Origin: Candidatus Bathyarchaeota archaeon
GTDB lineage: Archaea; Thermoproteota; Bathyarchaeia; Bathyarchaeales; Bathycorpusculaceae
Direction of reading: 5' to 3'
NCBI GenBank assembly: GCA_963739305.1
Contig: CAVTZU010000015.1
Location: 1 to 64,000 of the forward strand
Length of the DNA stretch: 64,000 nucleotides
This document shows positions 1-64,000 of this stretch, piece by piece; position 1 is the stretch's first letter, and every line of letters starts with the position of its first letter. Below the pieces are notes generated by a model. The model was not told where the DNA came from. It saw nothing but the letters and a program-made list of their open reading frames with translations, and ran no database searches. The translations under genes were made by a program, and so were the position numbers.

Positions 1-18
1 CTCACAGACTCGACCACG

Positions 19-255
19 ATGCCCAGAAAGACGTTCTACGCTTGTCCGCACTGCATGTCGAAGATAGACCTTCAGGTCGAAGGCCTCAAAGTCGTTGATG
101 TGAAAGCGATGGAGTATGCCAAGGTCTTCGACTCACCCGCTAAATGCGCTCACTACTCAGTGTTCGTGGACGCAATTTCCTTTGACATCCCTATTCCCGA
201 CGACTGTCTTGTCTGCCCCAAGATCTTGCAGTGCGGCACCAAGAAATACAGATGA
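19..255 (+). CDS. small Cys-rich (zinc-binding) hypothetical protein
   Basis: 78-aa ORF with CPHC, CAH and CLVCPKILQC motifs. Confidence 0.65.
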   Translation: MPRKTFYACPHCMSKIDLQVEGLKVVDVKAMEYAKVFDSPAKCAHYSVFVDAISFDIPIPDDCLVCPKILQCGTKKYR

Positions 256-739
256 ATTCCCCTCGAAAACTGAGCCGTAACACTGCGATTCCATTTTTCT
301 TCTCTTGAAAATGCTCATTGCTGTCACACTGATGCCCATTCATCTGGAGAAGCTTTGCTATTTACTGATATTGATATCTAAGGCGGAAATTTATGATTAT
401 ATATATTAACAGGAAAAGCGAAAAGAAAGCGCCATTCTGCCAAAAGAACCCTTTCTGAGCACAGAGGTTTCTTGATTTCTCTGAGAAATATATAAATCCA
501 TTAAAGAAACTGCGTTTGGAAGGTTGAACTCTTTCTAGTCCAGGTATATTTTCAAGCGTGACTTCTTCAATTTTTGAAAATGATATGCCCGACCTGGGGC
601 ACATTATAACAAACTCCAACGTTTGCTATGCCGAGTTCTGTCTATCGCGGGCTCAAAATGCAACGCGGGGATTGCCACTTCATCACACTCATATACCTAA
701 ATACTCGCACTTCAGGTATAATGATCAGGGGAACCTTTC

Positions 740-1274
740 TTGACTGATTTCCACGACACACTATTCAAAGGTAACGTCTTCAAAGAACTTGTCAAGGTGT
801 TATTCGAGAAATCAGGTTACTTAGTAATCCCTTATGGCTATGAAAATCAACTGGCGAGTGTTAAGGGCGAACTGGCCAAGACGAATGATTCGCTGACAGC
901 ACTCAAAATAAGATCCTCTCCAGACCTACTCGTCTATGACAACCAAACAAAAGACGTGAAACTAGTCGAAGTTAAAATGTCTTCATACCCATCTCCTAGA
1001 CTAAATCGAAACACATTTGAGAACTACAGGAAGTTCTGGGATGACGCGATTCTTATCATGGTATTACCTTTTGAAAAACGTATTTTACGCGCAAGAGATG
1101 CACAACCTCGGTGTAAAGGAACAATATGACCCTAGAACTGACTTCAAAGAAGTCCAAGATATTTTTCAGAGACTCAACCTTGATGACCTCAAAAATTACG
1201 CGAAGATAGCTCGCAACCTGATAGAAGCAATGAAGAAAAAACCACTTGATGAGCCGGAAAAACAGTTTCAATAG
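740..1274 (+). CDS. PD-(D/E)xK nuclease-fold protein, split by one frameshift
   Basis: ORFs 740-1129 and 1017-1274 join across TTTTGAAAAA (~1069-1078); motif SPDLLVYD...KLVEVK. Confidence 0.6.
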
Positions 1275-1437
1275 TTTCCATTCATAACCCACTGACGTTG
1301 TTTGGCTCTTGCCTAACTTTCGCGTACGCGACCATTTGTGTCTAGATGCGGTTTGGAGGAAAGTTCTATTCCTAGAATTGTCAGAATGAGATAGATAGCA
1401 ATGAGCAAATCAACAAATCGAAATCTATGTATTCAAC

Positions 1438-1800
1438 TTGCGTTTTCCTGATTTTTCTAGAGATAATGTTTTACGAGGCGCTCGAACACTAAGCAGAAAA
1501 CCAGTAATCTTCAATGGACGCAAGTTGGAATACCCTGAAAATATGGTTTTCTTTGCTGAATATGATGATAAGACCGATGAAATTCAAGTTATCTTGATAA
1601 CTGCAGAAACAGAAATACAAGAAATCTACAGTGCGAATAAACAGTTATTTGCTTCGACTTCTATTTTGGAGAAATACCTTCCTGATTTGTTCTTTGAAAA
1701 TCTTATCCTGACAAGTGAACCTATTGAGTCTGGGCACAAAATAAGTTTGAATAAAGTTCCTAATTTGGAAACAGCAGAGAAGATGATTTTTCATGAATAG
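1438..1800 (+). CDS. hypothetical protein, possibly of viral origin
   Basis: AT-rich 120-aa ORF; ARTLSRKPV...YPENMVFFAEYD loosely recalls viral head-assembly proteins (weak). Confidence 0.4.
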   Translation: MRFPDFSRDNVLRGARTLSRKPVIFNGRKLEYPENMVFFAEYDDKTDEIQVILITAETEIQEIYSANKQLFASTSILEKYLPDLFFENLILTSEPIESGHKISLNKVPNLETAEKMIFHE

Positions 1801-1815
1801 TTTTTTTTGGGTTTG

Positions 1816-1831
1816 GGGGTAAAGTTTTATC
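1816..1831 (+). repeat. dispersed 16-bp motif GGGGTAAAGTTTTATC, copy 1
   Basis: exact copies at 23778-23793 and 24464-24479. Confidence 0.85.
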
Positions 1832-1958
1832 AAGAATCCTGACCCCTGAGCATCAGCATTCTATGAACATTTTTCAGGACAGATTTCAGTTTCCGCAGTT
1901 ATTCTCTTCTTCAATGCGGTTGCCAATACAAGTTAGCGCGCACGTTTGTCTGCTCAGG

Positions 1959-2183
1959 TCATTGTTTGTGGCCGCATTCTGGGCAAAAACGTGCTGAGAC
2001 TGGAATTCTGTTGTTGCAGTTAGGGCAGATTTTTAATACCAGTTTGGTTCGTAGCAATGCCCCGCAAAAATTACAGTAGACTGAAACTGAGGGAACTTGC
2101 CTGCTGCAACTTGGGCAGGTCAAGTATTGCCCAGATAAAGGAAGGGGAATCAGAACCCAAGCTCCAACATTCAATCCGTCCAC
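1959..2183 (-). CDS. double zinc-ribbon protein
   Basis: CPSC..CNFCG..CPNC..CPECG. Confidence 0.75.
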   Translation of the reverse strand: MDGLNVGAWVLIPLPLSGQYLTCPSCSRQVPSVSVYCNFCGALLRTKLVLKICPNCNNRIPVSARFCPECGHKQ

Positions 2184-2365
2184 TTCGATTTAATAGAGAA
2201 CGTCCTGTCTCTTTTCTCTTCTCATTTGTTTCAGTGTGGTCTCTCTATGAAAGCCTACATTAGAATTCTGTCTCAAACGCTTTCTAATAGCAGTCTCTCA
2301 TCGTCGATAGCAAAGAAGATTAACAAAGAATGCAGAGAGAAAATGAAGCTTGACCGTAGAGGGAG

Positions 2366-2581
2366 GTGAAAACGTTGACGACGATGACTGTTGAACTGGA
2401 CTTGGACCGAATGGAGAAAATGAAACAAGAAGTGCTGGAGCTAATTGGAAAAATGGTAGAAGAATATGGGAACGTTTCTGTTATAGAACTAGAGATGGCG
2501 TTGATAGAAGGGCTGTTGAAAGTAAGAGAACTTGGCATAAAAAAGACGGAAGACGAAAGTGAAGAATCCGACGTAGTTTAG
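2366..2581 (+). CDS. small acidic helical hypothetical protein
   Basis: 71-aa ORF preceded by a GGAGG RBS-like sequence. Confidence 0.55.
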   Translation: MKTLTTMTVELDLDRMEKMKQEVLELIGKMVEEYGNVSVIELEMALIEGLLKVRELGIKKTEDESEESDVV

Positions 2582-2652
2582 AGACAGCTAGTGCTTACAT
2601 TTTTCAAAACACGAAAAACCCCATATAATATCTATAGGGGAAAATCCCTGTT

Positions 2653-3402
2653 TTGCCTTTTCGAATAAACATGATACTGAAAGACCGAAAACAATCAACA
2701 ATGCTAAGTCATATAAGACGAAGAGGGGAAATGCTGACTGGTGGGAAGACGAAAGAGCTGACGAAATTCAAGCGTTGGGCTGATAGCCATCGTTCAGGCC
2801 GTGGTTTGCTGTGCCACTTCTACATGATTGAGGGAAAGAAACAGAAACAATACTATACGAAGCCTGACTACGCGTATTTCAACATATTCTCCGATACTTC
2901 TGATTGGATAATCAAGGGCACCACAGGACACGGAATCACAAGCGAAAGGGGAAAAGTTTCGCAAATTCCCTGCCTAAATTGCTATCAAGTCAACGATGAC
3001 TTCTACGATGCTCTTGACAGACTCTCGAGTGAAGGAAATCAGAAATATGAAGTAGGAGTTGTTTTTGACAAGCAGGAACTGAAGAGGTCCTTTGGTGAAG
3101 ATAATGTTATGGATGTCATTCCATGGACTCATGAACATCGCCGTCCTTCACCAGATGAATGCTGGCACTATGACATTCCCAAAAAGAAGATGGCTCTATG
3201 GCCATTCAGTTATTGCAATGTTGTTCGAGTCAGAATTAGACCATCTGCTTTGTACGGAATGCCAATTAAGGCGATTCCTAGCAGTGCTATGATGGGATTA
3301 CTTGTGAGGGAGAATGGCTACAAACATGAGACGATGGCAAAGTATCTGCGGAAGAAAAAGTGGGATGCTATTGACGAATTTGAGGTTTTCCCGCTGCTGT
3401 GA
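2653..3402 (+). CDS. hypothetical protein, possibly AbiGi/ART-fold-like
   Basis: 249-aa ORF; the LCHF...IKG...CLNCY...YEVGVVFDK pattern resembles AbiGi-like proteins (weak). Confidence 0.5.
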   Translation: MPFRINMILKDRKQSTMLSHIRRRGEMLTGGKTKELTKFKRWADSHRSGRGLLCHFYMIEGKKQKQYYTKPDYAYFNIFSDTSDWIIKGTTGHGITSERGKVSQIPCLNCYQVNDDFYDALDRLSSEGNQKYEVGVVFDKQELKRSFGEDNVMDVIPWTHEHRRPSPDECWHYDIPKKKMALWPFSYCNVVRVRIRPSALYGMPIKAIPSSAMMGLLVRENGYKHETMAKYLRKKKWDAIDEFEVFPLL

Positions 3403-3423
3403 GTGAAAAACCTAAGTCAATGA

Positions 3424-4418
3424 CTATTTTCGTTTTCTGAACAGCTTCACCCCATCGACATCCAGATGACAAAGTCAAAACCTTGTTCTATGAGCTTCGC
3501 TGCTTCATCAACAGTTTTTGCAGTTGCGCAAACATAATCTCCTGGGAAGTCTGCCAAACCCTCAGCCAGATGAATGTAGATGAGAGTGTTTTCGAGTCTT
3601 CTGTGCCCGAGAACATACTTGACACGGAAAATATCTCTTGTCTTAATGTAAGTCATCGTTGCAAACCAGTGGCGCAGATCGTACAATCTTATTTTCAAAA
3701 GCTCAGCGTCCTCAAACTTCCCGTAAGCTCTCTGTCTGTAATCTCTCCAGTTTTCTTTTATCTTGCCCGCTGAACCAAACAGTCTTTTGTCAAGAGTGAC
3801 AATTCGTCTTCTATGAACATAGTCTCTAAGAATATCTGCAGACAATTTCTGAAGCTGAATCGTACGTTGAGCGCCAAGCTTACTCGTTGGAACGTTTATT
3901 CTGCCGTTTTCTAAGTCAATGTTCCTAAGCGTAAGCTTCGCAATCTCGTCAGGTCTAAGACCATGTTTGCTCAGGTTGAAGACTGCCGTGTAAACCCATC
4001 CGCAGCAAGCAATGATCGTGTCGATTCTTTCCTCAGTCGGGATATCAATCACAAACTCTTCGCTCTTCAGCTTCTTCGGCTTTCTATAACAGATATCATT
4101 GGCACAGCAAAAACGCTCATACGCTTCAAAGAGCTTGTTTTTGTAAACATTCTTACAGTTCATAGAATAAATGAATCGTTCAACGTCACCAGGAAGCTGA
4201 AGATTAACATGTTTGCCCAAGCATGTCAGTCTGCTCCAGATTGCTTTTTGATTAGCTTTGCTCAAATGCTGGAGTTTAGCTACGGTCTTTACGATAAGTG
4301 CAAAATCATTAATAGGCTGAAGGGATTCTAGACTCTGCGAAAGGGGCTGTCGGCTAGTTTGGTCTAGGCTTGGAGACTTGGGCTCTCTAGACCCCGGTTC
4401 AAATCCGGGCAGCCCCAT
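3424..4418 (-). CDS. tyrosine recombinase/integrase overlapping tRNA-Pro antisense; frameshift near C-terminus
   Basis: GLRPDE, SKLG, YDLRH, LGH, TLIY catalytic motifs; shifted frame ends DVDGVKLFRKRK*; first 25 codons are the tRNA antisense. Confidence 0.9.
4301..4314 (+). promoter_or_regulatory. putative BRE/TATA promoter of tRNA-Pro inside the integrase ORF
   Basis: CAAAATCATTAATA about 30 nt upstream of the mature tRNA 5' end. Confidence 0.5.
4343..4417 (+). tRNA. tRNA-Pro(TGG), intron-less
   Basis: acceptor GGGGCTG/CAGCCCC, anticodon arm GGAGA-CTTGGGC-TCTCT, T arm CCCGG-TTCAAAT-CCGGG. Confidence 0.93.
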
Positions 4419-4468
4419 GAAATGCTTATAATTTGACGCATATCAGATTGGTTTCAAAGGATGAATCC

Positions 4469-5029
4469 ATGAGTAGAATGCTGCTTCTCGTGCCAAGGAT
4501 GTACACCGAAAGCGAGGTCAAGAGACTCGTGTCAGTTGTCCCTGAGGATTTTGGGCAAAAGACTCAAGAGTTCTGGAGCTACGTTGAGGACAAGCTCAAG
4601 GTCTTCGCTGGGAGGATCCAGAGAGTCTACCGAGATGAGATCTGTCAAGGCGGAGAAGAAGGCCTTGCTATCCTGCCTTCTGTGCAGCATGAAAACTTTC
4701 TCATAGTGAAAAAACTCGTTGAGAACGGTGCCGTGTTCGAGGCAACGGAAGATCCTCTACTTGTCGCGGAGTCGGAGTCATGGCGTGACATGACTAGGCA
4801 GAATCCTTTGGACATTGTGTCTCTTGAAATGTTCCAGGATTCAGTCCGAGAAAGAGACGATTACGTTTCGAGGAGGATTAACGAAAGCCTCCTTGATGAG
4901 GAAACGGGAGTGCTCTTTGTAGGGCCGACGCGAACAGTTAACGTGGACGAACGCACAAAGATAATAAAGGTTTGCGGTTTTGACCCAGCGGACTACTTGA
5001 GGTCGTGGCAGGTTCAGTTGCACCTATAG
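4469..5029 (+). CDS. hypothetical protein; its 3' end is the integration target
   Basis: 187-codon ORF now ending WQVQLHL*; pre-integration end WQVQLNLKL* is reconstructable from 10671-10697. Confidence 0.8.
   Translation: MSRMLLLVPRMYTESEVKRLVSVVPEDFGQKTQEFWSYVEDKLKVFAGRIQRVYRDEICQGGEEGLAILPSVQHENFLIVKKLVENGAVFEATEDPLLVAESESWRDMTRQNPLDIVSLEMFQDSVRERDDYVSRRINESLLDEETGVLFVGPTRTVNVDERTKIIKVCGFDPADYLRSWQVQLHL
5009..5025 (+). repeat. attL CAGGTTCAGTTGCACCT
   Basis: 16/17 identical to 10671-10687. Confidence 0.85.
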
Positions 5030-5941
5030 ACTTTTCCACTGCACCTGCATACAAACCACAGATAATCCAAGACCTAATCAATTTCGCAATAGACATGAAG
5101 CAAAACGGCAAAGCCGAGGCAACAATATCCTCACGAACCAGAATTTTGAGACAACTCGCAAAGATGGCAGACCTCAGAGACCCCGAACAAGTCAAGACCA
5201 CCCTTTCGACACGCCAAACATGGAACAAACGGACAAGACGCAGAGTAGCCGAAACCTACGACGCATTCCTAAAATTCCTTGGTATCAAATGGACAAGACC
5301 GCGCTACATTCCAGAGGATCGACTCCCATTCATACCTACCGAAGCCGAAATTGACCAACTAATAGCCTCATGCGGAAGCCACACAGCAACGCTATTACAA
5401 ACACTAAAAGAAACTGGAATACGAATATCAGAAGCAACCTTCCTAAAATGGACTGACCTCTCATCCGAACAGAAAACACTAAACATCACACCAGCCAAAG
5501 GAAGCAATCCCAGACTCTTACGAATATCCGACAAACTTCTCAACATGCTAAACCGAATACCACGAACTAACGAAACGATATTCTCAACAAACATAGCAGG
5601 ACTGAGAACCACATTTACAAAAAGCAGAAAACTAGCTGCCAAAAAACTCGAAAACCCAAGAATCCTCAGAATATCATTTCACACTTTCCGACACTGGAAG
5701 GCAACAATGGAATACCACAAAACCAAAGACATCATACACGTAAAACAAATACTAGGACACAAATCCATAAACAACACAATGATTTACATCAACATCGAGC
5801 AAGCCCTATTTCTAACAGAAAACGACGAATGGACATGCAAAACAGCCAACAGACATCAAGCAAGCAACAGCACTAATCGAAGCAGGATTCGAGTACGTCA
5901 CCGAAATGGACGGAACTAAACTATTCAAAAAACGCAAATAA
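5011..5941 (+). CDS. integrase C-terminal fragment int(C); frameshift at ~5849
   Basis: GIRISE, PAKG, HTFRH, LGH, TMIY; shifted frame ends LIEAGFEYVTEMDGTKLFKKRK*; strongly A/C-rich codons. Confidence 0.92.
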
Positions 5942-5975
5942 CCCTCCTCTTTTCTTTAACCATCGAAAACCAAAG

Positions 5976-6906
5976 CTACATGTTATAAGCTTCGAAAAGA
6001 GCACGATTCTCCGAATAGACTTTGAATCTATCGGCGAGAGGTGGAGAGTCTATCTTTAGATTTCTTTTCAATTCATTCGCAAATCTTTCAAACTGCAGAT
6101 TCAGCGCATCCCACCCGAAGGTCTTAAGCATAAAGAACTCGGTTTGCACGCAGTGTGTGAAGGCTATTCTTTTGAGGCAACCGTCAAGATTATCTTTTAC
6201 CATTTGTCCGTACAATCTAAAAAACAGATACGCATCCTGATAGGTTACCCAATCGCGAAGTGTCTTTAGATAGTGAGCATGTCAATTCGTACCGAATAAG
6301 GCTGTTCATGCCGTTCTTTTTCTAGCTCACTTTTCGCGGACTCTAAGCAGGCTTTGATGTTTGGAAGGTGATATTTGTCCGCATAATCCCAACCAACAGC
6401 TTTCGAGAAGCTATCAGAAAAACCCCCCGTTGGTCAAGATAGAAGTTGACTGGCGGAAGAAGAAAACGGTTTCGTCTTTTGCTGCATACGAAATCGTTCA
6501 CGTAAGCGTTCAAAACTGCATCATGCGTCTTGCGCTTCGGATGTTCTAGACAGACAAGCGTAGCAATTGAGCTGAACACAGAATAGTAAGACTGTACTAT
6601 TTTCCAAGCCGCAAACCGCAATCTTTCATCGATATTATCCAAAGGATAGTGCAGAGCACACTCATGATACCAGCAGTTTCTAAGGTTTCTAAAGTGCACA
6701 GTCTCATCCTCGCTGTCATCCCTTCTTGGGGCTCTTCCTGCAGGAATAAGTCTCAGAAGCATTTGTCTGCATGACTCATCCCAATCATTCACTTTCCTCA
6801 TGTAGAGGTGACCGATGATATCTGCAATACTTTTCAGATACCGTTCGTGCGTATTCAAATATCGCTCTCTGAAAACTTCAGGCAACGAGTCAAGGAATTT
6901 CACCAT
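5976..6906 (-). pseudogene. HEPN-like protein, frameshifted
   Basis: QSYYSVF...KTH in 6343-6921 and LRDWVTY at ~6243-6263 continue toward ORF 5976-6215. Confidence 0.55.
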
Positions 6907-7212
6907 AATGCACCTTTCCAATCAGCGCAGTACAAAGAATATTTGAACCCTCTAATTTATAAGAACAATTCCAGAGCATGTGCGAAAAATCGTTGGCTCG
7001 TGAGCCGTTCGGCTCACTCGCACGTTCCAGACGATAACGCAAAGCCAAACCAACCGTACAATAAGCATTTCTGCCTGTCGGTCTCGCATCACGCTCGCCC
7101 TTCAAGCACATAGACTCAAAACAACAACTAGTGCGTGCTTATCAACCATGAAACGTGGCACTCACACGCAAGGTCACAGGTTTTTTATTAAACTTCAAGC
7201 TATTACCTACGC

Positions 7213-8190
7213 ATGTCAGCGAAATTTGCTGTTTTTGACGTGTCCGCTCAATTTCTAATGGATGTTGCAAAAGAGGTCGCTTCTTCGCCTCATCCACTTA
7301 ACAAGGATATTTTGCTGGATAGCTTTGATAAGAATCAGGCTTATACATCGAACGCCATCGCCGAATGCCTCCAACTCGGTCTTTTCAATGAAAGAAACGG
7401 CGAATATGTACCAGCCGACAAATATAGAGATTTGATTAAGCGATCTGATAGGTCTCAATTGCATTTGGTCTTGAGGCAAGCGTTGCAGAGCTATCCACCT
7501 TGTCTTCTTTATCTTGATTTCGTTAGCAAAGGATATTCATCAGAACAGTCGGCGAGAATGACCGCAGGAATCTTCAGAATACAGTCTCCAAAGGAAAGAG
7601 TGGAGAAAATGTTTAGGAATTGGGGACTTCAAACTGGTTTAATAGCTTCTGATACTTCTGGAAAACTCTCCATCCCAGAAGGAGAGAAGGGATTGCCCAA
7701 TGAATACATGGAAAGTCTAATGAAAGCTTTGAGGGCAGACCTGCAAGCCAAGATTTTCCTTATTGAGACTATGAGTCCGTCTTCTTACAAGTATCTTACC
7801 GAAAATGGCATCGAAATAGACGACCTTTCAGACGCATTGGTTAACTATGAAAATGACCCTAAGACTTCTGCCAACAAAGCGAGCCAAGTCTTCGAACATT
7901 TCCTTTTCAAATTTGGGGAAGACGTTGGAGCAAATATCGCAAAAGGAAACGGCATAATTCAATATGCCGATATAATCCAAACTGAAAGAAGCTCTGACTT
8001 TTTAGTAAAACACAAGCATATCTGTTACGGTATCGGAGGAATTAGACTCATGGCTCATCACGACCCAGATAAGGAAACGGGTAACCCTTGGATTTTCACT
8101 CCTCAAGGAGCAATCATCAGCACCCTAATTGTTCCCGCAACTATACGAAGCATTTACTTGTACTGGACGGAAAAGAAACAAGAGTTTTAA
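7213..8190 (+). CDS. winged-helix-like N-terminus plus C-terminal HEPN/Abi-C-like domain
   Basis: 325-aa ORF; RLMAHH fits the Rx4H HEPN signature. Confidence 0.6.
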   Translation: MSAKFAVFDVSAQFLMDVAKEVASSPHPLNKDILLDSFDKNQAYTSNAIAECLQLGLFNERNGEYVPADKYRDLIKRSDRSQLHLVLRQALQSYPPCLLYLDFVSKGYSSEQSARMTAGIFRIQSPKERVEKMFRNWGLQTGLIASDTSGKLSIPEGEKGLPNEYMESLMKALRADLQAKIFLIETMSPSSYKYLTENGIEIDDLSDALVNYENDPKTSANKASQVFEHFLFKFGEDVGANIAKGNGIIQYADIIQTERSSDFLVKHKHICYGIGGIRLMAHHDPDKETGNPWIFTPQGAIISTLIVPATIRSIYLYWTEKKQEF

Positions 8191-8212
8191 ATATTGACAT
8201 AGACATGTTAAT

Positions 8213-8953
8213 ATGGGTATTAGGTTGAGTGAAACTGAGACGGTAACTGGGTTTCTGCCTCCGCAAGGTGTGGTGGTATGGTATGACATATTGCTTGGAC
8301 TTCTTGAAAACAGGCAGATTTCGAAAGTTGACAGGGCATTTCTGCAAAACCAAGAGCCCAAAATAGCAAGTGGCAATGAACATAAGCTGATAGCAGGATT
8401 GAAGTTTCTGGGTCTTATCGACAAAGACGGCAACGCCACAGAAGCGATGAATAGTCTGAGTCTAAAAGGTGAGAAACGTCGGGAAAACCTTGAAAAAGTT
8501 GTTCGAAAGGCTTACTGTCTTTTGTTTGAAAAGGTTAAGATAAAGCTCGAAGAAGTTGACTCCGACACTCTCATTAACTCGTTCAAGACTGATTACAAAA
8601 TGAAGTCTATAACGACAGCAGAGCAAGCCGCTCGGATTTTTGTCTTCTTAGCTCAGCAAGCTGGAATCACTCTTTCACAACCAATACTAGATAGACTGTC
8701 TGTATCGGTCGAAAAAGCAAGGAGAGTCAGCGGCATTGCCAAGAAGCCTAGAGGGGTAAAAAAGAAAGACGAAGAAAAACTTGTAGAGACTGAAGAAGAA
8801 ATACCAGAGAAAGGAACATACGTGGGCAGACTCGGAGACAGTATTCTCATCAAATTACGGAAAAGTAGTGACAAAAGTATAAGGGAAAAAATAGCAAAGC
8901 ATGCAAAAACACTTATTGACTTATATGTTGAAGGAGAAGAGGAAGGAAGCTAA
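8213..8953 (+). CDS. DUF5343-like protein
   Basis: GLKFLGLIDKDGNAT...KAY...FVFLAQQAGI pattern. Confidence 0.6.
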   Translation: MGIRLSETETVTGFLPPQGVVVWYDILLGLLENRQISKVDRAFLQNQEPKIASGNEHKLIAGLKFLGLIDKDGNATEAMNSLSLKGEKRRENLEKVVRKAYCLLFEKVKIKLEEVDSDTLINSFKTDYKMKSITTAEQAARIFVFLAQQAGITLSQPILDRLSVSVEKARRVSGIAKKPRGVKKKDEEKLVETEEEIPEKGTYVGRLGDSILIKLRKSSDKSIREKIAKHAKTLIDLYVEGEEEGS

Positions 8954-9003
8954 TGCAATTCTCCATCAGCCTCTGTCACTAGACGCGCGCAATTCAACGT
9001 CTC

Positions 9004-9156
9004 TTAGGTTGAACCTCGTCCCCCACACACGGGACATTTTAGCAACCCCGTTCCACCGCAATGAGTGCAAGCAGAACCGAAGTATACCCTACCACTTCCG
9101 CCACAGACTCCACAATAAACACTGCCAGAACCTTTGCATGTTCCGCATTCAGTCAT
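9004..9156 (-). CDS. 50-aa DnaJ-type cysteine-rich zinc-finger mini-protein (not in ORF track)
   Basis: MTECGTCKGSGSVYCGVCGGSGRVYFGSACTHCGGTGLLKCPVCGGRGST*: four CxxCxGxG; upstream GGAGG. Confidence 0.85.
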   Translation of the reverse strand: MTECGTCKGSGSVYCGVCGGSGRVYFGSACTHCGGTGLLKCPVCGGRGST

Positions 9157-9282
9157 TTTTGTGACATCCTCCTATCAACATCATTCTCACACATGAAATA
9201 AAAGATTTTCTGAAAGGTTCTTCATCATTGAAAATAGGAAAGAAAGGAGACAGACCTGCTCACGAACACGAACAAAAGCACG

Positions 9283-9588
9283 TCAACAACCAGAACAAAT
9301 CCCGTTCTTCCAAGCATAAAATAGAGCCCAATACGTACGCCTTCGGTTCTCACCAACCAAACCCCGTTCTGAAAGGTACTGCTCAACAAACGCGTTAAAT
9401 GACTCAACACTACGACAATGTGCCACATCATCAAAATTCAACCAACGTTTAGGCTCTCTACGACGTTCAGAGCTACCGCTACTCAATCCTACCACCCACG
9501 GCGTCAACGTAATTAGGCAAACCTGATTCGTCAAACTCATCATCGACAAACCACTTCTGATATGAAGGGTCGCCAATATCCCTAGCAA
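9283..9588 (-). CDS. small hypothetical element protein (true start probably near 9440)
   Basis: C-terminal ~50 aa look protein-like (FNAFVEQYL...YWALFYAWK). Confidence 0.35.
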   Translation of the reverse strand: MLGILATLHIRSGLSMMSLTNQVCLITLTPWVVGLSSGSSERRREPKRWLNFDDVAHCRSVESFNAFVEQYLSERGLVGENRRRTYWALFYAWKNGICSGC

Positions 9589-9640
9589 TGACTCGCAATG
9601 AGAAGATCACAATCACGCTCAAAAATCTCCCACACTCATG

Positions 9641-9669
9641 TCCTCGGAGACATAAGCCTTCCCTTCATT
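9641..9669 (+). repeat. 29-bp partial duplicate of the element leader
   Basis: 28/29 identical to 10392-10420. Confidence 0.85.
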
Positions 9670-9772
9670 AGCTTGTCATGCTCCAATATCACGTAAAGCG
9701 CGCGCAACAAGTCTCATCTCTCTTCTTTGTACTCACTCGTTGCGACAAGTTTTTTAGTTTAACCACCAGATA

Positions 9773-10177
9773 ATGAAATCTGGTGAAAACATGTGTCCAG
9801 TGATTAACAAAGACGACTTCAGAAAACTGATTCCTCCCGACCTTGAACGTAAATTGAGATATGAAGAGGACCTTCCAAATCAAGAATTGCATATCATTGC
9901 TGTAGAATTTATCGGAGGCGTAGAATTCGCGGAACTCCGACGAATCGTCAAGGAACTCGGCGGCACATATTTTCATAAAGAAAAGAATTCTTATTTCAAG
10001 ATTTCCTTAGGTTCGCGTGCTACGCTAGAGCATGACAACAAGTTGGAATTAGCCAAACATTTTGAACTTTCAGAAAGATACGAAGAGGCTGCATCAATCT
10101 ACGAGTCAATGGACATGTACAAAGAGGCGGAAATGGCCAGACAGCGCGCGAGAGAGAAAGCAAAGAAGCCATCATAA
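9773..10177 (+). CDS. hypothetical protein with TPR-like C-terminal helix pair
   Basis: 134-aa ORF; AKHFELSERYEEAASIYE. Confidence 0.65.
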   Translation: MKSGENMCPVINKDDFRKLIPPDLERKLRYEEDLPNQELHIIAVEFIGGVEFAELRRIVKELGGTYFHKEKNSYFKISLGSRATLEHDNKLELAKHFELSERYEEAASIYESMDMYKEAEMARQRAREKAKKPS

Positions 10178-10389
10178 GCGCAGGCGCAAGGCGAACGACG
10201 ACGCAACATCAGTCGCCACAGACACCAACGAACTGGAAACAAGTCTTAGATCAAGACGCAGAACCAAGATACACGAACAAATAGAGACTGACAGCGTCAA
10301 CAGAACCGAACTTGTCTAAAATAGTGACCAAGAACGCCAATGCGACCTATGGATACAAGGACGACTAAAATTAGTGATGACAGCGACAT

Positions 10390-10496
10390 TCTCCTCGGAG
10401 ACATAAGCCTTCCCCTCATTTGAAATTCAAGAGGAAAAGCATGAAAGCATCACATACGCAAGCCAATCATAAATCTATGCGGAAGCTTGCTATTAG
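10390..10496 (+). promoter_or_regulatory. conserved non-coding leader upstream of int(N)
   Basis: first 50 nt are 43/50 identical to the minus-strand copy starting at 49338; two inverted repeats. Confidence 0.75.
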
Positions 10497-10564
10497 CATC
10501 ATATGAGGAAGGCATATTGTCTCCTCGTCCTCACAACGATAAATTGTGAAATCAGGTAATATAC

Positions 10565-10682
10565 ATGACATACCAAACAAACGAAAACAATTCTCGTAGA
10601 AGGTCCGACGAAGCTAGGAAAAATCCCGAAGAAGAAATACAGCAAAAACAAGAATTACTAAGGCTAAAGACAGGTTCAGTTG
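10565..10682 (+). CDS. integrase N-terminal fragment int(N)
   Basis: MTYQ...ELLRLKT-GSV; the GSV codons are the att core and match the GSV that begins int(C). Confidence 0.8.
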
Positions 10683-10688
10683 AACCTG
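10671..10688 (+). repeat. attR, perfect inverted repeat CAGGTTCA-GT-TGAACCTG
   Basis: direct repeat of 5009-5025; followed by the displaced host gene end AAACTATAA. Confidence 0.85.
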
Positions 10689-10789
10689 AAACTATAATCT
10701 TTGCCATGAGAACTGTAATATCTTGCCGGACGACATGCCAGTCGGTTTGGTCTTCTTCTCCAAGGTCTGATTACGTTCAACTTCTTGGC

Positions 10790-11515
10790 TCAGGTTTTGG
10801 CGAGATCTTTCAACGAGTCCACTTGCCACACAGAGAGGTAGAGTTCTTGTCTGAAGGTTTTTCCGGTGAATTCCTTCTTCAACAGTTTTAGCACTCGCAA
10901 GTTCACATCTTCTGGTATGTCCCAGTTGCTCGAATGGTTTCTCTGCTGCAGATTTGCAAGAGTTTCGTCCGCAAAAGTCTCGTATGAAGCTACGTACAAG
11001 GACTTTGTGGGTTCGATCACATCTCTCAGGTCCTGTTCTGATTTCCCCCGGTGAACACGTTCGTATCCTTGCTGTTTCAGAAGCTCATGATAAGCCTCTC
11101 TAACAGGGTCTCTAGAAGCAGCGTACAAGGAAATCATAGCATACCGACTCACTCGACAGATCTCTCCCAGAACCTTTTGCCATTCAGCTACTAGATGAAG
11201 GATATGAACGGCAACTGTGATGTCGAACGTCTTGTCTCTGAACGGAACCGAACGCACGTCGCCGAGAATCAAGTCTTTCACGCCTTTCTCCTTCGCCTTG
11301 CCCATCATTTTCCTGCTGATGTCAACTCCCACAACGTTGAATTCTGCTTTCTGCAACGGCTCGGCAAACCTACCCGTTCCAACCCCAACGTCAAGCACTG
11401 CCTTGCAGTCCTTAAGCTCCAACGTTAGAGCCTCAATCAGTCGGGCCATCACGTTGTTCGGTAAGGCACGGGTCTTGTCATAGACTTCTGCGACTCTGTC
11501 AAACGAAACGCTCAC
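10790..11515 (-). CDS. class I SAM-dependent methyltransferase
   Basis: VLDVGVGTG, GVDIS. Confidence 0.92.
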   Translation of the reverse strand: MSVSFDRVAEVYDKTRALPNNVMARLIEALTLELKDCKAVLDVGVGTGRFAEPLQKAEFNVVGVDISRKMMGKAKEKGVKDLILGDVRSVPFRDKTFDITVAVHILHLVAEWQKVLGEICRVSRYAMISLYAASRDPVREAYHELLKQQGYERVHRGKSEQDLRDVIEPTKSLYVASYETFADETLANLQQRNHSSNWDIPEDVNLRVLKLLKKEFTGKTFRQELYLSVWQVDSLKDLAKT

Positions 11516-11682
11516 AGTTACACCTCAACACTCTCAATATTATTGTAGACCACTTTTCGTACAGCGAAGAGGTCTACATTATTAGAATTTCCATCACTCC
11601 GACTCTTCTTTTTTGCGTTTCGCCAAGACAAAAATTGACTTGAAAAAACGTTTATCAAGCGGGCGATTATCACTTACCCGCT

Positions 11683-12054
11683 ATGAGCGACAAGGAATTA
11701 GCCGCGTTAAGGGAAAAGAAATTGCGGGAGCTTCAAAAGAAATTCGGCGAAAAACGAACCCAACCCCAACAGGTTAACAAAGATGACGTATTGAACAAGA
11801 TCTTCAAAGACAGAGCATGGGAAGTGTTCAACGCGGCGCTCAGTCAGTTCCCCGATGCTACAAGCAGGGTCAGAGAAGTGCTGGTGAAGCTTGCCTCATC
11901 CGGCAAACTGAAAGAGGTAACTGGCGAAGAACTTTTCGTTTTTCTGAGGAAACTGGGGCTAGACGTCAAATTGAACACGAAGATCACATATGCCAGCCAT
12001 GGACAACTCAGATCGCTTGAAGAAAAAATGAAGGAAGAACTGCAGAGGACCTGA
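11683..12054 (+). CDS. PDCD5-related DNA-binding protein
   Basis: DKELAALREKKLRELQ N-terminus; 123 aa. Confidence 0.7.
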   Translation: MSDKELAALREKKLRELQKKFGEKRTQPQQVNKDDVLNKIFKDRAWEVFNAALSQFPDATSRVREVLVKLASSGKLKEVTGEELFVFLRKLGLDVKLNTKITYASHGQLRSLEEKMKEELQRT

Positions 12055-12346
12055 TTGTCAAACAATGAATATTCGAAATACTGCCAGCAGGAAAATCATA
12101 TTTCTGTTGTGCGCTGCTTCTTTGATTGGTTGAGGGTTCGTTCAACTTCCAAAGACGAACAGAAGGCGTTCCCGCGAGTATCTTAGGGTCTCACGCACTC
12201 AGCTTTAGGGCGATATGGTCTCTTTCGTGTTCGTTGTTGGTGATGGTAATCGCATTCGTGAACGCGAACTACCATGAAACCATCATCCTGATATTCGCAG
12301 CCGCAAGGCAGCAGGTTTGTCTTCTTTGTCACAGTCTTCTCCAGCC

Positions 12347-13339
12347 TCACTTTGCCAGAAACTTGTAGACAGGATGTCCCTTGAACCTCAGTGTGGTTTC
12401 AGACCTCTCAACAGTCCCACTTGGCAACCTCATACAGATTGAATTTACAATTGCCCCTTCCGGAACGAATCGCACACCATCCAAAAGTTCACCTTTCGTC
12501 ACGCCTGAAGCCACAAAGACCAATTCATTTCCTTTGGCTAACTCATCTTCACAATAAGTCTTGTTGATATCTACACCTTCAATTGCAAGCCTTTTTGTCC
12601 GGTTCGGATCGTGCTTCTCGCCTTTCCAAACGTTCACGAGCATGGTGCCTCCCAAACATTTTATGGCCGTTGCAGCGATCGTCGCTTCAGGCCCCGCTCC
12701 AGCGCCCAGAAGAAGGTCAACGCCCGATCCTGGTCTGCACGTAACGACTGCTCCGGCAATATCACCGTCAGAAATCAGAATTATCCTCACGCCCATCTTC
12801 CTCAGGATCTTCAGAATTTCATTGTGTCGGTCACGCTCTAACATTATGACGGTGAAGTTCTCGAGGCGCAATCCCTTGCAATGGGCGACCGTTTGCACGA
12901 TCTCTTCCACCGACATGTCTAGGGAGATTTTTCCTTTCGAATTGTGATCTGTTGCTACTTTGAAGTAATATCCGTCGTCGGGAAGCACTTGGAAACAGCC
13001 AGACGGCGCACATGCCAAGGCTGAGATTGCGTCTTTTCTACCTTTGGAAGTAGCTGTTGTTCCGTCAACAGGATCAACCACGAACTCTACTTTTGGACCA
13101 TTTCCCGTTCCGACTTTCTCGCGACGTTCAAAGGCAGGCGCGTTGTCCTTTGGTCCTTCACACGCGATGACCTCGCCTTCAACGTCGGTCTGCGCTAGGA
13201 CGGCCCTTGAAAACTCAACAGCCTTTGCATCCACCAAATCAGGGTTGCCTTGTCCGATGTGTAGTGCCGCTCCCACTGAAGCGGCGACGGTGATTCTCGT
13301 TAAGGATGGCGCCAAAGCTCTGAGAGAAACCATAATCAC
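12347..13339 (-). CDS. glpX: class II fructose-1,6-bisphosphatase
   Basis: VDPVDGT, LERDRH, ISDGDIAGA, FVASGVT. Confidence 0.88.
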   Translation of the reverse strand: MIMVSLRALAPSLTRITVAASVGAALHIGQGNPDLVDAKAVEFSRAVLAQTDVEGEVIACEGPKDNAPAFERREKVGTGNGPKVEFVVDPVDGTTATSKGRKDAISALACAPSGCFQVLPDDGYYFKVATDHNSKGKISLDMSVEEIVQTVAHCKGLRLENFTVIMLERDRHNEILKILRKMGVRIILISDGDIAGAVVTCRPGSGVDLLLGAGAGPEATIAATAIKCLGGTMLVNVWKGEKHDPNRTKRLAIEGVDINKTYCEDELAKGNELVFVASGVTKGELLDGVRFVPEGAIVNSICMRLPSGTVERSETTLRFKGHPVYKFLAK

Positions 13340-13421
13340 ATCCCCGACCCTAATTACCTGTAATCTAACTAAAAACTTTTTTCATTGCGTCATATAGAAC
13401 CACTGTTCCAGTCGTGAGAAT

Positions 13422-14525
13422 CTACGTGTAGACTTTCAGCGGCTTTCCGAGAAGCATTTCGTCCATTTCTTCGACCCCTAAACCATGGGAAGCTGGAAAC
13501 ACCCTGTTCGATTTTTCCAGTCCAAGTCCTCCTTTCTTCACCAGCTTGTCCTTTTGCATCAGGTCTGAATCCAAGTCCGCATACTTGATGTTCCTCGTTC
13601 CGGCAGCCAAGTGGGCTGCAGCGGCAATGCCAAGTGAGGACTCGCTCATGCATCCAATCATGCAAGGGACTTCGGCGGATTCAGCAACTTCGGCTATCTT
13701 CCTGCCTTTGAGTATTCCCCCGCATTTCATCAGTTTGATGTTGATGAGATCCACCGCTTCAGCCTTTATTAGACGCATTGCGTCCTCAGGCGAGTGGACG
13801 CTTTCATCAGCCATGACGGGTATAGGTGAATTTTTCCGAACGGTCCTCAATCCCTTGATGTCGGAGGCTTTAACGGGTTGTTCGACAAACTGAACATCAA
13901 ACTCTTCAATCTTGTTCAAAACACGTATAGCTTGTTCAGTCGTCCATCCTTGGTTTGCGTCTATTCTAATTTGAACGTTGCAGCCAACAGCTTCACGAAT
14001 CAGTTTCACGCGCTCAACGTCTTCGTCAGGATCCAGTCCCACTTTGACTTTGATGGCTTTGAACCCTCTTTCAACGGCATCGGAGGCATCCTTGGCCATT
14101 TTATTCGGTGACTTTATGCTCATCGTCAAATCTGTGAGCACTTCAGTGCGAAAGCCACCAAGCAGCATGAACAGGGGTTTGTGAACTGTTTTTCCTAGTA
14201 TATCGTACAAAGCCATATCCACGGAGGCTTTTGCTGCGGGACTATTCTTGATCGTTGAGTCCACAACGTCAATGACTTGTTCGATTCTCAAGGGACACAT
14301 ACCAACGAGTTTGGGCGCAAACCTATCGATGGCTGTGATGACCGTCTCCCACGTTTCCCCGGTCACTCTCTTGGATGGCGAAGACTCACCCCACCCAATA
14401 ACGTCATAATCTGTGGTCACTTTCAGGATTACGTTTCTGGTTTCAAGCGTGGTCCCAGCGGATATGCGAAAAGGCTCCTTGTTTCTCAGAGTGGCGCAAT
14501 ACACTTCGATCCTTTTGATTCCCAA
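13422..14525 (-). CDS. dipeptide (L-Ala-D/L-Glu) epimerase, enolase superfamily
   Basis: KVKVG, DANQG, EQP, ADES, NIKLMK, DLD. Confidence 0.92.
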   Translation of the reverse strand: MGIKRIEVYCATLRNKEPFRISAGTTLETRNVILKVTTDYDVIGWGESSPSKRVTGETWETVITAIDRFAPKLVGMCPLRIEQVIDVVDSTIKNSPAAKASVDMALYDILGKTVHKPLFMLLGGFRTEVLTDLTMSIKSPNKMAKDASDAVERGFKAIKVKVGLDPDEDVERVKLIREAVGCNVQIRIDANQGWTTEQAIRVLNKIEEFDVQFVEQPVKASDIKGLRTVRKNSPIPVMADESVHSPEDAMRLIKAEAVDLINIKLMKCGGILKGRKIAEVAESAEVPCMIGCMSESSLGIAAAAHLAAGTRNIKYADLDSDLMQKDKLVKKGGLGLEKSNRVFPASHGLGVEEMDEMLLGKPLKVYT

Positions 14526-14576
14526 GTCATCATCCAGACTTGAGGCTGTTTCAGATGCCGAAAAGCTTTGCGGCGC

Positions 14577-15848
14577 CTACTCAGCTGGAACGGGTTTGCC
14601 TTTTCTTAGTCCTTTGAAACGGAGTTTTGCAGTCAGAATCTTCTCTGTCGCAAAGAGTCGCGATGCAATGTACATGACCACAAGCGTGAATACAGTCACG
14701 TAGACTATGCCGAGACCCGCAGTCAAATAGTCTCCAGTGGCGATTGCTTTGGATGCGAGGATTGGTTGACTGAAAGGAATTGCATAGAAAACTGCCCTGG
14801 CCCAGAAGGGCAACATGTTGATGTCCAAGTACATAAGCGCCAAGGCAGGAACGAACAGAAACGGATACACGTAACTGACGAGTGATTGTGCACTCCTCAC
14901 GTCTTGAGCAAAGGCAGACAGAATAACTGCTAGAGCTAGAGCCGAAAGAAGAGTCACAAATAACGAGACACCGAGGAGCAGATAACCGAAGGTTGAGGGA
15001 ACCAACCCCAGTGAGACCAGATCAACCGAAGGGGCTCCTGTTGAAATTGAACCTGTGAAGGACCCTATGTAATAACTGAAGCCGAACAAGTATGCAACTG
15101 CACCTATGCCTGCAACCACTATGGAACCCGAAACTTTTCCGGCGAGAATTGCGAAGCGGTCCATCGGCAAAGTCAACAGCGTCTCAAGAGTTTTCTCTTC
15201 TTTTTCCATAGCCACAGACGTTGCGGCGATCTGCATCGAATAGGTCAAGAGAATAATCATCGTAATAGGCAGGGCAAACGCTTGCGAAAGCACAAGACTT
15301 GAAAGCGCAGCTGCGCTGATGCCCTCAATAGGTTGACCTTTGACTATCACGGATGACTCTGGAACAAGTAGATTGGGCGCCAATTGTCTGTTGTACAGTT
15401 CAAAATAAGAATTGATCACCGTGGATCCCACGCTCTCAAACAATCCGGAACCGGAGAATACGCTATAGAACTTCACGTCCGCCGCAATTCCTCTTGTAAC
15501 GTTCTTGCTGAAATCTGCGGGAATTTCTATTATGCCCGTTGCGTTATTTTCTGACATCAAGGGAATTGCCTCAGTCACGTTTGAAACGTCCACTCGGATT
15601 GCCTTGACGTATCTGTTGAGAAAATCAATCAACTGCGTGGAGTTATTTCCCAGGTCATGGTTGACCACGAGCACCGTGGCCTTCTGAGCGCTTTCTTGAG
15701 CAGTCTGCACTGAAAAATTCATGATAAAACCCAGCACTGGAAACATGACCAACGGAACAACCAAGAACCCGACCAATATCTTCGGGTCTCTCATCAATTC
15801 TTTGAGTTCCTTCAGGAAAAAGGTGCCGTAGCCTTTAAGCAAAACCAA
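14577..15848 (-). CDS. ABC-2 permease (NatB-like)
   Basis: EKEEKTLETLLTLP; multiple TM segments. Confidence 0.9.
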   Translation of the reverse strand: MVLLKGYGTFFLKELKELMRDPKILVGFLVVPLVMFPVLGFIMNFSVQTAQESAQKATVLVVNHDLGNNSTQLIDFLNRYVKAIRVDVSNVTEAIPLMSENNATGIIEIPADFSKNVTRGIAADVKFYSVFSGSGLFESVGSTVINSYFELYNRQLAPNLLVPESSVIVKGQPIEGISAAALSSLVLSQAFALPITMIILLTYSMQIAATSVAMEKEEKTLETLLTLPMDRFAILAGKVSGSIVVAGIGAVAYLFGFSYYIGSFTGSISTGAPSVDLVSLGLVPSTFGYLLLGVSLFVTLLSALALAVILSAFAQDVRSAQSLVSYVYPFLFVPALALMYLDINMLPFWARAVFYAIPFSQPILASKAIATGDYLTAGLGIVYVTVFTLVVMYIASRLFATEKILTAKLRFKGLRKGKPVPAE

Positions 15849-16599
15849 CCACCTTAGCGAAAACTTCCTCGAGGTTCACGCTTCCAAACTTGTCCTTGAG
15901 TTCCTGCGGTTTCCCCTCAGCAACTATTTTTCCCTTGTCTAACAAAGCAACACGTTGACACAGATATTCAACTTCCAGCATATTATGACTGGAGATGACG
16001 AAAGCGACGTTTTTTTCCGTCGCATAACGCTTGACTATCTCTCTAACATGATACGACTGCAACACGTCCAAACCGCTAGTAGGCTCATCCAAAACCGCAA
16101 GCTTCGGCCTAGTCATCAAAGCCCTTGCAACGAGCAGACGACGCTTCATACCCTTGCTATAGGTCTTTGCCCTATCCTTCAATCGATCACCCAACCCGCA
16201 AATCCCTGCCGCTTCGTTCACCATCCGATGAACCTCATCTCTTCCTTTTGCCGTGAAACGAGCCATGAATTCAAGATACTCGCGTCCGCTCAGGTTGGGA
16301 TACGGACCGGCCTCTTCAGGAAGATAGGAAAGTATCTTGCGCACCTCGGCAGCCTGCCTGAACACGTCCAGATCAAAAATCCTCACGGTGCCCGAAGTGG
16401 GTAGCAGGAGTGTTGAGACTATCCTCAATGCCGTCGTCTTACCTGCGCCGTTCGGACCGATTAGCCCGAAGACTTCGCCCGGGCTTACAGTGAAACTCAG
16501 ACCGTCCAATGCCCGTATATTACCGAACACTTTCACAACCGATTCGGCGTCAACTGCAGCAGTCATTGTCTTAACCGTCGAAACGGCTATAGCAATCAA
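15835..16599 (-). CDS. ABC transporter ATP-binding protein (NatA-like)
   Basis: GPNGAGKT, YSKGM, LDEPT. Confidence 0.93.
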   Translation of the reverse strand: MIAIAVSTVKTMTAAVDAESVVKVFGNIRALDGLSFTVSPGEVFGLIGPNGAGKTTALRIVSTLLLPTSGTVRIFDLDVFRQAAEVRKILSYLPEEAGPYPNLSGREYLEFMARFTAKGRDEVHRMVNEAAGICGLGDRLKDRAKTYSKGMKRRLLVARALMTRPKLAVLDEPTSGLDVLQSYHVREIVKRYATEKNVAFVISSHNMLEVEYLCQRVALLDKGKIVAEGKPQELKDKFGSVNLEEVFAKVVGFA

Positions 16600-16715
16600 A
16601 GATTAAAAACTTGACTCCCAGGATTCTTCGAACACTTTCCGTGGTTGATGGCAAGCTTTAAATTTCTACGAAAAGCTTGTTTCATTTTGCTCAATACTGA
16701 AGGCGACAGATAAGC

Positions 16716-17213
16716 ATGAGCTTGCCAAAGGTGAAGTTCACAGAAATTTCACAGGTAGCTGTAGTCGTCAAGGACTTGAAGAAAACCATCGAGAATTACT
16801 GGAGAATGCTCGGTCTGGGCCCCTGGTCAATCTACACCTTTGCCCCGCCGGACCTCAAGGAAATGATGTTGCATGGAAAACCGACCTCATACTCGATGAG
16901 ATTTGCCGAAACCACAGTAGGAAGTGTCATAATTGAAGTAATCGAGCCACTGGAAGGCCCCAGCATATACAGACAGTTTCTGGAACAGAAAGGTGGAGGT
17001 CCCCACCACATTGCCTGCTACAAGGTGCCAGATGTCCAAGAAGCCTTGACAAACTTCAAGAAAATGGGGATTGAAATTCTTCAGAGCGGCAAATTTGACG
17101 AAGTCGAATTCTATTATCTTGACACCGAAAGAACGCTTGGCGTCATAACGGAAATAGTGAAAGATGGCAAGATTAGGCCTCCAGAGGCATGGTATCCCGC
17201 TGAGAAAGAGTAG
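16716..17213 (+). CDS. VOC family (methylmalonyl-CoA epimerase-like) protein
   Basis: QVAVVVKDL, IEVIEP, GPHHIA, FYYLDT. Confidence 0.88.
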   Translation: MSLPKVKFTEISQVAVVVKDLKKTIENYWRMLGLGPWSIYTFAPPDLKEMMLHGKPTSYSMRFAETTVGSVIIEVIEPLEGPSIYRQFLEQKGGGPHHIACYKVPDVQEALTNFKKMGIEILQSGKFDEVEFYYLDTERTLGVITEIVKDGKIRPPEAWYPAEKE

Positions 17214-17221
17214 ACAACAAG

Positions 17222-18247
17222 CTAGCTGACGATTTCTTTAACTGTCTTGATTATCCGTTCCTCGTCAGGTATCACGACTTTTTCAAGCGCAGGACTGTAA
17301 GGAATCGGAACGTTTGGTGTTGCAACACGCCTGATCGGACAGTCCAAATAGAACAACCCTTCCTCAGCAACAATCGCCGCAACTTCGGAAGCAAAGCCGC
17401 ATCTTTCGTAGTCTTCGTCCACGATGATGAGTTTAGAGGTTTTCTTTACCGATTCAAGGATAGTCTTCTTGTCCAACGGAACTATTGTCCTTGGATCTAC
17501 TATCTCTATACTTATGCCTTCACATTCGAGTTTCTTCGCTGCGCTGAGGGCCTTGTGCACCATCAAGGACGTTGCCACGACCGTAACGTCTTTTCCTTCC
17601 CTCTTGATTTCTGATTTTCCGAAAGGCACCGTGTAGGGTTCTTCTGGAACGGGTCCTTTGACCGAAGTGTACAAACCCTTATGCTCGAAGAACATCACGG
17701 GATCCTCATCTCTGATTGCCGTTGCCAACAACCCTTTTGCATCGTATGGCGTTGAAGGAACAACAATTTTCAGTCCTGGCACATGTGCGAAAATAGAGTA
17801 TAGACATTGAGAGTGTTGAGCTGCAAAACCAAACCCAGCGCCTATCACCGTTCTTATGACCATCGGAACCTTCGCTTGCCCGCCGAACATATATCGCATT
17901 TTAGCTGCCTGGTTGAAAATCTGATCCATGCAGACGCCGAAAAAGTCCACAAACATCAACTCAACCACAGGGTGCAATCCTGTAGCTGCTGCCGTCGCTG
18001 CCGCTCCGATAAAACCTGCTTCCGAAATTGGAGTGTCTCTCACCCTTTCAGGACCGAATTTCTTCACGAATTTCTCGGCAGGAGTCACGCCGAATGGACC
18101 GCCGCCGTAAAAAACTTGAAGGTCTTCACCCATCAAAAAGACCTTGTCGTTCCTTTCCATCTCCTGCATCAATGCTTCGGTTATAGCTTCCTTGAACGTC
18201 AGTTCCCTTTCCTCTTTTCTCTCAGCCATGCTCTTCGCACTCCTCAA
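17222..18247 (-). CDS. TPP-dependent acetoin/2-oxoacid dehydrogenase E1 beta
   Basis: MGED, DTPISE, AQHSQ, FFEHK. Confidence 0.93.
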   Translation of the reverse strand: MRSAKSMAERKEERELTFKEAITEALMQEMERNDKVFLMGEDLQVFYGGGPFGVTPAEKFVKKFGPERVRDTPISEAGFIGAAATAAATGLHPVVELMFVDFFGVCMDQIFNQAAKMRYMFGGQAKVPMVIRTVIGAGFGFAAQHSQCLYSIFAHVPGLKIVVPSTPYDAKGLLATAIRDEDPVMFFEHKGLYTSVKGPVPEEPYTVPFGKSEIKREGKDVTVVATSLMVHKALSAAKKLECEGISIEIVDPRTIVPLDKKTILESVKKTSKLIIVDEDYERCGFASEVAAIVAEEGLFYLDCPIRRVATPNVPIPYSPALEKVVIPDEERIIKTVKEIVS

Positions 18248-19218
18248 TAGTAGGGGCTAACGAACACATCTTTCAGCGCCTCTTCAGGTCTAGGCCATGG
18301 ACTTTCGTCCGCAAATTTCACCGCTGCTTCTATCAATTTCTGAACATCGCCCTCAGCCGTGCAAGCCTCGTTTTCAGTCAGAAATCCTTTTTCGATCAGA
18401 TCCTTCCTGAACTTTTGAATAGCATCCTTCTTCTTCCATTCCGCAACTTCGGTTTCGCTCCTGTAGGTCGTCCATGGATCACCTTCCTCATGTCCAAGAT
18501 ACCTGTAAGTCTTGCATTCCAGAAGAACTGGTCCTTGACCAGCCCTAGCGCTTGCGGCTGCCTCCTCAGTGGCTTCATGCACAGCCAGCACATCCATTCC
18601 GTCCACCACTCTTCCCTGAACGCCATAAGCCACCGCTCTGTCTGCAACGTTCTTGACGAGCATAACTTTCGCTGTGGGAGTCGACTCGGCGTACTGATTG
18701 TTTTCGCAGACAAACAAAACTGGTAGACGCCAGATCGCTGCGAGATTCATCGATTCGTGGAACGTGCCTTGATTAGAAGCGCCATCTCCAAAAAACACGA
18801 CGGCAACTTGATTCGTTTTGCGCATTTTGATAGAAAGCCCCGCGCCGACTGCAAGTGGCAAGCCTCCTCCCACTATTGCGCTTGCACCAAGCATTCCGAC
18901 GCTGAAATCAGCAAGGTGCATAGAACCTCCTTTGCCCTTGCACACCCCAGTCTCGCGACCGAAAAGCTCCGCCATCATGCCTTTGACGTTAACGCCCAAG
19001 GCGATGCAGTGACCGTGACCTCGATGATTGCTAAGCACGTAATCACCCTTCTTCAATGCCGAGCACACTCCTACTGGAACGGCTTCTTCCCCGATGCTCA
19101 GGTGAAGCGCCCCTACAATCTTGCCTTGTGCGAATAAATCCTTGACCTTATATTCGAAAGTTCTGATCGTAAGCATTTTCGTGTAGATATCAATCAATTT
19201 CTCTTTGTTTAGAACCAC
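18244..19218 (-). CDS. TPP-dependent acetoin/2-oxoacid dehydrogenase E1 alpha
   Basis: HRGHGH, GKGGSMH, GDGA...ENNQY. Confidence 0.93.
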   Translation of the reverse strand: MVLNKEKLIDIYTKMLTIRTFEYKVKDLFAQGKIVGALHLSIGEEAVPVGVCSALKKGDYVLSNHRGHGHCIALGVNVKGMMAELFGRETGVCKGKGGSMHLADFSVGMLGASAIVGGGLPLAVGAGLSIKMRKTNQVAVVFFGDGASNQGTFHESMNLAAIWRLPVLFVCENNQYAESTPTAKVMLVKNVADRAVAYGVQGRVVDGMDVLAVHEATEEAAASARAGQGPVLLECKTYRYLGHEEGDPWTTYRSETEVAEWKKKDAIQKFRKDLIEKGFLTENEACTAEGDVQKLIEAAVKFADESPWPRPEEALKDVFVSPYY

Positions 19219-19494
19219 CTAGATCGCTCCCAGCTTCGACATACCTCGATTTTTGTCACGGTTTAACCTTGAAATGAAGAGCTTTTATAAGTTTTGTGAG
19301 CTCTGAAAGAACCAAGACCAAACCTGGCATCATTCTCGTCTAGACTTGAGCAATCCGTCAAGAACTCTGAGCTGCGACTCTTTGCATTTGACTCATAAAT
19401 GACTCCAGCATTTGACAGGCCCTTGGCTAATGAATTCTATGTGTCCAAGAGAACAACCGACTTTGTCTAGGTTTAGATTAGAAAAGGGCCGGAA

Positions 19495-20784
19495 TTATTC
19501 GGCTAATGCGCTAAGACCTTTCAGGAATGCAAGAACTTCCGATCTGGTATTGTAATGAACCAAGCTCGCTCGAACCATCGTTGGAACACCATAGACTTTG
19601 GTGGACATGTTCCACAAGTCGCCGAACCTTAGAGCTACATTGTGTTTCTCCCATAGATACCTTGCGACATCAATATCTTGCATACGGTCAACTTTGAAAG
19701 CAAATGCAGGATCTCGTTCATCCACGCGTTTGGGATCTTTAATCCCGTAAAGTTTAACATGTGGAATTTTCGTCAATCCCGGAATCCTCGCCGATCCCTC
19801 AAGCATTAATCTTGATAATTCTTGTTCGTATTCCTCAATAGCCTTCAAAGCCACTTTGCAAGCACGCTTTCGACCTGAGTATCTCGAATAACCTGTCTTT
19901 GCCGTTTCTTCAACTCTGTGAGACAACCACACAAGGTATTCAACGACAGCTTTGATTGATGCAAATTTGGCTTGATCAAGAGTCCCGTAAGGCGTTCCGT
20001 ACCCAAACAAGCCGTAGAACCGTAGAGACTTGAACAGATCGCCTCTTCCATAGATGAAGCCACCTGCCGAGGTGAAGAACTTGTAACCGGAGAAAATGAA
20101 GAAGTCACAACCAATTTCCTGTACGTCTACTGGCGCGTGGGGAACGAGTTGGGTTCCATCGACGATATAGTAGGCGTTTGCTTTCTTGGCGATTTTGGCG
20201 ATTTCTTTGAGTGGACTCTTGGTCCCAGTGAGGTTTGAGGCGCCAGTGACGCTCACTATAGCCGTGTTCTTGTCGACTTGCTCCTCGAAATCGTCCATGT
20301 CAAGAGTCGCGTCTTCCTTGTGTATCTTGACGAACCTAACTTCCCTGACGAGTTTGCGTTCTTTGAGCTCCAACCATGGACCCGTATTGGCAAAATGCTC
20401 GTTGTAAGTGGTCACGATGTTCTCTTTGCCGGTGAGCTCTCGTCCTATCGCGTACGCAACTTTGAAGATGAGGTCCGTGGTTGATGCTCCGATCGTGATG
20501 TTCTCGTGCGAAGGTGCGTTAAGCAGGTCTTGCAGAGCCTTCTTCCCTTCAATGATTAATTCATCGAAATCTCTGGATTCATCGTAGACCGTGGAAGGAT
20601 GGTCCAAGCCGCTCTCGTTGGCTGCTTTATTGATCCTTGCCGCTGTTTCTGCTCGAGCGACTCTGTCGAGAATCATCGTGCCAGCAGCGTTGTCGAAGAA
20701 TATCCTTTTTCGGCCTCTCCAATCGGCCTCAACTCTTGGGAATTCAAGCCTGATATCTTGAATCAGTTCTTCGGTTAAGGACAT
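19495..20784 (-). CDS. class V PLP aminotransferase, cysteine-desulfurase-like
   Basis: FFDNAAG, EHFAN, DGTQ, FSGYK, RASLVHYN. Confidence 0.88.
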   Translation of the reverse strand: MSLTEELIQDIRLEFPRVEADWRGRKRIFFDNAAGTMILDRVARAETAARINKAANESGLDHPSTVYDESRDFDELIIEGKKALQDLLNAPSHENITIGASTTDLIFKVAYAIGRELTGKENIVTTYNEHFANTGPWLELKERKLVREVRFVKIHKEDATLDMDDFEEQVDKNTAIVSVTGASNLTGTKSPLKEIAKIAKKANAYYIVDGTQLVPHAPVDVQEIGCDFFIFSGYKFFTSAGGFIYGRGDLFKSLRFYGLFGYGTPYGTLDQAKFASIKAVVEYLVWLSHRVEETAKTGYSRYSGRKRACKVALKAIEEYEQELSRLMLEGSARIPGLTKIPHVKLYGIKDPKRVDERDPAFAFKVDRMQDIDVARYLWEKHNVALRFGDLWNMSTKVYGVPTMVRASLVHYNTRSEVLAFLKGLSALAE

Positions 20785-20956
20785 GAGGTATCTTCCCGTT
20801 ACTCAAGACGCCATTTAGGGCTATTAAATCTAACGTGGCGCAAGACAAGCAGATTTGCTCCGAGGTGAGGACTGTTCAAGAACGCTGTTCAAAACCCGTT
20901 AGGAAGATATTTGTGCAAGCACAAAGAAGTGCTCAATAATACCCAGAGGCTGGCAA

Positions 20957-21812
20957 ATGAGCAACAAGCTTCCGTTCACAGCGCTTTTTATTACAGCAAT
21001 AATCTACGGCCTCAGCAACATTCTTCTCCGCTACGCAGGCAAAGAAAGCTACTTCTCAACGATATTCTTCGTCCTTCTGTTTTCCACAATAATCTTTCTG
21101 CCCATTCTGAAACTCGGAGGAGCAATCAATCAAGTGAGATCTCTGAAACAATCATGGCTGATACTGCCTTTAGGAATTTCTATCGCCGCAACTTGGTTGC
21201 TGATCATACTTCGCAATAATGAACACTTCAATTGCGAACGCAGTTCTTGGATACATGACCACACCTATCTTCGTCATAGTCTTCTCGCCATTTCTGTTGA
21301 AAGAGCATGTCAACAAACCGATCGCAGCGGCTCTTGCAATAGCGCTCTTAGGCGTACTCCTAATCTTCGACCCCCGAAACCTCATCCATTCTATCGCGCC
21401 GGTCGGAATAATCAGCGGCATACTCGCCGGCCTCTCCTCGGCCTTCGCAGAAATCATCGGAAGGAAGTTGAAGGACCAATACAGCCCTTTTTCCCTGACC
21501 TTTCTTGGAACCTCAGTGGCGATGGTGTTTTTGTTTCCAGCGTTTCTTCTCAGCGGATCCGCCATTCCGGACGCATCCACTTTGTTGGTCATACTGTTTC
21601 TTAGTCTCGGAGGCGTGAGCGGAGGAACCCTGCTCTTCTACGGGTTGAAACACATCCAAGCACAGAGCGTCTCAATAATTTTGCTACTTGAACCGTTCAT
21701 ATCGATAATAGCCGCATTTGCACTGTTTCTTGAAATCCCTTCGTTGTTAACGATCGGGGGGGCTATCTTGCTTTTGATAGCAGATGTTATAATAGTCCGC
21801 AATCAAGCCTAA
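20957..21812 (+). CDS. DMT/EamA transporter, one frameshift at ~21210
   Basis: ORFs 20957 and 21219-21812 join; FLLKE, LLLEP motifs. Confidence 0.8.
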
Positions 21813-21830
21813 CGGGCTGTAATCCTAAAA

Positions 21831-22337
21831 CTATTTTCCATGGCATCTGAAGGATTGGACCATATTGTTGAAGATGTCCTCATGTGCGACCGACTTGTCG
21901 AGTGTTATCTGCCCGAAAATCACGTAATATCGGCCAGAGTCTTCACAGTGAAGATGCATCGCGCGAACTTCCTGCACTTCTCCTTTCCCTTTCTTCAACG
22001 GATTAAAACTCGGAGTTGAAAAAGTCACATTTAGCAAAGAGACAAGAGCCCTGTGAGACAGAACTTCGAAATCACTTTTGCGGGCGATCTCCACGCCGCT
22101 GACGCGTGTATTCTTCTTTATCTTATCCATCGAATACTTGAGATGTCCTTCGGGGTCAGAAAACCTCTTTTTCGCTCTCTCCAAGGGACCCCAGCTCAGG
22201 AAAATGTTGTCTCGCTCAGGAGACTTGAACACGACATCTCCTTTCGTCCGATCCGATTTGGGGTCAAACTCCACTTTCCAAGTGCCGGGATAAACAGTGT
22301 GAAACCCGTAAACGCAGAACGTTTCAAATTCAGGCAT
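21831..22337 (-). CDS. hypothetical protein (PsbP/Mog1-like pattern)
   Basis: VYPGTW...FNNMVQSFRCH. Confidence 0.7.
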   Translation of the reverse strand: MPEFETFCVYGFHTVYPGTWKVEFDPKSDRTKGDVVFKSPERDNIFLSWGPLERAKKRFSDPEGHLKYSMDKIKKNTRVSGVEIARKSDFEVLSHRALVSLLNVTFSTPSFNPLKKGKGEVQEVRAMHLHCEDSGRYYVIFGQITLDKSVAHEDIFNNMVQSFRCHGK

Positions 22338-22444
22338 GCAATTACGTGTCTCCTTCGACTTTTAACACTTGGCATAAACGATTCATCGAGGAAACGTTTA
22401 AACACAATACGATAATATGCACTACCAGTTAGGAGAGAAAGGAT

Positions 22445-22660
22445 TTGGCGAACAGAAGAAAGGAAGGGGAAATCCCAAAACATTCTCACTGCATGATGTG
22501 CGGAGGAGTCATATCTGCGAGCGAAACTCTTTGCAGCGACGAATGTAGGAAACAGTATACGGAGATGCTCAAGAGACAGAAATACATGCGCCTGATGCCC
22601 TTCATCCCCGTCATCATGATCGCAGTTCTCTTCATTGCACTGTTTTTCATGAAGCGTTAA
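22445..22660 (+). CDS. DUF2116-type Zn-ribbon membrane protein
   Basis: HSHCMMCG...CSDEC plus C-terminal TM. Confidence 0.85.
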   Translation: MANRRKEGEIPKHSHCMMCGGVISASETLCSDECRKQYTEMLKRQKYMRLMPFIPVIMIAVLFIALFFMKR

Positions 22661-22807
22661 CAACCGAAGAGAAAAGAGAGAAGACGCCCACCCTAATTCA
22701 TTCCGCTGACAGAAGCTTTTCCAAAATCTTAATAGGAAGATAACTTTTACTTTTGATACATAACATCATCATTTCCACTGAACGATTTCAGAAGGAAGCA
22801 GAAAATC

Positions 22808-23458
22808 ATGCGAAACGACGAGATTCTTGAGCAACTGAGAAAAGCAATCAAAGAATACGATGTTGATCAGGCAAAACACTACTCGCAAGAAGCAATCCAA
22901 GCAAAAATGGATCCGACGGAAGTGATCAAAAAAGGACCCGCGATGGTGCTTAAAGAAATCGGAGACCAATTCGCCCGATGCGAAATATTCCTGCCCGAAC
23001 TCGTGGCAGCAGGCCAAGCAGGCGAAGCAAGCATCGCGGTGCTCAACGAGGAAATCACCAAACACTCACAGTCTAGGAAAAGCCTGGGAAAATACATCAT
23101 CGGAACAGTCCAAGGAGACGTCCACAGCATCGGCAAAAACATCGTTGCCACCATGCTCCGTGTAGCAGGCTTCGACGTCACCGACCTAGGCGTCGACGTA
23201 CCAACGGATCTCTTCATCCAAAAAGTGAAAGAGCTCAAACCGGACTTCGTCGGCTTGAGCGCCCTGCTGACGACAACGATGGATGAACAGAGAAAAATCA
23301 TTATCAGGCTTAAAGAAGAAGGACTCCGAGACAAAGTCAAAGTAATGGTCGGGGGGGCTCCGGTTTCCCCTGAATGGGCAAAGGAAATAGGGTCAGACGC
23401 GGTAGGACTCGACGCTCAAGACGCTGTAGAGAAAACGCTAAAACTGTTGAATCAATAA
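22808..23458 (+). CDS. methyltransferase cognate corrinoid protein
   Basis: GDVHSIGKNIV B12-binding motif, SALLTTT, MVGG. Confidence 0.95.
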   Translation: MRNDEILEQLRKAIKEYDVDQAKHYSQEAIQAKMDPTEVIKKGPAMVLKEIGDQFARCEIFLPELVAAGQAGEASIAVLNEEITKHSQSRKSLGKYIIGTVQGDVHSIGKNIVATMLRVAGFDVTDLGVDVPTDLFIQKVKELKPDFVGLSALLTTTMDEQRKIIIRLKEEGLRDKVKVMVGGAPVSPEWAKEIGSDAVGLDAQDAVEKTLKLLNQ

Positions 23459-23474
23459 GCGCGCGCTATACGCG

Positions 23475-23654
23475 TTACTTTAGACCTCTCATTTCTCGTA
23501 CTTCGTTGGAGATCTTTGGGCTTTTACGCTTCCGACTATTCTTCAACAACCATAATATGATGTCGTCGTATGATTCGCCCTTTCGTCCCATCATCTTAAG
23601 CTGCTCAGCTGTTGAGGTTTGGATTCTTATAGACGTGTATTTCTCTTCTGCCAT
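23475..23654 (-). CDS. 59-aa ribbon-helix-helix-like protein (not in ORF track)
   Basis: MAEEKYTSIRIQTSTAEQLKMMGRKGESYDDIILWLL...; typical RHH/antitoxin pattern. Confidence 0.75.
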   Translation of the reverse strand: MAEEKYTSIRIQTSTAEQLKMMGRKGESYDDIILWLLKNSRKRKSPKISNEVREMRGLK

Positions 23655-23846
23655 GTGTATCTACAATTATGGTGTTATGCAACGGACGGCGTACTTATGT
23701 TCTTGGTATCAGGGCTTCATAGAAGCGTGGGCGAGAGAGAATGAGGCAACGGTCAAAAAAGGGGTTTTGGGGTTTTGGGGGTAAAGTTTTATCCAACCAA
23801 CCAAGTCTTTTAAATCGTTCAACTAAATATTGTCTCAGGGTCAAAA

Positions 23847-24215
23847 GTGACCGAGTTATTTCCAAGACCGAAAGATCCACCGACAATTTTTGGTGGTCTT
23901 GTTCTGATTGGTGCGGTCATTGTTATTGGTGCTGTTTCCATTTACGTATTCGGCTCCCATGCAGATTCAACTCTAACCATAATTCTCGTTGCGATTGGGC
24001 TGATTTTGATTGCTTCAGCTATTCCAGTTCACAAGTGGGAAAGAAACCAAAATTATCAGGGTAAGAAGAAAATTCAACTGAACCTCAGAGTTCTTACTCA
24101 CTGCTTTTTTCAGCTAGCTAGCTTTAGGATAAGACTTTACCGCGCACACACTGCAAGAGAAACCTACGTTGCGTCACTTGATGGTCATCCTACGATTTTG
24201 GTCTTTTTCGCCTAA
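23847..24215 (+). CDS. small 2-TM membrane protein
   Basis: two hydrophobic segments; C-terminal extension doubtful. Confidence 0.5.
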   Translation: MTELFPRPKDPPTIFGGLVLIGAVIVIGAVSIYVFGSHADSTLTIILVAIGLILIASAIPVHKWERNQNYQGKKKIQLNLRVLTHCFFQLASFRIRLYRAHTARETYVASLDGHPTILVFFA

Positions 24216-24441
24216 AACTGTCAATGACCCAAATCGTATTCAACAATAGAGCAAGAACCATGAGCAGTGTCAAGATGACAACAACTAGTAACCAATCCTG
24301 AAAAATGTAGAAGACAACGAATGCGACTATCAAGGCAGTCAAGACTGCTGCCACAAAAGAGAAAGGGACACCATGCGCACGCACTCCACTGAGCCTCATC
24401 TCGTGGATACGGGAAAGACAGAAATTAGTCTTCTGATTCAA
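24190..24441 (-). CDS. small 2-TM membrane protein
   Basis: two hydrophobic segments, basic tail. Confidence 0.55.
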   Translation of the reverse strand: MNQKTNFCLSRIHEMRLSGVRAHGVPFSFVAAVLTALIVAFVVFYIFQDWLLVVVILTLLMVLALLLNTIWVIDSFRRKRPKS

Positions 24442-24836
24442 CTACTTGAAATTGGGTTTGGTTGGGGTAAAGTTTTATCCTTAGATGATAAGAGCGCGCG
24501 CTACTAAGAACGGTGAGCCACAGAACGTAAGAGATGGGTCAAACCGAACCTTAACCTAAGCATTCTTGATTTTTCATTGCATAGATTCCTGATATTCTAT
24601 GCTGGAAAAGTTGTTCCGACCACGGTTAGGCCAAGAAGCAGATCTTTGTAAGGGTGTGCCCAGAGTGCCTTCGACGAAAAAAAGGTAGGGGGGTAGGGTG
24701 TTTTAGACTGTTTTTCAATCAAAATCCATGTTGAGTAGGCCCTCAGCAATGTTGAAGAGCCCTCTTGATTTCTTTAGGAGCTAGGCTCACAGACAGCGTT
24801 AAAACCCTAGAATCAAAAGGAAGGAGAAAAAGATGG

Positions 24837-26288
24837 TTATGCGCCGATTTCTTTCTTCGCCCTAATCAATATTTCATCGAGCTTCTTGCTAATGTCCGAA
24901 GCCAACGGCGCCGACTTGTGCCCCGCAACAAGCTGCTTCGCACGCTCCAACGCTCGGGTTCTGAAGTCTTTGGCCCCCCTGCCGACCCACGTCTCATACG
25001 ACAGCCTGTCAGTCAAAGGCGGATACCAAAAGTCCCGTCTCATGTTCGCCCTCGTGTGCTTCTCTGCAAGATAATCCCCGCCGATTCCAACCTTCTTGAT
25101 CAAATCAAACGCCAAAGTCTCCTCATTAACCTCAAAACCTCTTCCAGACCTCAGCACGATCCCCGCGATCTCGTTATGAAGAATGCAATCCTCAGCCGCA
25201 AACAACGAGTGATTATCCAACGAAACCTCCACCGCCAAATTAATCCCCGAATAATACGAAAGCATCGTCGTCGCCATCTTCTCATAACCAGCCTGCGCAT
25301 CGTCCACCTTCGAATTCGTACAGTTCCCCGCACCGTAAGGAGGCACACCGTAAAACCGACCCATCTGAGCCTCCGCCAAAGAGAACAACGAAAACTCCAC
25401 GGCACCGTGCGCCAAATTACCCACACTCATATCAAACGGCAACGCAGAACCGCCATACAACACGGGCAACCCTTTACGGATCAACTCAGCCAAAGTGATC
25501 CCCGCCAAATCCTCAGCAGTCTGAACCGCCATCGCACCCGCCATCGTGATCGGCGCCCCCAAACCCACCAGTGGCCCCGAAGATATCACACACGGAAGAC
25601 CTCTGCTCGCAAACCCCCAGATCACCGCCATACTCGTATCAGGAAACTGAAGAGGAGATGTAGGACACACAACACACGAAATCACCGGTTTCCTCGAAAG
25701 CTCATCCGCCCCACCGGCAACAGCCTCACCCATCTCAATCAGATACTTGACCTCCACCGCCGAAACCGGCTCAGGCAAATAATGCTTATCCATACTCTTC
25801 AGAGTCTCCACCGAAGCCGTCAACCCTCGCATGCCAGCCGGCAACTCCTGCGGCAAAACCGGCGTACAACAGATGTGATAAAACTCAAGCGCATCAACCA
25901 ACCTCGCCATCTCCCTCACATCCTCCAAAACAGCAGGTCTCCGCCTCTGCGAGTTCATATCAAGAATGAACGCATTGTCCGACGGCGAAAGCATGTAAAA
26001 CCTGTCTGTCCCAACCTCCATCGCTTCCAGCCCGCGCGTGTAAATGTCAAACTTCTTCGGCACGTGTCTAAGCTGCTCCATCACAAGGCTCTCAGGAATC
26101 TTCACAACCTTCTTCGCCTCGTCCACCTCACACCCATTAGCCTTGAACAGCTTCAACGCTTCAGGATGATCCATTTTCACCCCGACCTCTCCCAACACCT
26201 TCATCGCGGTTTGATGGATCTTGTCCACTTCAGACTTTTCCAAAATATCCAACGGTTTCTTGACCTTGTAACACTTAGCCATAACCAT
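24837..26288 (-). CDS. trimethylamine methyltransferase family protein (MttB superfamily, no pyrrolysine)
   Basis: PTSPLQF, GAPITMAG, SKVDDAQAGYE; no in-frame TAG. Confidence 0.93.
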   Translation of the reverse strand: MVMAKCYKVKKPLDILEKSEVDKIHQTAMKVLGEVGVKMDHPEALKLFKANGCEVDEAKKVVKIPESLVMEQLRHVPKKFDIYTRGLEAMEVGTDRFYMLSPSDNAFILDMNSQRRRPAVLEDVREMARLVDALEFYHICCTPVLPQELPAGMRGLTASVETLKSMDKHYLPEPVSAVEVKYLIEMGEAVAGGADELSRKPVISCVVCPTSPLQFPDTSMAVIWGFASRGLPCVISSGPLVGLGAPITMAGAMAVQTAEDLAGITLAELIRKGLPVLYGGSALPFDMSVGNLAHGAVEFSLFSLAEAQMGRFYGVPPYGAGNCTNSKVDDAQAGYEKMATTMLSYYSGINLAVEVSLDNHSLFAAEDCILHNEIAGIVLRSGRGFEVNEETLAFDLIKKVGIGGDYLAEKHTRANMRRDFWYPPLTDRLSYETWVGRGAKDFRTRALERAKQLVAGHKSAPLASDISKKLDEILIRAKKEIGA

Positions 26289-26388
26289 AATACTTCACCT
26301 TTGGATAGCACAATTCTTGCGTCAATCATTATTTAAGATTTTGAAAAAACTACTCGTTCAAATTCTTCAGCACTTTTCGCGCGCGCGA

Positions 26389-26539
26389 TCCTACTGGGTA
26401 GCCGCAATCTTGGCGAAACAGGAACTACCTAGTGTCCTGCAGAAACTGAGTGGATTCAAGATACATCGATGAGGACTACGCTTACAAAATTGGAGAATGA
26501 ATTCTCTCCGAAAACGCGAAACGCGTCTACAAGGTCTGA
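26389..26539 (+). pseudogene. C-terminal remnant of an amidohydrolase-family gene
   Basis: SYWVAAILAKQEL...DEDYAYKIGE*ILSENAKRVYKV*, with a stop and a frameshift; begins at the (CG)5 tract. Confidence 0.5.
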
Positions 26540-26753
26540 TGAAAAAAAGGAAATGGACTCACTGGGCCTGTTCTTTCTTGGCGCTTTCCAGTATTCGATC
26601 CAACTCTTTGCTGATGCTTGCGTCCAAAGGCGCGCGTGTAGCACTTGCGCATAACCATTATTCACACACCCCGAAGAGTCGCAATACTCCCAAATTAGCG
26701 CACGGGTTTCTTCTCGACCAGAGATGAGAATTGAAGAAAAAATGATAGGATAG

Positions 26754-27830
26754 CTACCAATCAGTTAGTAGCGCCTGCACTATGTCTTCTTTCTTTGAAT
26801 CGATGCGTTTGAAGGCTTCCGCAACTTCGGTGACTTTGAACCTATTGGTAATCAGTGGATGAACCTTTAGTCTGCCATCGGCAATCATCTTGACAACCTG
26901 TTTGAACAACCCGCCCGTGGTCCAGTGAACATAGTTGTACTCCTGCACTTTGTTCAAGGCATCTATCAAGAATGGATGATGACTACCGTTTCCCATAGCC
27001 CTAGACACGATGAACGTCAGTTCTTTGAAATGCGGATCAGCCAGAAAGATCAAGTCTGGTTGTCCAGCCATATGATCTCCGGCGATAACGATTTTCCCTT
27101 TCTGTCTCACGATTTCACACGCTTCTGGAACGGCCATCGTGGGTTCGGTGCTTGAGCCTACGCATTCTATAACGATGTCTGGACCCAGTCCGTTTGTTTC
27201 AGCAATCACTTTTTCTTGCCAATCTTTTTCCTTGCGGTTAATCGTGATCTTGACGCCTGCTTTCCTTGCGATCGCGAGTTTTCCAGGATGATTTCCTACC
27301 AAGATCACCTTTTCTGTTCCGGCATGCATGGCCTGCATCGCTGTGAGGATTCCGACGCATCCGTCTCCTTGAACAACAACGTTGTCTCCGTACTCGATTC
27401 CGGCTCGGTGGACCGCCCAAATCGCGGTTGTTCCCAGAATCGCTAGCGTAGCGTCTTCATCTGAGATTGTATCAGGCAGTTTTTCGTAGACAGGCAGAGC
27501 TTCGCGTCTCGGAACAATGCAGTATTCAGCGTGGTAACCGCAGTGGACGACGCGGTCTCCAACCTTGATGTCTTTGACCTGTTTTCCTACTTCGACGACT
27601 TCCCCAACGTTTTCGTAGCCTGGTAGCTGCGGGAAGGTGTAGGGGTGAACTTTTTTCCATTTTTCTGGAAGTTTCTCCATCGCACCTCTATAGTCAATCA
27701 GTTCTGTTCCTATGCTGATTCCTGTGACCAGCGTCTTCGTCAGGATTTGATCTGGTTCAGGCTTCGGCTTGGGTACGTTCAAAACTTCTATCTTGTACGG
27801 CGCGGTAATCGCTATTTGTTTCATAATCAT
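26754..27830 (-). CDS. zinc-binding (MDR) dehydrogenase
   Basis: ISIGTE, PGYENVG, GDGCVG. Confidence 0.9.
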   Translation of the reverse strand: MIMKQIAITAPYKIEVLNVPKPKPEPDQILTKTLVTGISIGTELIDYRGAMEKLPEKWKKVHPYTFPQLPGYENVGEVVEVGKQVKDIKVGDRVVHCGYHAEYCIVPRREALPVYEKLPDTISDEDATLAILGTTAIWAVHRAGIEYGDNVVVQGDGCVGILTAMQAMHAGTEKVILVGNHPGKLAIARKAGVKITINRKEKDWQEKVIAETNGLGPDIVIECVGSSTEPTMAVPEACEIVRQKGKIVIAGDHMAGQPDLIFLADPHFKELTFIVSRAMGNGSHHPFLIDALNKVQEYNYVHWTTGGLFKQVVKMIADGRLKVHPLITNRFKVTEVAEAFKRIDSKKEDIVQALLTDW

Positions 27831-27977
27831 TACCTAATCTGACTTTTAGGAAATTTATATGGCGTATAAAATGTATAAAGGTTTTTGAGGCTATGACTTC
27901 TTCGTCGGCTTTCTCTTCTGCTCTTTCCTGGATTCCCTCCACGAATAAATGCGCGCGCGCTAAGTACGTGGCGATGC

Positions 27978-28806
27978 TTATTTGGTGCTTTGAAGGTGAT
28001 CTTTCAGTTTGTCTTGGAAAACTGTTTCTCCGCCGACTTCTTCAACGTCTTTGTACCATTTCTTTTTTGTCCCAATCGACTGCCGCATTTTCCAACCCAT
28101 TGATTTGGGTTCAGACTCTATTTGTTTCAGAAGCTCATCTAGTCGAGGCCCGACCTTGTTAAGATATTCTTGGACCGAGGGGTCTCTCCATTTGTCCAGG
28201 AATTGGTCCCGGACTAACTTTAGGTTTTCTGTAACTGTGTAGTAGAAACCCCAGTCTTTTGCTAGTAGCTTTGAAATGTACGAGCTGTTTACTGTGCGGT
28301 CGTCCGTTGATCCTAGCTCGTGTTCGGCAAAAAGGATTATCAGGTCTTTTACGTCTTTTTCGTTGATCTTGACGATTTGGGTTTTCTCTAGAATGATATC
28401 TGCTACGGCTATCGCTGGATAGTCGACTTCGAGGCGACGAGTGAAGTCTATTTCGTGGCACATTGACAGCTTGTCGTAAAAGACATCTACTTTTACCCCT
28501 TCGCTTTCGATGAACAGGTCTCTGTTTTCCATCGGAAGCACCGTTTTGATCGGAGCGTACTTCAATTCTTCGAAGAGTCTCTTTGTCTTGTTTCTGTCTT
28601 TCGAGTATGCTATGAAATCAAGATCGGTGGCGTGTCGCTCCATGACTTCTTCATGGAATTTTCTGAGTTTCGGACATTGAATCTTGACCGCAACTGCACC
28701 TAGCAATCGCAGTTCAATACCTTTCTTCTTTGCAGCGTCAACGATTCCGAGTCCTTTTCTTGACGTACTTGGCTGAAAAACCATATTCTGAATCTAGCTG
28801 GTCCAT
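27978..28806 (-). CDS. nucleotidyltransferase-fold hypothetical protein (probable frameshift near 5' end)
   Basis: RLLGAVAV...TDLDF...KVDVF...LEKTQIV...KDVKD. Confidence 0.8.
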
Positions 28807-28926
28807 GCTTCATTCTCCGTCTTCTGCGAGTCTCCTCAAGTTCTTCATCGTGCCTTCAACTGACTCTTGTAGCATCGAGCGACGAGGAAGTCTATTCTCG
28901 CGCCCGGCTTCGCCGAGCCTCTTAGT

Positions 28927-29286
28927 TCACTGCTTGAAATATTCCTTCCAAGTCTGAATCTTATCGTTCTTTGCTTCAACGATGCTTACGCCTTGGACTT
29001 CAGCGGGTTTCCCCGTGGCGTGATCCCTGAAATTGACAACCCATTCTACAATTAGGCTGTCTTTCTTTTCACACGTGAAAAGTTTTGTAATCTTGTAGTC
29101 GTCTACCTTTCTGAAGTCTGCTTCCATCATCGATTTCAAAGCGACTTTCCCAGTTATCGGCTTGTATGGCTGTGCATACACTGTGTATGTGGCGTCTTCG
29201 TTGAAGAGGCTCAGCATCTTGTTCAGGTCCTTCTTGGCGATGGCTTCACAGAACGAATCAAACAACTTGATCGTATTGCCAGGCAT
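28927..29286 (-). CDS. NTF2/SnoaL-like protein
   Basis: LFNEDA, GK..L, KIQTWKEYF. Confidence 0.85.
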   Translation of the reverse strand: MPGNTIKLFDSFCEAIAKKDLNKMLSLFNEDATYTVYAQPYKPITGKVALKSMMEADFRKVDDYKITKLFTCEKKDSLIVEWVVNFRDHATGKPAEVQGVSIVEAKNDKIQTWKEYFKQ

Positions 29287-29355
29287 TTTGCGTACTCCTT
29301 TCCTAGGGTGTTAGTCGTTAGATTTCGTTATCATATTAAACGTTTTGGTGTTAGC

Positions 29356-30294
29356 TTAACCTGACGTGAAAAGGTAGCTTTTCACCTTGTTCTTGTCGAT
29401 GGCCAGGAGGACGCCTTGGAGCATTCCTTCAGAGTACATGCTGCCTGGGTTCAAGCAGAGGGTTCGCCCGATTTTCGTGGCTCCTTTTGCTTCGTGGATG
29501 TGTCCATGAAGACCGAGCAGCGGTTGACATTCTTTGATTACTTGAAGTACCGCCGTGCTTCCGACGGGAGCTCGTGAAGTGCCACCTTTCACGGGTCTGA
29601 GTTCTTTATCCAGTTCTGGAGCTTCGTCCAGGCCGGTTCCGTATGGGGGGGCATGAAGCGCGAATATTGAGGTTTCCTTGTTTTGGACCTTGGAGGTCAT
29701 GTCCTGTATCTTTTTCAGGAGCTCCTCTTCGCTGCATTCCCGAGGAGTCTTCCAAGGAGTGGGATTAGTCCATCCACAGTTGATCATTTCGTGCCCGCCG
29801 ACTTCTATGACTTTTCCTTCGGCTCTTTCAACGATTTTTGATCCGTCTATTATGGAGTCGATTACGAATCTGTCATCATTTCCTGGCGCGACAAAACACT
29901 TGATGCCCGTTCCTTCCAGAGTCTTCTCGGCGATGTCTATCCACTTTCTCCAACGTTCTTCCATTAATTGACTGAAGATCGCGTCGACCTTGTCCTCATC
30001 CTCGACCAGTTTACCGTACTCTTCAGGCGTCGTGTAGTACTGGTATAGTCCTGAATCCATGATTCTCTTTTCAAAAATAGGAAGGTCCGCTGGATCTTTG
30101 ACGGGATCTTTTCGTCCAAAGTACTGAACGATGATTTTGCCATCGGGATACTTTATGATCGGGCAGATCTCTTTTCCAGTTGTGTCTCCTCCGAGGACTA
30201 TCGCGTCGACCTTGTAGAATTTTCCGGCGCTTACGAATTTTCTCCAGCAAACGTCAGATCCGTGTATGTCTGTCGAGAAGAACAGTTTCAACAT
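29356..30294 (-). CDS. calcineurin-like metallophosphoesterase
   Basis: TDIHG, GGD, PGNDD, HAPP, HGHIHE, NPGS. Confidence 0.93.
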   Translation of the reverse strand: MLKLFFSTDIHGSDVCWRKFVSAGKFYKVDAIVLGGDTTGKEICPIIKYPDGKIIVQYFGRKDPVKDPADLPIFEKRIMDSGLYQYYTTPEEYGKLVEDEDKVDAIFSQLMEERWRKWIDIAEKTLEGTGIKCFVAPGNDDRFVIDSIIDGSKIVERAEGKVIEVGGHEMINCGWTNPTPWKTPRECSEEELLKKIQDMTSKVQNKETSIFALHAPPYGTGLDEAPELDKELRPVKGGTSRAPVGSTAVLQVIKECQPLLGLHGHIHEAKGATKIGRTLCLNPGSMYSEGMLQGVLLAIDKNKVKSYLFTSG

Positions 30295-30384
30295 GGTGAA
30301 TTCCTTTTCCCTTATCGCCGTGCTCGCGTTTTATAAGGATTACGTATTGTATCAAATGAAACAGAACATAAAAAAAGGGAGCTG

Positions 30385-32028
30385 TTATGCTGGTGGTATT
30401 TCTTTGAATGCCAGAGACAGGTCGAGTCCTTTCTGCTTCCAGTAGTAGTATGCGACTGCGTAGATTACTATCGCAACTATGTAAAAGAACACAAGCGTGT
30501 ACGTCGTGAAGTTGGTCCATGGTCCTCCTGCGGCAGCGTAGTCCGGTCCCCAAATGTAGACACTTGCCATTGCGCCGAAGAATATGACGGATAGTACACC
30601 GGCTATCGATAGGACAGGTATTCCTGCGACACTCATTTTCATAGGCATTGTTTCGTATAGCTTCTTCTTTGCGAATGGGAAGACGATTGCGGTCAGTCCC
30701 ACAGCTATGAAGACTGTGAAGACCAGCCAGCCGGCTGCTGATAGAAGAGCTGCAATATTGTAGTTTGGTACGAACTGCAATAAGCCGAATACTATGCCCA
30801 AGATCCATGCTGTTCCAATTGCGTATGTCGGGGTCTTGAATCGGTCACTGACATGAGTGATTCCGGAAGGCAGAAGTCTGTCAAAGGACCATGCGAAAAA
30901 CAATCTGCTTAGCACGATAAGATCCATTATTGCCCACGTTAGGGCCAGTAGCCATAGTGCCAAGTCAATTATGATGCCGAAGATTGGGCTTGGAGCCAAC
31001 CAGTCAAAGAGACTGAAGGGCATTGTCAGCAAGACAGTGGGTAGTTTGAATAGGGCAGGTTGGTTGAATTGAGCCCAGCCAAGTGCTCCGATGAAGTTCG
31101 GGTTTACCACGGCCATAAGACCGATGGAAAGCGCGATTGCTAGGCCACCGTTCAATATCAGTCCACCCCACAGACCTGCCAACTGTCGTTTTCCGCTGTC
31201 TGCGCGTTTCATTTCGCCCGCAACGAAAGAGCTAAAGGTCGCAGTTGTTAGCATTCCTGCGAAGCCAAATATGACCATCAAGCCGAGAGTTTGAGGAAAC
31301 GAGAAGCTTGCGGCGCTTGGAAGTTGATACCCGGCGCTTTGGGCTTGAGTCATTATGTAGTTGTAGGGGTCGTTTACGCCTGGGTAGTATGTGCGTGCAT
31401 AATTGTTGAACATAGTTTGGAAGTTGGCTTGGCTGCCGATGTTTATCAAGACGACGGCGTACAACACCATGGCGATGGCAGAGATAATCGTGATGATTAG
31501 CTGGTAGCGTATGTAAGCCCGCATTCCAGCAATGGTTATAGCCAGCGCAGCGAAACTCATCACAAAGCTAACCAGGAATATTCCAGTTGTCGAGGTCCAG
31601 AACGTCGGGATATTAGCGCTTCCTCCTATGAAGTTTCCGATGAACGGTACGAAAATCGATGCTGAGTACTGCATATTAATAGCGTAGGCCAAGACCCACA
31701 GCATAGCCATGCTGAAGCTGAAGAAGAACCCAATCAACGGGTGAGTTAGTCTGCTGAGGAATACGTATTCGCCTCCAGATCTGGGCATAGCTGAAAGAAA
31801 GTGTGCATAGCACGCGGCAATCAGAAGACCTCCAATCAATGCGAGAACTGCGCCGAGGATGAAGTTTGCTCCGGGAACTAGCGCAAGATAGTACGGTACA
31901 ATGAAAGACACTTCGCCAAGACCTATTCCAGCGGCTACACTGTTCCACAGCACGATGTCTTTGAGATCCATTTCTCTAACGAGTCCAGATGCGCGTCGAA
32001 CGAAAATCGGTTTATCAGAAGCAGTCAT
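30385..32028 (-). CDS. APC family amino-acid permease
   Basis: FVRRASGLVRE, MPRSGGEY, RLFFAWSFDR. Confidence 0.93.
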   Translation of the reverse strand: MTASDKPIFVRRASGLVREMDLKDIVLWNSVAAGIGLGEVSFIVPYYLALVPGANFILGAVLALIGGLLIAACYAHFLSAMPRSGGEYVFLSRLTHPLIGFFFSFSMAMLWVLAYAINMQYSASIFVPFIGNFIGGSANIPTFWTSTTGIFLVSFVMSFAALAITIAGMRAYIRYQLIITIISAIAMVLYAVVLINIGSQANFQTMFNNYARTYYPGVNDPYNYIMTQAQSAGYQLPSAASFSFPQTLGLMVIFGFAGMLTTATFSSFVAGEMKRADSGKRQLAGLWGGLILNGGLAIALSIGLMAVVNPNFIGALGWAQFNQPALFKLPTVLLTMPFSLFDWLAPSPIFGIIIDLALWLLALTWAIMDLIVLSRLFFAWSFDRLLPSGITHVSDRFKTPTYAIGTAWILGIVFGLLQFVPNYNIAALLSAAGWLVFTVFIAVGLTAIVFPFAKKKLYETMPMKMSVAGIPVLSIAGVLSVIFFGAMASVYIWGPDYAAAGGPWTNFTTYTLVFFYIVAIVIYAVAYYYWKQKGLDLSLAFKEIPPA

Positions 32029-32267
32029 CTCTACTTTTTCTCCTTTCCTTATAAGACTGAATCCTAGTGTTGTTTCGGTGAACATTTAAGACTTTCTACG
32101 TTTGGTTTGAGTCAATTTCTTTAATTTGAAAACAACTGTCAAATTAAACACGACACTTGAGCACGGAGAATTGATTAGAAAACTAATTAAACTCCAGCCA
32201 ACGACTCATGTCAATTGCGACGCGTACTCCAAGATTTGCGTCGAACCCTTAAGGATTCAGCAACGCC

Positions 32268-34172
32268 ATGGCTTCGATAACTATCTATTTCAGTCCAGCT
32301 GGACGCAAAGTGAAGGTCAAGGCAGGCACAAACATCTTGAATGCAGCCATAGAAGCAGGCGTAGCCATAAGAGCAGAGTGCGGAGGAAACGGTATCTGCG
32401 GCAAATGCAGAGTGATCGTGCAAGATGAAAAAGCGGCGGGCAAATCATCAGAAGTTGAAAAGAAACATCTTAACGCCGGCGAATTAGGTTCGAGTTACAG
32501 ACTGGCTTGCCAGACATTTCCAAAACAGGACCTTGACGTTCTAGTTCCGAAAGAAACTAGAATCGGTGACCGGAAAATTCTGGTCCAAGGCGTTGAGAAA
32601 AAAACGAAACTTAACCCGATGGTCAAAAAGTTCCACATAAGACTTGAAAAACCTTCGCTATCCGACATCAGACCAGACTTTGAAAGACTCCTCGGAGGTT
32701 TATCAAACTCACAAGAGCTTCACGATTTATCGATTGAATATGAAATTCTGCGACAGTTGCCAGACATTCTTCGCGATGCGAACTGGGATGTCACTGTGAC
32801 CGTTTGGGACAACGACAAAATCGTCGCAGTTGAGGCTGGCGATACCCGGGGAAGGCTGTTCGGACTTGCCGTAGATATCGGCACTTCGAAGGTAGTTGGG
32901 CACCTCGTGGATTTGACAACCGGGAAGACTGTCAGCACCGCTTACACTGAGAATCCTCAAATGCCCTACGGGGCCGACATCATAACGCGGATCGCCTTCG
33001 CCATGCAGAAGGAAGTCAACCGTGAAACCCTGAGAAAAGCAGTCATTGAAGGAATCAACAAGGTCCTGAGGCAGACATGTCTGAAAACCAAAGTGGACAT
33101 GAATCAAATCTACCAAACCGTTCTGGTTGGAAACACAGCCATGCACCATCTTTGTCTTGGAATCCAGCCGAAACACACTGCCCTGTCGCCCTACGTACCG
33201 GCGATAAAGAGCTCTGTAGACCTGCCCGCTGAACAGCTCCACATAGAAATGAACCGCAACGGTATCTGCAGCTTTTTGCCGATCATCGCCGGCTTCGTAG
33301 GGGCAGACGCGGTCGCGGACATCATTGCAACATCACTCTATCAACTGGAAAAGGTATCCATGCTCATAGACATTGGAACGAACACTGAGGTGTTCGTTGG
33401 CAATTTCAAGGATATCGTTACGTGTTCATGCGCGTCTGGTCCTGCTTTTGAGGGAGCTAGGATCAAGCATGGAATGAAGGCTGAAACCGGTGCTATAGAA
33501 AGCCTCTGTTTGGAATCTGACTTCGACGTTGAATTCAAAACTATCGGAAATACCAAGCCCAAGGGCCTTTGTGGGTCGGCAATGATTGACGTTGTTGCGG
33601 AAATGTTCAAGTCGGGAATAGTTGATTCTAAGGGAAGAATTAGCTCGGATCTGAAGACGCCGCGACTCAGAAGAACGGATAAGCAATTGGAATTTGTCAT
33701 TGCTTGGGCAAACGAGACCGGAATTAACAGGGATATCGTGATAACTCAGAAGGACGTTGGAGAGATTCAGCTTGCAAAGGCCGCAATATTCGCTGGATGC
33801 TCTGTGTTGATGAAAGCGCGAAACCTTAAGCAAAAGGATCTAGACAGAGTTCTTGTGGCAGGAACTTTTGGCAGCTACATCAATCCTGAAAATGCAAAGC
33901 TTCTAGGACTCGTACCTGACGTGGCGACGAACAGAATTGAATTTGTAGGAAATACGGCCGTGACAGGAGCAAAGATGGCTTTAGTTTCAAAAGAAGCAAG
34001 GGAGACAAGCGATAGAATATCGAAAGAGATTCGATATCTCGAATTGGCAACTGCTCCTGAATTCAGCAAAGAACTAACTGATGCGATGTTTATTCCCCAC
34101 AGAGACCTAGACAGATTTCCACGCGTGTGCAAGTACCTCAACAAGAACGCGAAAGCGCGAGATTATTTGTGA
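32268..34172 (+). CDS. reductive activator of corrinoid proteins (RACo, 2Fe-2S + ASKHA)
   Basis: CGGNGICGKC, RLACQ, DIGTS, DIGTNTE, GPAFEG, IQLAKAA. Confidence 0.93.
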   Translation: MASITIYFSPAGRKVKVKAGTNILNAAIEAGVAIRAECGGNGICGKCRVIVQDEKAAGKSSEVEKKHLNAGELGSSYRLACQTFPKQDLDVLVPKETRIGDRKILVQGVEKKTKLNPMVKKFHIRLEKPSLSDIRPDFERLLGGLSNSQELHDLSIEYEILRQLPDILRDANWDVTVTVWDNDKIVAVEAGDTRGRLFGLAVDIGTSKVVGHLVDLTTGKTVSTAYTENPQMPYGADIITRIAFAMQKEVNRETLRKAVIEGINKVLRQTCLKTKVDMNQIYQTVLVGNTAMHHLCLGIQPKHTALSPYVPAIKSSVDLPAEQLHIEMNRNGICSFLPIIAGFVGADAVADIIATSLYQLEKVSMLIDIGTNTEVFVGNFKDIVTCSCASGPAFEGARIKHGMKAETGAIESLCLESDFDVEFKTIGNTKPKGLCGSAMIDVVAEMFKSGIVDSKGRISSDLKTPRLRRTDKQLEFVIAWANETGINRDIVITQKDVGEIQLAKAAIFAGCSVLMKARNLKQKDLDRVLVAGTFGSYINPENAKLLGLVPDVATNRIEFVGNTAVTGAKMALVSKEARETSDRISKEIRYLELATAPEFSKELTDAMFIPHRDLDRFPRVCKYLNKNAKARDYL

Positions 34173-34391
34173 CCAATGGTCAAGCTTGAGATGTATCGAT
34201 CACAATCCTTTTCTATTCTCAGTTCTTCTCTGCCTTCTGAGAGATGACTTGCATGCACTGCCATAACGGAAGGATTCTCAGACCAGACTTATCCCCTCTA
34301 CGCCGATTCATCGAAGAACCTTTGCCTCATGGATCATTCAAGGGAATCGCGGATACCCAAAGGAGAAAAGACCGCGCGAGTGTGATCTGAA

Positions 34392-34865
34392 TTGGTTACT
34401 TTGATCGAATGGACTGCAATCCTGTCTGCTGTGGCAGGCCTGGCTGCAACAGTTTTCATTTTGCTCCAGTTTAGACACATGGAACAGCATAGAAACCTTG
34501 AGATTTCGATTAAGTTGTTTGAATGGGCAGAAACCGAGAGGCTTAGAAAAGCCTTCAGGTGGATAGAAGAAGAGTTCGAGTTTGAAAATTATGAGAAATA
34601 CAAGACAGAAGTGGAAAAGGACTTCGAGGTCAGCGACTACCCCTACGAAGTTGAAGCTTTCTTCGAGGAAGTTGGTTTCCTGGTTAACAAAAAGTTCGTC
34701 GATATAGATGTCATCGTAGATCGACTGGGTGCTTACATAGTTTCAAACTGGAAAAAGCTGGAACCATGGATACTCGCGGTGCGAAAAGAGAGGGGCGACA
34801 AAACGTTCGGGGAGCATTTTCAGAAGCTACGTGAAAAGACTGTTGCCTACATGAAAAAGACGTAG
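34392..34865 (+). CDS. DUF4760-like membrane-anchored protein
   Basis: N-terminal TM; FFEEVGFLV...W..LEPWI...R. Confidence 0.75.
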   Translation: MVTLIEWTAILSAVAGLAATVFILLQFRHMEQHRNLEISIKLFEWAETERLRKAFRWIEEEFEFENYEKYKTEVEKDFEVSDYPYEVEAFFEEVGFLVNKKFVDIDVIVDRLGAYIVSNWKKLEPWILAVRKERGDKTFGEHFQKLREKTVAYMKKT

Positions 34866-35003
34866 AAAAGACCTGCAATAGCTTCATAGAGGAGTTTTAG
34901 CCGATATCAAGTTTCAATATATAAACGGTTGAATCCATCAAGCTTTTCGAAAATGGTGAAACGGTTATATTTCTGTTTGCGTACGCTAAGGAAATAGCAT
35001 GTT

Positions 35004-35570
35004 ATGCGGAGACTTCTCATAATGGATGAAGAGAACGAGGAGCAACAGCAAGCCGACGAGAGAATCGAGTCACTTCAGAACGCCTTGGAAACAGAGAAGC
35101 AACGTTCAGAAGACTACTTCACGCAGTTGAAATACGCTAGGGCAGATCTTGAGAACTTCAAGAAGAGATGTGATCGGCAGATTGATGATGCGAGAAAGTA
35201 CAGCAACGAACGCATTGTGGTTGGCTTGCTGGACGTTGTCGACGAGCTTGAATTGGCGATAGAAGCTGCTCGTTCATCCAACTCTACAGAAGCACTCGTT
35301 CAAGGCGTTGAAATGACCCTGAAGAAGCTTAGAAAGATCCTTGAAAATGAGGGAGTGCAACCGATAAAGAGCGTCGGCGAACCCTTCGACCCTCTGAAAC
35401 ACGATGTTATAGCCAAGACCGAAAAAGAGGGAGTCGAGGGATGCATGATAGTTGAAGAAGTGAGAAAGGGATACATGATGAGGGAAAAAGTGATTAGACC
35501 GAGTATAGTTAAGGTTGTCGTGCAACCTTCAAAATCACAAAAGGAGATGGATTCAAATGAGCAATGTTAA
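35004..35570 (+). CDS. grpE: nucleotide exchange factor GrpE
   Basis: [19 protein letters not shown]...RPSIVKV. Confidence 0.95.
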
Positions 35571-37444
35571 ATCAGGAGAAAAAATCCTGGGAATAGATCT
35601 TGGAACAACCAACTCAGCGGCCGCCATCTACGAAGGCGGAAGATCCACGGTGATCCCGAGCGCTGAAGGACCGACAATGGCCGGGAAAATGTTCCCTTCA
35701 GTCGTGGCTTTCACCAAGGATGGCACACTTTTAGTGGGAGAATCCGCCAAGAGGCAAGCCACCGCAAACCCTGAGGGAACGATTTACGAAATAAAGAGAA
35801 AAATGGGAACTGACTACAAGGTCAACATAGCCGGGAAAGAATATACCCCGCAGCAAATCTCCGCGTTTATTCTGCAGAAGATAAAGAAAGACGCCGAGAC
35901 TTATTTGGGGACCGCGGTGAGGAAAGCCGTCATAACTGTTCCAGCCCACTTCAACGACAATCAGCGACAAGCAACGAAGGACGCAGGGGAAATAGCTGGT
36001 TTGGAGGTCGCCAGAATAATAAACGAGCCAACTGCAGCGTGCTTGGCTTATGGAATTGACAAACTCGAAAAAGAAATGAAGATACTTATTTTCAGCTTTG
36101 GCGGTGGCACCCATGACGTCACGATAATGGACTTCGGAAAAGGAGTCTTCCAAGTGCTTTCAACAAGCGGCGACACCCAGACAGGCGGAACCGACCTTGA
36201 CAAGGCCGTGACTGACTTTCTCATTGAGGAGTTTCAAAGACAGACGGGCGTCAACCTCCGCAACGACCGAACGGCTCTATCAAGACTGAAAGAAGCCTCG
36301 GAGAAAGCAAAGATAGAATTGTCAACACTGATGACCACCGACGTGGATCTGCCTTTCCTCTACAACGACGCTTCTGGACCCAAGCACCTCCACTTGACCC
36401 TGTCAAGAGCGAAGCTTGAATCGCTGGCTCAGCCGATAGTACAAAAGACCGAGCGCACGATGGTAAGGGCTCTCGAAGACGCGAAGCTCACTCCGAAAGA
36501 CATAGACAAAATAATCCTTATCGGCGGAATGACGAGAATGCCCTACGTGCAGAGATTTGTTGAGCAGATCATGGGCAGACCAGCAGAGAGGGGAATAGAC
36601 CCGATGGAATGCGTCGCCATCGGAGCCGCAATACAGGGCGCAGTGCTTACGGGCGAAGTGAAAGATCTGCTGTTACTGGACGTCACTCCATTGTCTCTTG
36701 GTGTCGAAACACTCGGAGGCGTATTCACGAGAATCTTGGAGAAAAACACGACTATCCCGACGAGGAGAAGCCAGATATTCACGACGGCGGCCGATTTTCA
36801 AACTGCCGTGACGATTCACGTTCTCCAAGGCGAACGTCCAATGGCATCTGACAACGTTTCTCTCGGCGTATTCAACTTGGAAGGCATTCCGCCTGCTCCG
36901 AGAGGTGTGCCGCAGATCGAAGTCACCTTTGACATTGATGCAAACGGAATTCTGAACGTGACTGCAAAAGACTTGGGCACCAAGAAAGAAGCAAAGATAA
37001 CCATAACGGCTTCAACGAAACTGTCGAAGGAAGAAAAGGAGCGATTGATCAGACAAGCAGAGGAGTTCGCTGAGCAAGACAAGAAGAAGCGTGAGACTGC
37101 AGACATAAGGAACAACGCTGACAACGCGATCTACACGGCAGAAAAAACGAAGAAAGACTTGGGAGAAAAGCTGACGCAAGATCAAAAGAACAGGATAGAC
37201 GCGGCTGTTTCCGCCCTCAAAGATGCGCTGGCAGGCACCGATGTCGACAAGATGAAAGGCAAAATCCGATGAACTCTCAAAGGTGCTCCAAGAAGTGGGA
37301 ACAGTCATTTACCAGCAGGCAGCTGCTGAACAAGCTAAGCAGCAGGGACAGCCTACCGCTGGAGCGGCAGGTCCTGAACAGGAACAGGAGCCTGGGCCAA
37401 GCGGAGACAGAGTCGTTGATTCAGAGGACTACAAGGTGAAGTAA
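35557..37444 (+). CDS. dnaK: chaperone DnaK (frameshift at ~37255)
   Basis: [28 protein letters not shown]; C-terminus continues in shifted frame to TAA 37442-37444. Confidence 0.96.
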
Positions 37445-37498
37445 CAACTCTGACGTGAACTAGCCCGAAACGTTATCCCCTGACTCGATGGTTGATGG

Positions 37499-38623
37499 AT
37501 GTCTAGCAAAAGAGACTACTATGAGGTTCTAGGCGTCCCCAGAACCGCTTCAAAAGACGAGATAAAAGACGCCTACAGAAAGCTTGCGTTGCAGTACCAC
37601 CCAGACAGAAACAAGGCACCAGACGCTGAGGAAAAGTTCAAGGAGATATCAGAAGCTTACGCCGTTTTGTCGGACGACGAGAAGAGAACACAATATGATC
37701 AGTTAGGTCACGCGGGCTTCGATCAACGCTACACTTCTGAAGACATATTCCGAGGCGCAGACTTCGACTCCATATTCAGGGACATAGGATTCGGTTCAGG
37801 CGGCCTCACAGATGTCTTCAGCTTCTTCTTCGGCGACCGAGGATTCAGGGAAAGAGAAGCAAGAGGGAGAGATCTCGGCTATGAGCTTGAAATAACTCTA
37901 GAAGAGGCCGCAAACGGGGCAGAGAAGGAAATAAGAATCGAAAGGACAGAAAAATGCGATGTCTGCGGAGGCAGCGGAGCAGCCCCGGGAACATCGCCGA
38001 GAATTTGCCCCAGATGTAACGGGTCGGGAAGAGTGCAAGCCACGACGAGAAACGCCTTCGGAACTTTCGTACGAGTCGTATCTTGTCCCACTTGCGGCGG
38101 AAGAGGCAGAATCATTGAAAGATCGTGTCCCAAGTGTAGAGGAAGTGGTCTGATACAGAGAGAACGGCAGATCACGGTGAAGATTCCGCCGGGAATAGAT
38201 GACGGTAACCAGCTCAGGCTTTCGGGGCAAGGAGAGATGGCATCTGGCGCGGAGTATCCTAGTGACCTGTACGTTATTATGCGCATCGCCCCTCATCGAT
38301 ACTTCAAAAGAGACGGCGACGATCTTCTGTACAATTTAACCGTCGGCTTTCCTCAGCTTGCACTAGGAGCCGAGGTTTCAGTTCCAACGCTTGAAGGAAC
38401 CACGACTATGAAGATTCCCTCTGGCACACAACCCGGTGAAATGATTAGGCTGCGAGGGAAAGGCATGCCTAGATTTAGAGGATACGGCAGGGGCGACCTT
38501 CTTGTAAGAGTCAGAATCGCGGTACCTGAGAAATTGACGCAACAGCAGAAATCGCTGCTCGAACAGCTGGCCAAAGAATTTGGTCAGGACGTCAAGCCCA
38601 AAGGTCACAGGCTGAGGATCTAG
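37499..38623 (+). CDS. dnaJ: chaperone DnaJ
   Basis: HPD motif, four CxxCxGxG. Confidence 0.97.
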
Positions 38624-38666
38624 GCGACGCAAAAAAAGTGGAGATTTGAAGAAGAATTAATCGCTT

Positions 38667-39248
38667 CTAGTAGTTTTCGCAGTAGGCCTCGTAGTAGCTT
38701 CTTGGATGTTGGCAGACGGGGCACTTGTCAGGAACTTCCGCTCCTTCGAAAACGTAGCCGCAGTTCCTGCATTTCCATTTTATCGGTGCGTCTTTCTTGA
38801 AGACTTTGCCTTGTTCAACGTTGGCGAGCAGTTTTAGGTAGCGTCTTTCATGGTATGCTTCGACTTTGGCGACTTGCCGGAAAACTCGGGCGACTTCCTT
38901 GAAACCCTCTTTCTCCGCGAGGTCTGCAAAACCGGGGTAGAGTGTTCCCCATTCGAATTTTTCGCCTTCCGCTGCGGCTTTCAGATTTTGTGCAGTTGTT
39001 CCGACCACTCCTGCGGGGTAGGATGCTTTGATTTCGACTGGGCCTCCTTTGAGTTGATCAAAGAAGAGCTTCGCGTGTTCTTTCTCGTTGTCTGACGTTT
39101 CCTGAAAGATAGCGGAGATTTGTTCAAAGCCTTCTTTTTTTGCTGCGCTCGAGAAGAAGCTGTATCGGGTTCTTGCTTGTGATTCTCCAGCGAACGCTGC
39201 AAGCAGATTCTTTTCGCTTTCGCTTCCTTTAAACTCCATGTTCTTCAA
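38667..39248 (-). CDS. rbr: rubrerythrin
   Basis: AFAGESQA, EKEH, WKCRNCG...CPVC. Confidence 0.95.
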   Translation of the reverse strand: MKNMEFKGSESEKNLLAAFAGESQARTRYSFFSSAAKKEGFEQISAIFQETSDNEKEHAKLFFDQLKGGPVEIKASYPAGVVGTTAQNLKAAAEGEKFEWGTLYPGFADLAEKEGFKEVARVFRQVAKVEAYHERRYLKLLANVEQGKVFKKDAPIKWKCRNCGYVFEGAEVPDKCPVCQHPRSYYEAYCENY

Positions 39249-39392
39249 CCTTCTTGGTTGGCATATTTGGCAATCTGAAATAAAAAGAGTTTGAACGAGT
39301 TGTGTTCTTCGGTCGATTCGCGCGCGAGATCACTGATCATCACATTGCTCTGCAACTGTGCTCCGAATCCTTAAGAGTTCGAGTTGAAGAAT

Positions 39393-40718
39393 ATGACAAC
39401 AGAACAGGAAGAATCCCGTATGGTTGACTATGTTTCAAAGACACCCAAATCCAAAGCCATGTATGAGAGAGCGAGAAGAACGCTTCCCGCAGGAGTCACC
39501 TATGGAATACGTTATTTTGAGCCATATCCGTTCTATGCGGCTAGAGCCAAAGGTAGTAGACTGTGGGACGTTGACGGGAACGAGTACATTGATTTCTGGC
39601 TCGGGCATACAGCGCTCATCCTCGGGCACAGCCCAAAAGAAGTTGTGGGGGAAGTCAAAGAACAGGTCGAAAACGGGACACAGTACGGAGTTTCAAATGA
39701 ACTGGAAGTTGCGTTGGCTGAACAGACCGTGAAGATGGTTCCTTGCGCGGAGATGATTCGGTTTACGAATTCTGGAACTGAAGCCAACATGTACGCTATT
39801 AGGCTGGCAAGAGCGTTCACGGGACGGAACAAGATTGCAAAGTTTGAGGGAGGGTGGCACGGCGGCTACGATGCACTTCACGTCGGCGTTAAACAACCGT
39901 TTGACCTACCTGAATCCGCTGGCTTAACGCCTGGAGCCGTGCAGGACACGCTTCTTCTGCCTTTCAATGACCTCGAAGGAGTTGAAAAGAGACTGAGGCA
40001 CGAGCATCCCGCATGTATCCTTGTCGAACCCATGCTGGGTTCAGGCGGTGGAATCCCGGCTGACAAGGAGTTTCTGAAAGGTTTACGAGAATTCTGCAAT
40101 AAGAGTGACATTCTGCTAATCTTCGATGAAGTGATTACAGGATTCAGGCTGGCACCTGGAGGAGGACAGGAGTATTATGGGGTCACTCCTGACATCACAG
40201 TTCTAGGAAAGATTCTAGGAGGCGGGTTCCCGGTGGGCGCCTTCTGTGGTCCCAGGAGAATAATGAAGAGGCTGGACACGACCACGTACAAACGTCCCCA
40301 TTATTCTTTCCACGGAGGAACATTCGTCGGAAACCCGATTACGATGATCGCGGGATTGACGACTCTGAAAATGTTGGAAGACGGCAAGATAACCACTCGA
40401 CTCAATAGACTTGGAGACAAGATCAGGATGACGATTCGACAGATATTCGGCAAAAACGGGGTTGATGTGCAGAACCTCGGGGCAGGATCGATATTCAACA
40501 CACTCTTCACAGACAAACAGGTATTCGACGCCTCCTCAGCTTCCAGAGCCGACAAAAAGAAACTCTTTGATTACAACATGGCACTAATTGCCAAGGGCAT
40601 ATTCTTCTTGCCAATGCACTCGCAGGCTTTGTCGACCGCCCACTCAAAAGCAGACATCGAGAAGCTGTTCGCTGAAACAGAAGAATACGCAAAGCATCAC
40701 AAGGGGACAGAGGCCTGA
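39393..40718 (+). CDS. class III aminotransferase, glutamate-1-semialdehyde aminomutase-like
   Basis: NSGTEA, FEGGWHG, FDEVITGFR, LGKILGGG. Confidence 0.9.
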   Translation: MTTEQEESRMVDYVSKTPKSKAMYERARRTLPAGVTYGIRYFEPYPFYAARAKGSRLWDVDGNEYIDFWLGHTALILGHSPKEVVGEVKEQVENGTQYGVSNELEVALAEQTVKMVPCAEMIRFTNSGTEANMYAIRLARAFTGRNKIAKFEGGWHGGYDALHVGVKQPFDLPESAGLTPGAVQDTLLLPFNDLEGVEKRLRHEHPACILVEPMLGSGGGIPADKEFLKGLREFCNKSDILLIFDEVITGFRLAPGGGQEYYGVTPDITVLGKILGGGFPVGAFCGPRRIMKRLDTTTYKRPHYSFHGGTFVGNPITMIAGLTTLKMLEDGKITTRLNRLGDKIRMTIRQIFGKNGVDVQNLGAGSIFNTLFTDKQVFDASSASRADKKKLFDYNMALIAKGIFFLPMHSQALSTAHSKADIEKLFAETEEYAKHHKGTEA

Positions 40719-40920
40719 GTTCTGCTTCTTCGTTTTTTTAACCTGATTGATTCTCTAGGTGAGGTTGTCCTGATACCATCAACGTATTGCGTTTGCAGGC
40801 GATTGTCGCTTCAAGCACGCTTATTCGTATTTGGCAATATTATGAGCATAAATACCAGATAAGTGGCATTTATCGCTCTGATGCGAGTTCCACTTTGATC
40901 GAAAAAGAGAGACAGAACTC

Positions 40921-42135
40921 ATGATCCAGGAAGCGAATTCGAGTAGTCGCGAGTCACGCAATTTTATTCTTCTGTTGATCATTATCTTCTTCACGACTTT
41001 TGCCAGCTCGATGGTGTCAGCTTCGCCAGTACCGTTCTTGTTGAAGAATCTTGCTGTGACAAGAGAAGCTTTCGCATCCTTCATCGGACTCATGGCATCC
41101 ATAAGCAGTGTTGCGATGATAACAGCAAATTTCGCCGGAGGATTCTTGGCAGACAGATTGGGAAGGAAGACCACGATTGGCTTGGGAGCCGGCCTGTTAG
41201 CGCCCAGCCTGTTTGCATACACCATCGCGCCCGGTGCCTTCTGGGTTATCGTCCTGTACTTCGTTCAAATGTTCTCAATTTCTCTGTTTCAACCAGCGTT
41301 CACAGCACTCGTAGCCGACATGAGCCGAGTGAGCTCACGAGGGAAAGCCTTCGGTTGGTTCAACTTGTTCTGGATTGGAAGCGCGATTCCAGGACCACTC
41401 ATAGGCGGACTTCTTGTTGATAATTTGGGACTTCATTTTCCCTTCATCACGGGTGCCCTCGTATCACTCGTCGGGCTGGTCGCCTGTGTTGGCCTAGCTG
41501 GAATTTCAGGCAGGACGGCATCAGCAGAACAGGTCGTTTCTGAAGTGGAAAATGAGAAGAGTCTGATGCCTTTCGGCAAAGTGATACTGATCTTTGGAAT
41601 GGTCGGTATGCTTTCAGGTCTGGCGAGTGGTTTGATTATACCGTTGAGCAGGCTTTACCCGATCGACATGCTGCACGTCACGGCTACTGAGTTAGGTCTC
41701 ATAATTTCACTCGGTTCCGCTCTTGTAACAGCCTTGGTTCAAATTCCAGGCGGAGGATTGACCGACAGGTTTGGAAGAAAGAAGATGATGCTGTTCAGTC
41801 TGTTGGGAGCGCCTTTCGTCGTTGCCCTTGCCTTCACTCATTCCGTCTTCGAGTTCACGCTGGTCTTTTCCGGAATGAGCGGCTTCGGCAACATAAGCGG
41901 TCCCGCCTATTCGGCTTGGCAGATGGAGCTGGTGCCCTGCAGCAGGAGAGCCATGGCCTCCGGGCTCATCAACGCTTTGACTGGAACAGGAATGTTCTTC
42001 GGCCCCTTCTTGAGCATATGGCTCTATCAATCCCAGCCTAGCGCTACTCTTGCGTTTGTTGCAGCCGCTATCCCGTGGGTTCTCAGTATTCCTCCGATCT
42101 TGAAGCTAAAAGAGACCAGAAATTCCACCATATAG
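40921..42135 (+). CDS. MFS transporter
   Basis: GFLADRLGRK and GLTDRFGRK motifs. Confidence 0.92.
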   Translation: MIQEANSSSRESRNFILLLIIIFFTTFASSMVSASPVPFLLKNLAVTREAFASFIGLMASISSVAMITANFAGGFLADRLGRKTTIGLGAGLLAPSLFAYTIAPGAFWVIVLYFVQMFSISLFQPAFTALVADMSRVSSRGKAFGWFNLFWIGSAIPGPLIGGLLVDNLGLHFPFITGALVSLVGLVACVGLAGISGRTASAEQVVSEVENEKSLMPFGKVILIFGMVGMLSGLASGLIIPLSRLYPIDMLHVTATELGLIISLGSALVTALVQIPGGGLTDRFGRKKMMLFSLLGAPFVVALAFTHSVFEFTLVFSGMSGFGNISGPAYSAWQMELVPCSRRAMASGLINALTGTGMFFGPFLSIWLYQSQPSATLAFVAAAIPWVLSIPPILKLKETRNSTI

Positions 42136-42256
42136 AAGTTTCAAACTTGGGTCTCTACGGCCTCTTTCTAAACAGGTGGACTTTGTCCAGAAACGTGATG
42201 GTGCGATGCTCGCTGCCAATGCATACCTGTTTCAGTAATTGAAAAATGGGTTTGAA

Positions 42257-43282
42257 CTACTTCTTCATGTTTCTCGTCATTTTAGCGGCTATCTCGATGG
42301 CCTTTATTGCGTCGCTCACTGTTGCTTGCGGTTGTTTGTGGTGAATAATGCAGTCAATGAAGTGTTCGTCTATTTGGCGATGCCCCCAGATTCTTGCGCC
42401 TTTGACGTCTAAGTCCAATTCTTCGGGCTTCTGGTCGAGTCCGTAAGTGATGATCTTGTTTGTTCCTATCGCATGCAGGACGTTTGTGTTGTCCCCGAAG
42501 ACTTCAAGCCTAGATATGCTCGCAGATGGAGCAACCGAGGCACTATAGTGGAGAGAACCGACCATACCGTTAGACAGCTTGACGAGGCCCATGGTGTTGT
42601 AGCCGAGTATGCCGAGTTTCTCGATTTTTGGGTAGCTCGTCATCCATTCGACTTCGGTTACTTCGGTTCCGAACATCCATCGGATCATGTCGATGGACCA
42701 TACTGAGAGTGTGAAGTCTGGGTATCCTCCGCTCTTTTCGATGTTCCAGGCCCAGGATCCAGGTGGCCATTGTTCGGCTAGGCTTGTTGCGGGAATGAAC
42801 TCGCGATAATGAAGCGCGATTGGCTTTCCGATTTTTCCAGCTTCAACTAGTTCTTTCGTCTTGCCGTATATCGGAGCAAAACGGAAGTTCAGGTCAGGCA
42901 TGAGGAGAACCTTGGCTTTCTCTGCCGCTGACTCGAGTTGCTTCATCTGTTCGGTCTTGGGAGCCAGAGGCATCTCGCACAGTACGTGTTTGCCTTTTGC
43001 TATGGCCTTCATTGAGAGATCGAAGTGAAGAGGTGTGGGTACGGCCAAGACTATGGCCTGAACTTCCTGCTGTTCAAGAAGTGTGTCGTAGTCCAGAAAA
43101 TACTTCACTTGCAAGCGTTCGGCCATAGGTTTCACTCTGCTTTCGACTGTGTCACACAAGGCTACTAAGCTAGAGTCTTCGATTTTCTTGAAGCTCGGGG
43201 CGTGTGCTTGTCCACCGACAAAACCAACCCCGACGACTGCCACGCCGACTTTGGCGGTCATTTTTTCACCGTTGCTTGACAT
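42257..43282 (-). CDS. Gfo/Idh/MocA oxidoreductase
   Basis: GVGFVG, KHVLCEMP, NFRF. Confidence 0.9.
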   Translation of the reverse strand: MSSNGEKMTAKVGVAVVGVGFVGGQAHAPSFKKIEDSSLVALCDTVESRVKPMAERLQVKYFLDYDTLLEQQEVQAIVLAVPTPLHFDLSMKAIAKGKHVLCEMPLAPKTEQMKQLESAAEKAKVLLMPDLNFRFAPIYGKTKELVEAGKIGKPIALHYREFIPATSLAEQWPPGSWAWNIEKSGGYPDFTLSVWSIDMIRWMFGTEVTEVEWMTSYPKIEKLGILGYNTMGLVKLSNGMVGSLHYSASVAPSASISRLEVFGDNTNVLHAIGTNKIITYGLDQKPEELDLDVKGARIWGHRQIDEHFIDCIIHHKQPQATVSDAIKAIEIAAKMTRNMKK

Positions 43283-43466
43283 TCGAAAGTAGCTATTTAA
43301 GTTTGATGTGTACCTTCGAAGAATCGGAAAAGAATTGGAAGGCTGATGCTAATGCTCATGCAGCCTCCAATTGGCAAACTTCCACTTGTTGATATTCAAT
43401 AAATGGGGGCGTTCTGAAAATCCTTATATTGATTTGAGGCGTTTGGGCTAACCTAAGAAGATAACG

Positions 43467-45311
43467 ATGAGTATAGCAAAGCCTCTTCTCGATTATGCTA
43501 AGTCGCTTAAACCGCAGAAGGGTTTCACGCAATCCTTTTCGGCTTTCAAAAGACTTTTGCAGTATCACAGGAGATACCCTTGGCATGTCGCGGCAATAGT
43601 TGTTCTTGCAGTAGTAAGATCCATTCTGTTCTCGCTCGAACCATTGTACACGTCAAATATCATCATCTACGTCATAGGACCCCCGACTAACACCAGTCTA
43701 TTGATGGGCTATCTACTCGTTATCGTTCTGGCCGGAATAGGCTACGCTATAACTAACTTCATTCTGACTTACGTGCACGGGGTAATGTCCCAGTACATAG
43801 TGCGAGACGTAAGGTCTGAGTATTACCGTTCGCTTCAGACCAAATCCTTCAGTTTTTATGATTCTGTAGGGGTTGGAGATCTAACATCAAGAGCCACGGT
43901 AGACCTTCAATTAGTCGACATGTTTCTGAGAACATGGCTGGGCACTGTTCTCAACGCTGTCTTCACAACAATTGTCATCATTGCGATAATCCTCCCGATA
44001 AGCCCGACCATGACCCTGATCTCCTTGGCCACGATGCCGCTCATCTTCTATTTCACAACGCGCCTATGGATAGACACGATGCCCCTCTTCAGAAATATGC
44101 AGTTAATCATGGGAAGATTGACTTCATACATACAGCAAAACATCATCGGAATGAAAACAGTCAGGATATTCCGCCGAGAAAAAGATGTTGTCGATGGATT
44201 CAAACAGGTAGAAGACGTATACGTGAACACGGCAATCACCGCGGGCAAAATACAGTCAATCTACATGCCGCTCGGTCCAGCGCTGCTCACGCTGGGAGCC
44301 GCCCTGGTCTACGTGTACGCAGGAATTACGCTGGGAGTTCCATACTCAGCGTTAGCGGTTGAACAAATTGGTTACTTGATTCTCTTTGTCAGATACATGA
44401 TGAGACTAACGTTTCCCATAAGGGACGCAAGCCAGACTTTGGGGACGTGGATTGCGGCTTATGCGGGACTGGAAAGAGTCCAAGAAATGATAGATGCTCC
44501 AAGAAGCGTTGAAGATATGCCTAACGCCAGGGACGTTAGGATAGAAAAAGGAAAACTTGAGCTGGAAAACGTCACGTTTGGGTACGTGAAAGACAGGCCT
44601 GTGCTAAATAAGGTCACTTTTACGGTGCAGCCAGGTGAAAAAATAGCGATACTGGGTGCAACAGGGTCCGGAAAGAGCTCTCTGATATACTTAATCCCAA
44701 GGTTTTACGACATCCAGGCGGGCAGCATAAAGATAGATGGCACGGACATCCGCGAATTCAAGCTGGCTTCTCTCAGGCGGCAGATAGGCGTGGTGCTGCA
44801 GGATGTTTTCCTGTTTTCTGGAACGATGAGGGAGAATATTGCTTTCGGTAAGCCTGACGCCTCGATGGATGAAATAGTGCAAGCTGCCAAGTCGGCCAGA
44901 ATACACGATTTCATTGAATCCCTTCCATCTGGTTACGACACACCTGTTGGGGAAAGGGGAGTCACGCTTTCGGGAGGGCAGAAGCAGAGAATAACCATAG
45001 CGAGAGCGCTCGTGGGCAACCCGAGGATGCTAATAATGGATGATTCGTTGTCCTTTGTGGACGCGAAGACGGAGCAAGAAATTCAGTCAGCAATAGAAGA
45101 AGCAACGAGGGCGAGGACAACCCTCATAATAGCGCAGAGATTCTCAACGATAAAGACGGCTAAGAAGATACTGGTCCTTGAGAACGGTTCAGTAGGGGAA
45201 TTTGGCACACACGAGGAGCTCATGGCAAAAGATGGCCTCTACAAGAAGGTCTATGAAACCCAATTTGTCCAAAAAGCTTCGCCCATCCTAGGGGAAGCAG
45301 GTGGTTCCTAG
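43467..45311 (+). CDS. ABC exporter, fused TMD-NBD subunit 1
   Basis: GATGSGKS, LSGGQ, degenerate Walker B (IMDDS). Confidence 0.93.
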   Translation: MSIAKPLLDYAKSLKPQKGFTQSFSAFKRLLQYHRRYPWHVAAIVVLAVVRSILFSLEPLYTSNIIIYVIGPPTNTSLLMGYLLVIVLAGIGYAITNFILTYVHGVMSQYIVRDVRSEYYRSLQTKSFSFYDSVGVGDLTSRATVDLQLVDMFLRTWLGTVLNAVFTTIVIIAIILPISPTMTLISLATMPLIFYFTTRLWIDTMPLFRNMQLIMGRLTSYIQQNIIGMKTVRIFRREKDVVDGFKQVEDVYVNTAITAGKIQSIYMPLGPALLTLGAALVYVYAGITLGVPYSALAVEQIGYLILFVRYMMRLTFPIRDASQTLGTWIAAYAGLERVQEMIDAPRSVEDMPNARDVRIEKGKLELENVTFGYVKDRPVLNKVTFTVQPGEKIAILGATGSGKSSLIYLIPRFYDIQAGSIKIDGTDIREFKLASLRRQIGVVLQDVFLFSGTMRENIAFGKPDASMDEIVQAAKSARIHDFIESLPSGYDTPVGERGVTLSGGQKQRITIARALVGNPRMLIMDDSLSFVDAKTEQEIQSAIEEATRARTTLIIAQRFSTIKTAKKILVLENGSVGEFGTHEELMAKDGLYKKVYETQFVQKASPILGEAGGS

Positions 45312-47124
45312 TGTCAGGTTCGTACGGGACTTTCTCGACAAAACAGGAAGAGAGAAGAAAAAGAACCGTCCGTGACCGGGTGTTGATTAGAAGGGTCTAC
45401 GAGTACGCTCAAGCCAACAAACGAAACCTGCAAATCGGCGTTGCCGCCACGATAGCCGGCGCCTTCACCGGCTTAGCTGCCCCCTACATGCACGCGATGG
45501 CCATCGACAGCATCATAACGCCGAAGAACCTTTCGGGCTTCATATGGTGGATCCCCCTGTTCGTCACTATAATTCTAGGCAACTATCTGTTCCAGTACAT
45601 CCAAACCTATCAAATGCGTATAGTGGGAGAAAAAGTTGTTGCAAAGATGCGGGACGACATGATGGAAAAGCTGCAGGTCATCTCCCTCAAGTATTTTTCA
45701 GAAGGTGAAGCTGGAAGAATAATCTCCCGGCCGACCAACGACGCCAACACCGTCAGAATATTCATCAGAGTTGGACTGACGAGCATTCTGGTAGACATCT
45801 CTTCGATACTAGGTGCCTTCGCAATTATGTTCTATCTTGACCTTCGACTGTCACTTCTGGCCATGTCAGTTCTGCCAGTGGCCATAGTGCTGGTCTGGTT
45901 CCTCGGAAAATACTCAAGAGCTGCTTACAGGAGAACGTTAATCACGACTTCAGGGTTGACGGCAAGGTTCCAGGAAGACTTGGCGGGCATGAAAGTCACT
46001 CAAGCTTACGCGCAGGAGAAAGAGACAGAAAAGAAGTTTCTAAAAAGTCAAGACGAAAACGTCAAGGCTACGATTAGAGCCATCCTCATAGGGTCGTCGT
46101 ACACGCCGTTTGTGATGGCACTGAGGCTGGTCGGAACCATGATAATCCTGTTCTTCGGCGTCTACGCTTTGTTGGCCGGAACGATCTCGTTAGGAATTCT
46201 TGTAGCCTTTATAGAGTACCAGTTCTCATATTTCATGCCGCTGGTTGACCTTGTAACGATGTACGACCAGTACCAGTCAGCGATGTCTGCGATTGAAAGA
46301 ATGTTCGATGTTATCGACACGAAAGTCGAAGTCGTGGACGCACCGCCTGAAAGGAGTATCGCATTGCAATGATAGAAGAAGTGAGATTCGAAAACGTAAA
46401 TTTCGCATACGACATTGATGTCCCAATTCTAAAGAACATCAACTTCACCCTGAAGCGCAACATGAAACTCGCAATTGTCGGCCAGACAGGCGCGGGAAAA
46501 AGCACGATAATCAACCTGCTCGCCAGATTCTACGATCCAGGCGAAGGCAGAATCCTCATAAATGGGCATGACATAAGAGACATTCCGCTCGCTTCTTTGA
46601 GAGGTCGCATGAGCACAGTGCTGCAGGACTCGTTTCTTTTTTCAGTTTCCATAAAGGAAAACATAAGGTTCGGGAAACTTGAAGCGTCAGATCAAGAAGT
46701 CGTAGACGCAGCAAAATCCATCGGTGCCCACGATTTCATAATGAAACTTCCCAACGACTACAACTACGTCATACAGGAAGGGTCTTCAAACATATCTATA
46801 GGTCAAAGACAACTCATAAGCTTCGCCAGAACACTACTCGCAAATCCCGAAATCCTAGTGCTGGACGAGGCGACATCCTCAGTTGACGCCTACACCGAAC
46901 TGGTGATTCAAAGAGCTCTAAAGAGACTGATGCAAAACAGAATGACGATAATAATCGCACATCGACTCTCAACGATCAGACTGTGCGACGAAATCCTAAC
47001 GATCGATCACGGCGAAATCGTGGAAAGAGGCACGCATGAACAGCTTATGCGCCAGAATGGGTTGTACAGTTCATTCTACAGACTGCAATTCAGAGAAGAA
47101 ACAGGAGCAGACACATCGCAATAG
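45311..47124 (+). CDS. ABC exporter, fused TMD-NBD subunit 2 (frameshift at ~46369)
   Basis: TMD 45311-46372 plus NBD 46369-47124 (GQTGAGKS, LDEATS). Confidence 0.88.
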
Positions 47125-47230
47125 TCTATGCGGACAATCGAAGAGACAAGCGTGACTGGCCGTGACAAATCATAGTGCATTTTAGTATGGGATACGTGGT
47201 AGAGTGCTTCCGCTTTTTCATAGGTTTATG

Positions 47231-47671
47231 TTAACCCTCTTCGGGAATATAGCGGGGGGTCCACAAATATCCTAGAATGTCTCGTATCTCCTTATCCATG
47301 TAGTTTTCAAGGTTGCGGGCAACATCGTAGGTTGTTAAGACGCCGTGAAGAGTCCCCTCTTTAACCACTGCTAGTCTCCGGATCTCGTGTTTTTTCATTA
47401 TCTTAGCTGCTTCTGTCAGATCCGCGTTCGGATCAATCGTTATCAGGGGTGTCGACATTACTTCGGCGACTCTCACGTTCTTCGGGTCAAGCCCTTTTGC
47501 AGCAACTTTCCAGGTCACATCGCGTTCGGTTACTATGCCAAACGGTTTTCCTTGCCGCAAAACAATAGCGCATCCCTCTCTTTTTTTGTACATATCTAGA
47601 GAGGCTTCAGCAACAGACACGCCTTCTTCAACGGTGACCATGCTTGTTCTCATAGCTTCGGCCGCCCTCAA
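47231..47671 (-). CDS. CBS domain protein
   Basis: GIVTERD, IRRLAV; start trimmed to the TTG after an RBS-like sequence. Confidence 0.88.
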   Translation of the reverse strand: MRAAEAMRTSMVTVEEGVSVAEASLDMYKKREGCAIVLRQGKPFGIVTERDVTWKVAAKGLDPKNVRVAEVMSTPLITIDPNADLTEAAKIMKKHEIRRLAVVKEGTLHGVLTTYDVARNLENYMDKEIRDILGYLWTPRYIPEEG

Positions 47672-47873
47672 AAACTTCCCCTTCCTATTGTTCAGAACAA
47701 CTCGAATACATTCTAGTGAATCCCAATAATTAAATAATACTATGGCCAGCCTAACTCTACTGAAACTTGAGGAGAACTTAAGAGAAGAGCAGCCTACGGA
47801 GTTTGCAAAGTATTCCAGCACTCATACGGCGGTAATGAGCTTTCTTTTCGGTCTCCGCAAACAATACGATCAT

Positions 47874-48683
47874 TTATGCGTCGCAGTGTCGGTTGGTGTA
47901 TCGACCTAGGATTTTCTGCTTTTCTGCCTGAATGATTGGTGGAATCTCAGATAGAGACTGAATAATGTAATCAGGCTGCAAATTCGCTTCTGATCCGATA
48001 CGTTCTTGTATTTCGCTCAGGACTTCTTCGGGGAGGCTCTTCAGGGCGTCGTTGAAATTCGATTTCTCGACTGTTCCTTCGATCATTATGGCAACTCCTC
48101 CGGCTCCCTTCGCAGCCAACACATCGAGTATCAGGTCGCCAACCATGAAGAAATGTGCAACGCCCAGTTTCTTGGCCGCAAACAAGATGCCCTCTGGATC
48201 AGGTTTCAGTTTTCTAACGCTCTCCCGGGTCACCGTGGCATCAAAGAAGCCGCCTAAGCCGTGAATCTGGAAAACGATGGCGACGGCTTCCTTCGAGGTG
48301 TTGGTGACGAGCCCCAACTTCGCTCCAAGTCGTCTAAGGGTTTCAAGCGTAGAGACGCAGTCGGGAAAGAGTTTTGACTTTCTGGCGGAATCAAGCTCGT
48401 AGCGTCTGAGGAACTTCTCCATCTCTCTTTGAAACCGTCTGGTCTCCGCTTTCGTGAAATTTCCTTCAACGTACGCCTCTGCCTTGTTACGCATTATCGT
48501 TGCACGTTCTACTCCTTCAAGAATTTCAGCTGGCACTCCCAGCGCTAACAGTTTTCTTCGCGTATTGCGTCTGAACTCTAAGACGTGTTCATGAATTGAC
48601 CAGGGAGTCTGGACTAACGTGTCCTCTAGATCAAACAACACTGCAAAGTCGCTTGCTGCTTCCGACTTCTTCAGTTTGTTCAT
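47874..48683 (-). CDS. HAD family hydrolase
   Basis: FDLEDT, VTN, KPDP, VGD...D; the upstream ORF extension is tRNA sequence. Confidence 0.88.
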   Translation of the reverse strand: MNKLKKSEAASDFAVLFDLEDTLVQTPWSIHEHVLEFRRNTRRKLLALGVPAEILEGVERATIMRNKAEAYVEGNFTKAETRRFQREMEKFLRRYELDSARKSKLFPDCVSTLETLRRLGAKLGLVTNTSKEAVAIVFQIHGLGGFFDATVTRESVRKLKPDPEGILFAAKKLGVAHFFMVGDLILDVLAAKGAGGVAIMIEGTVEKSNFNDALKSLPEEVLSEIQERIGSEANLQPDYIIQSLSEIPPIIQAEKQKILGRYTNRHCDA

Positions 48684-48765
48684 CTGACAGCCGACTTCTG
48701 TCTCTTGCCTAAAAGCGTTCTGGTTTTCTGCGAAGCCTACGAAAAACGGTTGAATGGATAGTTTG

Positions 48766-48921
48766 TGGTGTGGCCGGCCGGATTTGAACCGACGACCTAC
48801 GGGTCTCTCCGTGGTATGACTGTTCCAGAACTTCCTCATTCCCTCTCCGGTCGGTCGGTGGAAGTCCCTCGACTACACCTCTATCTCCCTTTACCACTTT
48901 CTGGAGCCCGTCGTCATACCT
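48766..48921 (-). tRNA. partial tRNA-Trp(CCA), lacking the first ~16 nt, with a 96-nt anticodon intron (displaced att copy)
   Basis: AGGTATGACGACGGGCTCCAG-[48805-48900]-ACCCGTAGGTCGTCGGTTCAAATCCGGCCGGCCACACCA; no 5' acceptor strand found upstream. Confidence 0.88.
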
Positions 48922-49022
48922 GACTTAATGCTTAGTAATTCTATGATGTTGTTCATTGTTTGGTTCTGGTTGATGGTGTCTTTTGTCTCTATACCATGTG
49001 TTTCTTCTGGTTGGGTGCTCAA
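48891..49022 (-). CDS. candidate int(N) fragment running into the tRNA att
   Basis: 43 aa LSTQPEE...IELLSIKSGMTTGSRKW*; ELLSIKSG parallels ELLRLKTG of int(N) at 10565. Confidence 0.6.
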   Translation of the reverse strand: MSTQPEETHGIETKDTINQNQTMNNIIELLSIKSGMTTGSRKW

Positions 49023-49162
49023 TATTTCGCCTTCCTTATTGGTTGACTTGTTCTTTCTCGGATTGTGACCACTAGGACTTTGATTACTCCTCTTGGGGTT
49101 CGGTAGGTTCCTATGTGGTCAAGGGCTATTATCTGTTCTTCTGGATTCTCGGTTCGTAACAT
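49019..49162 (-). CDS. 47-aa hypothetical protein, coupled to candidate int(N)
   Basis: MLRTENPEEQIIALDHIGTYRTPRGVIKVLVVTIRE...; TGA overlaps the next TTG. Confidence 0.45.
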   Translation of the reverse strand: MLRTENPEEQIIALDHIGTYRTPRGVIKVLVVTIRERTSQPIRKAKY

Positions 49163-49232
49163 ACATTACACATCCATTCACTTTCGTTGCGTTGACGCGA
49201 CGAGAAGGCAATACGCATTTCTAGCAGGGAGT

Positions 49233-49338
49233 CTAGAAGGAAGCTAAGCATAGTTGCAAGATTGGCTTCCGTACGGAATGAGAGACGACTTTTCCTCTTA
49301 AATTTCTAATGAGGGAAATGCCTATGCCTTCGAGGAGA
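49233..49338 (-). promoter_or_regulatory. second copy of conserved element leader
   Basis: aligns with 10390-10496. Confidence 0.75.
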
Positions 49339-49486
49339 TAGTTCATGCGTCATTCAGTTTAGTCGTGGTTTCACGTTTAGCGATCGGGTGTTTGAGTGCC
49401 TGTTCTATTGTATTTTTTGTTCTATTAGTGTTGCACTTCCCGTTTTTCGCGTAGTGAGTGCCTGCGATTGACGCGCGCGCTTGGTT

Positions 49487-50125
49487 TTAGTAGTAGTATG
49501 TTACCAATACAGTTTCAGTTGCGTTGTCAACAGCGTTTGTATTGCCTACTTGGATCTCTATGTTAGCTGGAAGGACTGGGAACCATGCTGAGCCGTTTGA
49601 ACCGACGTTTACTGTGTTATCATATTTGGCCCATCCGTTATACACGTATGAAAGTTCAACGAAGGTATCGTTTGTCGATGAAGAAACATGCACAACGACT
49701 AAACCAGCAACGTCTGCAGAATAGTTCCAAGAAGTACTACTATTGGCTGGTTGACTTACCGCCTCATTTTCCACCCAATCCTTATAAAATCCAAGATTAA
49801 TTTTGATTTCAAGCAACCCCACTTGAGTTGAAATGTTATTCACTTCAGACAATAAGAGCGACATATGAGATGAGTCATAGACGATCGTGGCATTTTGTTC
49901 AGCAAGCTTAAAACTGTCAGCCGCAATCGTTTCGTTCTCAGCTATCACTTGTTCTTGGAGAGTTGTCAATTCAGTGTTCAAGGCGGAAATCGTGTTGTTC
50001 TTATCAGCTATGTAATATGCAAGCGCTCCACCTAAACCAGCTACTAGAATAATGCAGGCTGCTACGAGTGCGATGGCGACACTTCTTCTAACAACTTTCC
50101 TTTCATTGACTTTTGGTTCACTCAT
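49487..50125 (-). CDS. membrane-anchored coiled-coil protein
   Basis: RSVAIAL TM anchor, coiled coil, beta-rich C-terminus ending YYY. Confidence 0.8.
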   Translation of the reverse strand: MSEPKVNERKVVRRSVAIALVAACIILVAGLGGALAYYIADKNNTISALNTELTTLQEQVIAENETIAADSFKLAEQNATIVYDSSHMSLLLSEVNNISTQVGLLEIKINLGFYKDWVENEAVSQPANSSTSWNYSADVAGLVVVHVSSSTNDTFVELSYVYNGWAKYDNTVNVGSNGSAWFPVLPANIEIQVGNTNAVDNATETVLVTYYY

Positions 50126-50324
50126 TCTTGAATCCCTAGTTTGTCTTCTGTTGCTGTGCAGATTAAAGATTTCTGTGTTTGTCGGCTTTGCGTTAACGAT
50201 TCTGAGCCGTCGGCGAAGCGGAACGTCATGGTTGTCAAGTCTCGGGTCTGGTTTTGCAGTCGGTGTGAGAAATCTGATGAGGCTGTTGCGCGCGCAATGT
50301 GTCTCACGTGGCATCAGTGTGAAT

Positions 50325-51128
50325 TCAGGTTGTTTTCTTTGTAACATCGGACTTGAGGAGTCTGTAAGCTGCTATTAGAGTGAATACGATCGCGTAGACG
50401 GCTATGATCAACGACGCTTGGGCAAGGGCTCCAAGGTCACCTGCGGGAAGCACACTGGACGATGTTATCAGTTCACTCATGACAAGCGACGGGAAGTTTG
50501 TTGCTGCCCATGTTGGAATAGCCCGCGTGCTTATGCCATAGAGAAGGGTTAAGATCGGGCTTATGATGTATGAAGCGATAAGTATTGCTAAGGCCAACAG
50601 AATTGCGAGAGTGGTTCCTCTGAAGACTTCGCTGAACATGAATGATAAACAGAAGAAAATGAGAGAAGAATATACAATGGCCAAAAACATTATCGGAGCA
50701 AATTGGAGACCGTTCTGTGCACCAAACAATCCGAGTGAAAGGGCAACGCCTACAAAGGTTATCAAGGCTTCAACCATGGCTAACAAGGAGAATCCGCCCA
50801 AGAACTTCCCAGACATGTACTCAACCCGCGTAATGGGTTTGGAGAGCAATATGTCAGCCGTCCCGTGTTCATATTCTTCAGACATTGAACCGCCGCCAAC
50901 TATGATGGCTATCAACTGAACAAACAAGCCACCTTCCAGCACGCCGGTAATCCACACTAGGGACGCTTCATTCGTCAAGAAACCCTCTGCAAACAGCGCG
51001 TGCATTCCAGCCATTATCAATGTTTGAATTGCTATGGCCAGGATTATGAGGGCAAGAACTTTCTTCTTAGCCAGGGCTCTCCTCCACTCGTACCCAGCGA
51101 TTACAGCGACTCTTCCGAGGGCGTCCAT
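50325..51128 (-). CDS. ABC-2 permease
   Basis: EEYEHGTADILLSKPITR. Confidence 0.9.
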   Translation of the reverse strand: MDALGRVAVIAGYEWRRALAKKKVLALIILAIAIQTLIMAGMHALFAEGFLTNEASLVWITGVLEGGLFVQLIAIIVGGGSMSEEYEHGTADILLSKPITRVEYMSGKFLGGFSLLAMVEALITFVGVALSLGLFGAQNGLQFAPIMFLAIVYSSLIFFCLSFMFSEVFRGTTLAILLALAILIASYIISPILTLLYGISTRAIPTWAATNFPSLVMSELITSSSVLPAGDLGALAQASLIIAVYAIVFTLIAAYRLLKSDVTKKTT

Positions 51129-51129
51129 G

Positions 51130-52068
51130 CTATTGACCTCCTTTTAGAGCTTGGAGATAAGCGTCTTCCAACGTAACCTTACGGAGGGTTAGGCCTAGCA
51201 ACACGCCTTTTTGTTTGAAGATTTCTGAGGAGATTTCGCCCCTCACGTCTTTTTTCTCCTTCAGCTCTATCGATAGCTTGTTTCCGTCCACCTTTACATC
51301 GTTCACGAACTCAAGCGCTTTAAGGCTTGAGACTATGTTTTCGGTTACTTTTTCAAGCTCGGCTTCCACTACCCATTGTTGAGTGAAAGCTTCCAGCATC
51401 TGTTCGATTGGTCCCGTGAAAACGATTTTTCCCTTGTTTATCATTCCTACGTGGGTGCAGATTCGCTGAACCTCGTCCAACAGGTGAGATGAAATAAAAA
51501 TTGTTTTGCCATCCTTTGAGAGTTTAGTGAAAAGGCTTCTGAAGTGAGCTGTGGCCTCTGGATCCATACCTATGGTGGGCTCATCCATTATCAGAACCAT
51601 TGGATCGTTGATAAGGGCAAGGGCCACAGACAGCCTCTGAACCATGCCTTTGCTGTAGTTTCCAATCTTCTTCTTTCCCCATTCTTTCAAACCGACAAGA
51701 TCTAGGAGCTGCTTAGTCTTTTCCTTTCTAGGCTGCATGGGCAACCCGAACATTTTGCCCATAAAGTCAAGCAACTGCTCTGCAGTGAAGAAAGTTTGAA
51801 GTGTTGGAAGCTCTGAAGCATACCCAACAAGTTGGAGCGCGTGAACGGGATCCTTTGAGGGATTTGCGCCAGCTATCTGAACTTCTCCTTGATTTGGTTT
51901 AAGGAGACCCAGCATAATCCTTATAGTAGTTGTTTTGCCCGCCCCGTTTGGTCCAAGATAGCCGTACACACAGCCTTTATCCACTTTGAAGGAAACAGAG
52001 TCCAAAGCCTCGAATTTTCCGTAGTACTTTGTCAGGTTTGAAACGCTCAAAACCGAAGTGGACGCCAA
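51130..52068 (-). CDS. ABC transporter ATP-binding protein
   Basis: GPNGAGKT, YSKGM, MDEPT. Confidence 0.93.
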   Translation of the reverse strand: MASTSVLSVSNLTKYYGKFEALDSVSFKVDKGCVYGYLGPNGAGKTTTIRIMLGLLKPNQGEVQIAGANPSKDPVHALQLVGYASELPTLQTFFTAEQLLDFMGKMFGLPMQPRKEKTKQLLDLVGLKEWGKKKIGNYSKGMVQRLSVALALINDPMVLIMDEPTIGMDPEATAHFRSLFTKLSKDGKTIFISSHLLDEVQRICTHVGMINKGKIVFTGPIEQMLEAFTQQWVVEAELEKVTENIVSSLKALEFVNDVKVDGNKLSIELKEKKDVRGEISSEIFKQKGVLLGLTLRKVTLEDAYLQALKGGQ

Positions 52069-52200
52069 AAAGATTACCCAGTTCTTAACTATCTTGCGTA
52101 GGCACGCCTAATAACATTTAGGGTTATCACCTATTCGTTGCTATACCTCTTGCTATTCCGCCGGCAGCGTTGCCTTCCTAATAACAAAACGCGCGCGCTA

Positions 52201-52232
52201 GCTGTTGTTTTGAGTTTTTGTGGGTTAGAGCG
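52201..52232 (+). repeat. 32-bp direct repeat, copy 1
   Basis: 28/32 identical to 54149-54180. Confidence 0.8.
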
Positions 52233-52282
52233 TCATCTATAGTCTTATTAGATTAAATCCGACACTCCTAAAAGAGGAAGCA

Positions 52283-53292
52283 GTGATGTCAGGTAGAGCT
52301 GTAGAAGTAGATCTGAGAAAGGTTAGACCAAACAGGTTCAATCCAAGGCTAGACTTCAATGAAGAAGACCTCAGGAATCTGGCAGATAGCATTCGAGAGA
52401 AAGGTCTTTTGCAGCCGATTATCGTCAGACCCGTAGACAATGAGTTTGAGGTCGTTGTCGGTGAAAGACGGTATAGGGCTGCCCAGAAAGCAGGGATGGA
52501 ACGGATTCCAGTGGTGATTCGAGAGTACTCAGACGAGGAGGTAATTGAACTAAGTCTGATTGAGAATATTCAGAGAACAGATCTAAGCGCGGTTGAGAAA
52601 GGTAACAGTTGCAAGCAACTTATGGAGAAATATCCTCAGAAGTTTCCGAATAAGGGAGCCATAGCGAAATCATTGAGAGTCTCTGAAACAACTATTTCGG
52701 CTTGGCTAGAGCTTGTTGAGGCGCCTAATGAGCTTCAGAGAATGATTGCTCCTGCAGGCAAAATCGGTGTTCCGAGAGAACAGGGGAAAATCGATTGGGA
52801 CACAGCGGTTACTATTACTAGGCAGATAGAACAACCAGATAGACAAGTATCAATCGCGAGGGAAATCGCTAGAAGACCAATTTACAGAAGACAGGCGAGG
52901 GAAGTAATATCAAAGGCTGCAAAACAGCCTGAGAGACCAATTGAACAGATATTCAAGGAGGTAGTCGAGGCTCCTTATGAGATGCCCTTTCGACTTGTAC
53001 ATATGAAACCGATTCTGGATGGAGAGAAAATTCAGAGTTCTAGAAAAGGCATTTCAGATCCTCGCGTCAAAATCGGATCAATAATACATGGGCAGTTTGG
53101 GAACCGAACTTTGCCACGTTGCGTGTCGTTTCGATGGTAAGAAAGCGTCTTGGAGAATTCACTGAAGAGGATGCAAAAAGGGAAGGTGGCTATACTCTCG
53201 CAGAATTCAAGAAGACTTGGAAGAATCTGCATGGTGATTGGAATGAGAACGAGTTCGTCTACGTCTTTGGCTTCCAACTGGTCAGGCAGTAG
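52283..53292 (+). CDS. ParB-domain / ASCH-domain fusion (frameshift at ~53090)
   Basis: GLLQPIIVR, GERRYRA, ENIQR; then ILDGEKIQSSR and, in shifted frame, FTEEDAKREGG...VYVFGF*. Confidence 0.85.
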
Positions 53293-53300
53293 GCGATAGC

Positions 53301-54029
53301 ATGTCATGGCGGAAAGAGTCTATTTTAGTTTTGGTTAAGGCGGCACCCAATTGGAGCGACAAATATGGATCATACCTCGTTTGCACTGGTGGCATAACTA
53401 AATCAAATCAGTGGAGGCGCCTATATCCAATGCCTCTGGACTTTATCGTCGGAAAGGTACACCGATGGGACATGATAGAGGTCAACACTACAGAACCTGA
53501 ACATGATCCTCGTTCTGAGAGCAGAAAAATAGATCCAAGTTCAATTGTTGTTGGCGGAAGCTTTTCAAAAGACAAAGAGGAGCGTCGAGTGCTCTTGAAC
53601 AAGCTAGCTGAGAAATCTCTGGACGTGGCAATTGGAGAGAGACGGTCTATCATTCTGATCAAACCAGAGATAGTTGACTTCCACATAGTTGAAAGAAAAG
53701 ATAAGCCAGTGCAGCTTACGCTGAACGGTGAAGTGTTCAAGGAACAACCCTACAGAGACGTAAGCCTCTACTATCGGTGGAATTGTCCAGAACGGTGTCA
53801 TGTGTGCAGCAGACATCCTCACCACATGGAATGCTTCGATTGGGGTGCAGGCGTCCTTTGGAGCAGGTATAAGGCAGACAGAAAAGTCGCCGAGGAGAAG
53901 ATCACTGAAATGTGTTACGACAATATGAAAGAGAAATTCGATGCTTGGTTTGCTTTGGGAACACACAGTCGCCGTCCCTTTAGCAAGTGGATGGTAGTGA
54001 GTCTCTTGTGGATGAAGAAAGCGTTCTAG
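53301..54029 (+). CDS. conserved hypothetical protein (OB-fold-like, KxxP..S.KY...VCT.G...W.RLYP family)
   Basis: LVKAAPNWSDKYGSYLVCTGG...WRRLYP; DPRSES; C/H cluster before DW. Confidence 0.75.
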   Translation: MSWRKESILVLVKAAPNWSDKYGSYLVCTGGITKSNQWRRLYPMPLDFIVGKVHRWDMIEVNTTEPEHDPRSESRKIDPSSIVVGGSFSKDKEERRVLLNKLAEKSLDVAIGERRSIILIKPEIVDFHIVERKDKPVQLTLNGEVFKEQPYRDVSLYYRWNCPERCHVCSRHPHHMECFDWGAGVLWSRYKADRKVAEEKITEMCYDNMKEKFDAWFALGTHSRRPFSKWMVVSLLWMKKAF

Positions 54030-54148
54030 TCTCCTTTTGCGTGCGCGCTGTTTGGCGAAAGCCCGCGCAATCAAGTGAATGATGAGTAATCCTTTGGAAG
54101 TTCAGGAGCGCGCGTCTCTTTTTGCCATTCTTTTCGGCGTTTGTCTGA

Positions 54149-54180
54149 GTTGTTGTTTTCAATTTTTGTGGGTTGGAGCG
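54149..54180 (+). repeat. 32-bp direct repeat, copy 2
   Basis: 28/32 identical to 52201-52232. Confidence 0.8.
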
Positions 54181-54244
54181 CGAGCGTGATGCGAGCGCGA
54201 CATAATGAGCGCGCGCTAAGGGGCGGGCTTGACTTGGAAAAGGG

Positions 54245-54445
54245 TGGTGGGGCCGGGCGGATTTGAACCACCGACCTTTACCCAGAGCAGTGCACGAAGC
54301 GCCGCTCCTACGGGTTTCTTCTGACAGCTCCAGAACCTCTTCATCCCTTTTTGAGGTCCGTAAACCCGTCACTACTTTCTGGAGCCCGTCGTCATACTTG
54401 ATCCGATCGATCGATCGATCGATCGTCTGCCTAGACTACGACCCC
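54245..54445 (-). tRNA. tRNA-Trp(CCA) with three introns
   Basis: exons join to GGGGTCGTAGTCTAGGCAG|GTATGACGACGGGCTCCAG|ACCCGT|AGGTCGGTGGTTCAAATCCGCCCGGCCCCACCA; introns 54398-54426 (D loop), 54316-54378 (37/38), 54278-54309 (43/44, clear BHB). Confidence 0.92.
54316..54378 (-). ncRNA. intron-encoded C/D-box-like guide RNA
   Basis: guides ACGGGTTT and TTCTGGAG complementary to the flanking tRNA segments; CGGA (D'-like) and ATGAAGA (C'-like); a known feature of archaeal tRNA-Trp introns. Confidence 0.7.
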
Positions 54446-54586
54446 GCTCCACACGGAGAATCACATCGCACAATTCGAATATATGTATTGTTGCGGCTTC
54501 AGCAAAACCTTCAGCATGGGCATAATGGAGCAAGACGCTCCGCGTTGAAGCGATAAGCTTATGAGGAGAAAGTCAACGTGTACTGT

Positions 54587-54712
54587 GGGGTTCGCCGGCC
54601 ATAGGGCGCGGGTCCCACCTGATCCCATACCGAACTCAGAAGTTAAACCGCGCTCCGTTTCCGGCTGTAGTATGGTCTTCGGCCATGTCAACCCGGGAAA
54701 GCTGGTAACCCC
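54587..54712 (+). rRNA. rrf: 5S rRNA
   Basis: GGCCATAG...CACCTGATCCCATACCGAACTCAGAAGTTAAACC; terminal GGGGTT/AACCCC stem. Confidence 0.95.
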
Positions 54713-54783
54713 ACTTCAAATCAGTCTGGTTAGCCTTCTGATTTGGAGGAAAATTACCCAAAACTTATAACTAACCCTAACAC

Positions 54784-55947
54784 GTGTGTTCCGAAGGTGA
54801 GTTTGTGAGCCAAACAGCGGCACTGTTCAGCATACAAAACAAGGTCACTGCGCAATTCGGCAGCGACAACATATCCTGGGTACTCAACATACTTTTCTAC
54901 GTGATCTTCGTTGTCTTCATCTTTTACGGTCAGAGACTGCAAACGTATGTGATGATCAGAGAAGTTGAGGGCTCACTGTACAAGCTCAAGTACATCAAGG
55001 AAGAAGGCCGCAAAATCGCGATTGAAACGATAAAGGAAATCGGTAAACCACAAGCAGACCCGGCTTCTCGAGTAGACAGGTTCCTGGAGTACTTCACGAT
55101 AGGTCCACAGAGCCTCGACCCAGCCGGCATCGTTTGGAAGCTTGAACACATTCTGGATGTGAGAGACGCACGGTTCAAGGATGAAGTGAAACTCATGGCT
55201 CCAGCAGCCGATGAAACACAGACCAACAATCTTGAGAACACGCTTGAGGCAGCCAGCGCGCTAAACTTTATCTACAAAGTCATAAGGCACTATTATCTCC
55301 TCGGCAAGAAGACCCTTAGCTTGTACGTTATCATGCAGATACAGATGATTCTGCCCATGATAATGAAGGAAGCAGAGGCTTACGCGAGTGCGCTCAAAGC
55401 GTTTGCGTATGGCCAGCCTATAGGCGACGGAGCCGGAGCGCTTGTGGCCGCAAAGCTGATGCACGGTTATGAAACGCGAAAACTGGAGAAAGACTGTGTC
55501 GTCGCAACCGTTCCGTTTGAGGGACGAACGGCCTTCGTGATAAAAGCCGAGGGCCCTGGAGGAAACGTGGGTAAGCCTGGAGACGCGGTGAAACAGGTCG
55601 TTGAAGAGAACGAGGGTAAGATTGCGATGATAGTCATGATTGACGCTGCCCTCAAACTTGAGGGTGAGAGCTTGGGCGAAGTTGCTGAGGGTGTTGGGGC
55701 AGCCATCGGTGGACCGGGAGTCGATCAGTTCAAGATCGAAGAGGAACTCGTCAAGTACCACATTCCGATCAACGCCCTCGTTGTCAAGGAGGATATCGGG
55801 GACGCGGTTTCACCGCTCCGCAAAGAGATTTTCGATTCAATCAGCACGGTGATAGATAGAATCAAGCAAGTGGTCTCCGAGAGGACAAAAGAGGGAGACA
55901 GTATAATAATCGCCGGAATCGGCAACACCATTGGAATTGGACAGTAG
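54784..55947 (+). CDS. DUF1512 family protein
   Basis: PIGDGAG, KAEGPGG, DAALKLEGE, GIGNTIG. Confidence 0.88.
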   Translation: MCSEGEFVSQTAALFSIQNKVTAQFGSDNISWVLNILFYVIFVVFIFYGQRLQTYVMIREVEGSLYKLKYIKEEGRKIAIETIKEIGKPQADPASRVDRFLEYFTIGPQSLDPAGIVWKLEHILDVRDARFKDEVKLMAPAADETQTNNLENTLEAASALNFIYKVIRHYYLLGKKTLSLYVIMQIQMILPMIMKEAEAYASALKAFAYGQPIGDGAGALVAAKLMHGYETRKLEKDCVVATVPFEGRTAFVIKAEGPGGNVGKPGDAVKQVVEENEGKIAMIVMIDAALKLEGESLGEVAEGVGAAIGGPGVDQFKIEEELVKYHIPINALVVKEDIGDAVSPLRKEIFDSISTVIDRIKQVVSERTKEGDSIIIAGIGNTIGIGQ

Positions 55948-55958
55948 GAGATGAGAGA

Positions 55959-56372
55959 ATGAGCCAGACCAAAGCGACAGCCCCAACGACCAGGATTTCA
56001 GCCTTCCTGCTCATGGTAGTGTTCGTGACACTCGCACTTTCGTTTGTGGCACTGGTATTCGCGGTGTACGCTCTTGACCAGAACACTGAAGCCGCGTATG
56101 TTCTAATGCTGCTGGGCTTAATAGGAGTCGCCATATCCACGTACGTGCTGTACCAGACGAGAAGACGACTTTCAAAACTGAAGATCGTTGTTCCCCCAGT
56201 GTTGACCACGCTTGAATGCTCGGCGTGTCATGAAAAGGACACGAGAGAATTTCTGCGCGGCGACTACATATTCAAAGATGGCGAAAAATGCAAGAAGTGC
56301 AACGGAAGAACGTTGATAACAGCGATATACAGGGAAGTCAAAGACAAAGAAAAAGATAAGACGCCTTTCTAG
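55959..56372 (+). CDS. 2-TM protein with C-terminal zinc ribbon
   Basis: CSAC...REFLRGDYI...CKKC...ITAIY. Confidence 0.85.
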   Translation: MSQTKATAPTTRISAFLLMVVFVTLALSFVALVFAVYALDQNTEAAYVLMLLGLIGVAISTYVLYQTRRRLSKLKIVVPPVLTTLECSACHEKDTREFLRGDYIFKDGEKCKKCNGRTLITAIYREVKDKEKDKTPF

Positions 56373-57283
56373 GTCAGAACAACGCATCCGTTTTCAACGA
56401 TCAAAACCGTGTGCTCGGCCTGGGCAACCGTTTTTCCGCTTGCTTCAACGAAAATCGGGTACTGCATCAACGTTTTAGCCTTCAACAATTCACGGAAAGC
56501 CTCATCGTGATGCTCTTGTGGAACCACGTTCTGTAACCAGCGTTCCGCAAACGGTAAGGTTCTGAAGTTGTCCTCGATGTATTTGAGAAGTTTTCTGGCA
56601 TGGGGGTTCTGGATTGACCTTGACTTTAGAAAACGGAAAATCGTGACTTGATCTCCGTTTTCAACTCTTCCGGCGGCGGTTGGAACAGTAACGAAAGGTT
56701 CGATGGCGTAGACTCCTCCGAGCTTGATTTTTGAAGAAAAAAGCTGTGAAACGTTGGGCAACGAGGTGCCCGTGTGAACCACGTAACGGCCGATCTGGTG
56801 ACCAGTGAGATTAGAGATTGGTTTGAAGCCGCGGGATTTGATCGTGGTCTCTATTGTTGAGCCGAGTTTCGAGGTGGATATGCCAGGTCGAATGGTTTCG
56901 ACTGCTGCTTTCAGCGCTCTTTCAGCTGTGCTCACTAGATCCTTGTACTCAGGGCTGAGGCACACTGTGACGGCCGTGTCGGTCAGGTAGCCGTCGACGT
57001 GGGCGCCGATGTCCACCTTCACGACCGAGTTTTCTGGGATGACTGATTTGTCGCCAGGCGGTGAAGTGTAGTGCGCGGCTACTTCGTTGATTGAGACGTT
57101 GCATGGAAACGCGGGTTTTGCGCCTTTTTTCATTATTAGTTGTTCGGCTTTTTCGCAGACGTCGATGATCGGCATTCCTTCGTGTACGAAGGTTTTCATT
57201 TCCTCGCGGGTCTCGCGGAGGATCTTGCCTGACAGTCGGAGTTTTTCAGAAGCTTTTTCGTCAAATTCGGTCATCTGCGTCAC
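56369..57283 (-). CDS. map: type II methionine aminopeptidase
   Basis: AAHY, DIGAHVDG..D, LTGH, AIEPF, QAEHT. Confidence 0.96.
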   Translation of the reverse strand: MTQMTEFDEKASEKLRLSGKILRETREEMKTFVHEGMPIIDVCEKAEQLIMKKGAKPAFPCNVSINEVAAHYTSPPGDKSVIPENSVVKVDIGAHVDGYLTDTAVTVCLSPEYKDLVSTAERALKAAVETIRPGISTSKLGSTIETTIKSRGFKPISNLTGHQIGRYVVHTGTSLPNVSQLFSSKIKLGGVYAIEPFVTVPTAAGRVENGDQVTIFRFLKSRSIQNPHARKLLKYIEDNFRTLPFAERWLQNVVPQEHHDEAFRELLKAKTLMQYPIFVEASGKTVAQAEHTVLIVENGCVVLT

Positions 57284-57326
57284 GCTTCGCTCTTATCGTC
57301 GCTTGCGGTCCAAGTCGTATTAATGC

Positions 57327-58457
57327 TTATCTTTTGATGTGGAACTTGTCGACAACGTTTTTTGCTTTTTCCCGTTTCCTTTGGAAATCGGCGAGGAACT
57401 CGTTGACTCTTGTTGCGAGTTCTTTCTTGCAGTCGCCGCACAGGGTTTCGCCGGACTTGCATTTCCGGTGTCTTTCTGCGAGTTTCTTGTCGTCTGGTTC
57501 GAAGAGGTAGAGGAAGTACTGGAAGACGGTGCAGATGTCAGGTTCGGCCCCGAGCTTTTTCTGTTCGGCGACGGTTCCTCTGCCGCCTGTGAAGGCTCTC
57601 CAGATTTTCTGCGTGACCACTTCGGGTCGGTCCGTGGTGAAAATCGCGGTTTCCGGTTCGGAGGCGTTCATTTTGCCGCCGACGCCCAGGCCTGGAAGGA
57701 AGCGGTTGTGAATCTGGGCGGGCTTGTAGTAGCCGAGTTTTTGGGCGATGTCGCGGGTTATTCGCCAGTACGGATCCTGGTCTATCGCGGCGGGGATGAG
57801 GCACGGAAGGTTTTCGCCCGTGAGTTTCTTGTGGATGAAGCATGGCACGGCCTGTACTGCTGGGTAGAAGATCCAGCCGAGGTTGGTGCTGTCTTGAAAA
57901 CCAAACGTTGCCTTGGCGGTTGAGTAGGTTATGCGTTTGCCCACTTCGAGTGCGATGTCGTAGAGGAGGTCGATGTCTTCCACGTCGTAGATTATGAAGG
58001 TGTCTTCAGGCTTGAACCCGAGGGCGATGACGTCGAGCGCGTTGTCATAAGCCATTTGTGTGGTTTCAGACAGGACGCGTTCATCGTCGATGACGAATTT
58101 CTCGTCGTCGGTCATCTGGAAGTAGAGCCTCGCTTTGAACGCGTCTTGGAGTTGTTTTGTGAATATCCATGGAACAAGATGCCCGATGTGGACTGGTCCC
58201 GATGGGCCTCGTCCGGTGTAGAGTACGAATTTGATGCCCTTGTCATACAGGTCGAGTACGGTGTCTAGGTCTCGGTGGCTGAAGAAGAGTTCTCGGCGCA
58301 GTTGGAGGTGCACGCCGCCCATGTATTTTCCGAGTCTCTGACGTAATTGTTCTGTCAAGGGTTGTGTTCCGAAGTCTTTTATGAGTCGTTCATAGTCGAC
58401 TTTGCCCTTGACTTCCCATGGGGTAACGATCATCTCGTTCTTTTCTTCATCGGTCAA
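57327..58457 (-). CDS. trpS: tryptophanyl-tRNA synthetase
   Basis: YTGRGPS, HIGH, AIDQDPY, KMNAS. Confidence 0.96.
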   Translation of the reverse strand: MTDEEKNEMIVTPWEVKGKVDYERLIKDFGTQPLTEQLRQRLGKYMGGVHLQLRRELFFSHRDLDTVLDLYDKGIKFVLYTGRGPSGPVHIGHLVPWIFTKQLQDAFKARLYFQMTDDEKFVIDDERVLSETTQMAYDNALDVIALGFKPEDTFIIYDVEDIDLLYDIALEVGKRITYSTAKATFGFQDSTNLGWIFYPAVQAVPCFIHKKLTGENLPCLIPAAIDQDPYWRITRDIAQKLGYYKPAQIHNRFLPGLGVGGKMNASEPETAIFTTDRPEVVTQKIWRAFTGGRGTVAEQKKLGAEPDICTVFQYFLYLFEPDDKKLAERHRKCKSGETLCGDCKKELATRVNEFLADFQRKREKAKNVVDKFHIKR

Positions 58458-58577
58458 TTTCCTGAAACCGCCTTAAACCTAGCCGTATACAATTAGTAAA
58501 AAGCGTATTAAACGTTACTTGTAACCATAAGAGGCAGACACAGTGTTTGAGAATCTATTTATAGCGAATGTTCCAGA

Positions 58578-59126
58578 GTGAAAACCGGAGAGCGAATCAT
58601 GGTGAAAATCGAAGAGATACTCACGCCGGGCGAGAGAGTTATCAAAGTGCAAGAGAAAATCACTTTAGGCAACAAGGCAGGAATGCCGATGGGCGACCTT
58701 TACCTGACCGACAGACGCTTGATCTTTCTTCACAGCAAGGCGTGGTCAATGCTGTCACCTGTGGGGCCATACGTGTCACCAGCTGGAGCTCTTCTGGGCA
58801 AGACGGTGGCAATTCAGTTGCAGGACATAAGGTCGGTCAGCAAGAACGTTCTTGGCTACTTGAAGGTTCAAGCTGACACGGAATATCAATTCAACGTGTC
58901 ATTCGTGCGCACCAAGGAGTGGGTCGAAACCATTCAGCAGGCCATTCAGTCAAGCCGTCAGGCGCCGCTGCCTCCGCCGCCCCCTCCTCCGACGCAGAAC
59001 CCCACCTTCCCGCAGCCTCCGAGACCTCCGGTCTCAGCAAACGCGTTCTGCACTCGTTGCGGCAACCTGCTAATGCCTGAAGACAAGTTCTGCCGCAGAT
59101 GCGGTGCACCCGCTAGGCAAGAATAG
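58578..59126 (+). CDS. PH/GRAM-like domain + poly-Pro linker + zinc ribbon
   Basis: GDLYLTDRRLIF, PPPPPPP, FCTRCG..FCRRCG. Confidence 0.8.
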   Translation: MKTGERIMVKIEEILTPGERVIKVQEKITLGNKAGMPMGDLYLTDRRLIFLHSKAWSMLSPVGPYVSPAGALLGKTVAIQLQDIRSVSKNVLGYLKVQADTEYQFNVSFVRTKEWVETIQQAIQSSRQAPLPPPPPPPTQNPTFPQPPRPPVSANAFCTRCGNLLMPEDKFCRRCGAPARQE

Positions 59127-59217
59127 ACATCTCCACTGGACATCGCTCACGTCGCGTAGCGCGTGCTAACAAGGTTGAACTGGATATTAGATAGAAAAAA
59201 GTTGGATGGAAGAGGCG

Positions 59218-59625
59218 CTAGACGTACTTCTGTTCTCGGTCGCAATACCAGCGTTGATACTGCTGAATGTACCTTAGTGGGCTTCCACACGTTGGACATG
59301 TCGGTGTCGCCGGAGCGACTGGCTGTACAGGAGCTGCAGGAGCCGCAGTAGGCATTGGACCTCCGCCCATTCTTCGGTTGAGCATCACGATCTCATCGTA
59401 TATTCTGAATTGTACGACCATGTACTCGCAGAGAATTCGCCAGAAGAGGTTTCCGAAGATTAGCAGTAAGATCCCTGAAACGATAGCTATGGCTGCTCCT
59501 CCTACGCTAAAGGCCCCGAGCATGACGACGATGGACAGTAACGTTACTCCGATGGCGCCCAGTATGTAGATCACCATGATGAATCCGGGGGTGATGAACC
59601 GTTTGAAACTCAAGTATTCGCTCAT
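59218..59625 (-). CDS. DUF4282-like membrane protein with C-terminal Cys motif
   Basis: FKRFITP...RILCE..VVQFRI; CPTCG...QYQRWYC. Confidence 0.8.
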   Translation of the reverse strand: MSEYLSFKRFITPGFIMVIYILGAIGVTLLSIVVMLGAFSVGGAAIAIVSGILLLIFGNLFWRILCEYMVVQFRIYDEIVMLNRRMGGGPMPTAAPAAPVQPVAPATPTCPTCGSPLRYIQQYQRWYCDREQKYV

Positions 59626-59770
59626 TTAGATTCTTCCTTCCTTCTGAATCGGCGCTCTCTTAATATAAGCCTTTAATCGCGAGAAGGCGACGCGTTTGAG
59701 CCTCAGGTCAGGTGAAGCAACCAGAAATCTTAATTCAGAGAAACGGCGAATGAGGTTTGGAAGGAGCTGA

Positions 59771-60079
59771 GTGTCCAACGATGCGTCATTTTTCCTGGTG
59801 TTCGGGATTGTTTTTCTGGCAGCGGGGATATTCTCGGGTTACGCGTTGTACTTTGCCTACCCGAACGTCATTACTGACATGATGAGCGACGCGCAACCGC
59901 CGATAGCTGGCCTTTTTGCGCCGTTGCTGCCCGTGATCTTTTTCGCCGTCGGTCTGATAATGATGTATTACTTTTTCCGTCCTTCCAAACAAAGAGGTTT
60001 TCCGCGCACAGCAAGTGCGCACGCAAGGCGCAACACGAAGTTAATACTCTTAGACATGCTCAGAGGAATAGAAGGCTAG
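59771..60079 (+). CDS. small 2-TM membrane protein
   Basis: two hydrophobic segments; GGAG RBS-like sequence. Confidence 0.6.
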   Translation: MSNDASFFLVFGIVFLAAGIFSGYALYFAYPNVITDMMSDAQPPIAGLFAPLLPVIFFAVGLIMMYYFFRPSKQRGFPRTASAHARRNTKLILLDMLRGIEG

Positions 60080-60124
60080 AACCAAAAAGACGCCTGTACG
60101 TGCCTTCAGTTAGCTGAAGCTGCT

Positions 60125-62385
60125 TTAGGAGTTTGTGTCTTTTTGGCTGGAATCAGCATTCTTGTTGGGCATTTTTGGTTTTTTCATTCTCTTCGTTGCT
60201 GCGAGGGCGACGGCTATTATCATTGGAGCAGCAAGCAGTATCAGGTTCGGGTATTCTGGCATGGTTGAGGCTGTTAAGCCATAGATATCCTGGGACCATT
60301 GTGGCAAGTAGCTGGTTCGGTTGTAGTTGTTGAGCATGTCTCTCCATTGGTTGTCGTCAAGTCGTGTGGTGCCTGTAAGCGGGAACTCGTAGTATGAGAA
60401 CACGGGACCCACGGCGGTTACCAGGGTGCCGTTTGGCAACGGGAACAATGCGACCAGGTCGTATACGTAGCCTGTGCCCACGTGCAGAATTTGAGGTGGA
60501 TATTGGAGATCTCCAGGCGGGAACGTTGCGACATCGGCTATCACGGGCGCGTCCAGGATCATTTGATAATCGGCCTCCCTAGCGATGCTGTTCAGCAAGT
60601 TTGGGTACCATCCAATGAAGCCTCCGCACATTATCATACAGGAGCTTTGGAGAAATTGAGTTTCGTCGGTTGTAAGTGGCTGTTTCGCTAGTTCTCGTTG
60701 GGAGATGTCTTCGAAGGTGCCTGAGTAGTTCGCGATGGTTTCCAGTGAGGAAAGCACGACGCGGTTTGCGTAGATTCCTAGCGTTTTAACTGCGTTGAGT
60801 GTTTCTTGCGCGAGCAACTGAAGTCTTGAGTAGAAGGTCGGGTTGGGTTCGACGAATGCCTCTGGGTAGCTGCATGATATTCCGATTCCATACGTTTGTT
60901 TTGCGTAGAGTATCGTGTCGTGTCGGAGTTGGGCCCAGCTTCCGAGGGCGGTGTTCAGTTTTTCGTCTTGCCATGCGGTTGTCTTCATGAAGTCTGGGTA
61001 GTCGCTGGTGTAGTTTATGTTGACTAGGCTCTGGAGCATGTGTATCCATGATGTGTAGGATGAGTAGGTCCAGTTTTCTTCTGTCAGGCTTTCAAACTCT
61101 TGTTGCAGGCTGTTCAAGTTGGCTTGAAAGCCTGTGTAGCTCGAAGTCGGGTGTCAACAGTTGGTAGGCGCGTTGGCTTCCGAGGACGGCGAAGAGGTCT
61201 AGGCCTTTGGGGAGGATGCGTCGGTCTTGGGTGCTGTTATAGCCGACTTTGTCCCAGATCAGGTTCTGGAATATGTAGGAGTCGGGCACGAATCTTTGGC
61301 CCATGAACTGGAAGACGAGTGGGTAATTTGGCAAAGTGGATCCCGGCGTCTGTGAGATCAGAGCTTGTGATAGGATTGATTGGCCGTATTCGGGTTTGCT
61401 GAGTTCCTGTCTTAGGGTGTTCAAGGCGTTTCCTTGGGTGGCTATATCGAGGTATTCTTGGTGGTCGCCGAAGGCGTTGTGCAGTGCGGTTTCCAGGCTC
61501 AGGAGGTTTATCGAGTCGCTTTTTCCGATGAGGGCGTCGGTGATGTTGTACAGGAGCTGCCAGTTTTGATATTCATGTTGGTTCCGTTTCATTATGTCCC
61601 GGATGTACACGATAGCGACGTCGTCTATGTGTGGGTTGGACCAATCGTAGGTTTCGTTGTTCCTAGATATGAATACCGGGAACTGGCCGTACCACATCAT
61701 GGTGTGAAAGTAGTCCTCAAGCTGTGGAACGCCGACATAGTGGCCGCGAACCTTGAACTGGCTGAAATCATACTTGTACTTCCACATTGTAAGGTGAGAC
61801 GGGCAGACGCCACATTCCAGCGGACACGAACTGAAGGCTTGCGATGTTGTTGAGGTAGAAGGCAACGTCGCTTGACAGTTCCTGTGGCACGGTGACCGTG
61901 GTGTTGGTGAGCAGGGACAAGGCAACAGCGAAGTAGACGGTTGAGTTGCTTATGGCCCAGTACTTCTGTGAGCCGTCATGAGTGATGGCGGCGTAGTCGC
62001 TGCACGACGTGTTGTATGCGTATTGTGTCATTTCGAGCAGAATCGGGTAGAATGTTTGGTTCTCGAGGATTCGAAGGGAGCAGTCGAAGACTACGTGGAA
62101 CATGTGGAGGATTGAGTCGGTGGTCACTATCACGGGCAGGTCGTCCATGTAGACCATTCCGTAATGGTCTTCGAATCTTGGTGTTTTCGAGGAGTCGAGG
62201 ATTACGAACCCGTACTGGCTGAGCATGTTTTGCTGAGCCTCCGTAAGTCCGAAGACGTTTTTGACCTCATCGTAATAGAGTGCTTCTGATGGTGAAAAAG
62301 CAGCTTTTACTGGTGAAATGCCAGCGAGGGCTGAGAAGAATAACGATAAAGCGAGGAAAATAACGACTAGAATAATTTTCTTCAT
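60125..62385 (-). CDS. DUF3160 family secreted protein (two frameshifts)
   Basis: signal peptide; VTTDSILH, DFSQFKVRGHY, MGQRFVPDS, LGSWAQLRHDTILYAKQ, GPVFSYYE; C-terminal PEY + TM + basic tail. Confidence 0.88.
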
Positions 62386-62591
62386 GTCTTCATGCGTCCC
62401 CCTGAAAGCGTGCTGTCGAAAGGAGACAATGCCGCGCATCCCCGAGACTTCAATCAGCGAGGTTCTATTTAGTTCTAATCATTGGCACGTCTGGTTCTAG
62501 TTGTTAGCACGGTTCACGGTCAGAGTATCGTTCCAACGTGGACTATCGAAAAACCTAAAGCAGTTGAGTCTGCAATTAGGTCTGAAGAGAA

Positions 62592-63251
62592 ATGAAGCGA
62601 ATCCTTCTTGTAGTCATAGGTCTGGTATTGATCGCAACAGTAGGGTTGTTATCGTTCTTTGTCTTCTGGTACGTGCCGAACACGCTTGGCAGACAGTATG
62701 TTTCAGTGTCGTTTCAGCCGCTGTTCTACGGCGGGTTTTACGGCGGTGAAAACTTTTTGCATCTGGTTTATGAGGGCAGAGCAATCAACGCGTCGTTTGT
62801 GTCGGTTGCGGTTAACATAACCAACAGTTACTTTGTTCCTGTTCAGTTCGGTTACAACGGGTTCGACGCGGTTTGGTTGATCTATAGTCAACGTGTCTCT
62901 GACCCGTCGGATATCGACGGCAACAGGGCGGCGTTGGTTTATGGGGCGTATTCCAGCTTGAACATGTGGATCGAGCGTTACGCAGGGATAAGGGCTTTCT
63001 CAACTGGCGGCTACCAAACGTATGATGCTATGAAGAGCTTCGTGAATTTCACGGCAACAATCAATCCTGGAACGGCTGTTAGAAATCAGGACTTGTTCTT
63101 TACCGGGTCCAACAAGCCTGATTGCTGGTTGGGTCGCTGGTGGCTTAACAATTCTGACGTGTCTCCTGGCACTTACTTCATGTACTGCATTATTCTAGGC
63201 ATTCCGACTGGTCCACTGAACGTGACGGTTACTTCAATATCCGACAGTTGA
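62592..63251 (+). CDS. membrane-anchored secreted hypothetical protein
   Basis: N-terminal TM; many N-x-S/T sequons; SPGTY. Confidence 0.7.
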   Translation: MKRILLVVIGLVLIATVGLLSFFVFWYVPNTLGRQYVSVSFQPLFYGGFYGGENFLHLVYEGRAINASFVSVAVNITNSYFVPVQFGYNGFDAVWLIYSQRVSDPSDIDGNRAALVYGAYSSLNMWIERYAGIRAFSTGGYQTYDAMKSFVNFTATINPGTAVRNQDLFFTGSNKPDCWLGRWWLNNSDVSPGTYFMYCIILGIPTGPLNVTVTSISDS

Positions 63252-63816
63252 TGGCACACACTTGCCTGAGAAATCGGAAAAGGCCAGCGCGCAAAGTGAC
63301 TTGTTACATTTTGCTATTCTTCTAGCGTAGACAGAAGTGATTTCAAAATTAATAATTGTTACAAAACCCTTGTAGAAAAAAGCGCGCTATGTGGAAGCGG
63401 ATTACTTCAACCCATCCTTGTACCATTTGCCGCACTGTTTACTTTGAGACTCTTTAGAAGATTCGTCTCGGAGGAAAACCCGATACTTCCTGCAGAAACC
63501 TTCGCCCCTGAACTCTGGACAGTTGTCACATGGCATTTTCGGCGTTTTACTGCCTTCTTGATTCGTCAGGAAAGTCAGCCGCTCCCCATGTTTCCTCTTG
63601 CCACAACTAGTATTTATAGCACATGGGAATCGAGCTGGACACGCAACTTCTCGCCTGACAAAAATGCCGCCAAGCTGTCTTTGTTGGAACACATGTGCCA
63701 GAGATCTAGAGGAATCTCTAGAATTTTGCACTAGCTCTTCTGTTACAAAGCGTTCACTTAGATCATGATATATAGAGCGGAAATATAGGAACATCAACTT
63801 CAGGTTGGTGAGTTTT

Positions 63817-64000
63817 GTGAAGGCTGAAATTGGAGCGAGAAACTGTCTGTATCCGATGCCAACGACTCTGGTTGGAGCGTTGGTGGATGGAAAACCGAAC
63901 TATGTCACGATCGCGCACGTTGGGATCATGGATCCCGGGTCGGTTTCATTGGGAATGAACAAGATGCACTTTACCAACGTAGGCATAAGAGCGAATGGGA
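63817..64000 (+). CDS. flavin reductase (flavoredoxin-like), partial at window end
   Basis: LYPMPTTLVGALVDGKPNYVTIAHVG. Confidence 0.85.
   Translation, partial: MKAEIGARNCLYPMPTTLVGALVDGKPNYVTIAHVGIMDPGSVSLGMNKMHFTNVGIRANG

Follow-up and report, generated by a model that had tools for sequence, protein, structure and literature searches.

Does a tyrosine recombinase gene that overlaps the last codons of the preceding protein gene mark the edge of an integrated element that has split its own integrase? The question is raised by a Candidatus Bathyarchaeota contig, of which we analyzed one stretch of 64,000 nt (hereafter the window). Our preferred reading, to which we assign a probability of about 0.88, is that positions 5021-10682 are a cryptic integrated Bathyarchaeia element whose integrase was split by the element's own insertion into the last codons of a host gene. 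The target and the element borders are as follows:

4469..5029, + strand: target (host) gene, 186 aa when occupied (...WQVQLHL*) and 188 aa when empty (...WQVQLNLKL*)
5009..5025, no strand: attL core CAGGTTCAGTTGCACCT, host codons Q181-L184; the -1 frame reads integrase (A)GSV(AP)
5021..10682, no strand: integrated element, 5,662 bp, exactly the stretch absent from the empty site in metagenome locus L119
10671..10687, no strand: attR core CAGGTTCAGTTGAACCT, with G10688 a perfect 8-2-8 palindrome

The direct repeat CAGGTTCAGTTG(C/A)ACCT, first pointed out in the initial annotation, is present at 5009-5025 and 10671-10687 (12 nt exact, 17 nt with one mismatch), and the 8-2-8 palindrome claimed with it can be read in perfect form from the attR copy, CAGGTTCAGTTGAACCTG. 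It is barely conceivable that the two copies match by chance and that 5009-10697 is normal chromosomal DNA in which a recombinase gene resides, even though chance alone often produces exact 12-nt repeats in 64 kb and neither GC content nor hallmark virus genes set the region apart. For the 12-mer of the repeat, with up to one mismatch allowed, the window holds four matches against 0.40 expected (100 shuffles, none of which reached four), a statistic that is weak by itself; the comparative evidence settles the matter. The attL junction is common to independent metagenome contigs, and L119, whose empty site stops exactly at the repeat, already refutes a chance match.

In L119, positions 2102-2787 align to window 4341-5025 (89.4%) and positions 2771-3534 to window 10671-11433 (87.2%), with an overlap confined to the 17-nt core, and the attL core can be aligned with empty and occupied relatives alike. 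Joining 5020 to 10683 would turn the host ending into ...WQVQLNLKL*. Precisely this C-terminus, predicted for the host gene without the element, is found in the L119 target protein and in protein P0123 (87% identical to the target protein), so that both orthologues end in QVQLNLKL and carry the join that the initial annotation expected of element-free relatives. As it also proposed, integration changes the last few host residues alone, NLKL becoming HL when the ending of 4469-5029 is set beside the empty form. The L119 attB is a perfect 18-nt palindrome, corresponding to the 8-2-8 palindrome of the window. With repeats at both borders and an uninterrupted relative joining at the repeat, the region has the attributes of a site-specific integrated mobile element. 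The same attL as in the window is found in L120-L122, whose int(C) genes share 78-80% identity over 282 aa with that of the window, and in L123 (95% over 131 aa); these four are independent occupied junctions.

A second integrase element of about 4 kb, with its integrase at 3447-4418, flanks a tRNA-Pro gene that is itself intact and lies 590 nt from the att site in the target gene. We consider it very improbable that this integrase and the one at 5005-5919 reached tRNA-Pro in one event, as parts of a composite island of about 10.4 kb that also brought the 186-aa gene. Both integrase genes do diverge from a core of tRNA-Pro and the 186-aa gene, that gene was not found in 10/10 same-genus genomes, and the block occurs twice in the genome bin. 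In L119, however, tRNA-Pro and the 186-aa gene are contiguous with outer flanks matching window 1-303 and 10671-11433 and neither insertion is present, and therefore tRNA-Pro and the target gene are backbone that received two separate insertions. The second copy of the block, on another contig of the bin, is 95% identical to window 3424-5126 and retains only a 41-codon integrase remnant; the duplication may reflect strain mixture (bin contamination 7.8%).

The target gene has been hit repeatedly. We found 77 homologues of its product, and because 21 of the 74 that keep the conserved C-terminal motif carry element-derived C-termini, the gene can be regarded as a recurrent target. It is patchily distributed, occurring in 0/10 same-genus genomes and 19/401 genomes of the class; the absence from the genus was counted against the preferred reading too. 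The protein had no Pfam match at E≤0.01, and its AF2 model (pLDDT 93.9) gave no Foldseek match at E≤0.001. VIA-align placed the model closest to ChaN 2g5g (Z 9.4, 156 aligned, rmsd 4.2) and HopBA1 5t09 (Z 9.0), all other rows having Z≤6.9, which suggests that ChaN/HopBA1/EreC-type proteins are nearest to the predicted fold. In its source, one homologue bears the name "pheromone shutdown protein TraB".

The integrase is distributed over both ends of the element:

5005..5919, + strand: Int(C), tyrosine recombinase ORF without ATG; the GTG at 5005 comes from host codons
5837..5941, + strand: displaced integrase 3' tail, ...ALIEAGFEYVTEMDGTKLFKKRK*, in the next frame; the family's conserved C-terminus
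10509..10545, + strand: promoter-like region 5' of Int(N), with a 21-nt block AAGGCATATTGTCTCCTCGTC identical in the L022 element
10565..10682, + strand: Int(N), ATG plus 38 codons into the core, MTYQ...ELLRLKTGSV

A scripted join of the element ends yields a single 339-codon ORF reading ...ELLRLKTGSVAPIDF..., in which the frame opened by the ATG at 10565 passes through the core into the recombinase ORF 5005-5919, bearing out the in-frame fusion originally claimed. When integrated, the Int(N) ORF extends as far as 10891 and overlaps the 3' end of the methyltransferase gene in antisense. A TATA-like GATAAATT is centered about 24 nt 5' of the Int(N) ATG, and the window and the L022 element have this upstream region in conserved form; 10509..10545 may function as a promoter.

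Int(C) has the residues R140, H226-x-x-R229, H252 and Y261, giving the R...HxxR...H...Y pattern, and matches PF00589 at 1.8e-19 (70.6 bits; cutoff 27.1). Residues 226-229 read HTFR; the H at the first of these positions is shared by 116 of the 120 best homologues. The XerA profile NF040815 aligns to residues 26-266 (3.3e-25) with 89.2 bits, which falls far short of the 220-bit equivalog cutoff. XerA was also the best PDB match (5hxy, 1.2e-11; also 4a8e, 2.2e-09); the nine matches at E≤0.01 comprised XerA, XerH, XerD, HP1 Int, IntI4, Gp33 and others and no SSV1 Int, structures of which are presumably in the PDB set searched. No fusellovirus was among the best 25 of the 230 phage-collection records. 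By sequence, the enzyme is XerA-like and has a canonical HxxR, not the SSV1-type KxxR.

Within its last ~35 codons, after about codon 280, Int(C) is frameshifted: residues 1-282 of the homologue P0002 align in frame 1, and the match to residues 278-311 lies in frame 2, at window 5837-5938. The frameshift may be an assembly error. Since it precedes the conserved C-terminal tail, recombination by the window copy is not to be assumed, and the copy is probably immobile; the insertion itself was presumably catalyzed by the window integrase.

Two loci, L022 (69% identity) and L023 (60%), are the closest relatives for which both ends could be seen, and they likewise have a direct repeat at the int(C) 5' edge and, at the opposite end, a short N-piece in frame. 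The three N-pieces end alike (ELLxxK[AT]G), and the cores begin with (A/G)CAGGTT. The L022 repeat, of 17 nt (AGGCAGGTTGGGTTGAA, at 9999 and 14809), bounds an element on a stop/start junction whose attR adjoins an Ftr gene. The 13-nt repeat of L023 (CAGGTTATGGAGA, at 9918 and 17135) bounds an element that interrupts a RidA gene midway, the flanks being complementary halves of that gene (PF01042 positions 1-50 and 47-120). Among 68 related loci examined as a control, a CAGGTT-bearing repeat of at least 13 nt was found only in L022 and L023, and seven others had unrelated repeats of at least 13 nt.

These relatives bear on whether the element is real and its integrase nonetheless unsplit, the att site lying just 5' of a complete gene started at GTG 5005 or another codon, in the style of pNOB8, and the 36-codon ORF at 10565 being incidental. 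Int(C) from 5005 does hold the whole XerA-homologous region, an in-frame GTG/TTG directly precedes the core in every occupied site, and Int(N) is short, of low complexity and poorly conserved except for its last ~8 residues; at one locus, we estimate the chance of an accidental in-frame 36-codon ORF at roughly 5-10%. In favor of a split gene, the stretch from the core to Int(C) residue 26 holds no ATG, GTG or TTG, and translation must therefore begin at or before the core; among the gene calls of 119 integrase homologues, 31 begin with L or V and 19 at an internal MKxNG methionine. The GTG/TTG before the core comes from the host and would be missing in the circular form, the only canonical start of which in the open frame is the ATG at 10565. 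Moreover, the conserved promoter-like block precedes Int(N), not the core, and L022 and L023 have the same in-frame N-piece. A search by exact 5-residue words gave 0 matches to a free or circular form or to an unsplit integrase with Int(N), which speaks for the unsplit alternative, although as a weak negative because only exact words were used. The concern that full-length homologous integrases might lack an Int(N)-like segment is thus answered in part: none with Int(N) was found, and L022 and L023 share the split architecture. Taken together, we regard an unsplit integrase as unlikely.

Under the preferred reading of a self-split integrase, the free circle would carry one continuous integrase gene running from ATG 10565 through the core to about 5941, with the core site CAGGT-N8-ACCT in integrase codons 36-41. 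The integrase would recombine this attP with the near-identical palindrome at codons 181-186 of the conserved 188-aa host gene. Strand exchange would take place inside the shared CAGGTTCAGTTG, the crossover presumably lying somewhere within the 12-nt identity 5009-5020/10671-10682, and would exchange the last four host residues for two. Integration would leave attL with Int(C), that is, the whole recombinase fold without promoter or ATG, and attR with the promoter and a 39-codon Int(N) facing outwards. The arrangement would operate like the "suicidal" integrases of the SSV type, with a canonical HxxR, XerA-like enzyme.

Between the integrase pieces, where no capsid or replication genes were recognized within 5021-10682, the element holds the following features:

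5976..6215, - strand: cargo ORF of 79 aa, matching no family
6343..6921, - strand: cargo ORF of 192 aa, matching no family
6996..7036, no strand: conserved intergenic motif of ~40 nt, hairpin GTGAGCC-gttc-GGCTCAC
7213..8190, + strand: cargo ORF of 325 aa, matching no family
8213..8953, + strand: cargo ORF, 246 aa, DUF5343 (PF17278, 1.1e-06) and PADLOC PDC-M34A (PDLC04589, 6.4e-10)
9773..10177, + strand: cargo ORF of 134 aa, matching no family

The intergenic motif, which matched no Rfam family, is common to the L022 element, L125 and other places in the same genome. PDC-M34A, matched by the 246-aa product, is a candidate defense protein in PADLOC.

SSV-type integrases, as described for SSV1 and SSV2 of Sulfolobales fuselloviruses and for the Thermococcales elements pTN3 and pT26-2, have attP within their own ORF, so that Int(N) and Int(C) come to lie at opposite element ends after integration (PMC8371274, PMC7253208). 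The in-frame join and L022/L023 place attP within the integrase ORF of the window element too, with the gene partitioned on integration, and decayed Int(C) pseudogenes are frequent in this family as well (C13, L124, L125, L127). To this extent the analogy with SSV1 and pTN3 drawn in the initial annotation stands; it fails for the catalytic signature of the enzyme, which has HxxR (H226-R229) and scores best to XerA, in contrast to the SSV1-type consensus R...KxxR...Y given in the relevant sections of the review (PMC8371274). The same review describes att sites of 40-50 bp, tRNA gene targets and hyperthermophilic hosts, whereas the window has an att of 12-17 nt, a protein gene target and a Bathyarchaeia host; the window Int(N), of about 39 codons, also differs in lying outside the conserved fold. 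The pNOB8 type, described there as R...YxxR...Y with int intact after integration (PMC8371274), differs from the window enzyme, which has HxxR and has lost its start. Closer in targeting are thaumarchaeal elements, for which short att sites and integration into protein-gene 3' ends, and separately the splitting upon integration of the SSV1-like integrase of NitEve-E3, have been described (PMC6563490, Krupovic et al. 2019); phylum and integrase subfamily differ from those of the window. XerA, which acts in chromosome dimer resolution, is the best PDB and NCBIfam match of the integrase and has in common with it the R/HxxR/H/Y residues and a dyad-symmetric core site; unlike XerA, the integrase gene lies at the edge of an insertion absent from a relative and is split, with decayed copies.

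More tentatively, and with considerable doubt, we suggest that the self-splitting arrangement arose or spread in HxxR XerA-like Bathyarchaeia integrases separately from the SSV1-type KxxR enzymes. The conserved half-site (A/G)CAGGTT within the integrase codons would pair with variable second halves, retargeting elements among protein genes, at a 3' end, a stop/start junction or mid-gene. As Int(N) lies outside the fold and host Ser-Trp codons supply an in-frame GTG/TTG, integrated Int(C) could still be made from the host transcript, in which case the split would be a promoter switch and not suicidal.

Bathyarchaeia are an abundant lineage of sediments, and their mobile elements have, to our knowledge, barely been described. 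Most descriptions of the split arrangement so far concern hyperthermophilic archaea and elements that target tRNA genes. A 2021 review treats tRNA-targeting suicidal integrases as a speciality of such archaea and also asks if att sites in protein genes possess the dyad symmetry needed by tyrosine recombinases (PMC8371274). The present locus answers this question concretely, as empty and occupied sites can be compared and attB is palindromic, coded in two reading frames at once and placed directly 3' of the target's last invariant residue, W180. The split architecture is now seen in a canonical HxxR, XerA-like Bathyarchaeia enzyme. Because it is repeatedly hit, the target gene could serve as a ready metagenome marker for such elements, and the series of occupied copies would provide natural material on the decay or recombination of Int(N) and Int(C) pseudogenes.

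The direct repeat that the initial annotation reported is present, with CAGGTTCAGTTGCACCT at 5009-5025 (attL) and CAGGTTCAGTTGAACCT at 10671-10687 (attR; repeat family D18), and extending the attR copy by one base gives CAGGTTCAGTTGAACCTG, a perfect 8-2-8 palindrome. Allowing at most one mismatch, the window contains the 12-mer four times, where 0.40 occurrences are expected. Contig C15, whose first 64 kb make up the window, comes from a Bathyarchaeia bin of 36 contigs (completeness 97%, contamination 7.8%), and the features discussed here are as follows.

Features of the element and its flanks (window coordinates; strand where relevant).
3447-4418, minus: second integrase gene, left of tRNA-Pro
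4343-4417: tRNA-Pro(TGG)
4469-5029: target (host) gene, 186 aa
5005-5919: recombinase ORF, Int(C), at attL
5021-10682: inserted element
7213-8190, plus: cargo gene, 325 aa, no match
8213-8953, plus: cargo gene, 246 aa, DUF5343 (1.1e-06), PADLOC candidate PDC-M34A (6.4e-10)
10565-10891, plus: Int(N) ORF, 108 codons, crossing attR
10790-11515, minus: convergent SAM-methyltransferase gene

In the window the host ORF ends ...RSWQVQLHL*. The end predicted for the empty site (attB), WQVQLNLKL*, is exactly the terminus of an 88% identical copy of the gene on metagenome contig L119, where tRNA-Pro(TGG) precedes it as in the window, and of the 87% identical database protein P0123. L119:2102-2787 matches window 4341-5025 (89.4%) and L119:2771-3534 matches window 10671-11433 (87.2%); the two alignments overlap by the 17-nt core and nothing more, and the L119 core, CAGGTTCAGCTGAACCTG, is a perfect 18-nt palindrome. 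This empty site and the WQVQLNLKL ends identify window 5021-10682 as a 5,662-bp insertion, and the repeat and the element it bounds are confirmed. Same-genus genomes carry the right flank at scattered places at 68-76% identity, with no empty site readable there.

The interpretation of the element as encoding a split integrase is supported, but the enzyme family and the activity state of the window copy need correcting. Relative to the host gene, Int(C) is in the -1 frame, its ORF opening within the repeat, and the ORF starting at ATG 10565 crosses the right-hand repeat copy in the recombinase frame. Joining the ends by script (10565-10682 plus 5021-5919) reproduces the predicted fusion as one 339-codon ORF. 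The NCBIfam XerA profile begins at residue 26 of Int(C) (model positions 2-256 of 263) and no ATG, GTG, or TTG lies between the core and that residue, so translation in the circular element must start upstream of the core, where ATG 10565 is the only canonical start in the open frame. The gene calls of 119 integrase homologues begin with L or V in 31 cases and at an internal MKxNG methionine in 19, and many homologue ORFs begin exactly at the core position (LASSV, LQAGS, LAGW); judged by these starts, the database gene calls for the family fit int(C) fragments. Counting against the split reading, Int(N) is of low complexity and poorly conserved. A search for an unsplit integrase among longer proteins, using exact 5-residue words of a 40-residue Int(N) query, returned four candidates, none scoring.

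Once the element is integrated, the Int(N) ORF runs outward, presumably together with its promoter, and overlaps the 3' end of the SAM-methyltransferase gene in antisense. Near the Int(N) end, the element contains a 29-nt direct repeat (97% identity) at 9641-9669 and 10392-10420. Upstream of Int(N), a 21-nt block (10509-10529) is identical in L022, one of the related loci, and a TATA-like box is also conserved between the window and L022. The 29-nt repeat and the 21-nt block may serve in regulation or as arm-type binding sites.

Of the relatives with 10-kb flanks, the two closest are L022 and L023, and both repeat the split design at other targets. In L022 (69% identity) the 17-nt repeat AGGCAGGTTGGGTTGAA occurs at 9999 and 14809, and the 4.8-kb element occupies the junction between the stop of a HAD-like gene and the start of an Ftr gene (L022:8950-10011, 14825-15736), the TGA stop of the upstream gene lying within the core and the ATG of the Ftr gene (PF01913/PF02741) directly after attR. 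L023 (60% identity) carries CAGGTTATGGAGA, a 13-nt repeat, at 9918 and 17135; here the 7.2-kb element interrupts a RidA gene (PF01042) midway, at codon 56 (L023:9762-9929, 17135-17353), and its outer flanks are the two RidA halves, covering PF01042 profile positions 1-50 and 47-120. All three elements carry a short in-frame N-piece at the far end (ending ELLRLKTG, ELLGTKAG, or EQILKAG), and the core starts with (A/G)CAGGTT in each. As a control, 68 related loci were scanned for repeats of at least 13 nt that link the 5' region of the integrase with DNA downstream; CAGGTT-bearing repeats appeared in L022 and L023 only, and unrelated repeats in seven other loci. More distant integrases (loci L024-L101, for example L024, L031, and L042; 45-52% identity, 400-450 aa) have an N-terminal zinc ribbon (CPxCGS...QRWLCRxCGYRFS), and many lie near contig ends. 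Their 5' ends showed no repeat of the CAGGTT type, so the split design is shown here for the close relatives only. Scanning IMG/VR with Int(C) gave seven loci with identities of 41-48%, all outside the close subfamily. None of the 230 phage-collection records that match Int(C) reaches 60% identity; among the best 25 of them, Methanocaldococcus fervens tailed virus 1 is the top archaeal match (25.6%). The window's own genome has no close integrase paralogue, the next best being a 41% match on contig C24.

The same target gene has been entered repeatedly. It occurs in 17 metagenome loci, of which L133 lacks the gene end and L135 holds a distant homologue (26%); the other 15 were classified.

Metagenome loci by the sequence that follows the target gene.
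Native-type end, no integrase in view: 8 loci (L119, L126, L128-L132, L134)
Same attL, then int(C) at 78-80% over 282 aa: 3 loci (L120-L122)
int(C) at 95%, reaching the contig end: 1 locus (L123)
Integrase remnant of 38 residues: 1 locus (L125)
Integrase-like sequence for only ~20 nt after the core: 2 loci (L124, L127)

Among 77 database homologues of the target protein, 74 were counted by C-terminus, three without the conserved DYLRSW region being left out. The host frame continues into int(C) in 12 (~202 aa, ending ...QPKT), six end in ...AF, three have a window-like Q[LM][HN]L end, and 53 have native-like ends; classes were assigned by regular expression, with five rows placed by eye ('QAQAF' ends, P0132). 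The core corresponds to codons Q181-L184, immediately past the last near-invariant residue, W180 (alignment A1), where the AF2 model (pLDDT 93.9) has its last helix ending. This position explains why the insertion, which changes only NLKL to HL, is tolerated. The protein matches no Pfam family, and Foldseek against the PDB returned no hit at E<=0.001. The closest structures to its model are ChaN (Z 9.4) and then HopBA1 (Z 9.0), with remaining rows at 6.9 or lower, and a ChaN/TraB-like fold is likely on the basis of this model. The distribution of the gene is patchy: it was found in none of 10 same-genus genomes, in 2 of 61 genomes overall (own genome counted), and in 19 of 401 class-level genomes at no more than 49% identity, with no integrase within the 1.5-kb flanks of the class-level homologues.

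Of the five cargo ORFs in the element, only the 246-aa protein has a family match; PHROGs and NCBIfam gave none and PADLOC one candidate. The 325-aa gene lies just upstream of it, and the two may form a two-gene candidate defense cassette. We label this a cryptic integrated element because no capsid, replication, or conjugation gene was recognized in it, and there is no protein-level cargo similarity among the window, L022, and L023 elements, which have only a 40-nt DNA motif in common. That intergenic motif (window 6996-7036), with the hairpin GTGAGCC-gttc-GGCTCAC, recurs at 97.5% in the L022 element and at 93% in L125. Four further sites in the genome also carry it (C15:108306, 110175, and 114026; C25:16147), some near other integrases. 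A second stretch, 7076-7142, recurs on contigs C25, C30, C8, and C28 and at C15:54148. Rfam on window 1-12000 returned tRNA only, with no match for the motif.

The ORF of the second integrase (PF00589, 4e-16) spans the full complement of tRNA-Pro, giving the protein the N-terminus MGLPGFEPGS.... L119 matches window 1-303 and reaches the tRNA 166 nt later, so window ~304-4340 (~4 kb) is a second insertion. A partial tRNA-Pro copy as its left border was rejected, there being no match of at least 10 nt except one 10-mer at 2942.

The activity state of the window copy required correction. The integrase homologue P0002 aligns in frame 1 up to its residue 282 (window 5005-5850) and in frame 2 over its last 34 residues (5837-5938), so the conserved family tail ...LIEAGFEYV...KKRK is out of frame in the window. 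Contig C13 of the same bin holds a second copy of window 3424-5126 (95% identity, same attL) with only 41 integrase codons before unrelated DNA. Int(C) decay, which has been described for suicidal integrases (PMC7253208, abstract), therefore appears common. More broadly, C13:1456-5686 (loci L003 and L013) corresponds to window 1-5126, with tRNA-Pro and a target gene whose protein is 99% identical; the left-hand elements differ in their middle part, and C15 begins exactly where the sequence common with C13 starts. The bin may contain two strains, or the region may be truly duplicated.

Int(C) belongs to the Phage_integrase family (PF00589, 1.8e-19), with catalytic residues R140, H226-x-x-R229, H252, and Y261. 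Its best solved relatives are XerA structures 5hxy (1.2e-11) and 4a8e (2.2e-09), and among NCBIfam models archaeal XerA ranks first with 89 bits (cutoff 220). A 2021 review of archaeal tyrosine recombinases (PMC8371274) defines SSV1-type integrases by R...KxxR...Y and pNOB8-type by R...YxxR...Y (section 8), lists protein-gene targets for nonsuicidal integrases, raises the question of dyad symmetry at protein-gene att sites, and attributes the suicidal system to hyperthermophilic archaea (sections 19 and 36). Of 68 thaumarchaeal elements in PMC6563490, 14 are integrated 3'-distally in protein genes, where the att sites are short and the stop codon is replaced, and one element has an SSV1-like split integrase. 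Passages of the Bathyarchaeia virome (PMC10541130) and Asgard mobile-element (PMC11529989) papers mention integrases, none of them split. In full-text literature we found no description of a split integrase that targets a protein gene, though one may be in print in supplementary tables. The HxxR of the window enzyme fits neither the SSV1-type nor the pNOB8-type signature, and its att falls short of the 40-50 bp given for SSV-type sites (PMC8371274, section 17). The window integrase works like those of the SSV type, but fails that family's sequence signature and tRNA target.

Follow-up and report, generated by a model that had tools for sequence, protein, structure and literature searches.

The tRNA-Trp locus of the Bathyarchaeia genome under study (G000) is likely the locked-in remnant of an integrative element, of a Bathyarchaeia type that uses a tyrosine recombinase to target tRNA-Trp, and in G000 it is integrase-less. 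The window analysed (the whole stretch of 64,000 nt) belongs to a metagenome bin of 36 contigs and 2.3 Mb, 97% complete and with 7.8% contamination. Two tRNA-Trp pieces on the minus strand, a complete gene and an orphan back part 5.3 kb away, share an exact stretch of 24 bp, as a first-pass annotation of this DNA had described. The 5S rRNA (54591..54710, plus strand) adjoins the tRNA 5' end here and in all congeners. A HAD-family hydrolase gene (47874..48665, minus strand) lies directly downstream of the orphan, as it does of the intact tRNA-Trp in G004, so that the order orphan, trailer, HAD parallels tRNA, trailer, HAD, with similar trailers (CACAAAC). The island DNA in between is absent from the tRNA-Trp locus of 10 relatives. 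The proposal that an element displaced the resident 3' half thus stands as to its outcome, given this HAD adjacency and an element end just before the orphan, and fails as to its mechanism.

The complete tRNA-Trp(CCA) gene (54445->54245, minus strand) is the sole tRNA-Trp gene of the assembly, and its ends were called by ARAGORN with introns allowed (-i), under a wrong gene label. Its parts run from exon positions 1-19 through a D-loop insert, GTATGACGACGGGCTCCAG, an anticodon intron and a variable-loop insert to the T stem (GGTGG/CCGCC) and acceptor strand (CGGCCCC). The anticodon intron (~54378-54316, minus strand) is 63 nt long, and the 32-nt variable-loop insert falls within 54309-54274 (minus strand), at a site ambiguous between 43/44 and 46/47; apart from that site, the annotated intron, insert and divergent T stem all proved correct. 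The D-loop insert (54426-54398, minus strand; 29 nt, containing (GATC)5) had not been described as an intron before. In a free-energy fold the acceptor and T arms form (z -3.1), and the D-loop and variable-loop inserts are putative introns. On this fold the bulge-helix-bulge (BHB) motifs of both inserts are likewise putative, which counts against the remnant reading. Indirect support comes from the gene being the sole tRNA-Trp and from insert sites that match those of relatives, with a 5' insert in 18 of 68 and a variable-loop insert in ~38 of 68.

The orphan (48922->48766, minus strand) begins within the D loop, towards its 3' side (CAGGTATGAC), and beyond the core its remainder (48766..48909, minus strand) comprises an anticodon stem-loop, a 96-nt anticodon intron, a T arm (stem GTCGG/CCGGC), an acceptor strand and an encoded CCA. 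It carries no variable-loop insert, and its acceptor 3' strand reads CGGCCAC, with A at 48771, which places A71 opposite G2 of the sole front part in the genome; intron length, missing insert and acceptor mismatch all agree with the first-pass annotation. Could the orphan be a working 3' half, trans-joined to a 5' half that starts with GUGG? Its CGGCCAC would find a perfect partner in a 5' strand reading GUGGCCG or GUGGUCG. Such a split tRNA is nevertheless barely conceivable. A regex search of all 36 contigs found one tRNA-Trp D-arm front part, at 54445, and thus neither the separate GTGG piece that the annotation had weighed nor any other 5' half with a tRNA-Trp D arm in this 97%-complete assembly, and an anticodon-arm search returned two tRNA-like matches and one chance match in a coding region on contig C26. 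The orphan is moreover preceded by integrase coding sequence and not by a promoter or leader, it folds no better than shuffled sequences (z -0.5), and a complete gene is present.

The exact 24-bp repeat, GTATGACGACGGGCTCCAGAAAGT, runs from 54397 to 54374 in the complete gene (54374..54397, minus strand) and from 48919 to 48896 in the orphan (48896..48919, minus strand), with no further copy in the 2.3-Mb assembly by blastn-short. The annotation had taken all of it as the crossover core. Comparison of attL with attR in relatives points to a shorter core, which in the orphan would be CAGGTATGACGAC (48922-48910, minus strand). Judged by sequence, the working core would span ~13-16 bp of D loop, D stem and anticodon-stem start, the remaining bases of the repeat reflecting ordinary tRNA conservation. 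Immediately before it is a putative integrase N-terminal remnant marking the element end (48920..48956, minus strand); from its ATG at 48956, MNNIIELLSIKSG is read in phase with the ATG of the core. Integrase-bearing elements seated in tRNA-Trp in G316, G368, G293 and G281 have attR arms with which the 23 nt upstream of that core (AGAATTACTAAGCATTAAGTCAG) align, and in all six attR or orphan junctions the frame of the arm stays open as far as the core ATG.

A chimeric bin or contig, joining two strains with different tRNA-Trp alleles, might produce a similar picture, given the 7.8% contamination of this metagenome bin and the several tRNA-Trp alleles that occur side by side in the same peat metagenomes. 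We consider this very improbable, since an orphan with an element arm and no front part is also the structure in five other genomes from other studies, and a 24-bp repeat is below the usual assembly word length. A 202-nt contig from public run X3 covers 48775-48976 and joins arm, core and T arm with zero differences, although this run is possibly the source sample and is thus not independent support.

Related elements that retain a tyrosine recombinase (PF00589; G316, G368 and G293) show how such a locus can be built. At attL, the first 29 nt of the host gene, GGGG..GTAGTCTAG.CAGGTATGACGA, are joined to a tyrosine recombinase at its start codon, in open reading frames of 318-329 aa with PF00589 matches at E 1e-18 to 7e-21. 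This junction occurs in eight of 332 family genomes, from five genera (reversed-pattern control, 1/332). The core of these elements is 13-16 bp (A/GGCAGGTATGACGAC, tRNA positions ~17-28; 16 bp shared in G316), and its ATG is the start of the large integrase piece at attL, so attP overlaps the 5' end of the integrase gene. A whole tRNA-Trp lies inside the element, within 3 kb, in seven of the eight junction genomes, the eighth contig being just 2.6 kb long. Exactly two tRNA-Trp anticodon arms, those of the complete gene and the remainder, are found in each of G316, G368, G293, G317 and G247 (in this last only attL was read, and the second arm is on contig C30). The same host genes adjoin the remainder in both G316 and G317. 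The element's own tRNA-Trp has a core that is either broken by a D-loop insert or diverged, and is therefore itself no target. The allele of the G316 element is identical to that of G247 at 160 of 169 positions, against an identity of only 66% for the integrases, which is a sign of transfer. A free circular attP junction was sought in IMG/VR and JGI metagenome contigs and not found, the 21 matches there being unrelated coding sequence; this counts against the remnant reading.

These elements bear directly on the classical model, in which the 3' half of a tRNA-Trp came with attP, a crossover within the 24-bp stretch rebuilt a hybrid gene and displaced the host 3' half, and the integrase was lost later. 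The exact stretch common to both copies, with divergence on both sides, is what this model expects, and passages of a review have known integrases of archaea and bacteria rebuild the tRNA as a rule (PMC8371274). However, in the intact elements of G316, G368 and G293 neither junction is a tRNA gene: attL is front piece plus integrase, attR is arm plus remainder, and the complete tRNA is separate and internal. The arm before the orphan codes for an integrase N-terminus and not for part of a tRNA, and the D-loop insert lies upstream of the supposed crossover and resembles inserts of element-borne genes (G316e and G247e) as well as of residents G285 and G010. We therefore regard the classical model as improbable. 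The annotated element-borne 3' half that rebuilt the gene is not supported, because in intact relatives the element splits the gene and carries a separate, whole tRNA-Trp.

As G000 has no integrase, we infer its integration step by analogy with relatives. An element would have entered with the 5S rRNA on one side and HAD on the other and split the host gene at the core, leaving front piece plus integrase at attL and arm plus remainder at attR, with no tRNA rebuilt. The integrase would then have dropped out by deletion when the host front piece recombined with the first 19 nt of the element tRNA, an identical stretch lying in direct repeat. Such loss, by deletion between two tRNA front parts, probably occurred in G000, and G317 is in a like state: its complete gene, at the native flank, matches the G316 element tRNA at 137 of 139 positions, and an orphan with a different intron set lies 1.8 kb downstream, with no integrase. 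In G000 this would leave, under the host promoter, a tRNA-Trp that stems from the element from ~position 20 onward, together with 5.3 kb of cargo (ABC-2 transporter, ParB-ASCH and a PDC-M19B-like protein) and the old remainder, the latter acquiring C71->A later. A two-exon back part with a long intron would thereby have been exchanged for one with a 63-nt intron and a variable-loop intron, along with the D-loop insert.

The island of G000 lacks a tyrosine recombinase: none of its six open reading frames matches PF00589 in Pfam, and tblastn with three integrases gave no match from 48.7 to 54.5 kb and no integrase fragment in or beside the island. From the orphan side, a non-coding stretch (48994..49473, no strand assigned) is 91% identical to positions 12460-12937 of contig C25. 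The cargo then comprises a membrane protein without family match (49487..50347, minus strand), whose gene includes a multi-copy 58-bp stretch (50128-50185), an ABC-2 permease (50325..51128, minus strand; PF12679, E 3e-15), an ABC transporter ATPase (51130..52068, minus strand), a ParB_N-HTH protein with a C-terminal ASCH domain (52283..53292, plus strand) and a 242-aa protein (53301..54029, plus strand) that matches the candidate defence component PDC-M19B (E 1.9e-28) and phrog_25907. The ParB-ASCH gene has a frameshift near 53090-53140, and contigs of runs X2 and X5 show an extra C after 53090. A G+C-rich multi-copy repeat of 60 bp (54148..54207, no strand assigned) lies 36 nt downstream of the tRNA 3' end. 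The permease DNA is 89% identical to that of G001, at a different chromosomal site; there the ABC-2 pair is an ordinary chromosomal gene pair, and this counts against the remnant reading.

Which intron set is native? The annotation predicted that relatives without the island would carry the long-intron gene, and this holds in part. In G391 a complete tRNA-Trp has a 100-nt intron, and this form agrees with the orphan at 80% across the full 160 nt; G010, G009 and G001, of the same genus as G000, have related long introns without a variable-loop insert. Unoccupied forms thus include a single gene adjoining HAD (G004) and the long-intron form (G391, G010). The annotation also counted native 63-nt and 32-nt introns in relatives against displacement. 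Introns of both types are native in most relatives, as the common form of the family, which leaves displacement standing: the element would have put back a common allele, the orphan form being the less frequent. The element-free G328 shares the G000 intron at 59/62 positions and its 25-nt trailer at 32/42, and together with the native introns this means that the body of the complete gene could also read as vertical. G000 and G005 are identical in the variable region (36/36) and in the T arm and acceptor (26/26), and agree at 41/63 positions in the upstream region and 19/49 in the trailer, at a genome-wide DNA identity of ~75-78% between G000 and all congeners, a mosaic that points to transfer. 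The D-loop insert matches element-borne genes at 21/29 (G316e) and 21/30 (G247e) positions, and residents at 26/29 (G285) and 25/29 (G010). The evidence supports the view that the resident back part was displaced and survives as the orphan, and that DNA from the body of the complete gene through to the orphan was imported.

It may be asked whether integration took place in the G000 line at all. The chimeric tRNA, cargo, arm, remainder and perhaps HAD could have been built as a block in another Bathyarchaeia lineage and have entered G000 by homologous recombination, in which case no integrase acted in the G000 line and the orphan is the donor's remainder. Homologous import does occur here, as the neighbouring block 43360-47790 (4.4 kb) is 90-94% identical to G001, G002 and G008 against a background of 75-78%, and was thus recently exchanged with their lineage. 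The HAD protein is only 59-64% identical to any relative found, the orphan intron is closest to that of another genus (G391, 80%), and the ABC-2 pair shows its 89% identity to G001. Yet a search of 401 genomes of the order and 332 of the family turned up no donor with the G000 island, and an alignment with G004 is retained in the HAD promoter region and trailer. We consider such an import unlikely, and it would alter the host of the integration and not the event.

The remnant reading has precedents among archaeal elements. The pTN3-like integrases are a group reportedly set out by Badel et al. 2020, and She et al. are said to have described elements trapped as integrase-less islands ('gene capture'). 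The relatives' elements are like the SSV-type and pTN3-like ones in gene layout: attP lies inside the integrase reading frame, with N- and C-terminal pieces at attR and attL (only the N-piece remnant in G000), a short direct tRNA repeat is found at both ends (24 bp in G000, 16 bp in G316), and integrase-less islands are trapped. Passages of a review place attP of the SSV-type 'suicidal' tyrosine integrases inside their own gene and the pTN3-like attB in the 5' half of a tRNA gene, and have an intact tRNA reconstituted after integration (PMC8371274). With attP so placed, SSV-type integration parts the gene. Unlike these, the Bathyarchaeia element severs no more than 13-36 aa at the integrase N-terminus, leaves the large integrase piece a start codon inside the core, has a core of just 13-16 bp, rebuilds a tRNA at neither junction and brings a whole replacement tRNA-Trp as cargo; the G000 island encodes no tyrosine recombinase, whereas related elements do.

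The idea is closely related to the proposal in Sugahara et al. 2012, parts of which describe the Caldiarchaeum subterraneum tRNA-Thr locus, where a complete gene with an extra 24/25 intron is accompanied by a recombinase and a 5' fragment, and suggest that tRNA introns arrive on a mobile element and, once present, prevent another integration (PMC3293823). Those parts deal with one locus in one population, and read its attP as of pNOB8 type, with the 5' part of the tRNA inside attP and the gene rebuilt (PMC3293823). G316 and G247 likewise have a tRNA fragment, a recombinase and an intron-added tRNA in direct repeat, and in G000 the orphan and a complete gene with different introns flank inserted DNA, unoccupied relatives being at hand. 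Here, however, there are three tRNA pieces (front piece, whole element gene and back remainder), eight genomes from five genera, swaps of whole intron sets including the anticodon intron, and two later, integrase-less stages (G000 and G317).

It is conceivable, although we lean slightly against it, that such elements routinely destroy the host's single tRNA-Trp, substitute an integrase-immune copy, and are the main vehicle of introns across genera. The copy would be immune through its D-loop intron or core changes, and later elements of the same kind would find no target. Tryptophan decoding of the host would depend on the element, and after integrase loss the foreign allele would be the resident gene. 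D-loop, box C/D anticodon and variable-loop introns would be gained, lost and shuffled mainly by elements, and where other families have inserts exactly at the recombination junction (28/29), these would be traces left by it. Apart from this wider reading, the locus and its relatives present a natural series of stages, from unoccupied site to element with integrase and own tRNA, to integrase loss with the orphan kept, to orphan loss, in which an essential single-copy tRNA gene swaps whole intron sets between genera. The locus thereby offers a concrete route for the movement of tRNA genes, introns included, from one archaeon to another. To break an essential tRNA and bring the replacement along, as this element does, is a departure from the rule of tRNA rebuilding. 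Introns reportedly shield tRNA genes from integration (Randau and Söll), and the series is a concrete test of this idea, with the D-loop insert falling within the 13-16-bp recombination core. The sole earlier worked case of mobile-element delivery is one locus, from 2012. Sections of a 2026 preprint on Asgard tRNA genes test mobile elements and other routes and leave the arrival of introns open (10.64898/2026.10.13.758758).

The exchanged anticodon introns also differ in candidate guides. The 63-nt intron of the complete gene carries UUCUGGAGC, complementary to GCUCCAGAA in the anticodon loop, and ACGGGUUU, complementary to AAACCCGU (intron end and positions 38-43), each followed by a CUGA-like box, with GAUGAAGA between. 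Archaeal pre-tRNA-Trp has a box C/D guide intron in Haloferax and other Euryarchaeota, with C/D and C'/D' boxes and with C34 and position 39 targeted five nt upstream of D and D'. By complementarity, the 63-nt intron would hold putative guides against C34 and position 39. It had no match in Rfam, and no tool or family model confirmed its C/D boxes. The 96-nt intron of the orphan has the C34-side guide alone, with one mismatch (UUCUGGAAC), and no position-39 guide. The 63-nt intron resembles the archaeal tRNA-Trp box C/D intron in its two complementarities with boxes and is unlike it in that those boxes are degenerate (GUCA, CGGA).

The genome under study (G000, a bin of 2.3 Mb in 36 contigs, with the window on contig C15) carries two pieces of tRNA-Trp on the minus strand, a complete tRNA-Trp(CCA) gene from 54445 to 54245 and an orphan back part from 48922 to 48766. 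This confirms the pair described in the first-pass annotation and the 24 bp that they have in common, an exact match with no further copy in the G000 assembly. The complete gene features a 29-nt D-loop insert that is mostly (GATC)5, a 63-nt anticodon intron, a 32-nt variable-loop insert and a T stem of GGTGG/CCGCC. The 5' boundary of the orphan falls in the 3' part of the D loop; its anticodon intron is 96 nt long, it lacks a variable-loop insert, its T stem is GTCGG/CCGGC, and A71 is opposite G2. ARAGORN, run with introns allowed, identified no other tRNA-Trp in G000, the sole regex match to a tRNA-Trp front part in the genome is at 54445, and Rfam returned only chance-level matches and no family for either piece. 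Read from the sequence, UUCUGGAGC in the 63-nt intron is complementary to the anticodon loop and ACGGGUUU to positions 38-43, and both are candidate guides, each followed by a CUGA-like box; the orphan intron has only UUCUGGAAC as a candidate guide.

The ~5.3 kb island between the two pieces encodes a membrane protein of no family, an ABC-2 permease and ATPase, a frameshifted ParB_N-HTH-ASCH gene and a 242-aa protein that matches the candidate defence component PDC-M19B (E 1.9e-28). Island DNA is absent from the tRNA-Trp locus of ten relatives. No integrase was found in the island, and tblastn with three related integrases gave matches elsewhere in the genome only. The ParB_N-HTH and ASCH parts lie in two frames (53090-53140), and an extra C after 53090 in contigs of public sequencing runs X2 and X5 would join them, so the break is either strain-specific or an assembly error.

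The tRNA 5' side (5S rRNA, DUF1512 and onward) is kept in every relative. The 3' side varies within the genus, with a P-type ATPase in G008, G001 and G002, a glycyl-radical enzyme pair in G005 and G009, and a HAD hydrolase directly after tRNA-Trp in G004. In G000 the HAD hydrolase gene follows the orphan, as it follows the tRNA in G004, and the trailer and HAD promoter region are similar, which places the orphan at the proper position of the resident tRNA 3' end. In a donor search for the HAD protein across 301 family genomes, the best identity was 64%.

Intact elements were found by using the orphan as the query in 401 genomes of the order, followed by reading of the loci. At the left junction (attL) of the G316 element, the front piece of the host gene, GGGGTCGTAGTCTAGGCAGGTATGACGAC, leads directly into a 318-aa ORF with its ATG inside GGGGTCGTAGTCTAGGCAGGTATGACGAC; this ORF encodes a tyrosine recombinase (PF00589, E 1e-18). 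A complete tRNA-Trp, which contains a D-loop insert, begins 55 bp after the integrase ORF and is followed by cargo. The right junction (attR), 6.6 kb from attL, consists of AGAATTACTAAGCCTTAAGGCAG and GTATGACGACGGGCTCCAGA, then the split-off host remainder with a variable-loop intron. The same plan occurs in G368 and G293, in G247 (read at attL) and in a remnant in G281; in g33 elements the carried tRNA is on the opposite strand and has an altered D arm and anticodon stem and no insert. The cargo of the G000 island has nothing in common with that of G316, G368, G293, G317, G285 or G328.

The segment upstream of the remainder (the arm) is an open frame into the ATG of the recombination core in 6 of 6 cases, suggesting that the integrase of the free element would start 13-36 codons earlier, with attP inside the gene. 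The arm preceding the G000 orphan is AGAATTACTAAGCATTAAGTCAG, translating as MNNIIELLSIKSG and then MTT. At the G368 attR (locus L092, 18575-18620), a 23-bp arm, AAAATTACTAAGCCCTAAGGCAG, is tandemly duplicated and the frame of the integrase N-terminal piece is shifted. Searches for a free circular attP (arm, core and integrase start) found none in IMG/VR and, with a strict pattern, none in JGI metagenome contigs; a loose pattern matched 21 JGI contigs, all of them unrelated coding sequence. An integrase profile search of IMG/VR gave two distant matches (41% and 35% identity).

The attL junction is present in 8 of 332 family genomes, from five genera, against 1 of 332 for a reversed-pattern control; G000 has none. 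A complete tRNA-Trp lies ≤3 kb inside the element in seven of these eight genomes, and the contig of the eighth is 2.6 kb long. The number of tRNA-Trp anticodon arms is exactly two in each of G316, G368, G293, G247 and G317, indicating that where the integrase is present the carried gene is the sole complete tRNA-Trp. A census of the 12-mer RCGGGCTCCAGA across the 332 genomes was kept only for these five, given that its reversed control matches as well and makes it too noisy; the third match in G000, on C26, is coding sequence. The arrangement of complete gene and orphan is a real feature. The first-pass annotation proposed that integration had installed an element-borne 3' half; the outcome, an exchange by an element, stands, but the mechanism is revised, since the elements of relatives carry the whole tRNA-Trp.

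How might the G000 arrangement have arisen? On this model the empty site would be GGGGTCGTAGTCTAGGCAG joined to the orphan, and a G316-type integrase is predicted to recombine only an uninterrupted core, with strand exchange inside CAGGTATGACGAC. The carried tRNA of G316 and G247 repeats the host front piece in direct orientation, ~1 kb away from it. A crossover in the first 19 nt common to both would delete the integrase and put the carried gene, D-loop insert included, behind the host promoter, which is the G000 layout. G317, a congener of G316, has the same end state with a slightly different joint. Its complete gene has the native flank, lacks the D insert and agrees with the one carried in G316 over 137 of 139 positions; 1.8 kb downstream is an orphan whose intron set is different, no integrase is present, and past this orphan come host genes matching those that follow the G316 attR.

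Alternatively, the finished block may have entered G000 by homologous recombination instead of by integration in its own line. Such recombination clearly acted next door: the block at 43360-47790, with two ABC exporter genes and a CBS protein, has 90-94% DNA identity to G001, G002 and G008, against ~75-78% to all congeners for the rest of the window, and is a recent homologous exchange beside the tRNA-Trp locus. A search of 332 genomes with the complete gene found no element-borne copy of the G000 allele. Joints of 48798 to 54299 or 54320 in public runs were considered as deletion forms and rejected, as they have other letters between and are other tRNA-Trp alleles of the community; none of the 20 public runs listed is recorded as RNA, and the four compared consist of short contigs unable to bridge the island.

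Several comparisons point to horizontal movement of alleles. Genome-wide DNA identity of G000 to congeners is ~75-78%. G000 and G005 are identical over the variable region (36/36) and the T arm and acceptor (26/26), sharing the variable-loop insert GGAGCGGCGCTTCGTGCACTGCTCTGGGTAA and the GGTGG T stem, but match at only 41/63 upstream positions and 19/49 trailer positions. The G000 D insert is closest to those of G285 (26/29) and G010 (25/29), and its anticodon intron (59/62) and 25-nt trailer (32/42) are closest to G328. G316 and G247 carry alleles that agree at 160 of 169 positions, whereas their integrases are 66% identical. Judging from these comparisons, the G000 tRNA-Trp is a patchwork, consistent with repeated replacement and with conversion between the resident gene and carried copies.

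Among 68 distinct complete tRNA-Trp genes from fetched loci, a biased sample, about 38 have a variable-loop insert and 18 a 5' insert, after correction for four g33-type genes misscored as having the former. The 63-nt type of intron and the variable-loop intron are the usual state across the family and order. The long-intron form of the orphan is rarer (G391, 80% over 160 nt; G382, G010, G009 and G001), implying that the exchange re-installed a common allele. Six of the 68 genes (L026, L063, L066, L067, L070 and L014, from other families of the order) have a 32-46-nt insert exactly after GACGAC (28/29), the position where element attL and attR part from tRNA sequence, and several of these also have a separate D-loop insert.

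For work on tRNA introns and on archaeal mobile elements the locus is of clear interest. Sugahara et al. 2012 (PMC3293823) proposed that a mobile element delivered an intron at one tRNA-Thr locus and that an intron blocks further invasion. A 2021 review of archaeal tyrosine recombinases (PMC8371274) describes reconstitution of an intact tRNA after integration and use of the tRNA 5' half by pTN3-like integrases, and cites Sugahara as a proposal for intron transfer. A 2026 preprint on Asgard tRNA introns (10.64898/2026.10.13.758758) reports no general arrival route. We found no tRNA-disrupting element carrying a replacement tRNA in the literature searched.

Elsewhere in the window, a 323-aa integrase-like ORF (3447-4418) runs antisense across tRNA-Pro(TGG) (4343-4417), starting inside the tRNA 3' end, and a second integrase homologue (5005-5919) is 47-51% identical to the tRNA-Trp-element integrases. 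Taken together, these ORFs (3447-5919) are probably the sign of a further integrated element, one of the classical type in which the tRNA stays whole.

Several stretches in and around the island recur elsewhere. The ABC-2 permease/ATPase pair (50290-52124) has no second copy in G000; G001 has a pair with 89% identity to it in an ordinary chromosomal context (C1:1963214-1965045, L089), and the identity to pairs of G002, G008 and G009 is 79-81%. A 58-bp stretch (50128-50185), which shortly precedes what is probably the true start of the 286-aa membrane protein, occurs at 13 further places in the genome, including a run of four on C22. A non-coding segment of ~480 bp (48994-49473) shares 91% identity with C25:12460-12937 and has weaker copies at C10:8348-8643 and C15:10361-10529; all copies are preceded by a gene for a secreted or membrane protein. 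Just downstream of tRNA-Trp, a 60-bp G+C-rich (GCGCGC-rich) repeat (54148-54207) has copies on C30, C28, C8, C25 and C26 (two) and at C15:7076-7129 and C15:52200-52232, and is also multicopy in G008, G009 and G005.

Follow-up and report, generated by a model that had tools for sequence, protein, structure and literature searches.

The two mobile elements analysed here, el1 and el2 of the genome G000, are most likely members of a single family of small integrative elements in Bathyarchaeia, which encode tyrosine integrases of the SSV type (type I, 'suicidal') and whose targeting would depend on a half-site shared with the host and an overlap of about 8 bp; el2 appears to be a decayed member with its tRNA serving the host. 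Judging from sequence comparisons, we put the probability of this reading at about 0.78. Both elements lie in the window, the whole stretch of 64,000 nucleotides that was analysed. The features of el1 are as follows.

4433..5029, plus strand: el1 target ORF, 198 aa, no Pfam family
5005..5919, plus strand: el1 int(C), tyrosine recombinase (Pfam PF00589, E 1.8e-19, profile positions 4-169 of 172)
5007..5028, plus strand: el1 attL, with host half-site GGCAGGT, overlap TCAGTTGC and element half-site ACCTATA
10388..10552, plus strand: el1 leader (model R1, 168.9 bits)
10565..10690, plus strand: el1 int(N) (37 codons) and attR, with GACAGGT (10669-10675), TCAGTTGA and ACCTGAA

Measured from repeat to repeat, el1 spans 5662 bp (5009-10671) between the two copies of the direct repeat CAGGTTCAGTTG at 5009 and 10671. 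Its int(C) is found at attL and its int(N) at attR, the two sharing one frame through the repeat, and homologues of this int(C) are annotated as integrase. In this assembly, a frameshift near 5850 removes the conserved C-terminal tail of int(C); one base is missing near 5850 in the contigs of 4/4 peat or sediment runs. Over positions 3000-12500, some contigs of the four peat/sediment runs bridge attL and attR, corresponding to the integrated state. The activity of the el1 integrase is only predicted: no circular form was found, no empty el1 site was detected among the 61 family genomes, and the excision joint 5009->10671 was absent among the 15 joints listed of 38, contigs being unable to show absence of excision. 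A scan of viral_contigs for an episomal attP (P-arm end, N8 and right half-site) gave 12 loci, none near an integrase or the upstream word, and these were discarded as chance hits. Integrase relatives in viral_contigs (seven loci) belonged to another subfamily, which looks unsplit and has a zinc ribbon at the N-terminus. Of 2660 int(C) homologues, the best 120 included none with an ELLxxKxG-like N-terminus, these being int(C) gene calls in which the fused form is not visible.

The preliminary description placed el1 in a protein gene. An ORF was indeed the target, and the insertion altered its last codons (..QVQLHL* at present, ..QVQLNLKL* when read through attR), but this ORF is rare, occurring in 3/61 family genomes, namely G000 (twice), G069 (52% identity, different 3' end) and G060 (weak). 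The oxidoreductase alpha/beta junction on contig C25 is the firmer protein target of the family.

The second element, el2, is made up of the following parts.

48765..48922, minus strand: copy A (attR), a displaced 3' portion (five-sixths) of the host's original tRNA-Trp, D-loop to CCA
48891..49022, minus strand: el2 int(N) remnant ORF of 43 aa, which enters the tRNA-Trp sequence and ends there
48910..48917, minus strand: proposed 8-bp overlap (crossover) ATGACGAC of the tRNA-Trp att, a deduced feature
48918..48942, minus strand: conserved P-arm DNA word ATTACTAAG..TAAG.CAGGT, ending in the left core half-site GTCAGGT (48924->48918)
48923..54244, minus strand: el2 body, with membrane protein, ABC-2 permease, ABC ATPase, ParB-like protein and 242-aa ORF
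49171..49340, minus strand: el2 leader (model R1, 190 bits), with a 16-bp long-range inverted repeat or hairpin and a variable middle
54148..54202, minus strand: GC-rich then A-rich motif after the putatively element-borne tRNA (second copy at 52191-52232, el1 copy at 7076-7138)
54245..54445, minus strand: copy B, complete tRNA-Trp(CCA) with three introns
54398..54426, minus strand: 29-nt D-loop insertion of copy B (putative intron), between GGCAG and GTATGAC, within the integrase half-site

Both elements carry the leader that had been described as shared. Positions 10361-10529 of el1 and 49366-49199 of el2 are 70% identical over 170 nt (E 4.9e-13), with a 50-nt block of 86% identity; the common size of about 5.5 kb was likewise confirmed (5662 bp and, from repeat to repeat, 5478-5479 bp). 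Covariation was seen in 11/16 pairs of the leader inverted repeat/hairpin. Besides the leader arms there are two tandem ACACC(C/T)GCCCAGA repeats; both may be bound by protein, or the leader may function as RNA. The R1 leader model matched 9/151 genomes, G000 among them, and recognised four copies in G000, with matches scoring 169-199 bits. G000 is a MAG with 7.8% contamination, and its four copies need not share one cell. The same junction sits behind 20 of the 22 leader matches listed (nine genomes), and this recurrence places the el1/el2 pattern beyond chance; the match between their int(N) ends (21/25 nt, 10651-10675 versus 48942-48918) is not significant when taken alone (E 0.12). The counts of 20/22 junctions, 13 post-junction sequences and 14/20 ELL-frame cases given here and below are a reading of the match listings. 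A small protein encoded in the leader was considered and rejected. In the aligned DNA, inspected by eye, the forward ORFs of el2 and C25 are closed by stops in el1 and C10, and on the reverse strand the conserved block is spanned by an open frame, which in el2 meets a stop right behind it. No minus-strand ORF of at least 60 aa covers the leader of el1.

Behind the leader, one fixed junction opens into many unrelated targets, as the preliminary description had anticipated for a tabulation of the sequence after CAGGT across leader-linked copies. The 20 leader-linked junctions continue into 13 different targets, as judged by the post-junction sequence, and every one of them starts at C(A/T/G)GG. 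That target homology begins at the same CAGGT in both elements was borne out in the el1 repeat (5009/10671) and, for el2, against the relatives' tRNA-Trp genes without the D-loop intron, where the full homology is visible. The ELLxxKxG ORF proved to be joined to a recombinase: int(N) and int(C) share a frame across the repeat in 15/16 elements with both ends, the exception being a decayed copy in G069. Both peptides occur as reported, ELLSIKSG as residues 28-35 of the 43-aa ORF of el2 (DNA AAGTCAGGT at 48926->48918) and ELLRLKTG as residues 30-37 of the el1 ORF 10565..10891 (plus strand; DNA AAGACAGGT at 10667-10675), but the notion of a conserved peptide had to be abandoned. For the underlying P-arm DNA word, ATTACTAAG..TAAG.CAGG, three reading frames occur among the members, each in frame with the member's own int(C). 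The ELL frame is used at 14/20 junctions, the tRNA-Gly members read the word as ITKxNRQ and the G001/G005 members as ENY(N/Y)GLGR, and in two copies (L017 and L022) the ELL frame is interrupted by an in-frame TAG. Hence, 'ELLxxKxG' reflects a conserved DNA site and not a peptide.

The half-site in which this word ends is also present on the host side. In the 16 attL examined, which represent 11 unrelated targets, this side conforms to G(G/A)C(A/T/G)GG(T/C/G), the 7-mer being GGCAGGT, GGCGGGT, GGCTGGT or GGCAGGC in 13/16 and GAC.GG. in the other three. In seven of these attL the direct repeat does not include the two initial G, and the element has GA or GT in their place. Since the host side of 11 unrelated targets carries this 7-mer too, the fixed arm is probably the left core half-site, followed by a variable overlap of about 8 bp. 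In six el1-like elements, 4 to 7 of 7 positions of the right 7-mer match the inverted left site, with a perfect GGCAGGT-N8-ACCTGCC in L071. The direct repeat stops together with the 8-mer in L071, L054 and G027:C2b, one base past it in G027:C15 and one base short of it in el1, i.e., within one base in 5/6 el1-like elements. The inverted right half-site was not found in the other 10 elements (C25, C10 and C15b type subfamilies; 0-4 of 7 positions). The el1-like right half-site also encodes a conserved TPAQ-like peptide, and the inverted repeat could therefore be a by-product of coding. The int gene is split in el1, C25, C10, L054 and L071, not intact beside att, which rules out pNOB8-type (type II) integrase elements. 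Direct att repeats flank the family elements.

Of the att cassette thought to be exchangeable after a fixed CAGGT, the fixed arm stood and the exchangeable part had to be redrawn. The exchangeable part would most simply be the overlap of about 8 bp beside a half-site that the targets share too; tRNA-targeting members add a tRNA-restoring extension, and mosaic breakpoints also occur away from the junction. Between el1 and its relative G027:C15, which have different targets and int(C) of 69% identity, only 2/8 overlap bases differ, and this pair looks stepwise. That retargeting proceeds chiefly by swapping entire int(N) or int(C) modules, through homologous recombination between co-resident or tandem elements and not by base changes in the overlap, has in our estimate slightly less than an even chance of being correct. 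It accords with the el2 and C25 copies, whose leaders are 90.7% identical over 483 nt and unrelated from about 75 nt before the junction, with the tandem arrays on one shared att in G001 and G005, with int(N) and int(C) being out of frame at the middle junctions of L019, L022 and L025, and with conserved modules being joined in many combinations on metagenome contigs. A hybrid int(N)/int(C) model already appears in the account of Badel et al. 2020 (PMC7253208). Module exchange does not explain the origin of the first new overlap and fits poorly with the el1/G027:C15 pair. It is not exclusive of overlap change.

At the tRNA-Trp locus, el2 cannot be the intact retargeted element that had been assumed: neither an integrase catalytic part nor int(C) was found in it, and its int(N) remnant ORF meets a stop eight codons past the junction. 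The GC content of el2 is 45.6% versus 47.8-50.2% in the flanks. Copy A has one long intron, is devoid of the 5' acceptor strand and the 5' D-stem strand, and adjoins a HAD gene, as at the syntenic site of G004, where el2 is missing and the HAD gene, tRNA-Trp and 5S flank are present with no insert. Copy B appears to be element-borne, and no other tRNA-Trp was found in G000. The two copies share an identical 24-nt stretch (48918->48895 and 54397->54374). Neither was called tRNA-Trp by ARAGORN or Rfam, ARAGORN modelling one intron only, with multi-intron genes miscalled; the identity was derived from the orthologues in relatives (ARAGORN tRNA-Trp(cca) in 3/9 aligned sequences). That the sole tRNA-Trp of G000 is not called Trp by one program and goes unreported by the other is a warning for annotation.

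The family junction occurs at tRNA-Trp in 13/16 metagenome loci and 3/5 Bathyarchaeia genome loci. L054 and L071 are intact relatives of el2. In L054, 5S and the 5' 29 nt of the tRNA are followed by int(C), by a full-length tRNA-Trp whose D-loop holds a 29-nt intron and by the motif that also follows the tRNA in el2, with int(N) and the tRNA remainder at the far end; L071 has the same order. In both, the host tRNA-Trp is split and a spare tRNA-Trp is carried, and the direct repeats (16 nt in L054, 13 nt in L071) stop exactly at the end of the proposed overlap. L075 presents 5S, the D-intron tRNA, 1.2 kb and int(N)-attR without int(C), as in G000, and L072 is alike, the int(C)-less layouts of three loci measuring 5.5, 2.0 and 1.2 kb. 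L054 has identical 19-nt direct repeats of the tRNA 5' exon, 1031 nt apart. Deletion between two such tRNA 5' exons is our inferred route for the loss of attL and int(C) from el2. The same layout could arise from a non-autonomous element or gene conversion.

It is improbable that the el2 layout is primary, i.e., a non-autonomous unit of leader, P-arm and tRNA-Trp moved in trans by a related integrase. Such a unit would account for the recurrence of the int(C)-less layout in G000, L072 and L075/L083 and for interior genes unmatched in the intact relatives. Its circle, however, would put the upstream flank of the D-intron tRNA right after the half-site and overlap, leaving no P' half-site, and the int(C)-less copies vary greatly in size, as decay products would. 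The 19-nt repeats needed for a deletion are, moreover, in place in L054.

The D-loop insertion interrupts a tRNA that is normal in other respects and indispensable to the cell, and folds of it gave a hairpin inside the insert. Homologous insertions are present in the element-borne tRNAs of L054, L071, L072 and L075. The tRNA-Trp of the genus relatives G005, G008 and G010 has the same D-loop insertion, and those of G001, G002, G004 and G009 have none. No element remains were found beside the three D-intron genes within the 3-5 kb examined; these genomes carry the intron without traces of an element nearby, and the intron may thus be of host origin and captured by elements. Our tentative proposal, to which we give a little under half the weight, is that the D-loop intron of the spare tRNA-Trp acts as an anti-recombination device, splitting the half-site so that the spare could not serve as att; deletion between the duplicated tRNA 5' exons would then drop int(C) and leave the element's tRNA as the host gene. 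If true, repetition of this route would disperse non-canonical tRNA introns among Bathyarchaeia and make the locus immune, and two old ideas, the delivery of tRNA introns by mobile elements and the protection of att by introns, would be linked to a defined enzyme site open to bench tests.

The initial model taken literally, with ELLxxKxG as an N-terminal integrase peptide, a discrete att cassette that is exchanged and el2 as a working element at tRNA-Trp, is very unlikely to be right; the prevalence of the ELL frame (14/20) and the fixed junction position agree with it, but the ITKxNRQ and ENY(N/Y)GLGR readings, each in frame with its own int(C), the TAG codons of L017 and L022, and the truncated ORF of el2 with no int(C) do not. 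Chance likeness, or a pair of ordinary tRNA-Trp paralogues that flank host genes, can practically be dismissed, since the E of 0.12 for the 25-nt match alone and the ordinary-looking ABC transporter genes inside el2 are outweighed by the leader match (E 4.9e-13; R1 scores of 169-199 bits), the G004 empty site, the loss of the tRNA 5' part from copy A and the same junction recurring at tRNA-Trp in 13/16 metagenome and 3/5 genome loci.

What is observed comprises the anatomy and reading frames of the elements, the half-site common to element and host, the empty locus and the relatives, both intact and deleted, and the following mechanism may be proposed for the one-family reading. The attP would lie about 35-40 codons into the int gene, so that after integration attL would hold int(C), and attR a short int(N) behind the conserved leader. 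The ELLxxKxG word with CAGGT would be the conserved P-side DNA of attP, ending in the left core half-site (consensus GGC[A/T/G]GGT), and the host side of every target would bear the same half-site; these are the bases that the integrase presumably binds and cuts. The overlap of about 8 bp would come next, its identity with the chromosome picking the target, and would be followed in the el1-like subfamily by an inverted half-site, ACC(C/T)GCC. The att stretch would behave as a tolerant linker, readable in any of three frames across members, and a few base changes or int(N)/int(C) module swaps between co-resident elements could therefore re-aim an element. Members aimed at the D-loop would split tRNA-Trp and compensate in one of two ways, either by embedding the whole remaining tRNA in the int ORF or by carrying a spare tRNA-Trp whose D-loop intron interrupts the half-site and might block recombination there. 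el2 would be of the second, spare-tRNA kind, minus attL and int(C), the likely cause of the loss being recombination between the two identical 19-nt tRNA 5' exons and the outcome an immobile el2 whose tRNA now serves the host.

The integrases of the Sulfolobus fuselloviruses SSV1 and SSV2 are encoded by a self-partitioning gene and target a tRNA gene that is reconstituted at one border; the att of SSV1 is the 44-bp 3' end of tRNA-Arg. The elements described here resemble them in the self-splitting integrase gene and the tRNA target and differ from SSV1 in that some members cut the tRNA in the D-loop, with no rebuild, and carry a spare gene. In phage lambda, the saf attP variants demonstrate that a change in the overlap, which must match between partners, re-aims a tyrosine integrase; lambda, a bacterial phage with attP outside the int gene, serves as a model of the mechanism only.

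Target switching by SSV-type integrases has already been described for the Thermococcales pT26-2/pTN3 group (Badel et al. 2020, PMC7253208). According to the descriptions given there, that group shares with the present family an attP within the int ORF, splitting of the gene on integration, close enzymes with different targets, alternative reading frames for the translated att, int(N)/int(C) pairs of hybrid origin and insertions in tandem. The targets stated in that account are tRNA 3' ends, whereas here they are the tRNA D-loop or 5' half (sense/antisense), an operon junction and ORF ends; a 7-bp word is here common to attP and all attB, and the hosts, Bathyarchaeia of peat and sediment, are not hyperthermophiles. 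Self-splitting integrases and target change, known from hyperthermophiles, follow the same logic in abundant peat/sediment archaea, the fixed part being narrowed to a 7-bp word that both partners carry and the variable one to about 8 bp, which gives a testable rule for the choice and change of landing sites, protein-gene ends included. The integrated elements of Thaumarchaeota (Krupovic et al. 2019, PMC6563490) are similar in their short att (13 bp and up) and in the use of 3' ends of protein genes, where 14/68 elements reside and the element supplies a new stop codon; the sections of that paper on these elements do not state whether the integrase is split and report no single family across tRNA and protein targets.

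A close parallel to the tRNA-Trp loci is the tRNA-Thr(GGU) locus of Caldiarchaeum subterraneum, described by Sugahara et al. 2012 (PMC3293823), who also describe SSV1/SSV2-type integrases. In their account, a 5' tRNA fragment and a recombinase gene precede a complete tRNA with an extra D-arm intron (24/25), the same succession as here; the integrase of this 1.8-kb insert was interpreted as pNOB8-type (unsplit), and mobile elements were proposed to deliver tRNA introns that protect the site. In the present family, by contrast, the integrase is split, the far end (int(N) and tRNA remainder) is visible, the intron can be located relative to a defined half-site, and three loci show the presumed follow-on deletion that fixes the element tRNA. 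The suggested chain, in which the gene is split, a spare tRNA arrives with an intron in the integrase site, the integrase half is deleted and the host keeps the element tRNA, bears on the origin and role of non-canonical archaeal tRNA introns.

The preliminary description had placed two short ORFs, with ELLSIKSG at residues 28-35 and ELLRLKTG at residues 30-37, at attachment sites of one retargeted element family in the window. The observation was confirmed and its interpretation partly supported. The DNA at the two junctions is AAGTCAGGT and AAGACAGGT, and the elements el1 and el2 have a common leader (70% identity over 170 nt, E 4.9e-13, rising to 86% within a 50-nt block) preceding int(N), one of the two halves into which integration divides the integrase gene. 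Their sizes, repeat to repeat, are 5662 bp for el1 and 5478-5479 bp for el2, the latter being the distance between its two bounding tRNA-like copies, in line with the ~5.5 kb proposed. The 25-nt match of the two int(N) ORF ends has 84% identity and alone is not significant (E 0.12). Our main reading, with a probability of roughly 0.78, is that el1 and el2 belong to one family of SSV-type, self-splitting integrase elements.

5005-5919, el1 int(C), tyrosine recombinase (PF00589, 1.8e-19)
10565 (+), el1 int(N), 37-codon ORF with ELLRLKTG
48765-48922, copy A, tRNA-Trp remnant at el2 attR, beginning in the D-loop, without the tRNA 5' part
48891..49022 (-), 43-codon ORF with ELLSIKSG
54245-54445, copy B, complete tRNA-Trp(CCA) with three insertions

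Copies of CAGGTTCAGTTG at 5009 and 10671 mark the ends of el1. Across this repeat the two integrase halves of el1 share one frame, and conceptual excision therefore restores a single integrase gene; as read from the sequence, the arrangement is SSV-type and self-splitting. Insertion was into the final few codons of a 198-aa ORF (4433-5029). This target ORF belongs to no Pfam family and is rare (3/61 family genomes, among them G000, the genome of the window). The block 3424-5126, comprising a tRNA-Pro-linked integrase, the el1 attL, and ~40 codons from the start of el1 int(C), recurs on another contig (G000:C13:1-3300) with 95.5% identity over 1704 nt, the int(C) breaking off after ~40 codons. 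Since the block occurs twice, the el1 target may belong to an older island; the recurrence could be a duplication or strain mixing within the MAG (2.3 Mb, 36 contigs, 97% complete, 7.8% contamination). The tRNA-Pro-linked integrase is the third split one: its int(C) (3447-4418 (-), PF00589 4e-16) starts antisense inside tRNA-Pro (4343-4417 (+)) and is truncated at the C-terminus, and the int(N) end lies off the contig. In el1 int(C), a frameshift near 5850 removes the conserved C-terminal tail (..LIEAGFEYV..KLFKKRK). At 5840-5860 the window has one base more than the metagenome contigs of 4/4 runs compared, owing to a genuine inactivating mutation or to faulty assembly.

Four leader copies were found in G000: those of el1 and el2, one on C25 with a 21-nt repeat at the stop/start junction of the 2-oxoacid:ferredoxin oxidoreductase alpha (PFOR_II) and beta (TPP_enzyme_C) genes, and one on C10, where a 2.6-kb remnant whose int(C) has decayed is flanked by a 23-nt repeat. 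Of 151 related genomes, 9 had matches to the leader model R1, G000 being one of them. Among the 22 matches listed, 20 are followed ~100-330 nt downstream by the conserved word ATTACTAAG..TAAG.C(A/T/G)GG, and tabulation of what comes after the junction, as had been suggested, yielded 13 different sequences behind these 20 (both counted by inspection); neither L031 nor the weak L029 has the junction behind it. For 16 elements, the two ends could both be placed (three in G000, ten in relatives, and loci L054, L071, and L073). The presumed joining of the short ORF to a recombinase held in 15 of them, whose int(N) continues into int(C) without a change of frame at the repeat; the exception was a decayed G069 copy. 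The integrase homologues carry Bathyarchaeota/Bathyarchaeia names. The C25 element (G000:C25:12344-18899) carries genes for a SIR2-like domain protein (PF13289, 5e-10), which may be defence cargo, and a NosD/beta-helix protein; its P' arm re-creates the last two codons and the stop of the host gene using synonymous bases.

The 16 attL, which span 11 unrelated targets, were aligned on C(A/T/G)GG. The host-derived 7-mers were GGCAGGT (7), GGCGGGT (3), GGCTGGT (2), GGCAGGC (2), GACAGGT (1), and GACTGGG (2). In seven elements, the leading GG lies outside the repeat, the element itself having GA or GT there; these two bases therefore characterise the target rather than the product of crossover. Where int(C) is el1-like (six elements), an 8-nt spacer is followed by ACCTATA, ACCCGCC (twice), ACCTGCC, ACTCACC, or ACACGCC, matching the inverted left site at 4-7 of 7 positions (L071 is a perfect inverted repeat), with the caveat that this right site also codes for a conserved TPAQ-like peptide. 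The repeat ends at most one base from the spacer end in five of these six; no clear right half-site was seen in the attL alignment for the other 10/16 elements. Between el1 and its relative on G027:C15 (int(C) 69% identical), two of the eight spacer bases differ, and so do the insertion places. From these alignments, we read the site as a classical tyrosine-recombinase core of half-site, ~8-bp overlap, and half-site. The proposed fixed CAGGT arm would then stand as the left half-site, and what had been taken for an exchangeable cassette would be the overlap.

ELLxxKxG as a conserved peptide did not hold. In most members the word translates as (E)LLxxKxG, but it gives ITKxNRQADVLDQTRLRP in the two tRNA-Gly(GCC) members, and a variant of it gives ENY(N/Y)GLGRVTTNTPA in those of G001/G005, in both cases in frame with the member's own int(C); L017 and L022 have a TAG in the ELL frame. 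What is conserved is therefore the DNA. At G001:C1:852787-863000 and G005:C9:61500-74800, two family members lie in a tandem array and have one att in common (CGGGTTACGACCAACAC..); the two elements read this att in different frames, and at the middle junction the int(N) of one abuts its neighbour's int(C) out of frame. At L085 (G008:C1), L090 (G027:C3), and L091 (G077:C13), the targets are antisense tRNAs, tRNA-Gly(GCC) among them. Their att repeat is contiguous at attR and split at attL into two blocks 49-51 nt apart; the element-supplied tRNA 5' half therefore has an extra D-arm insertion, through which the int ORF reads. Among the best 120 int(C) homologues, at least 12 start with MTT(P/R/H).., the ATG of GGTATGACGAC, being gene calls at tRNA-Trp attL, and ~12 others start with M/L/V-A-G, that is, xTG-GCA-GG of the host half-site; gene callers thus begin these ORFs inside att.

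Upstream of the junction, a 16-bp long-range helix is kept in 26 aligned leader matches. Its cells pair at 95.8% vs. 41-54% for the whole structure with partners slid, in an alignment that was fitted to the model and so favours structure; 11/16 pairs change on both sides. G-U pairs are few, so the helix could be an RNA stem or a pair of inverted protein sites. In el1, one leader arm is repeated 750 nt upstream.

The el2 locus was compared with those of relatives. ARAGORN identified the orthologues of G001, G002, and G009 as tRNA-Trp(cca) and miscalled multi-intron genes, copy B included; no other tRNA-Trp was found in G000. The 5S flank beside tRNA-Trp is kept in all relatives, and in G004 the HAD gene, tRNA-Trp, and 5S flank have nothing between them; given this locus without an insert, el2 is an insertion. 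Its genes encode a membrane protein, an ABC-2 permease, an ABC ATPase, a ParB-like protein, and a 242-aa ORF. No catalytic part of an integrase was found in el2. The D-loop insertion of copy B changes the 7-mer before the overlap to ATCAAGT, so copy B is without the half-site. D-loop insertions are homologous among G000, G005, G008, G010, and element-borne tRNA-Trp genes; in copy B, the insert consists mostly of (GATC)n repeats. Introns of the single tRNA-Trp gene number one, two, or three, in varying combinations, among members of one genus (G000, G001, G002, G004, G005, G008, G009, and G010), with a D-loop intron in 4/8 genomes, a variable-region intron in 5/8, and at least two types of 37/38 intron.

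Scanning genome contigs for the word gave 11 loci, five in Bathyarchaeia (three of them junctions at tRNA-Trp) and six bacterial chance matches; the metagenome scan gave 16, namely 13 int(N)-type junctions and three native tRNA variants. In L054, 5S is followed by 29 nt from the 5' end of tRNA-Trp, an in-frame int(C) (47% identical to that of el1), a complete tRNA-Trp in which GGCAG and GTATGAC are separated by a 29-nt insertion, the GC-rich motif, ~5 kb of cargo, int(N), and the remainder of the host tRNA. The host tRNA-Trp halves are thus 6.6 kb apart and a spare tRNA is brought by the element. L071 has this layout within 3.8 kb. In L073/L081, the int ORF continues without a change of frame across the entire 3' part of the tRNA and its intron, so the tRNA is rebuilt at attL; in L073 (attL region ~4948-5100) ~140 nt of tRNA-Trp are read before the catalytic part. 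The intron sequence there has to serve both splicing and coding, and the 5S gene on these contigs is 99% identical to that of the window. L075/L083 and L072 have the G000 layout of a D-intron tRNA, 1.2 or 2.0 kb, and int(N)-attR, without int(C), and in L075 the 5S gene is directly upstream as in G000.

The 19-nt tRNA 5' exon is present twice in L054, in direct order and 1031 nt apart. A deletion between two such exons would take out the attL core and int(C) and fuse the host flank to the element's tRNA, giving the exact G000 layout, and el2 was probably derived in this way. Such a deletion would explain the missing int(C) of el2, the GC-rich motif ~45 nt behind copy B, the unlike intron sets of copies A and B, and the size of el2. 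Copy B, as the only tRNA-Trp found in G000, would then be element-borne.

A GC-rich then A-rich motif of 55-70 nt is common to several integrative elements and may be an origin or promoter. Two copies flank the ParB/ORF242 pair of el2, and metagenome contigs from three peat runs pile up at the motif (summed depth 686-1281 in bin 6804-7120; 0-200 in neighbouring bins). Its copies are:

7076-7138, window
52191-52232, window
54148-54202, window
C25:15720-15789, elsewhere in G000
C30:61-121, elsewhere in G000
C8:10933-10993, elsewhere in G000
C28:33869-33936, elsewhere in G000
C26:12672-12715, elsewhere in G000

For the suicidal integrases of Thermococcales, which target tRNA 3' ends, PMC7253208 describes target switching, translation of att in alternate frames, int halves of hybrid origin, and insertions in tandem; the 3' ends of protein genes are among the archaeal integration targets in PMC6563490 and PMC8371274. 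In Caldiarchaeum, according to PMC3293823, a 5' tRNA fragment is followed by a recombinase gene and a tRNA with an extra D-arm intron, and intron delivery and site protection were already proposed with that case. Over these known cases, the elements studied here add a half-site common to attP and all attB, a word that members read in all three frames, the splitting of a tRNA offset by a spare one that its intron may guard, and a probable deletion that would have passed the element's tRNA to the host.
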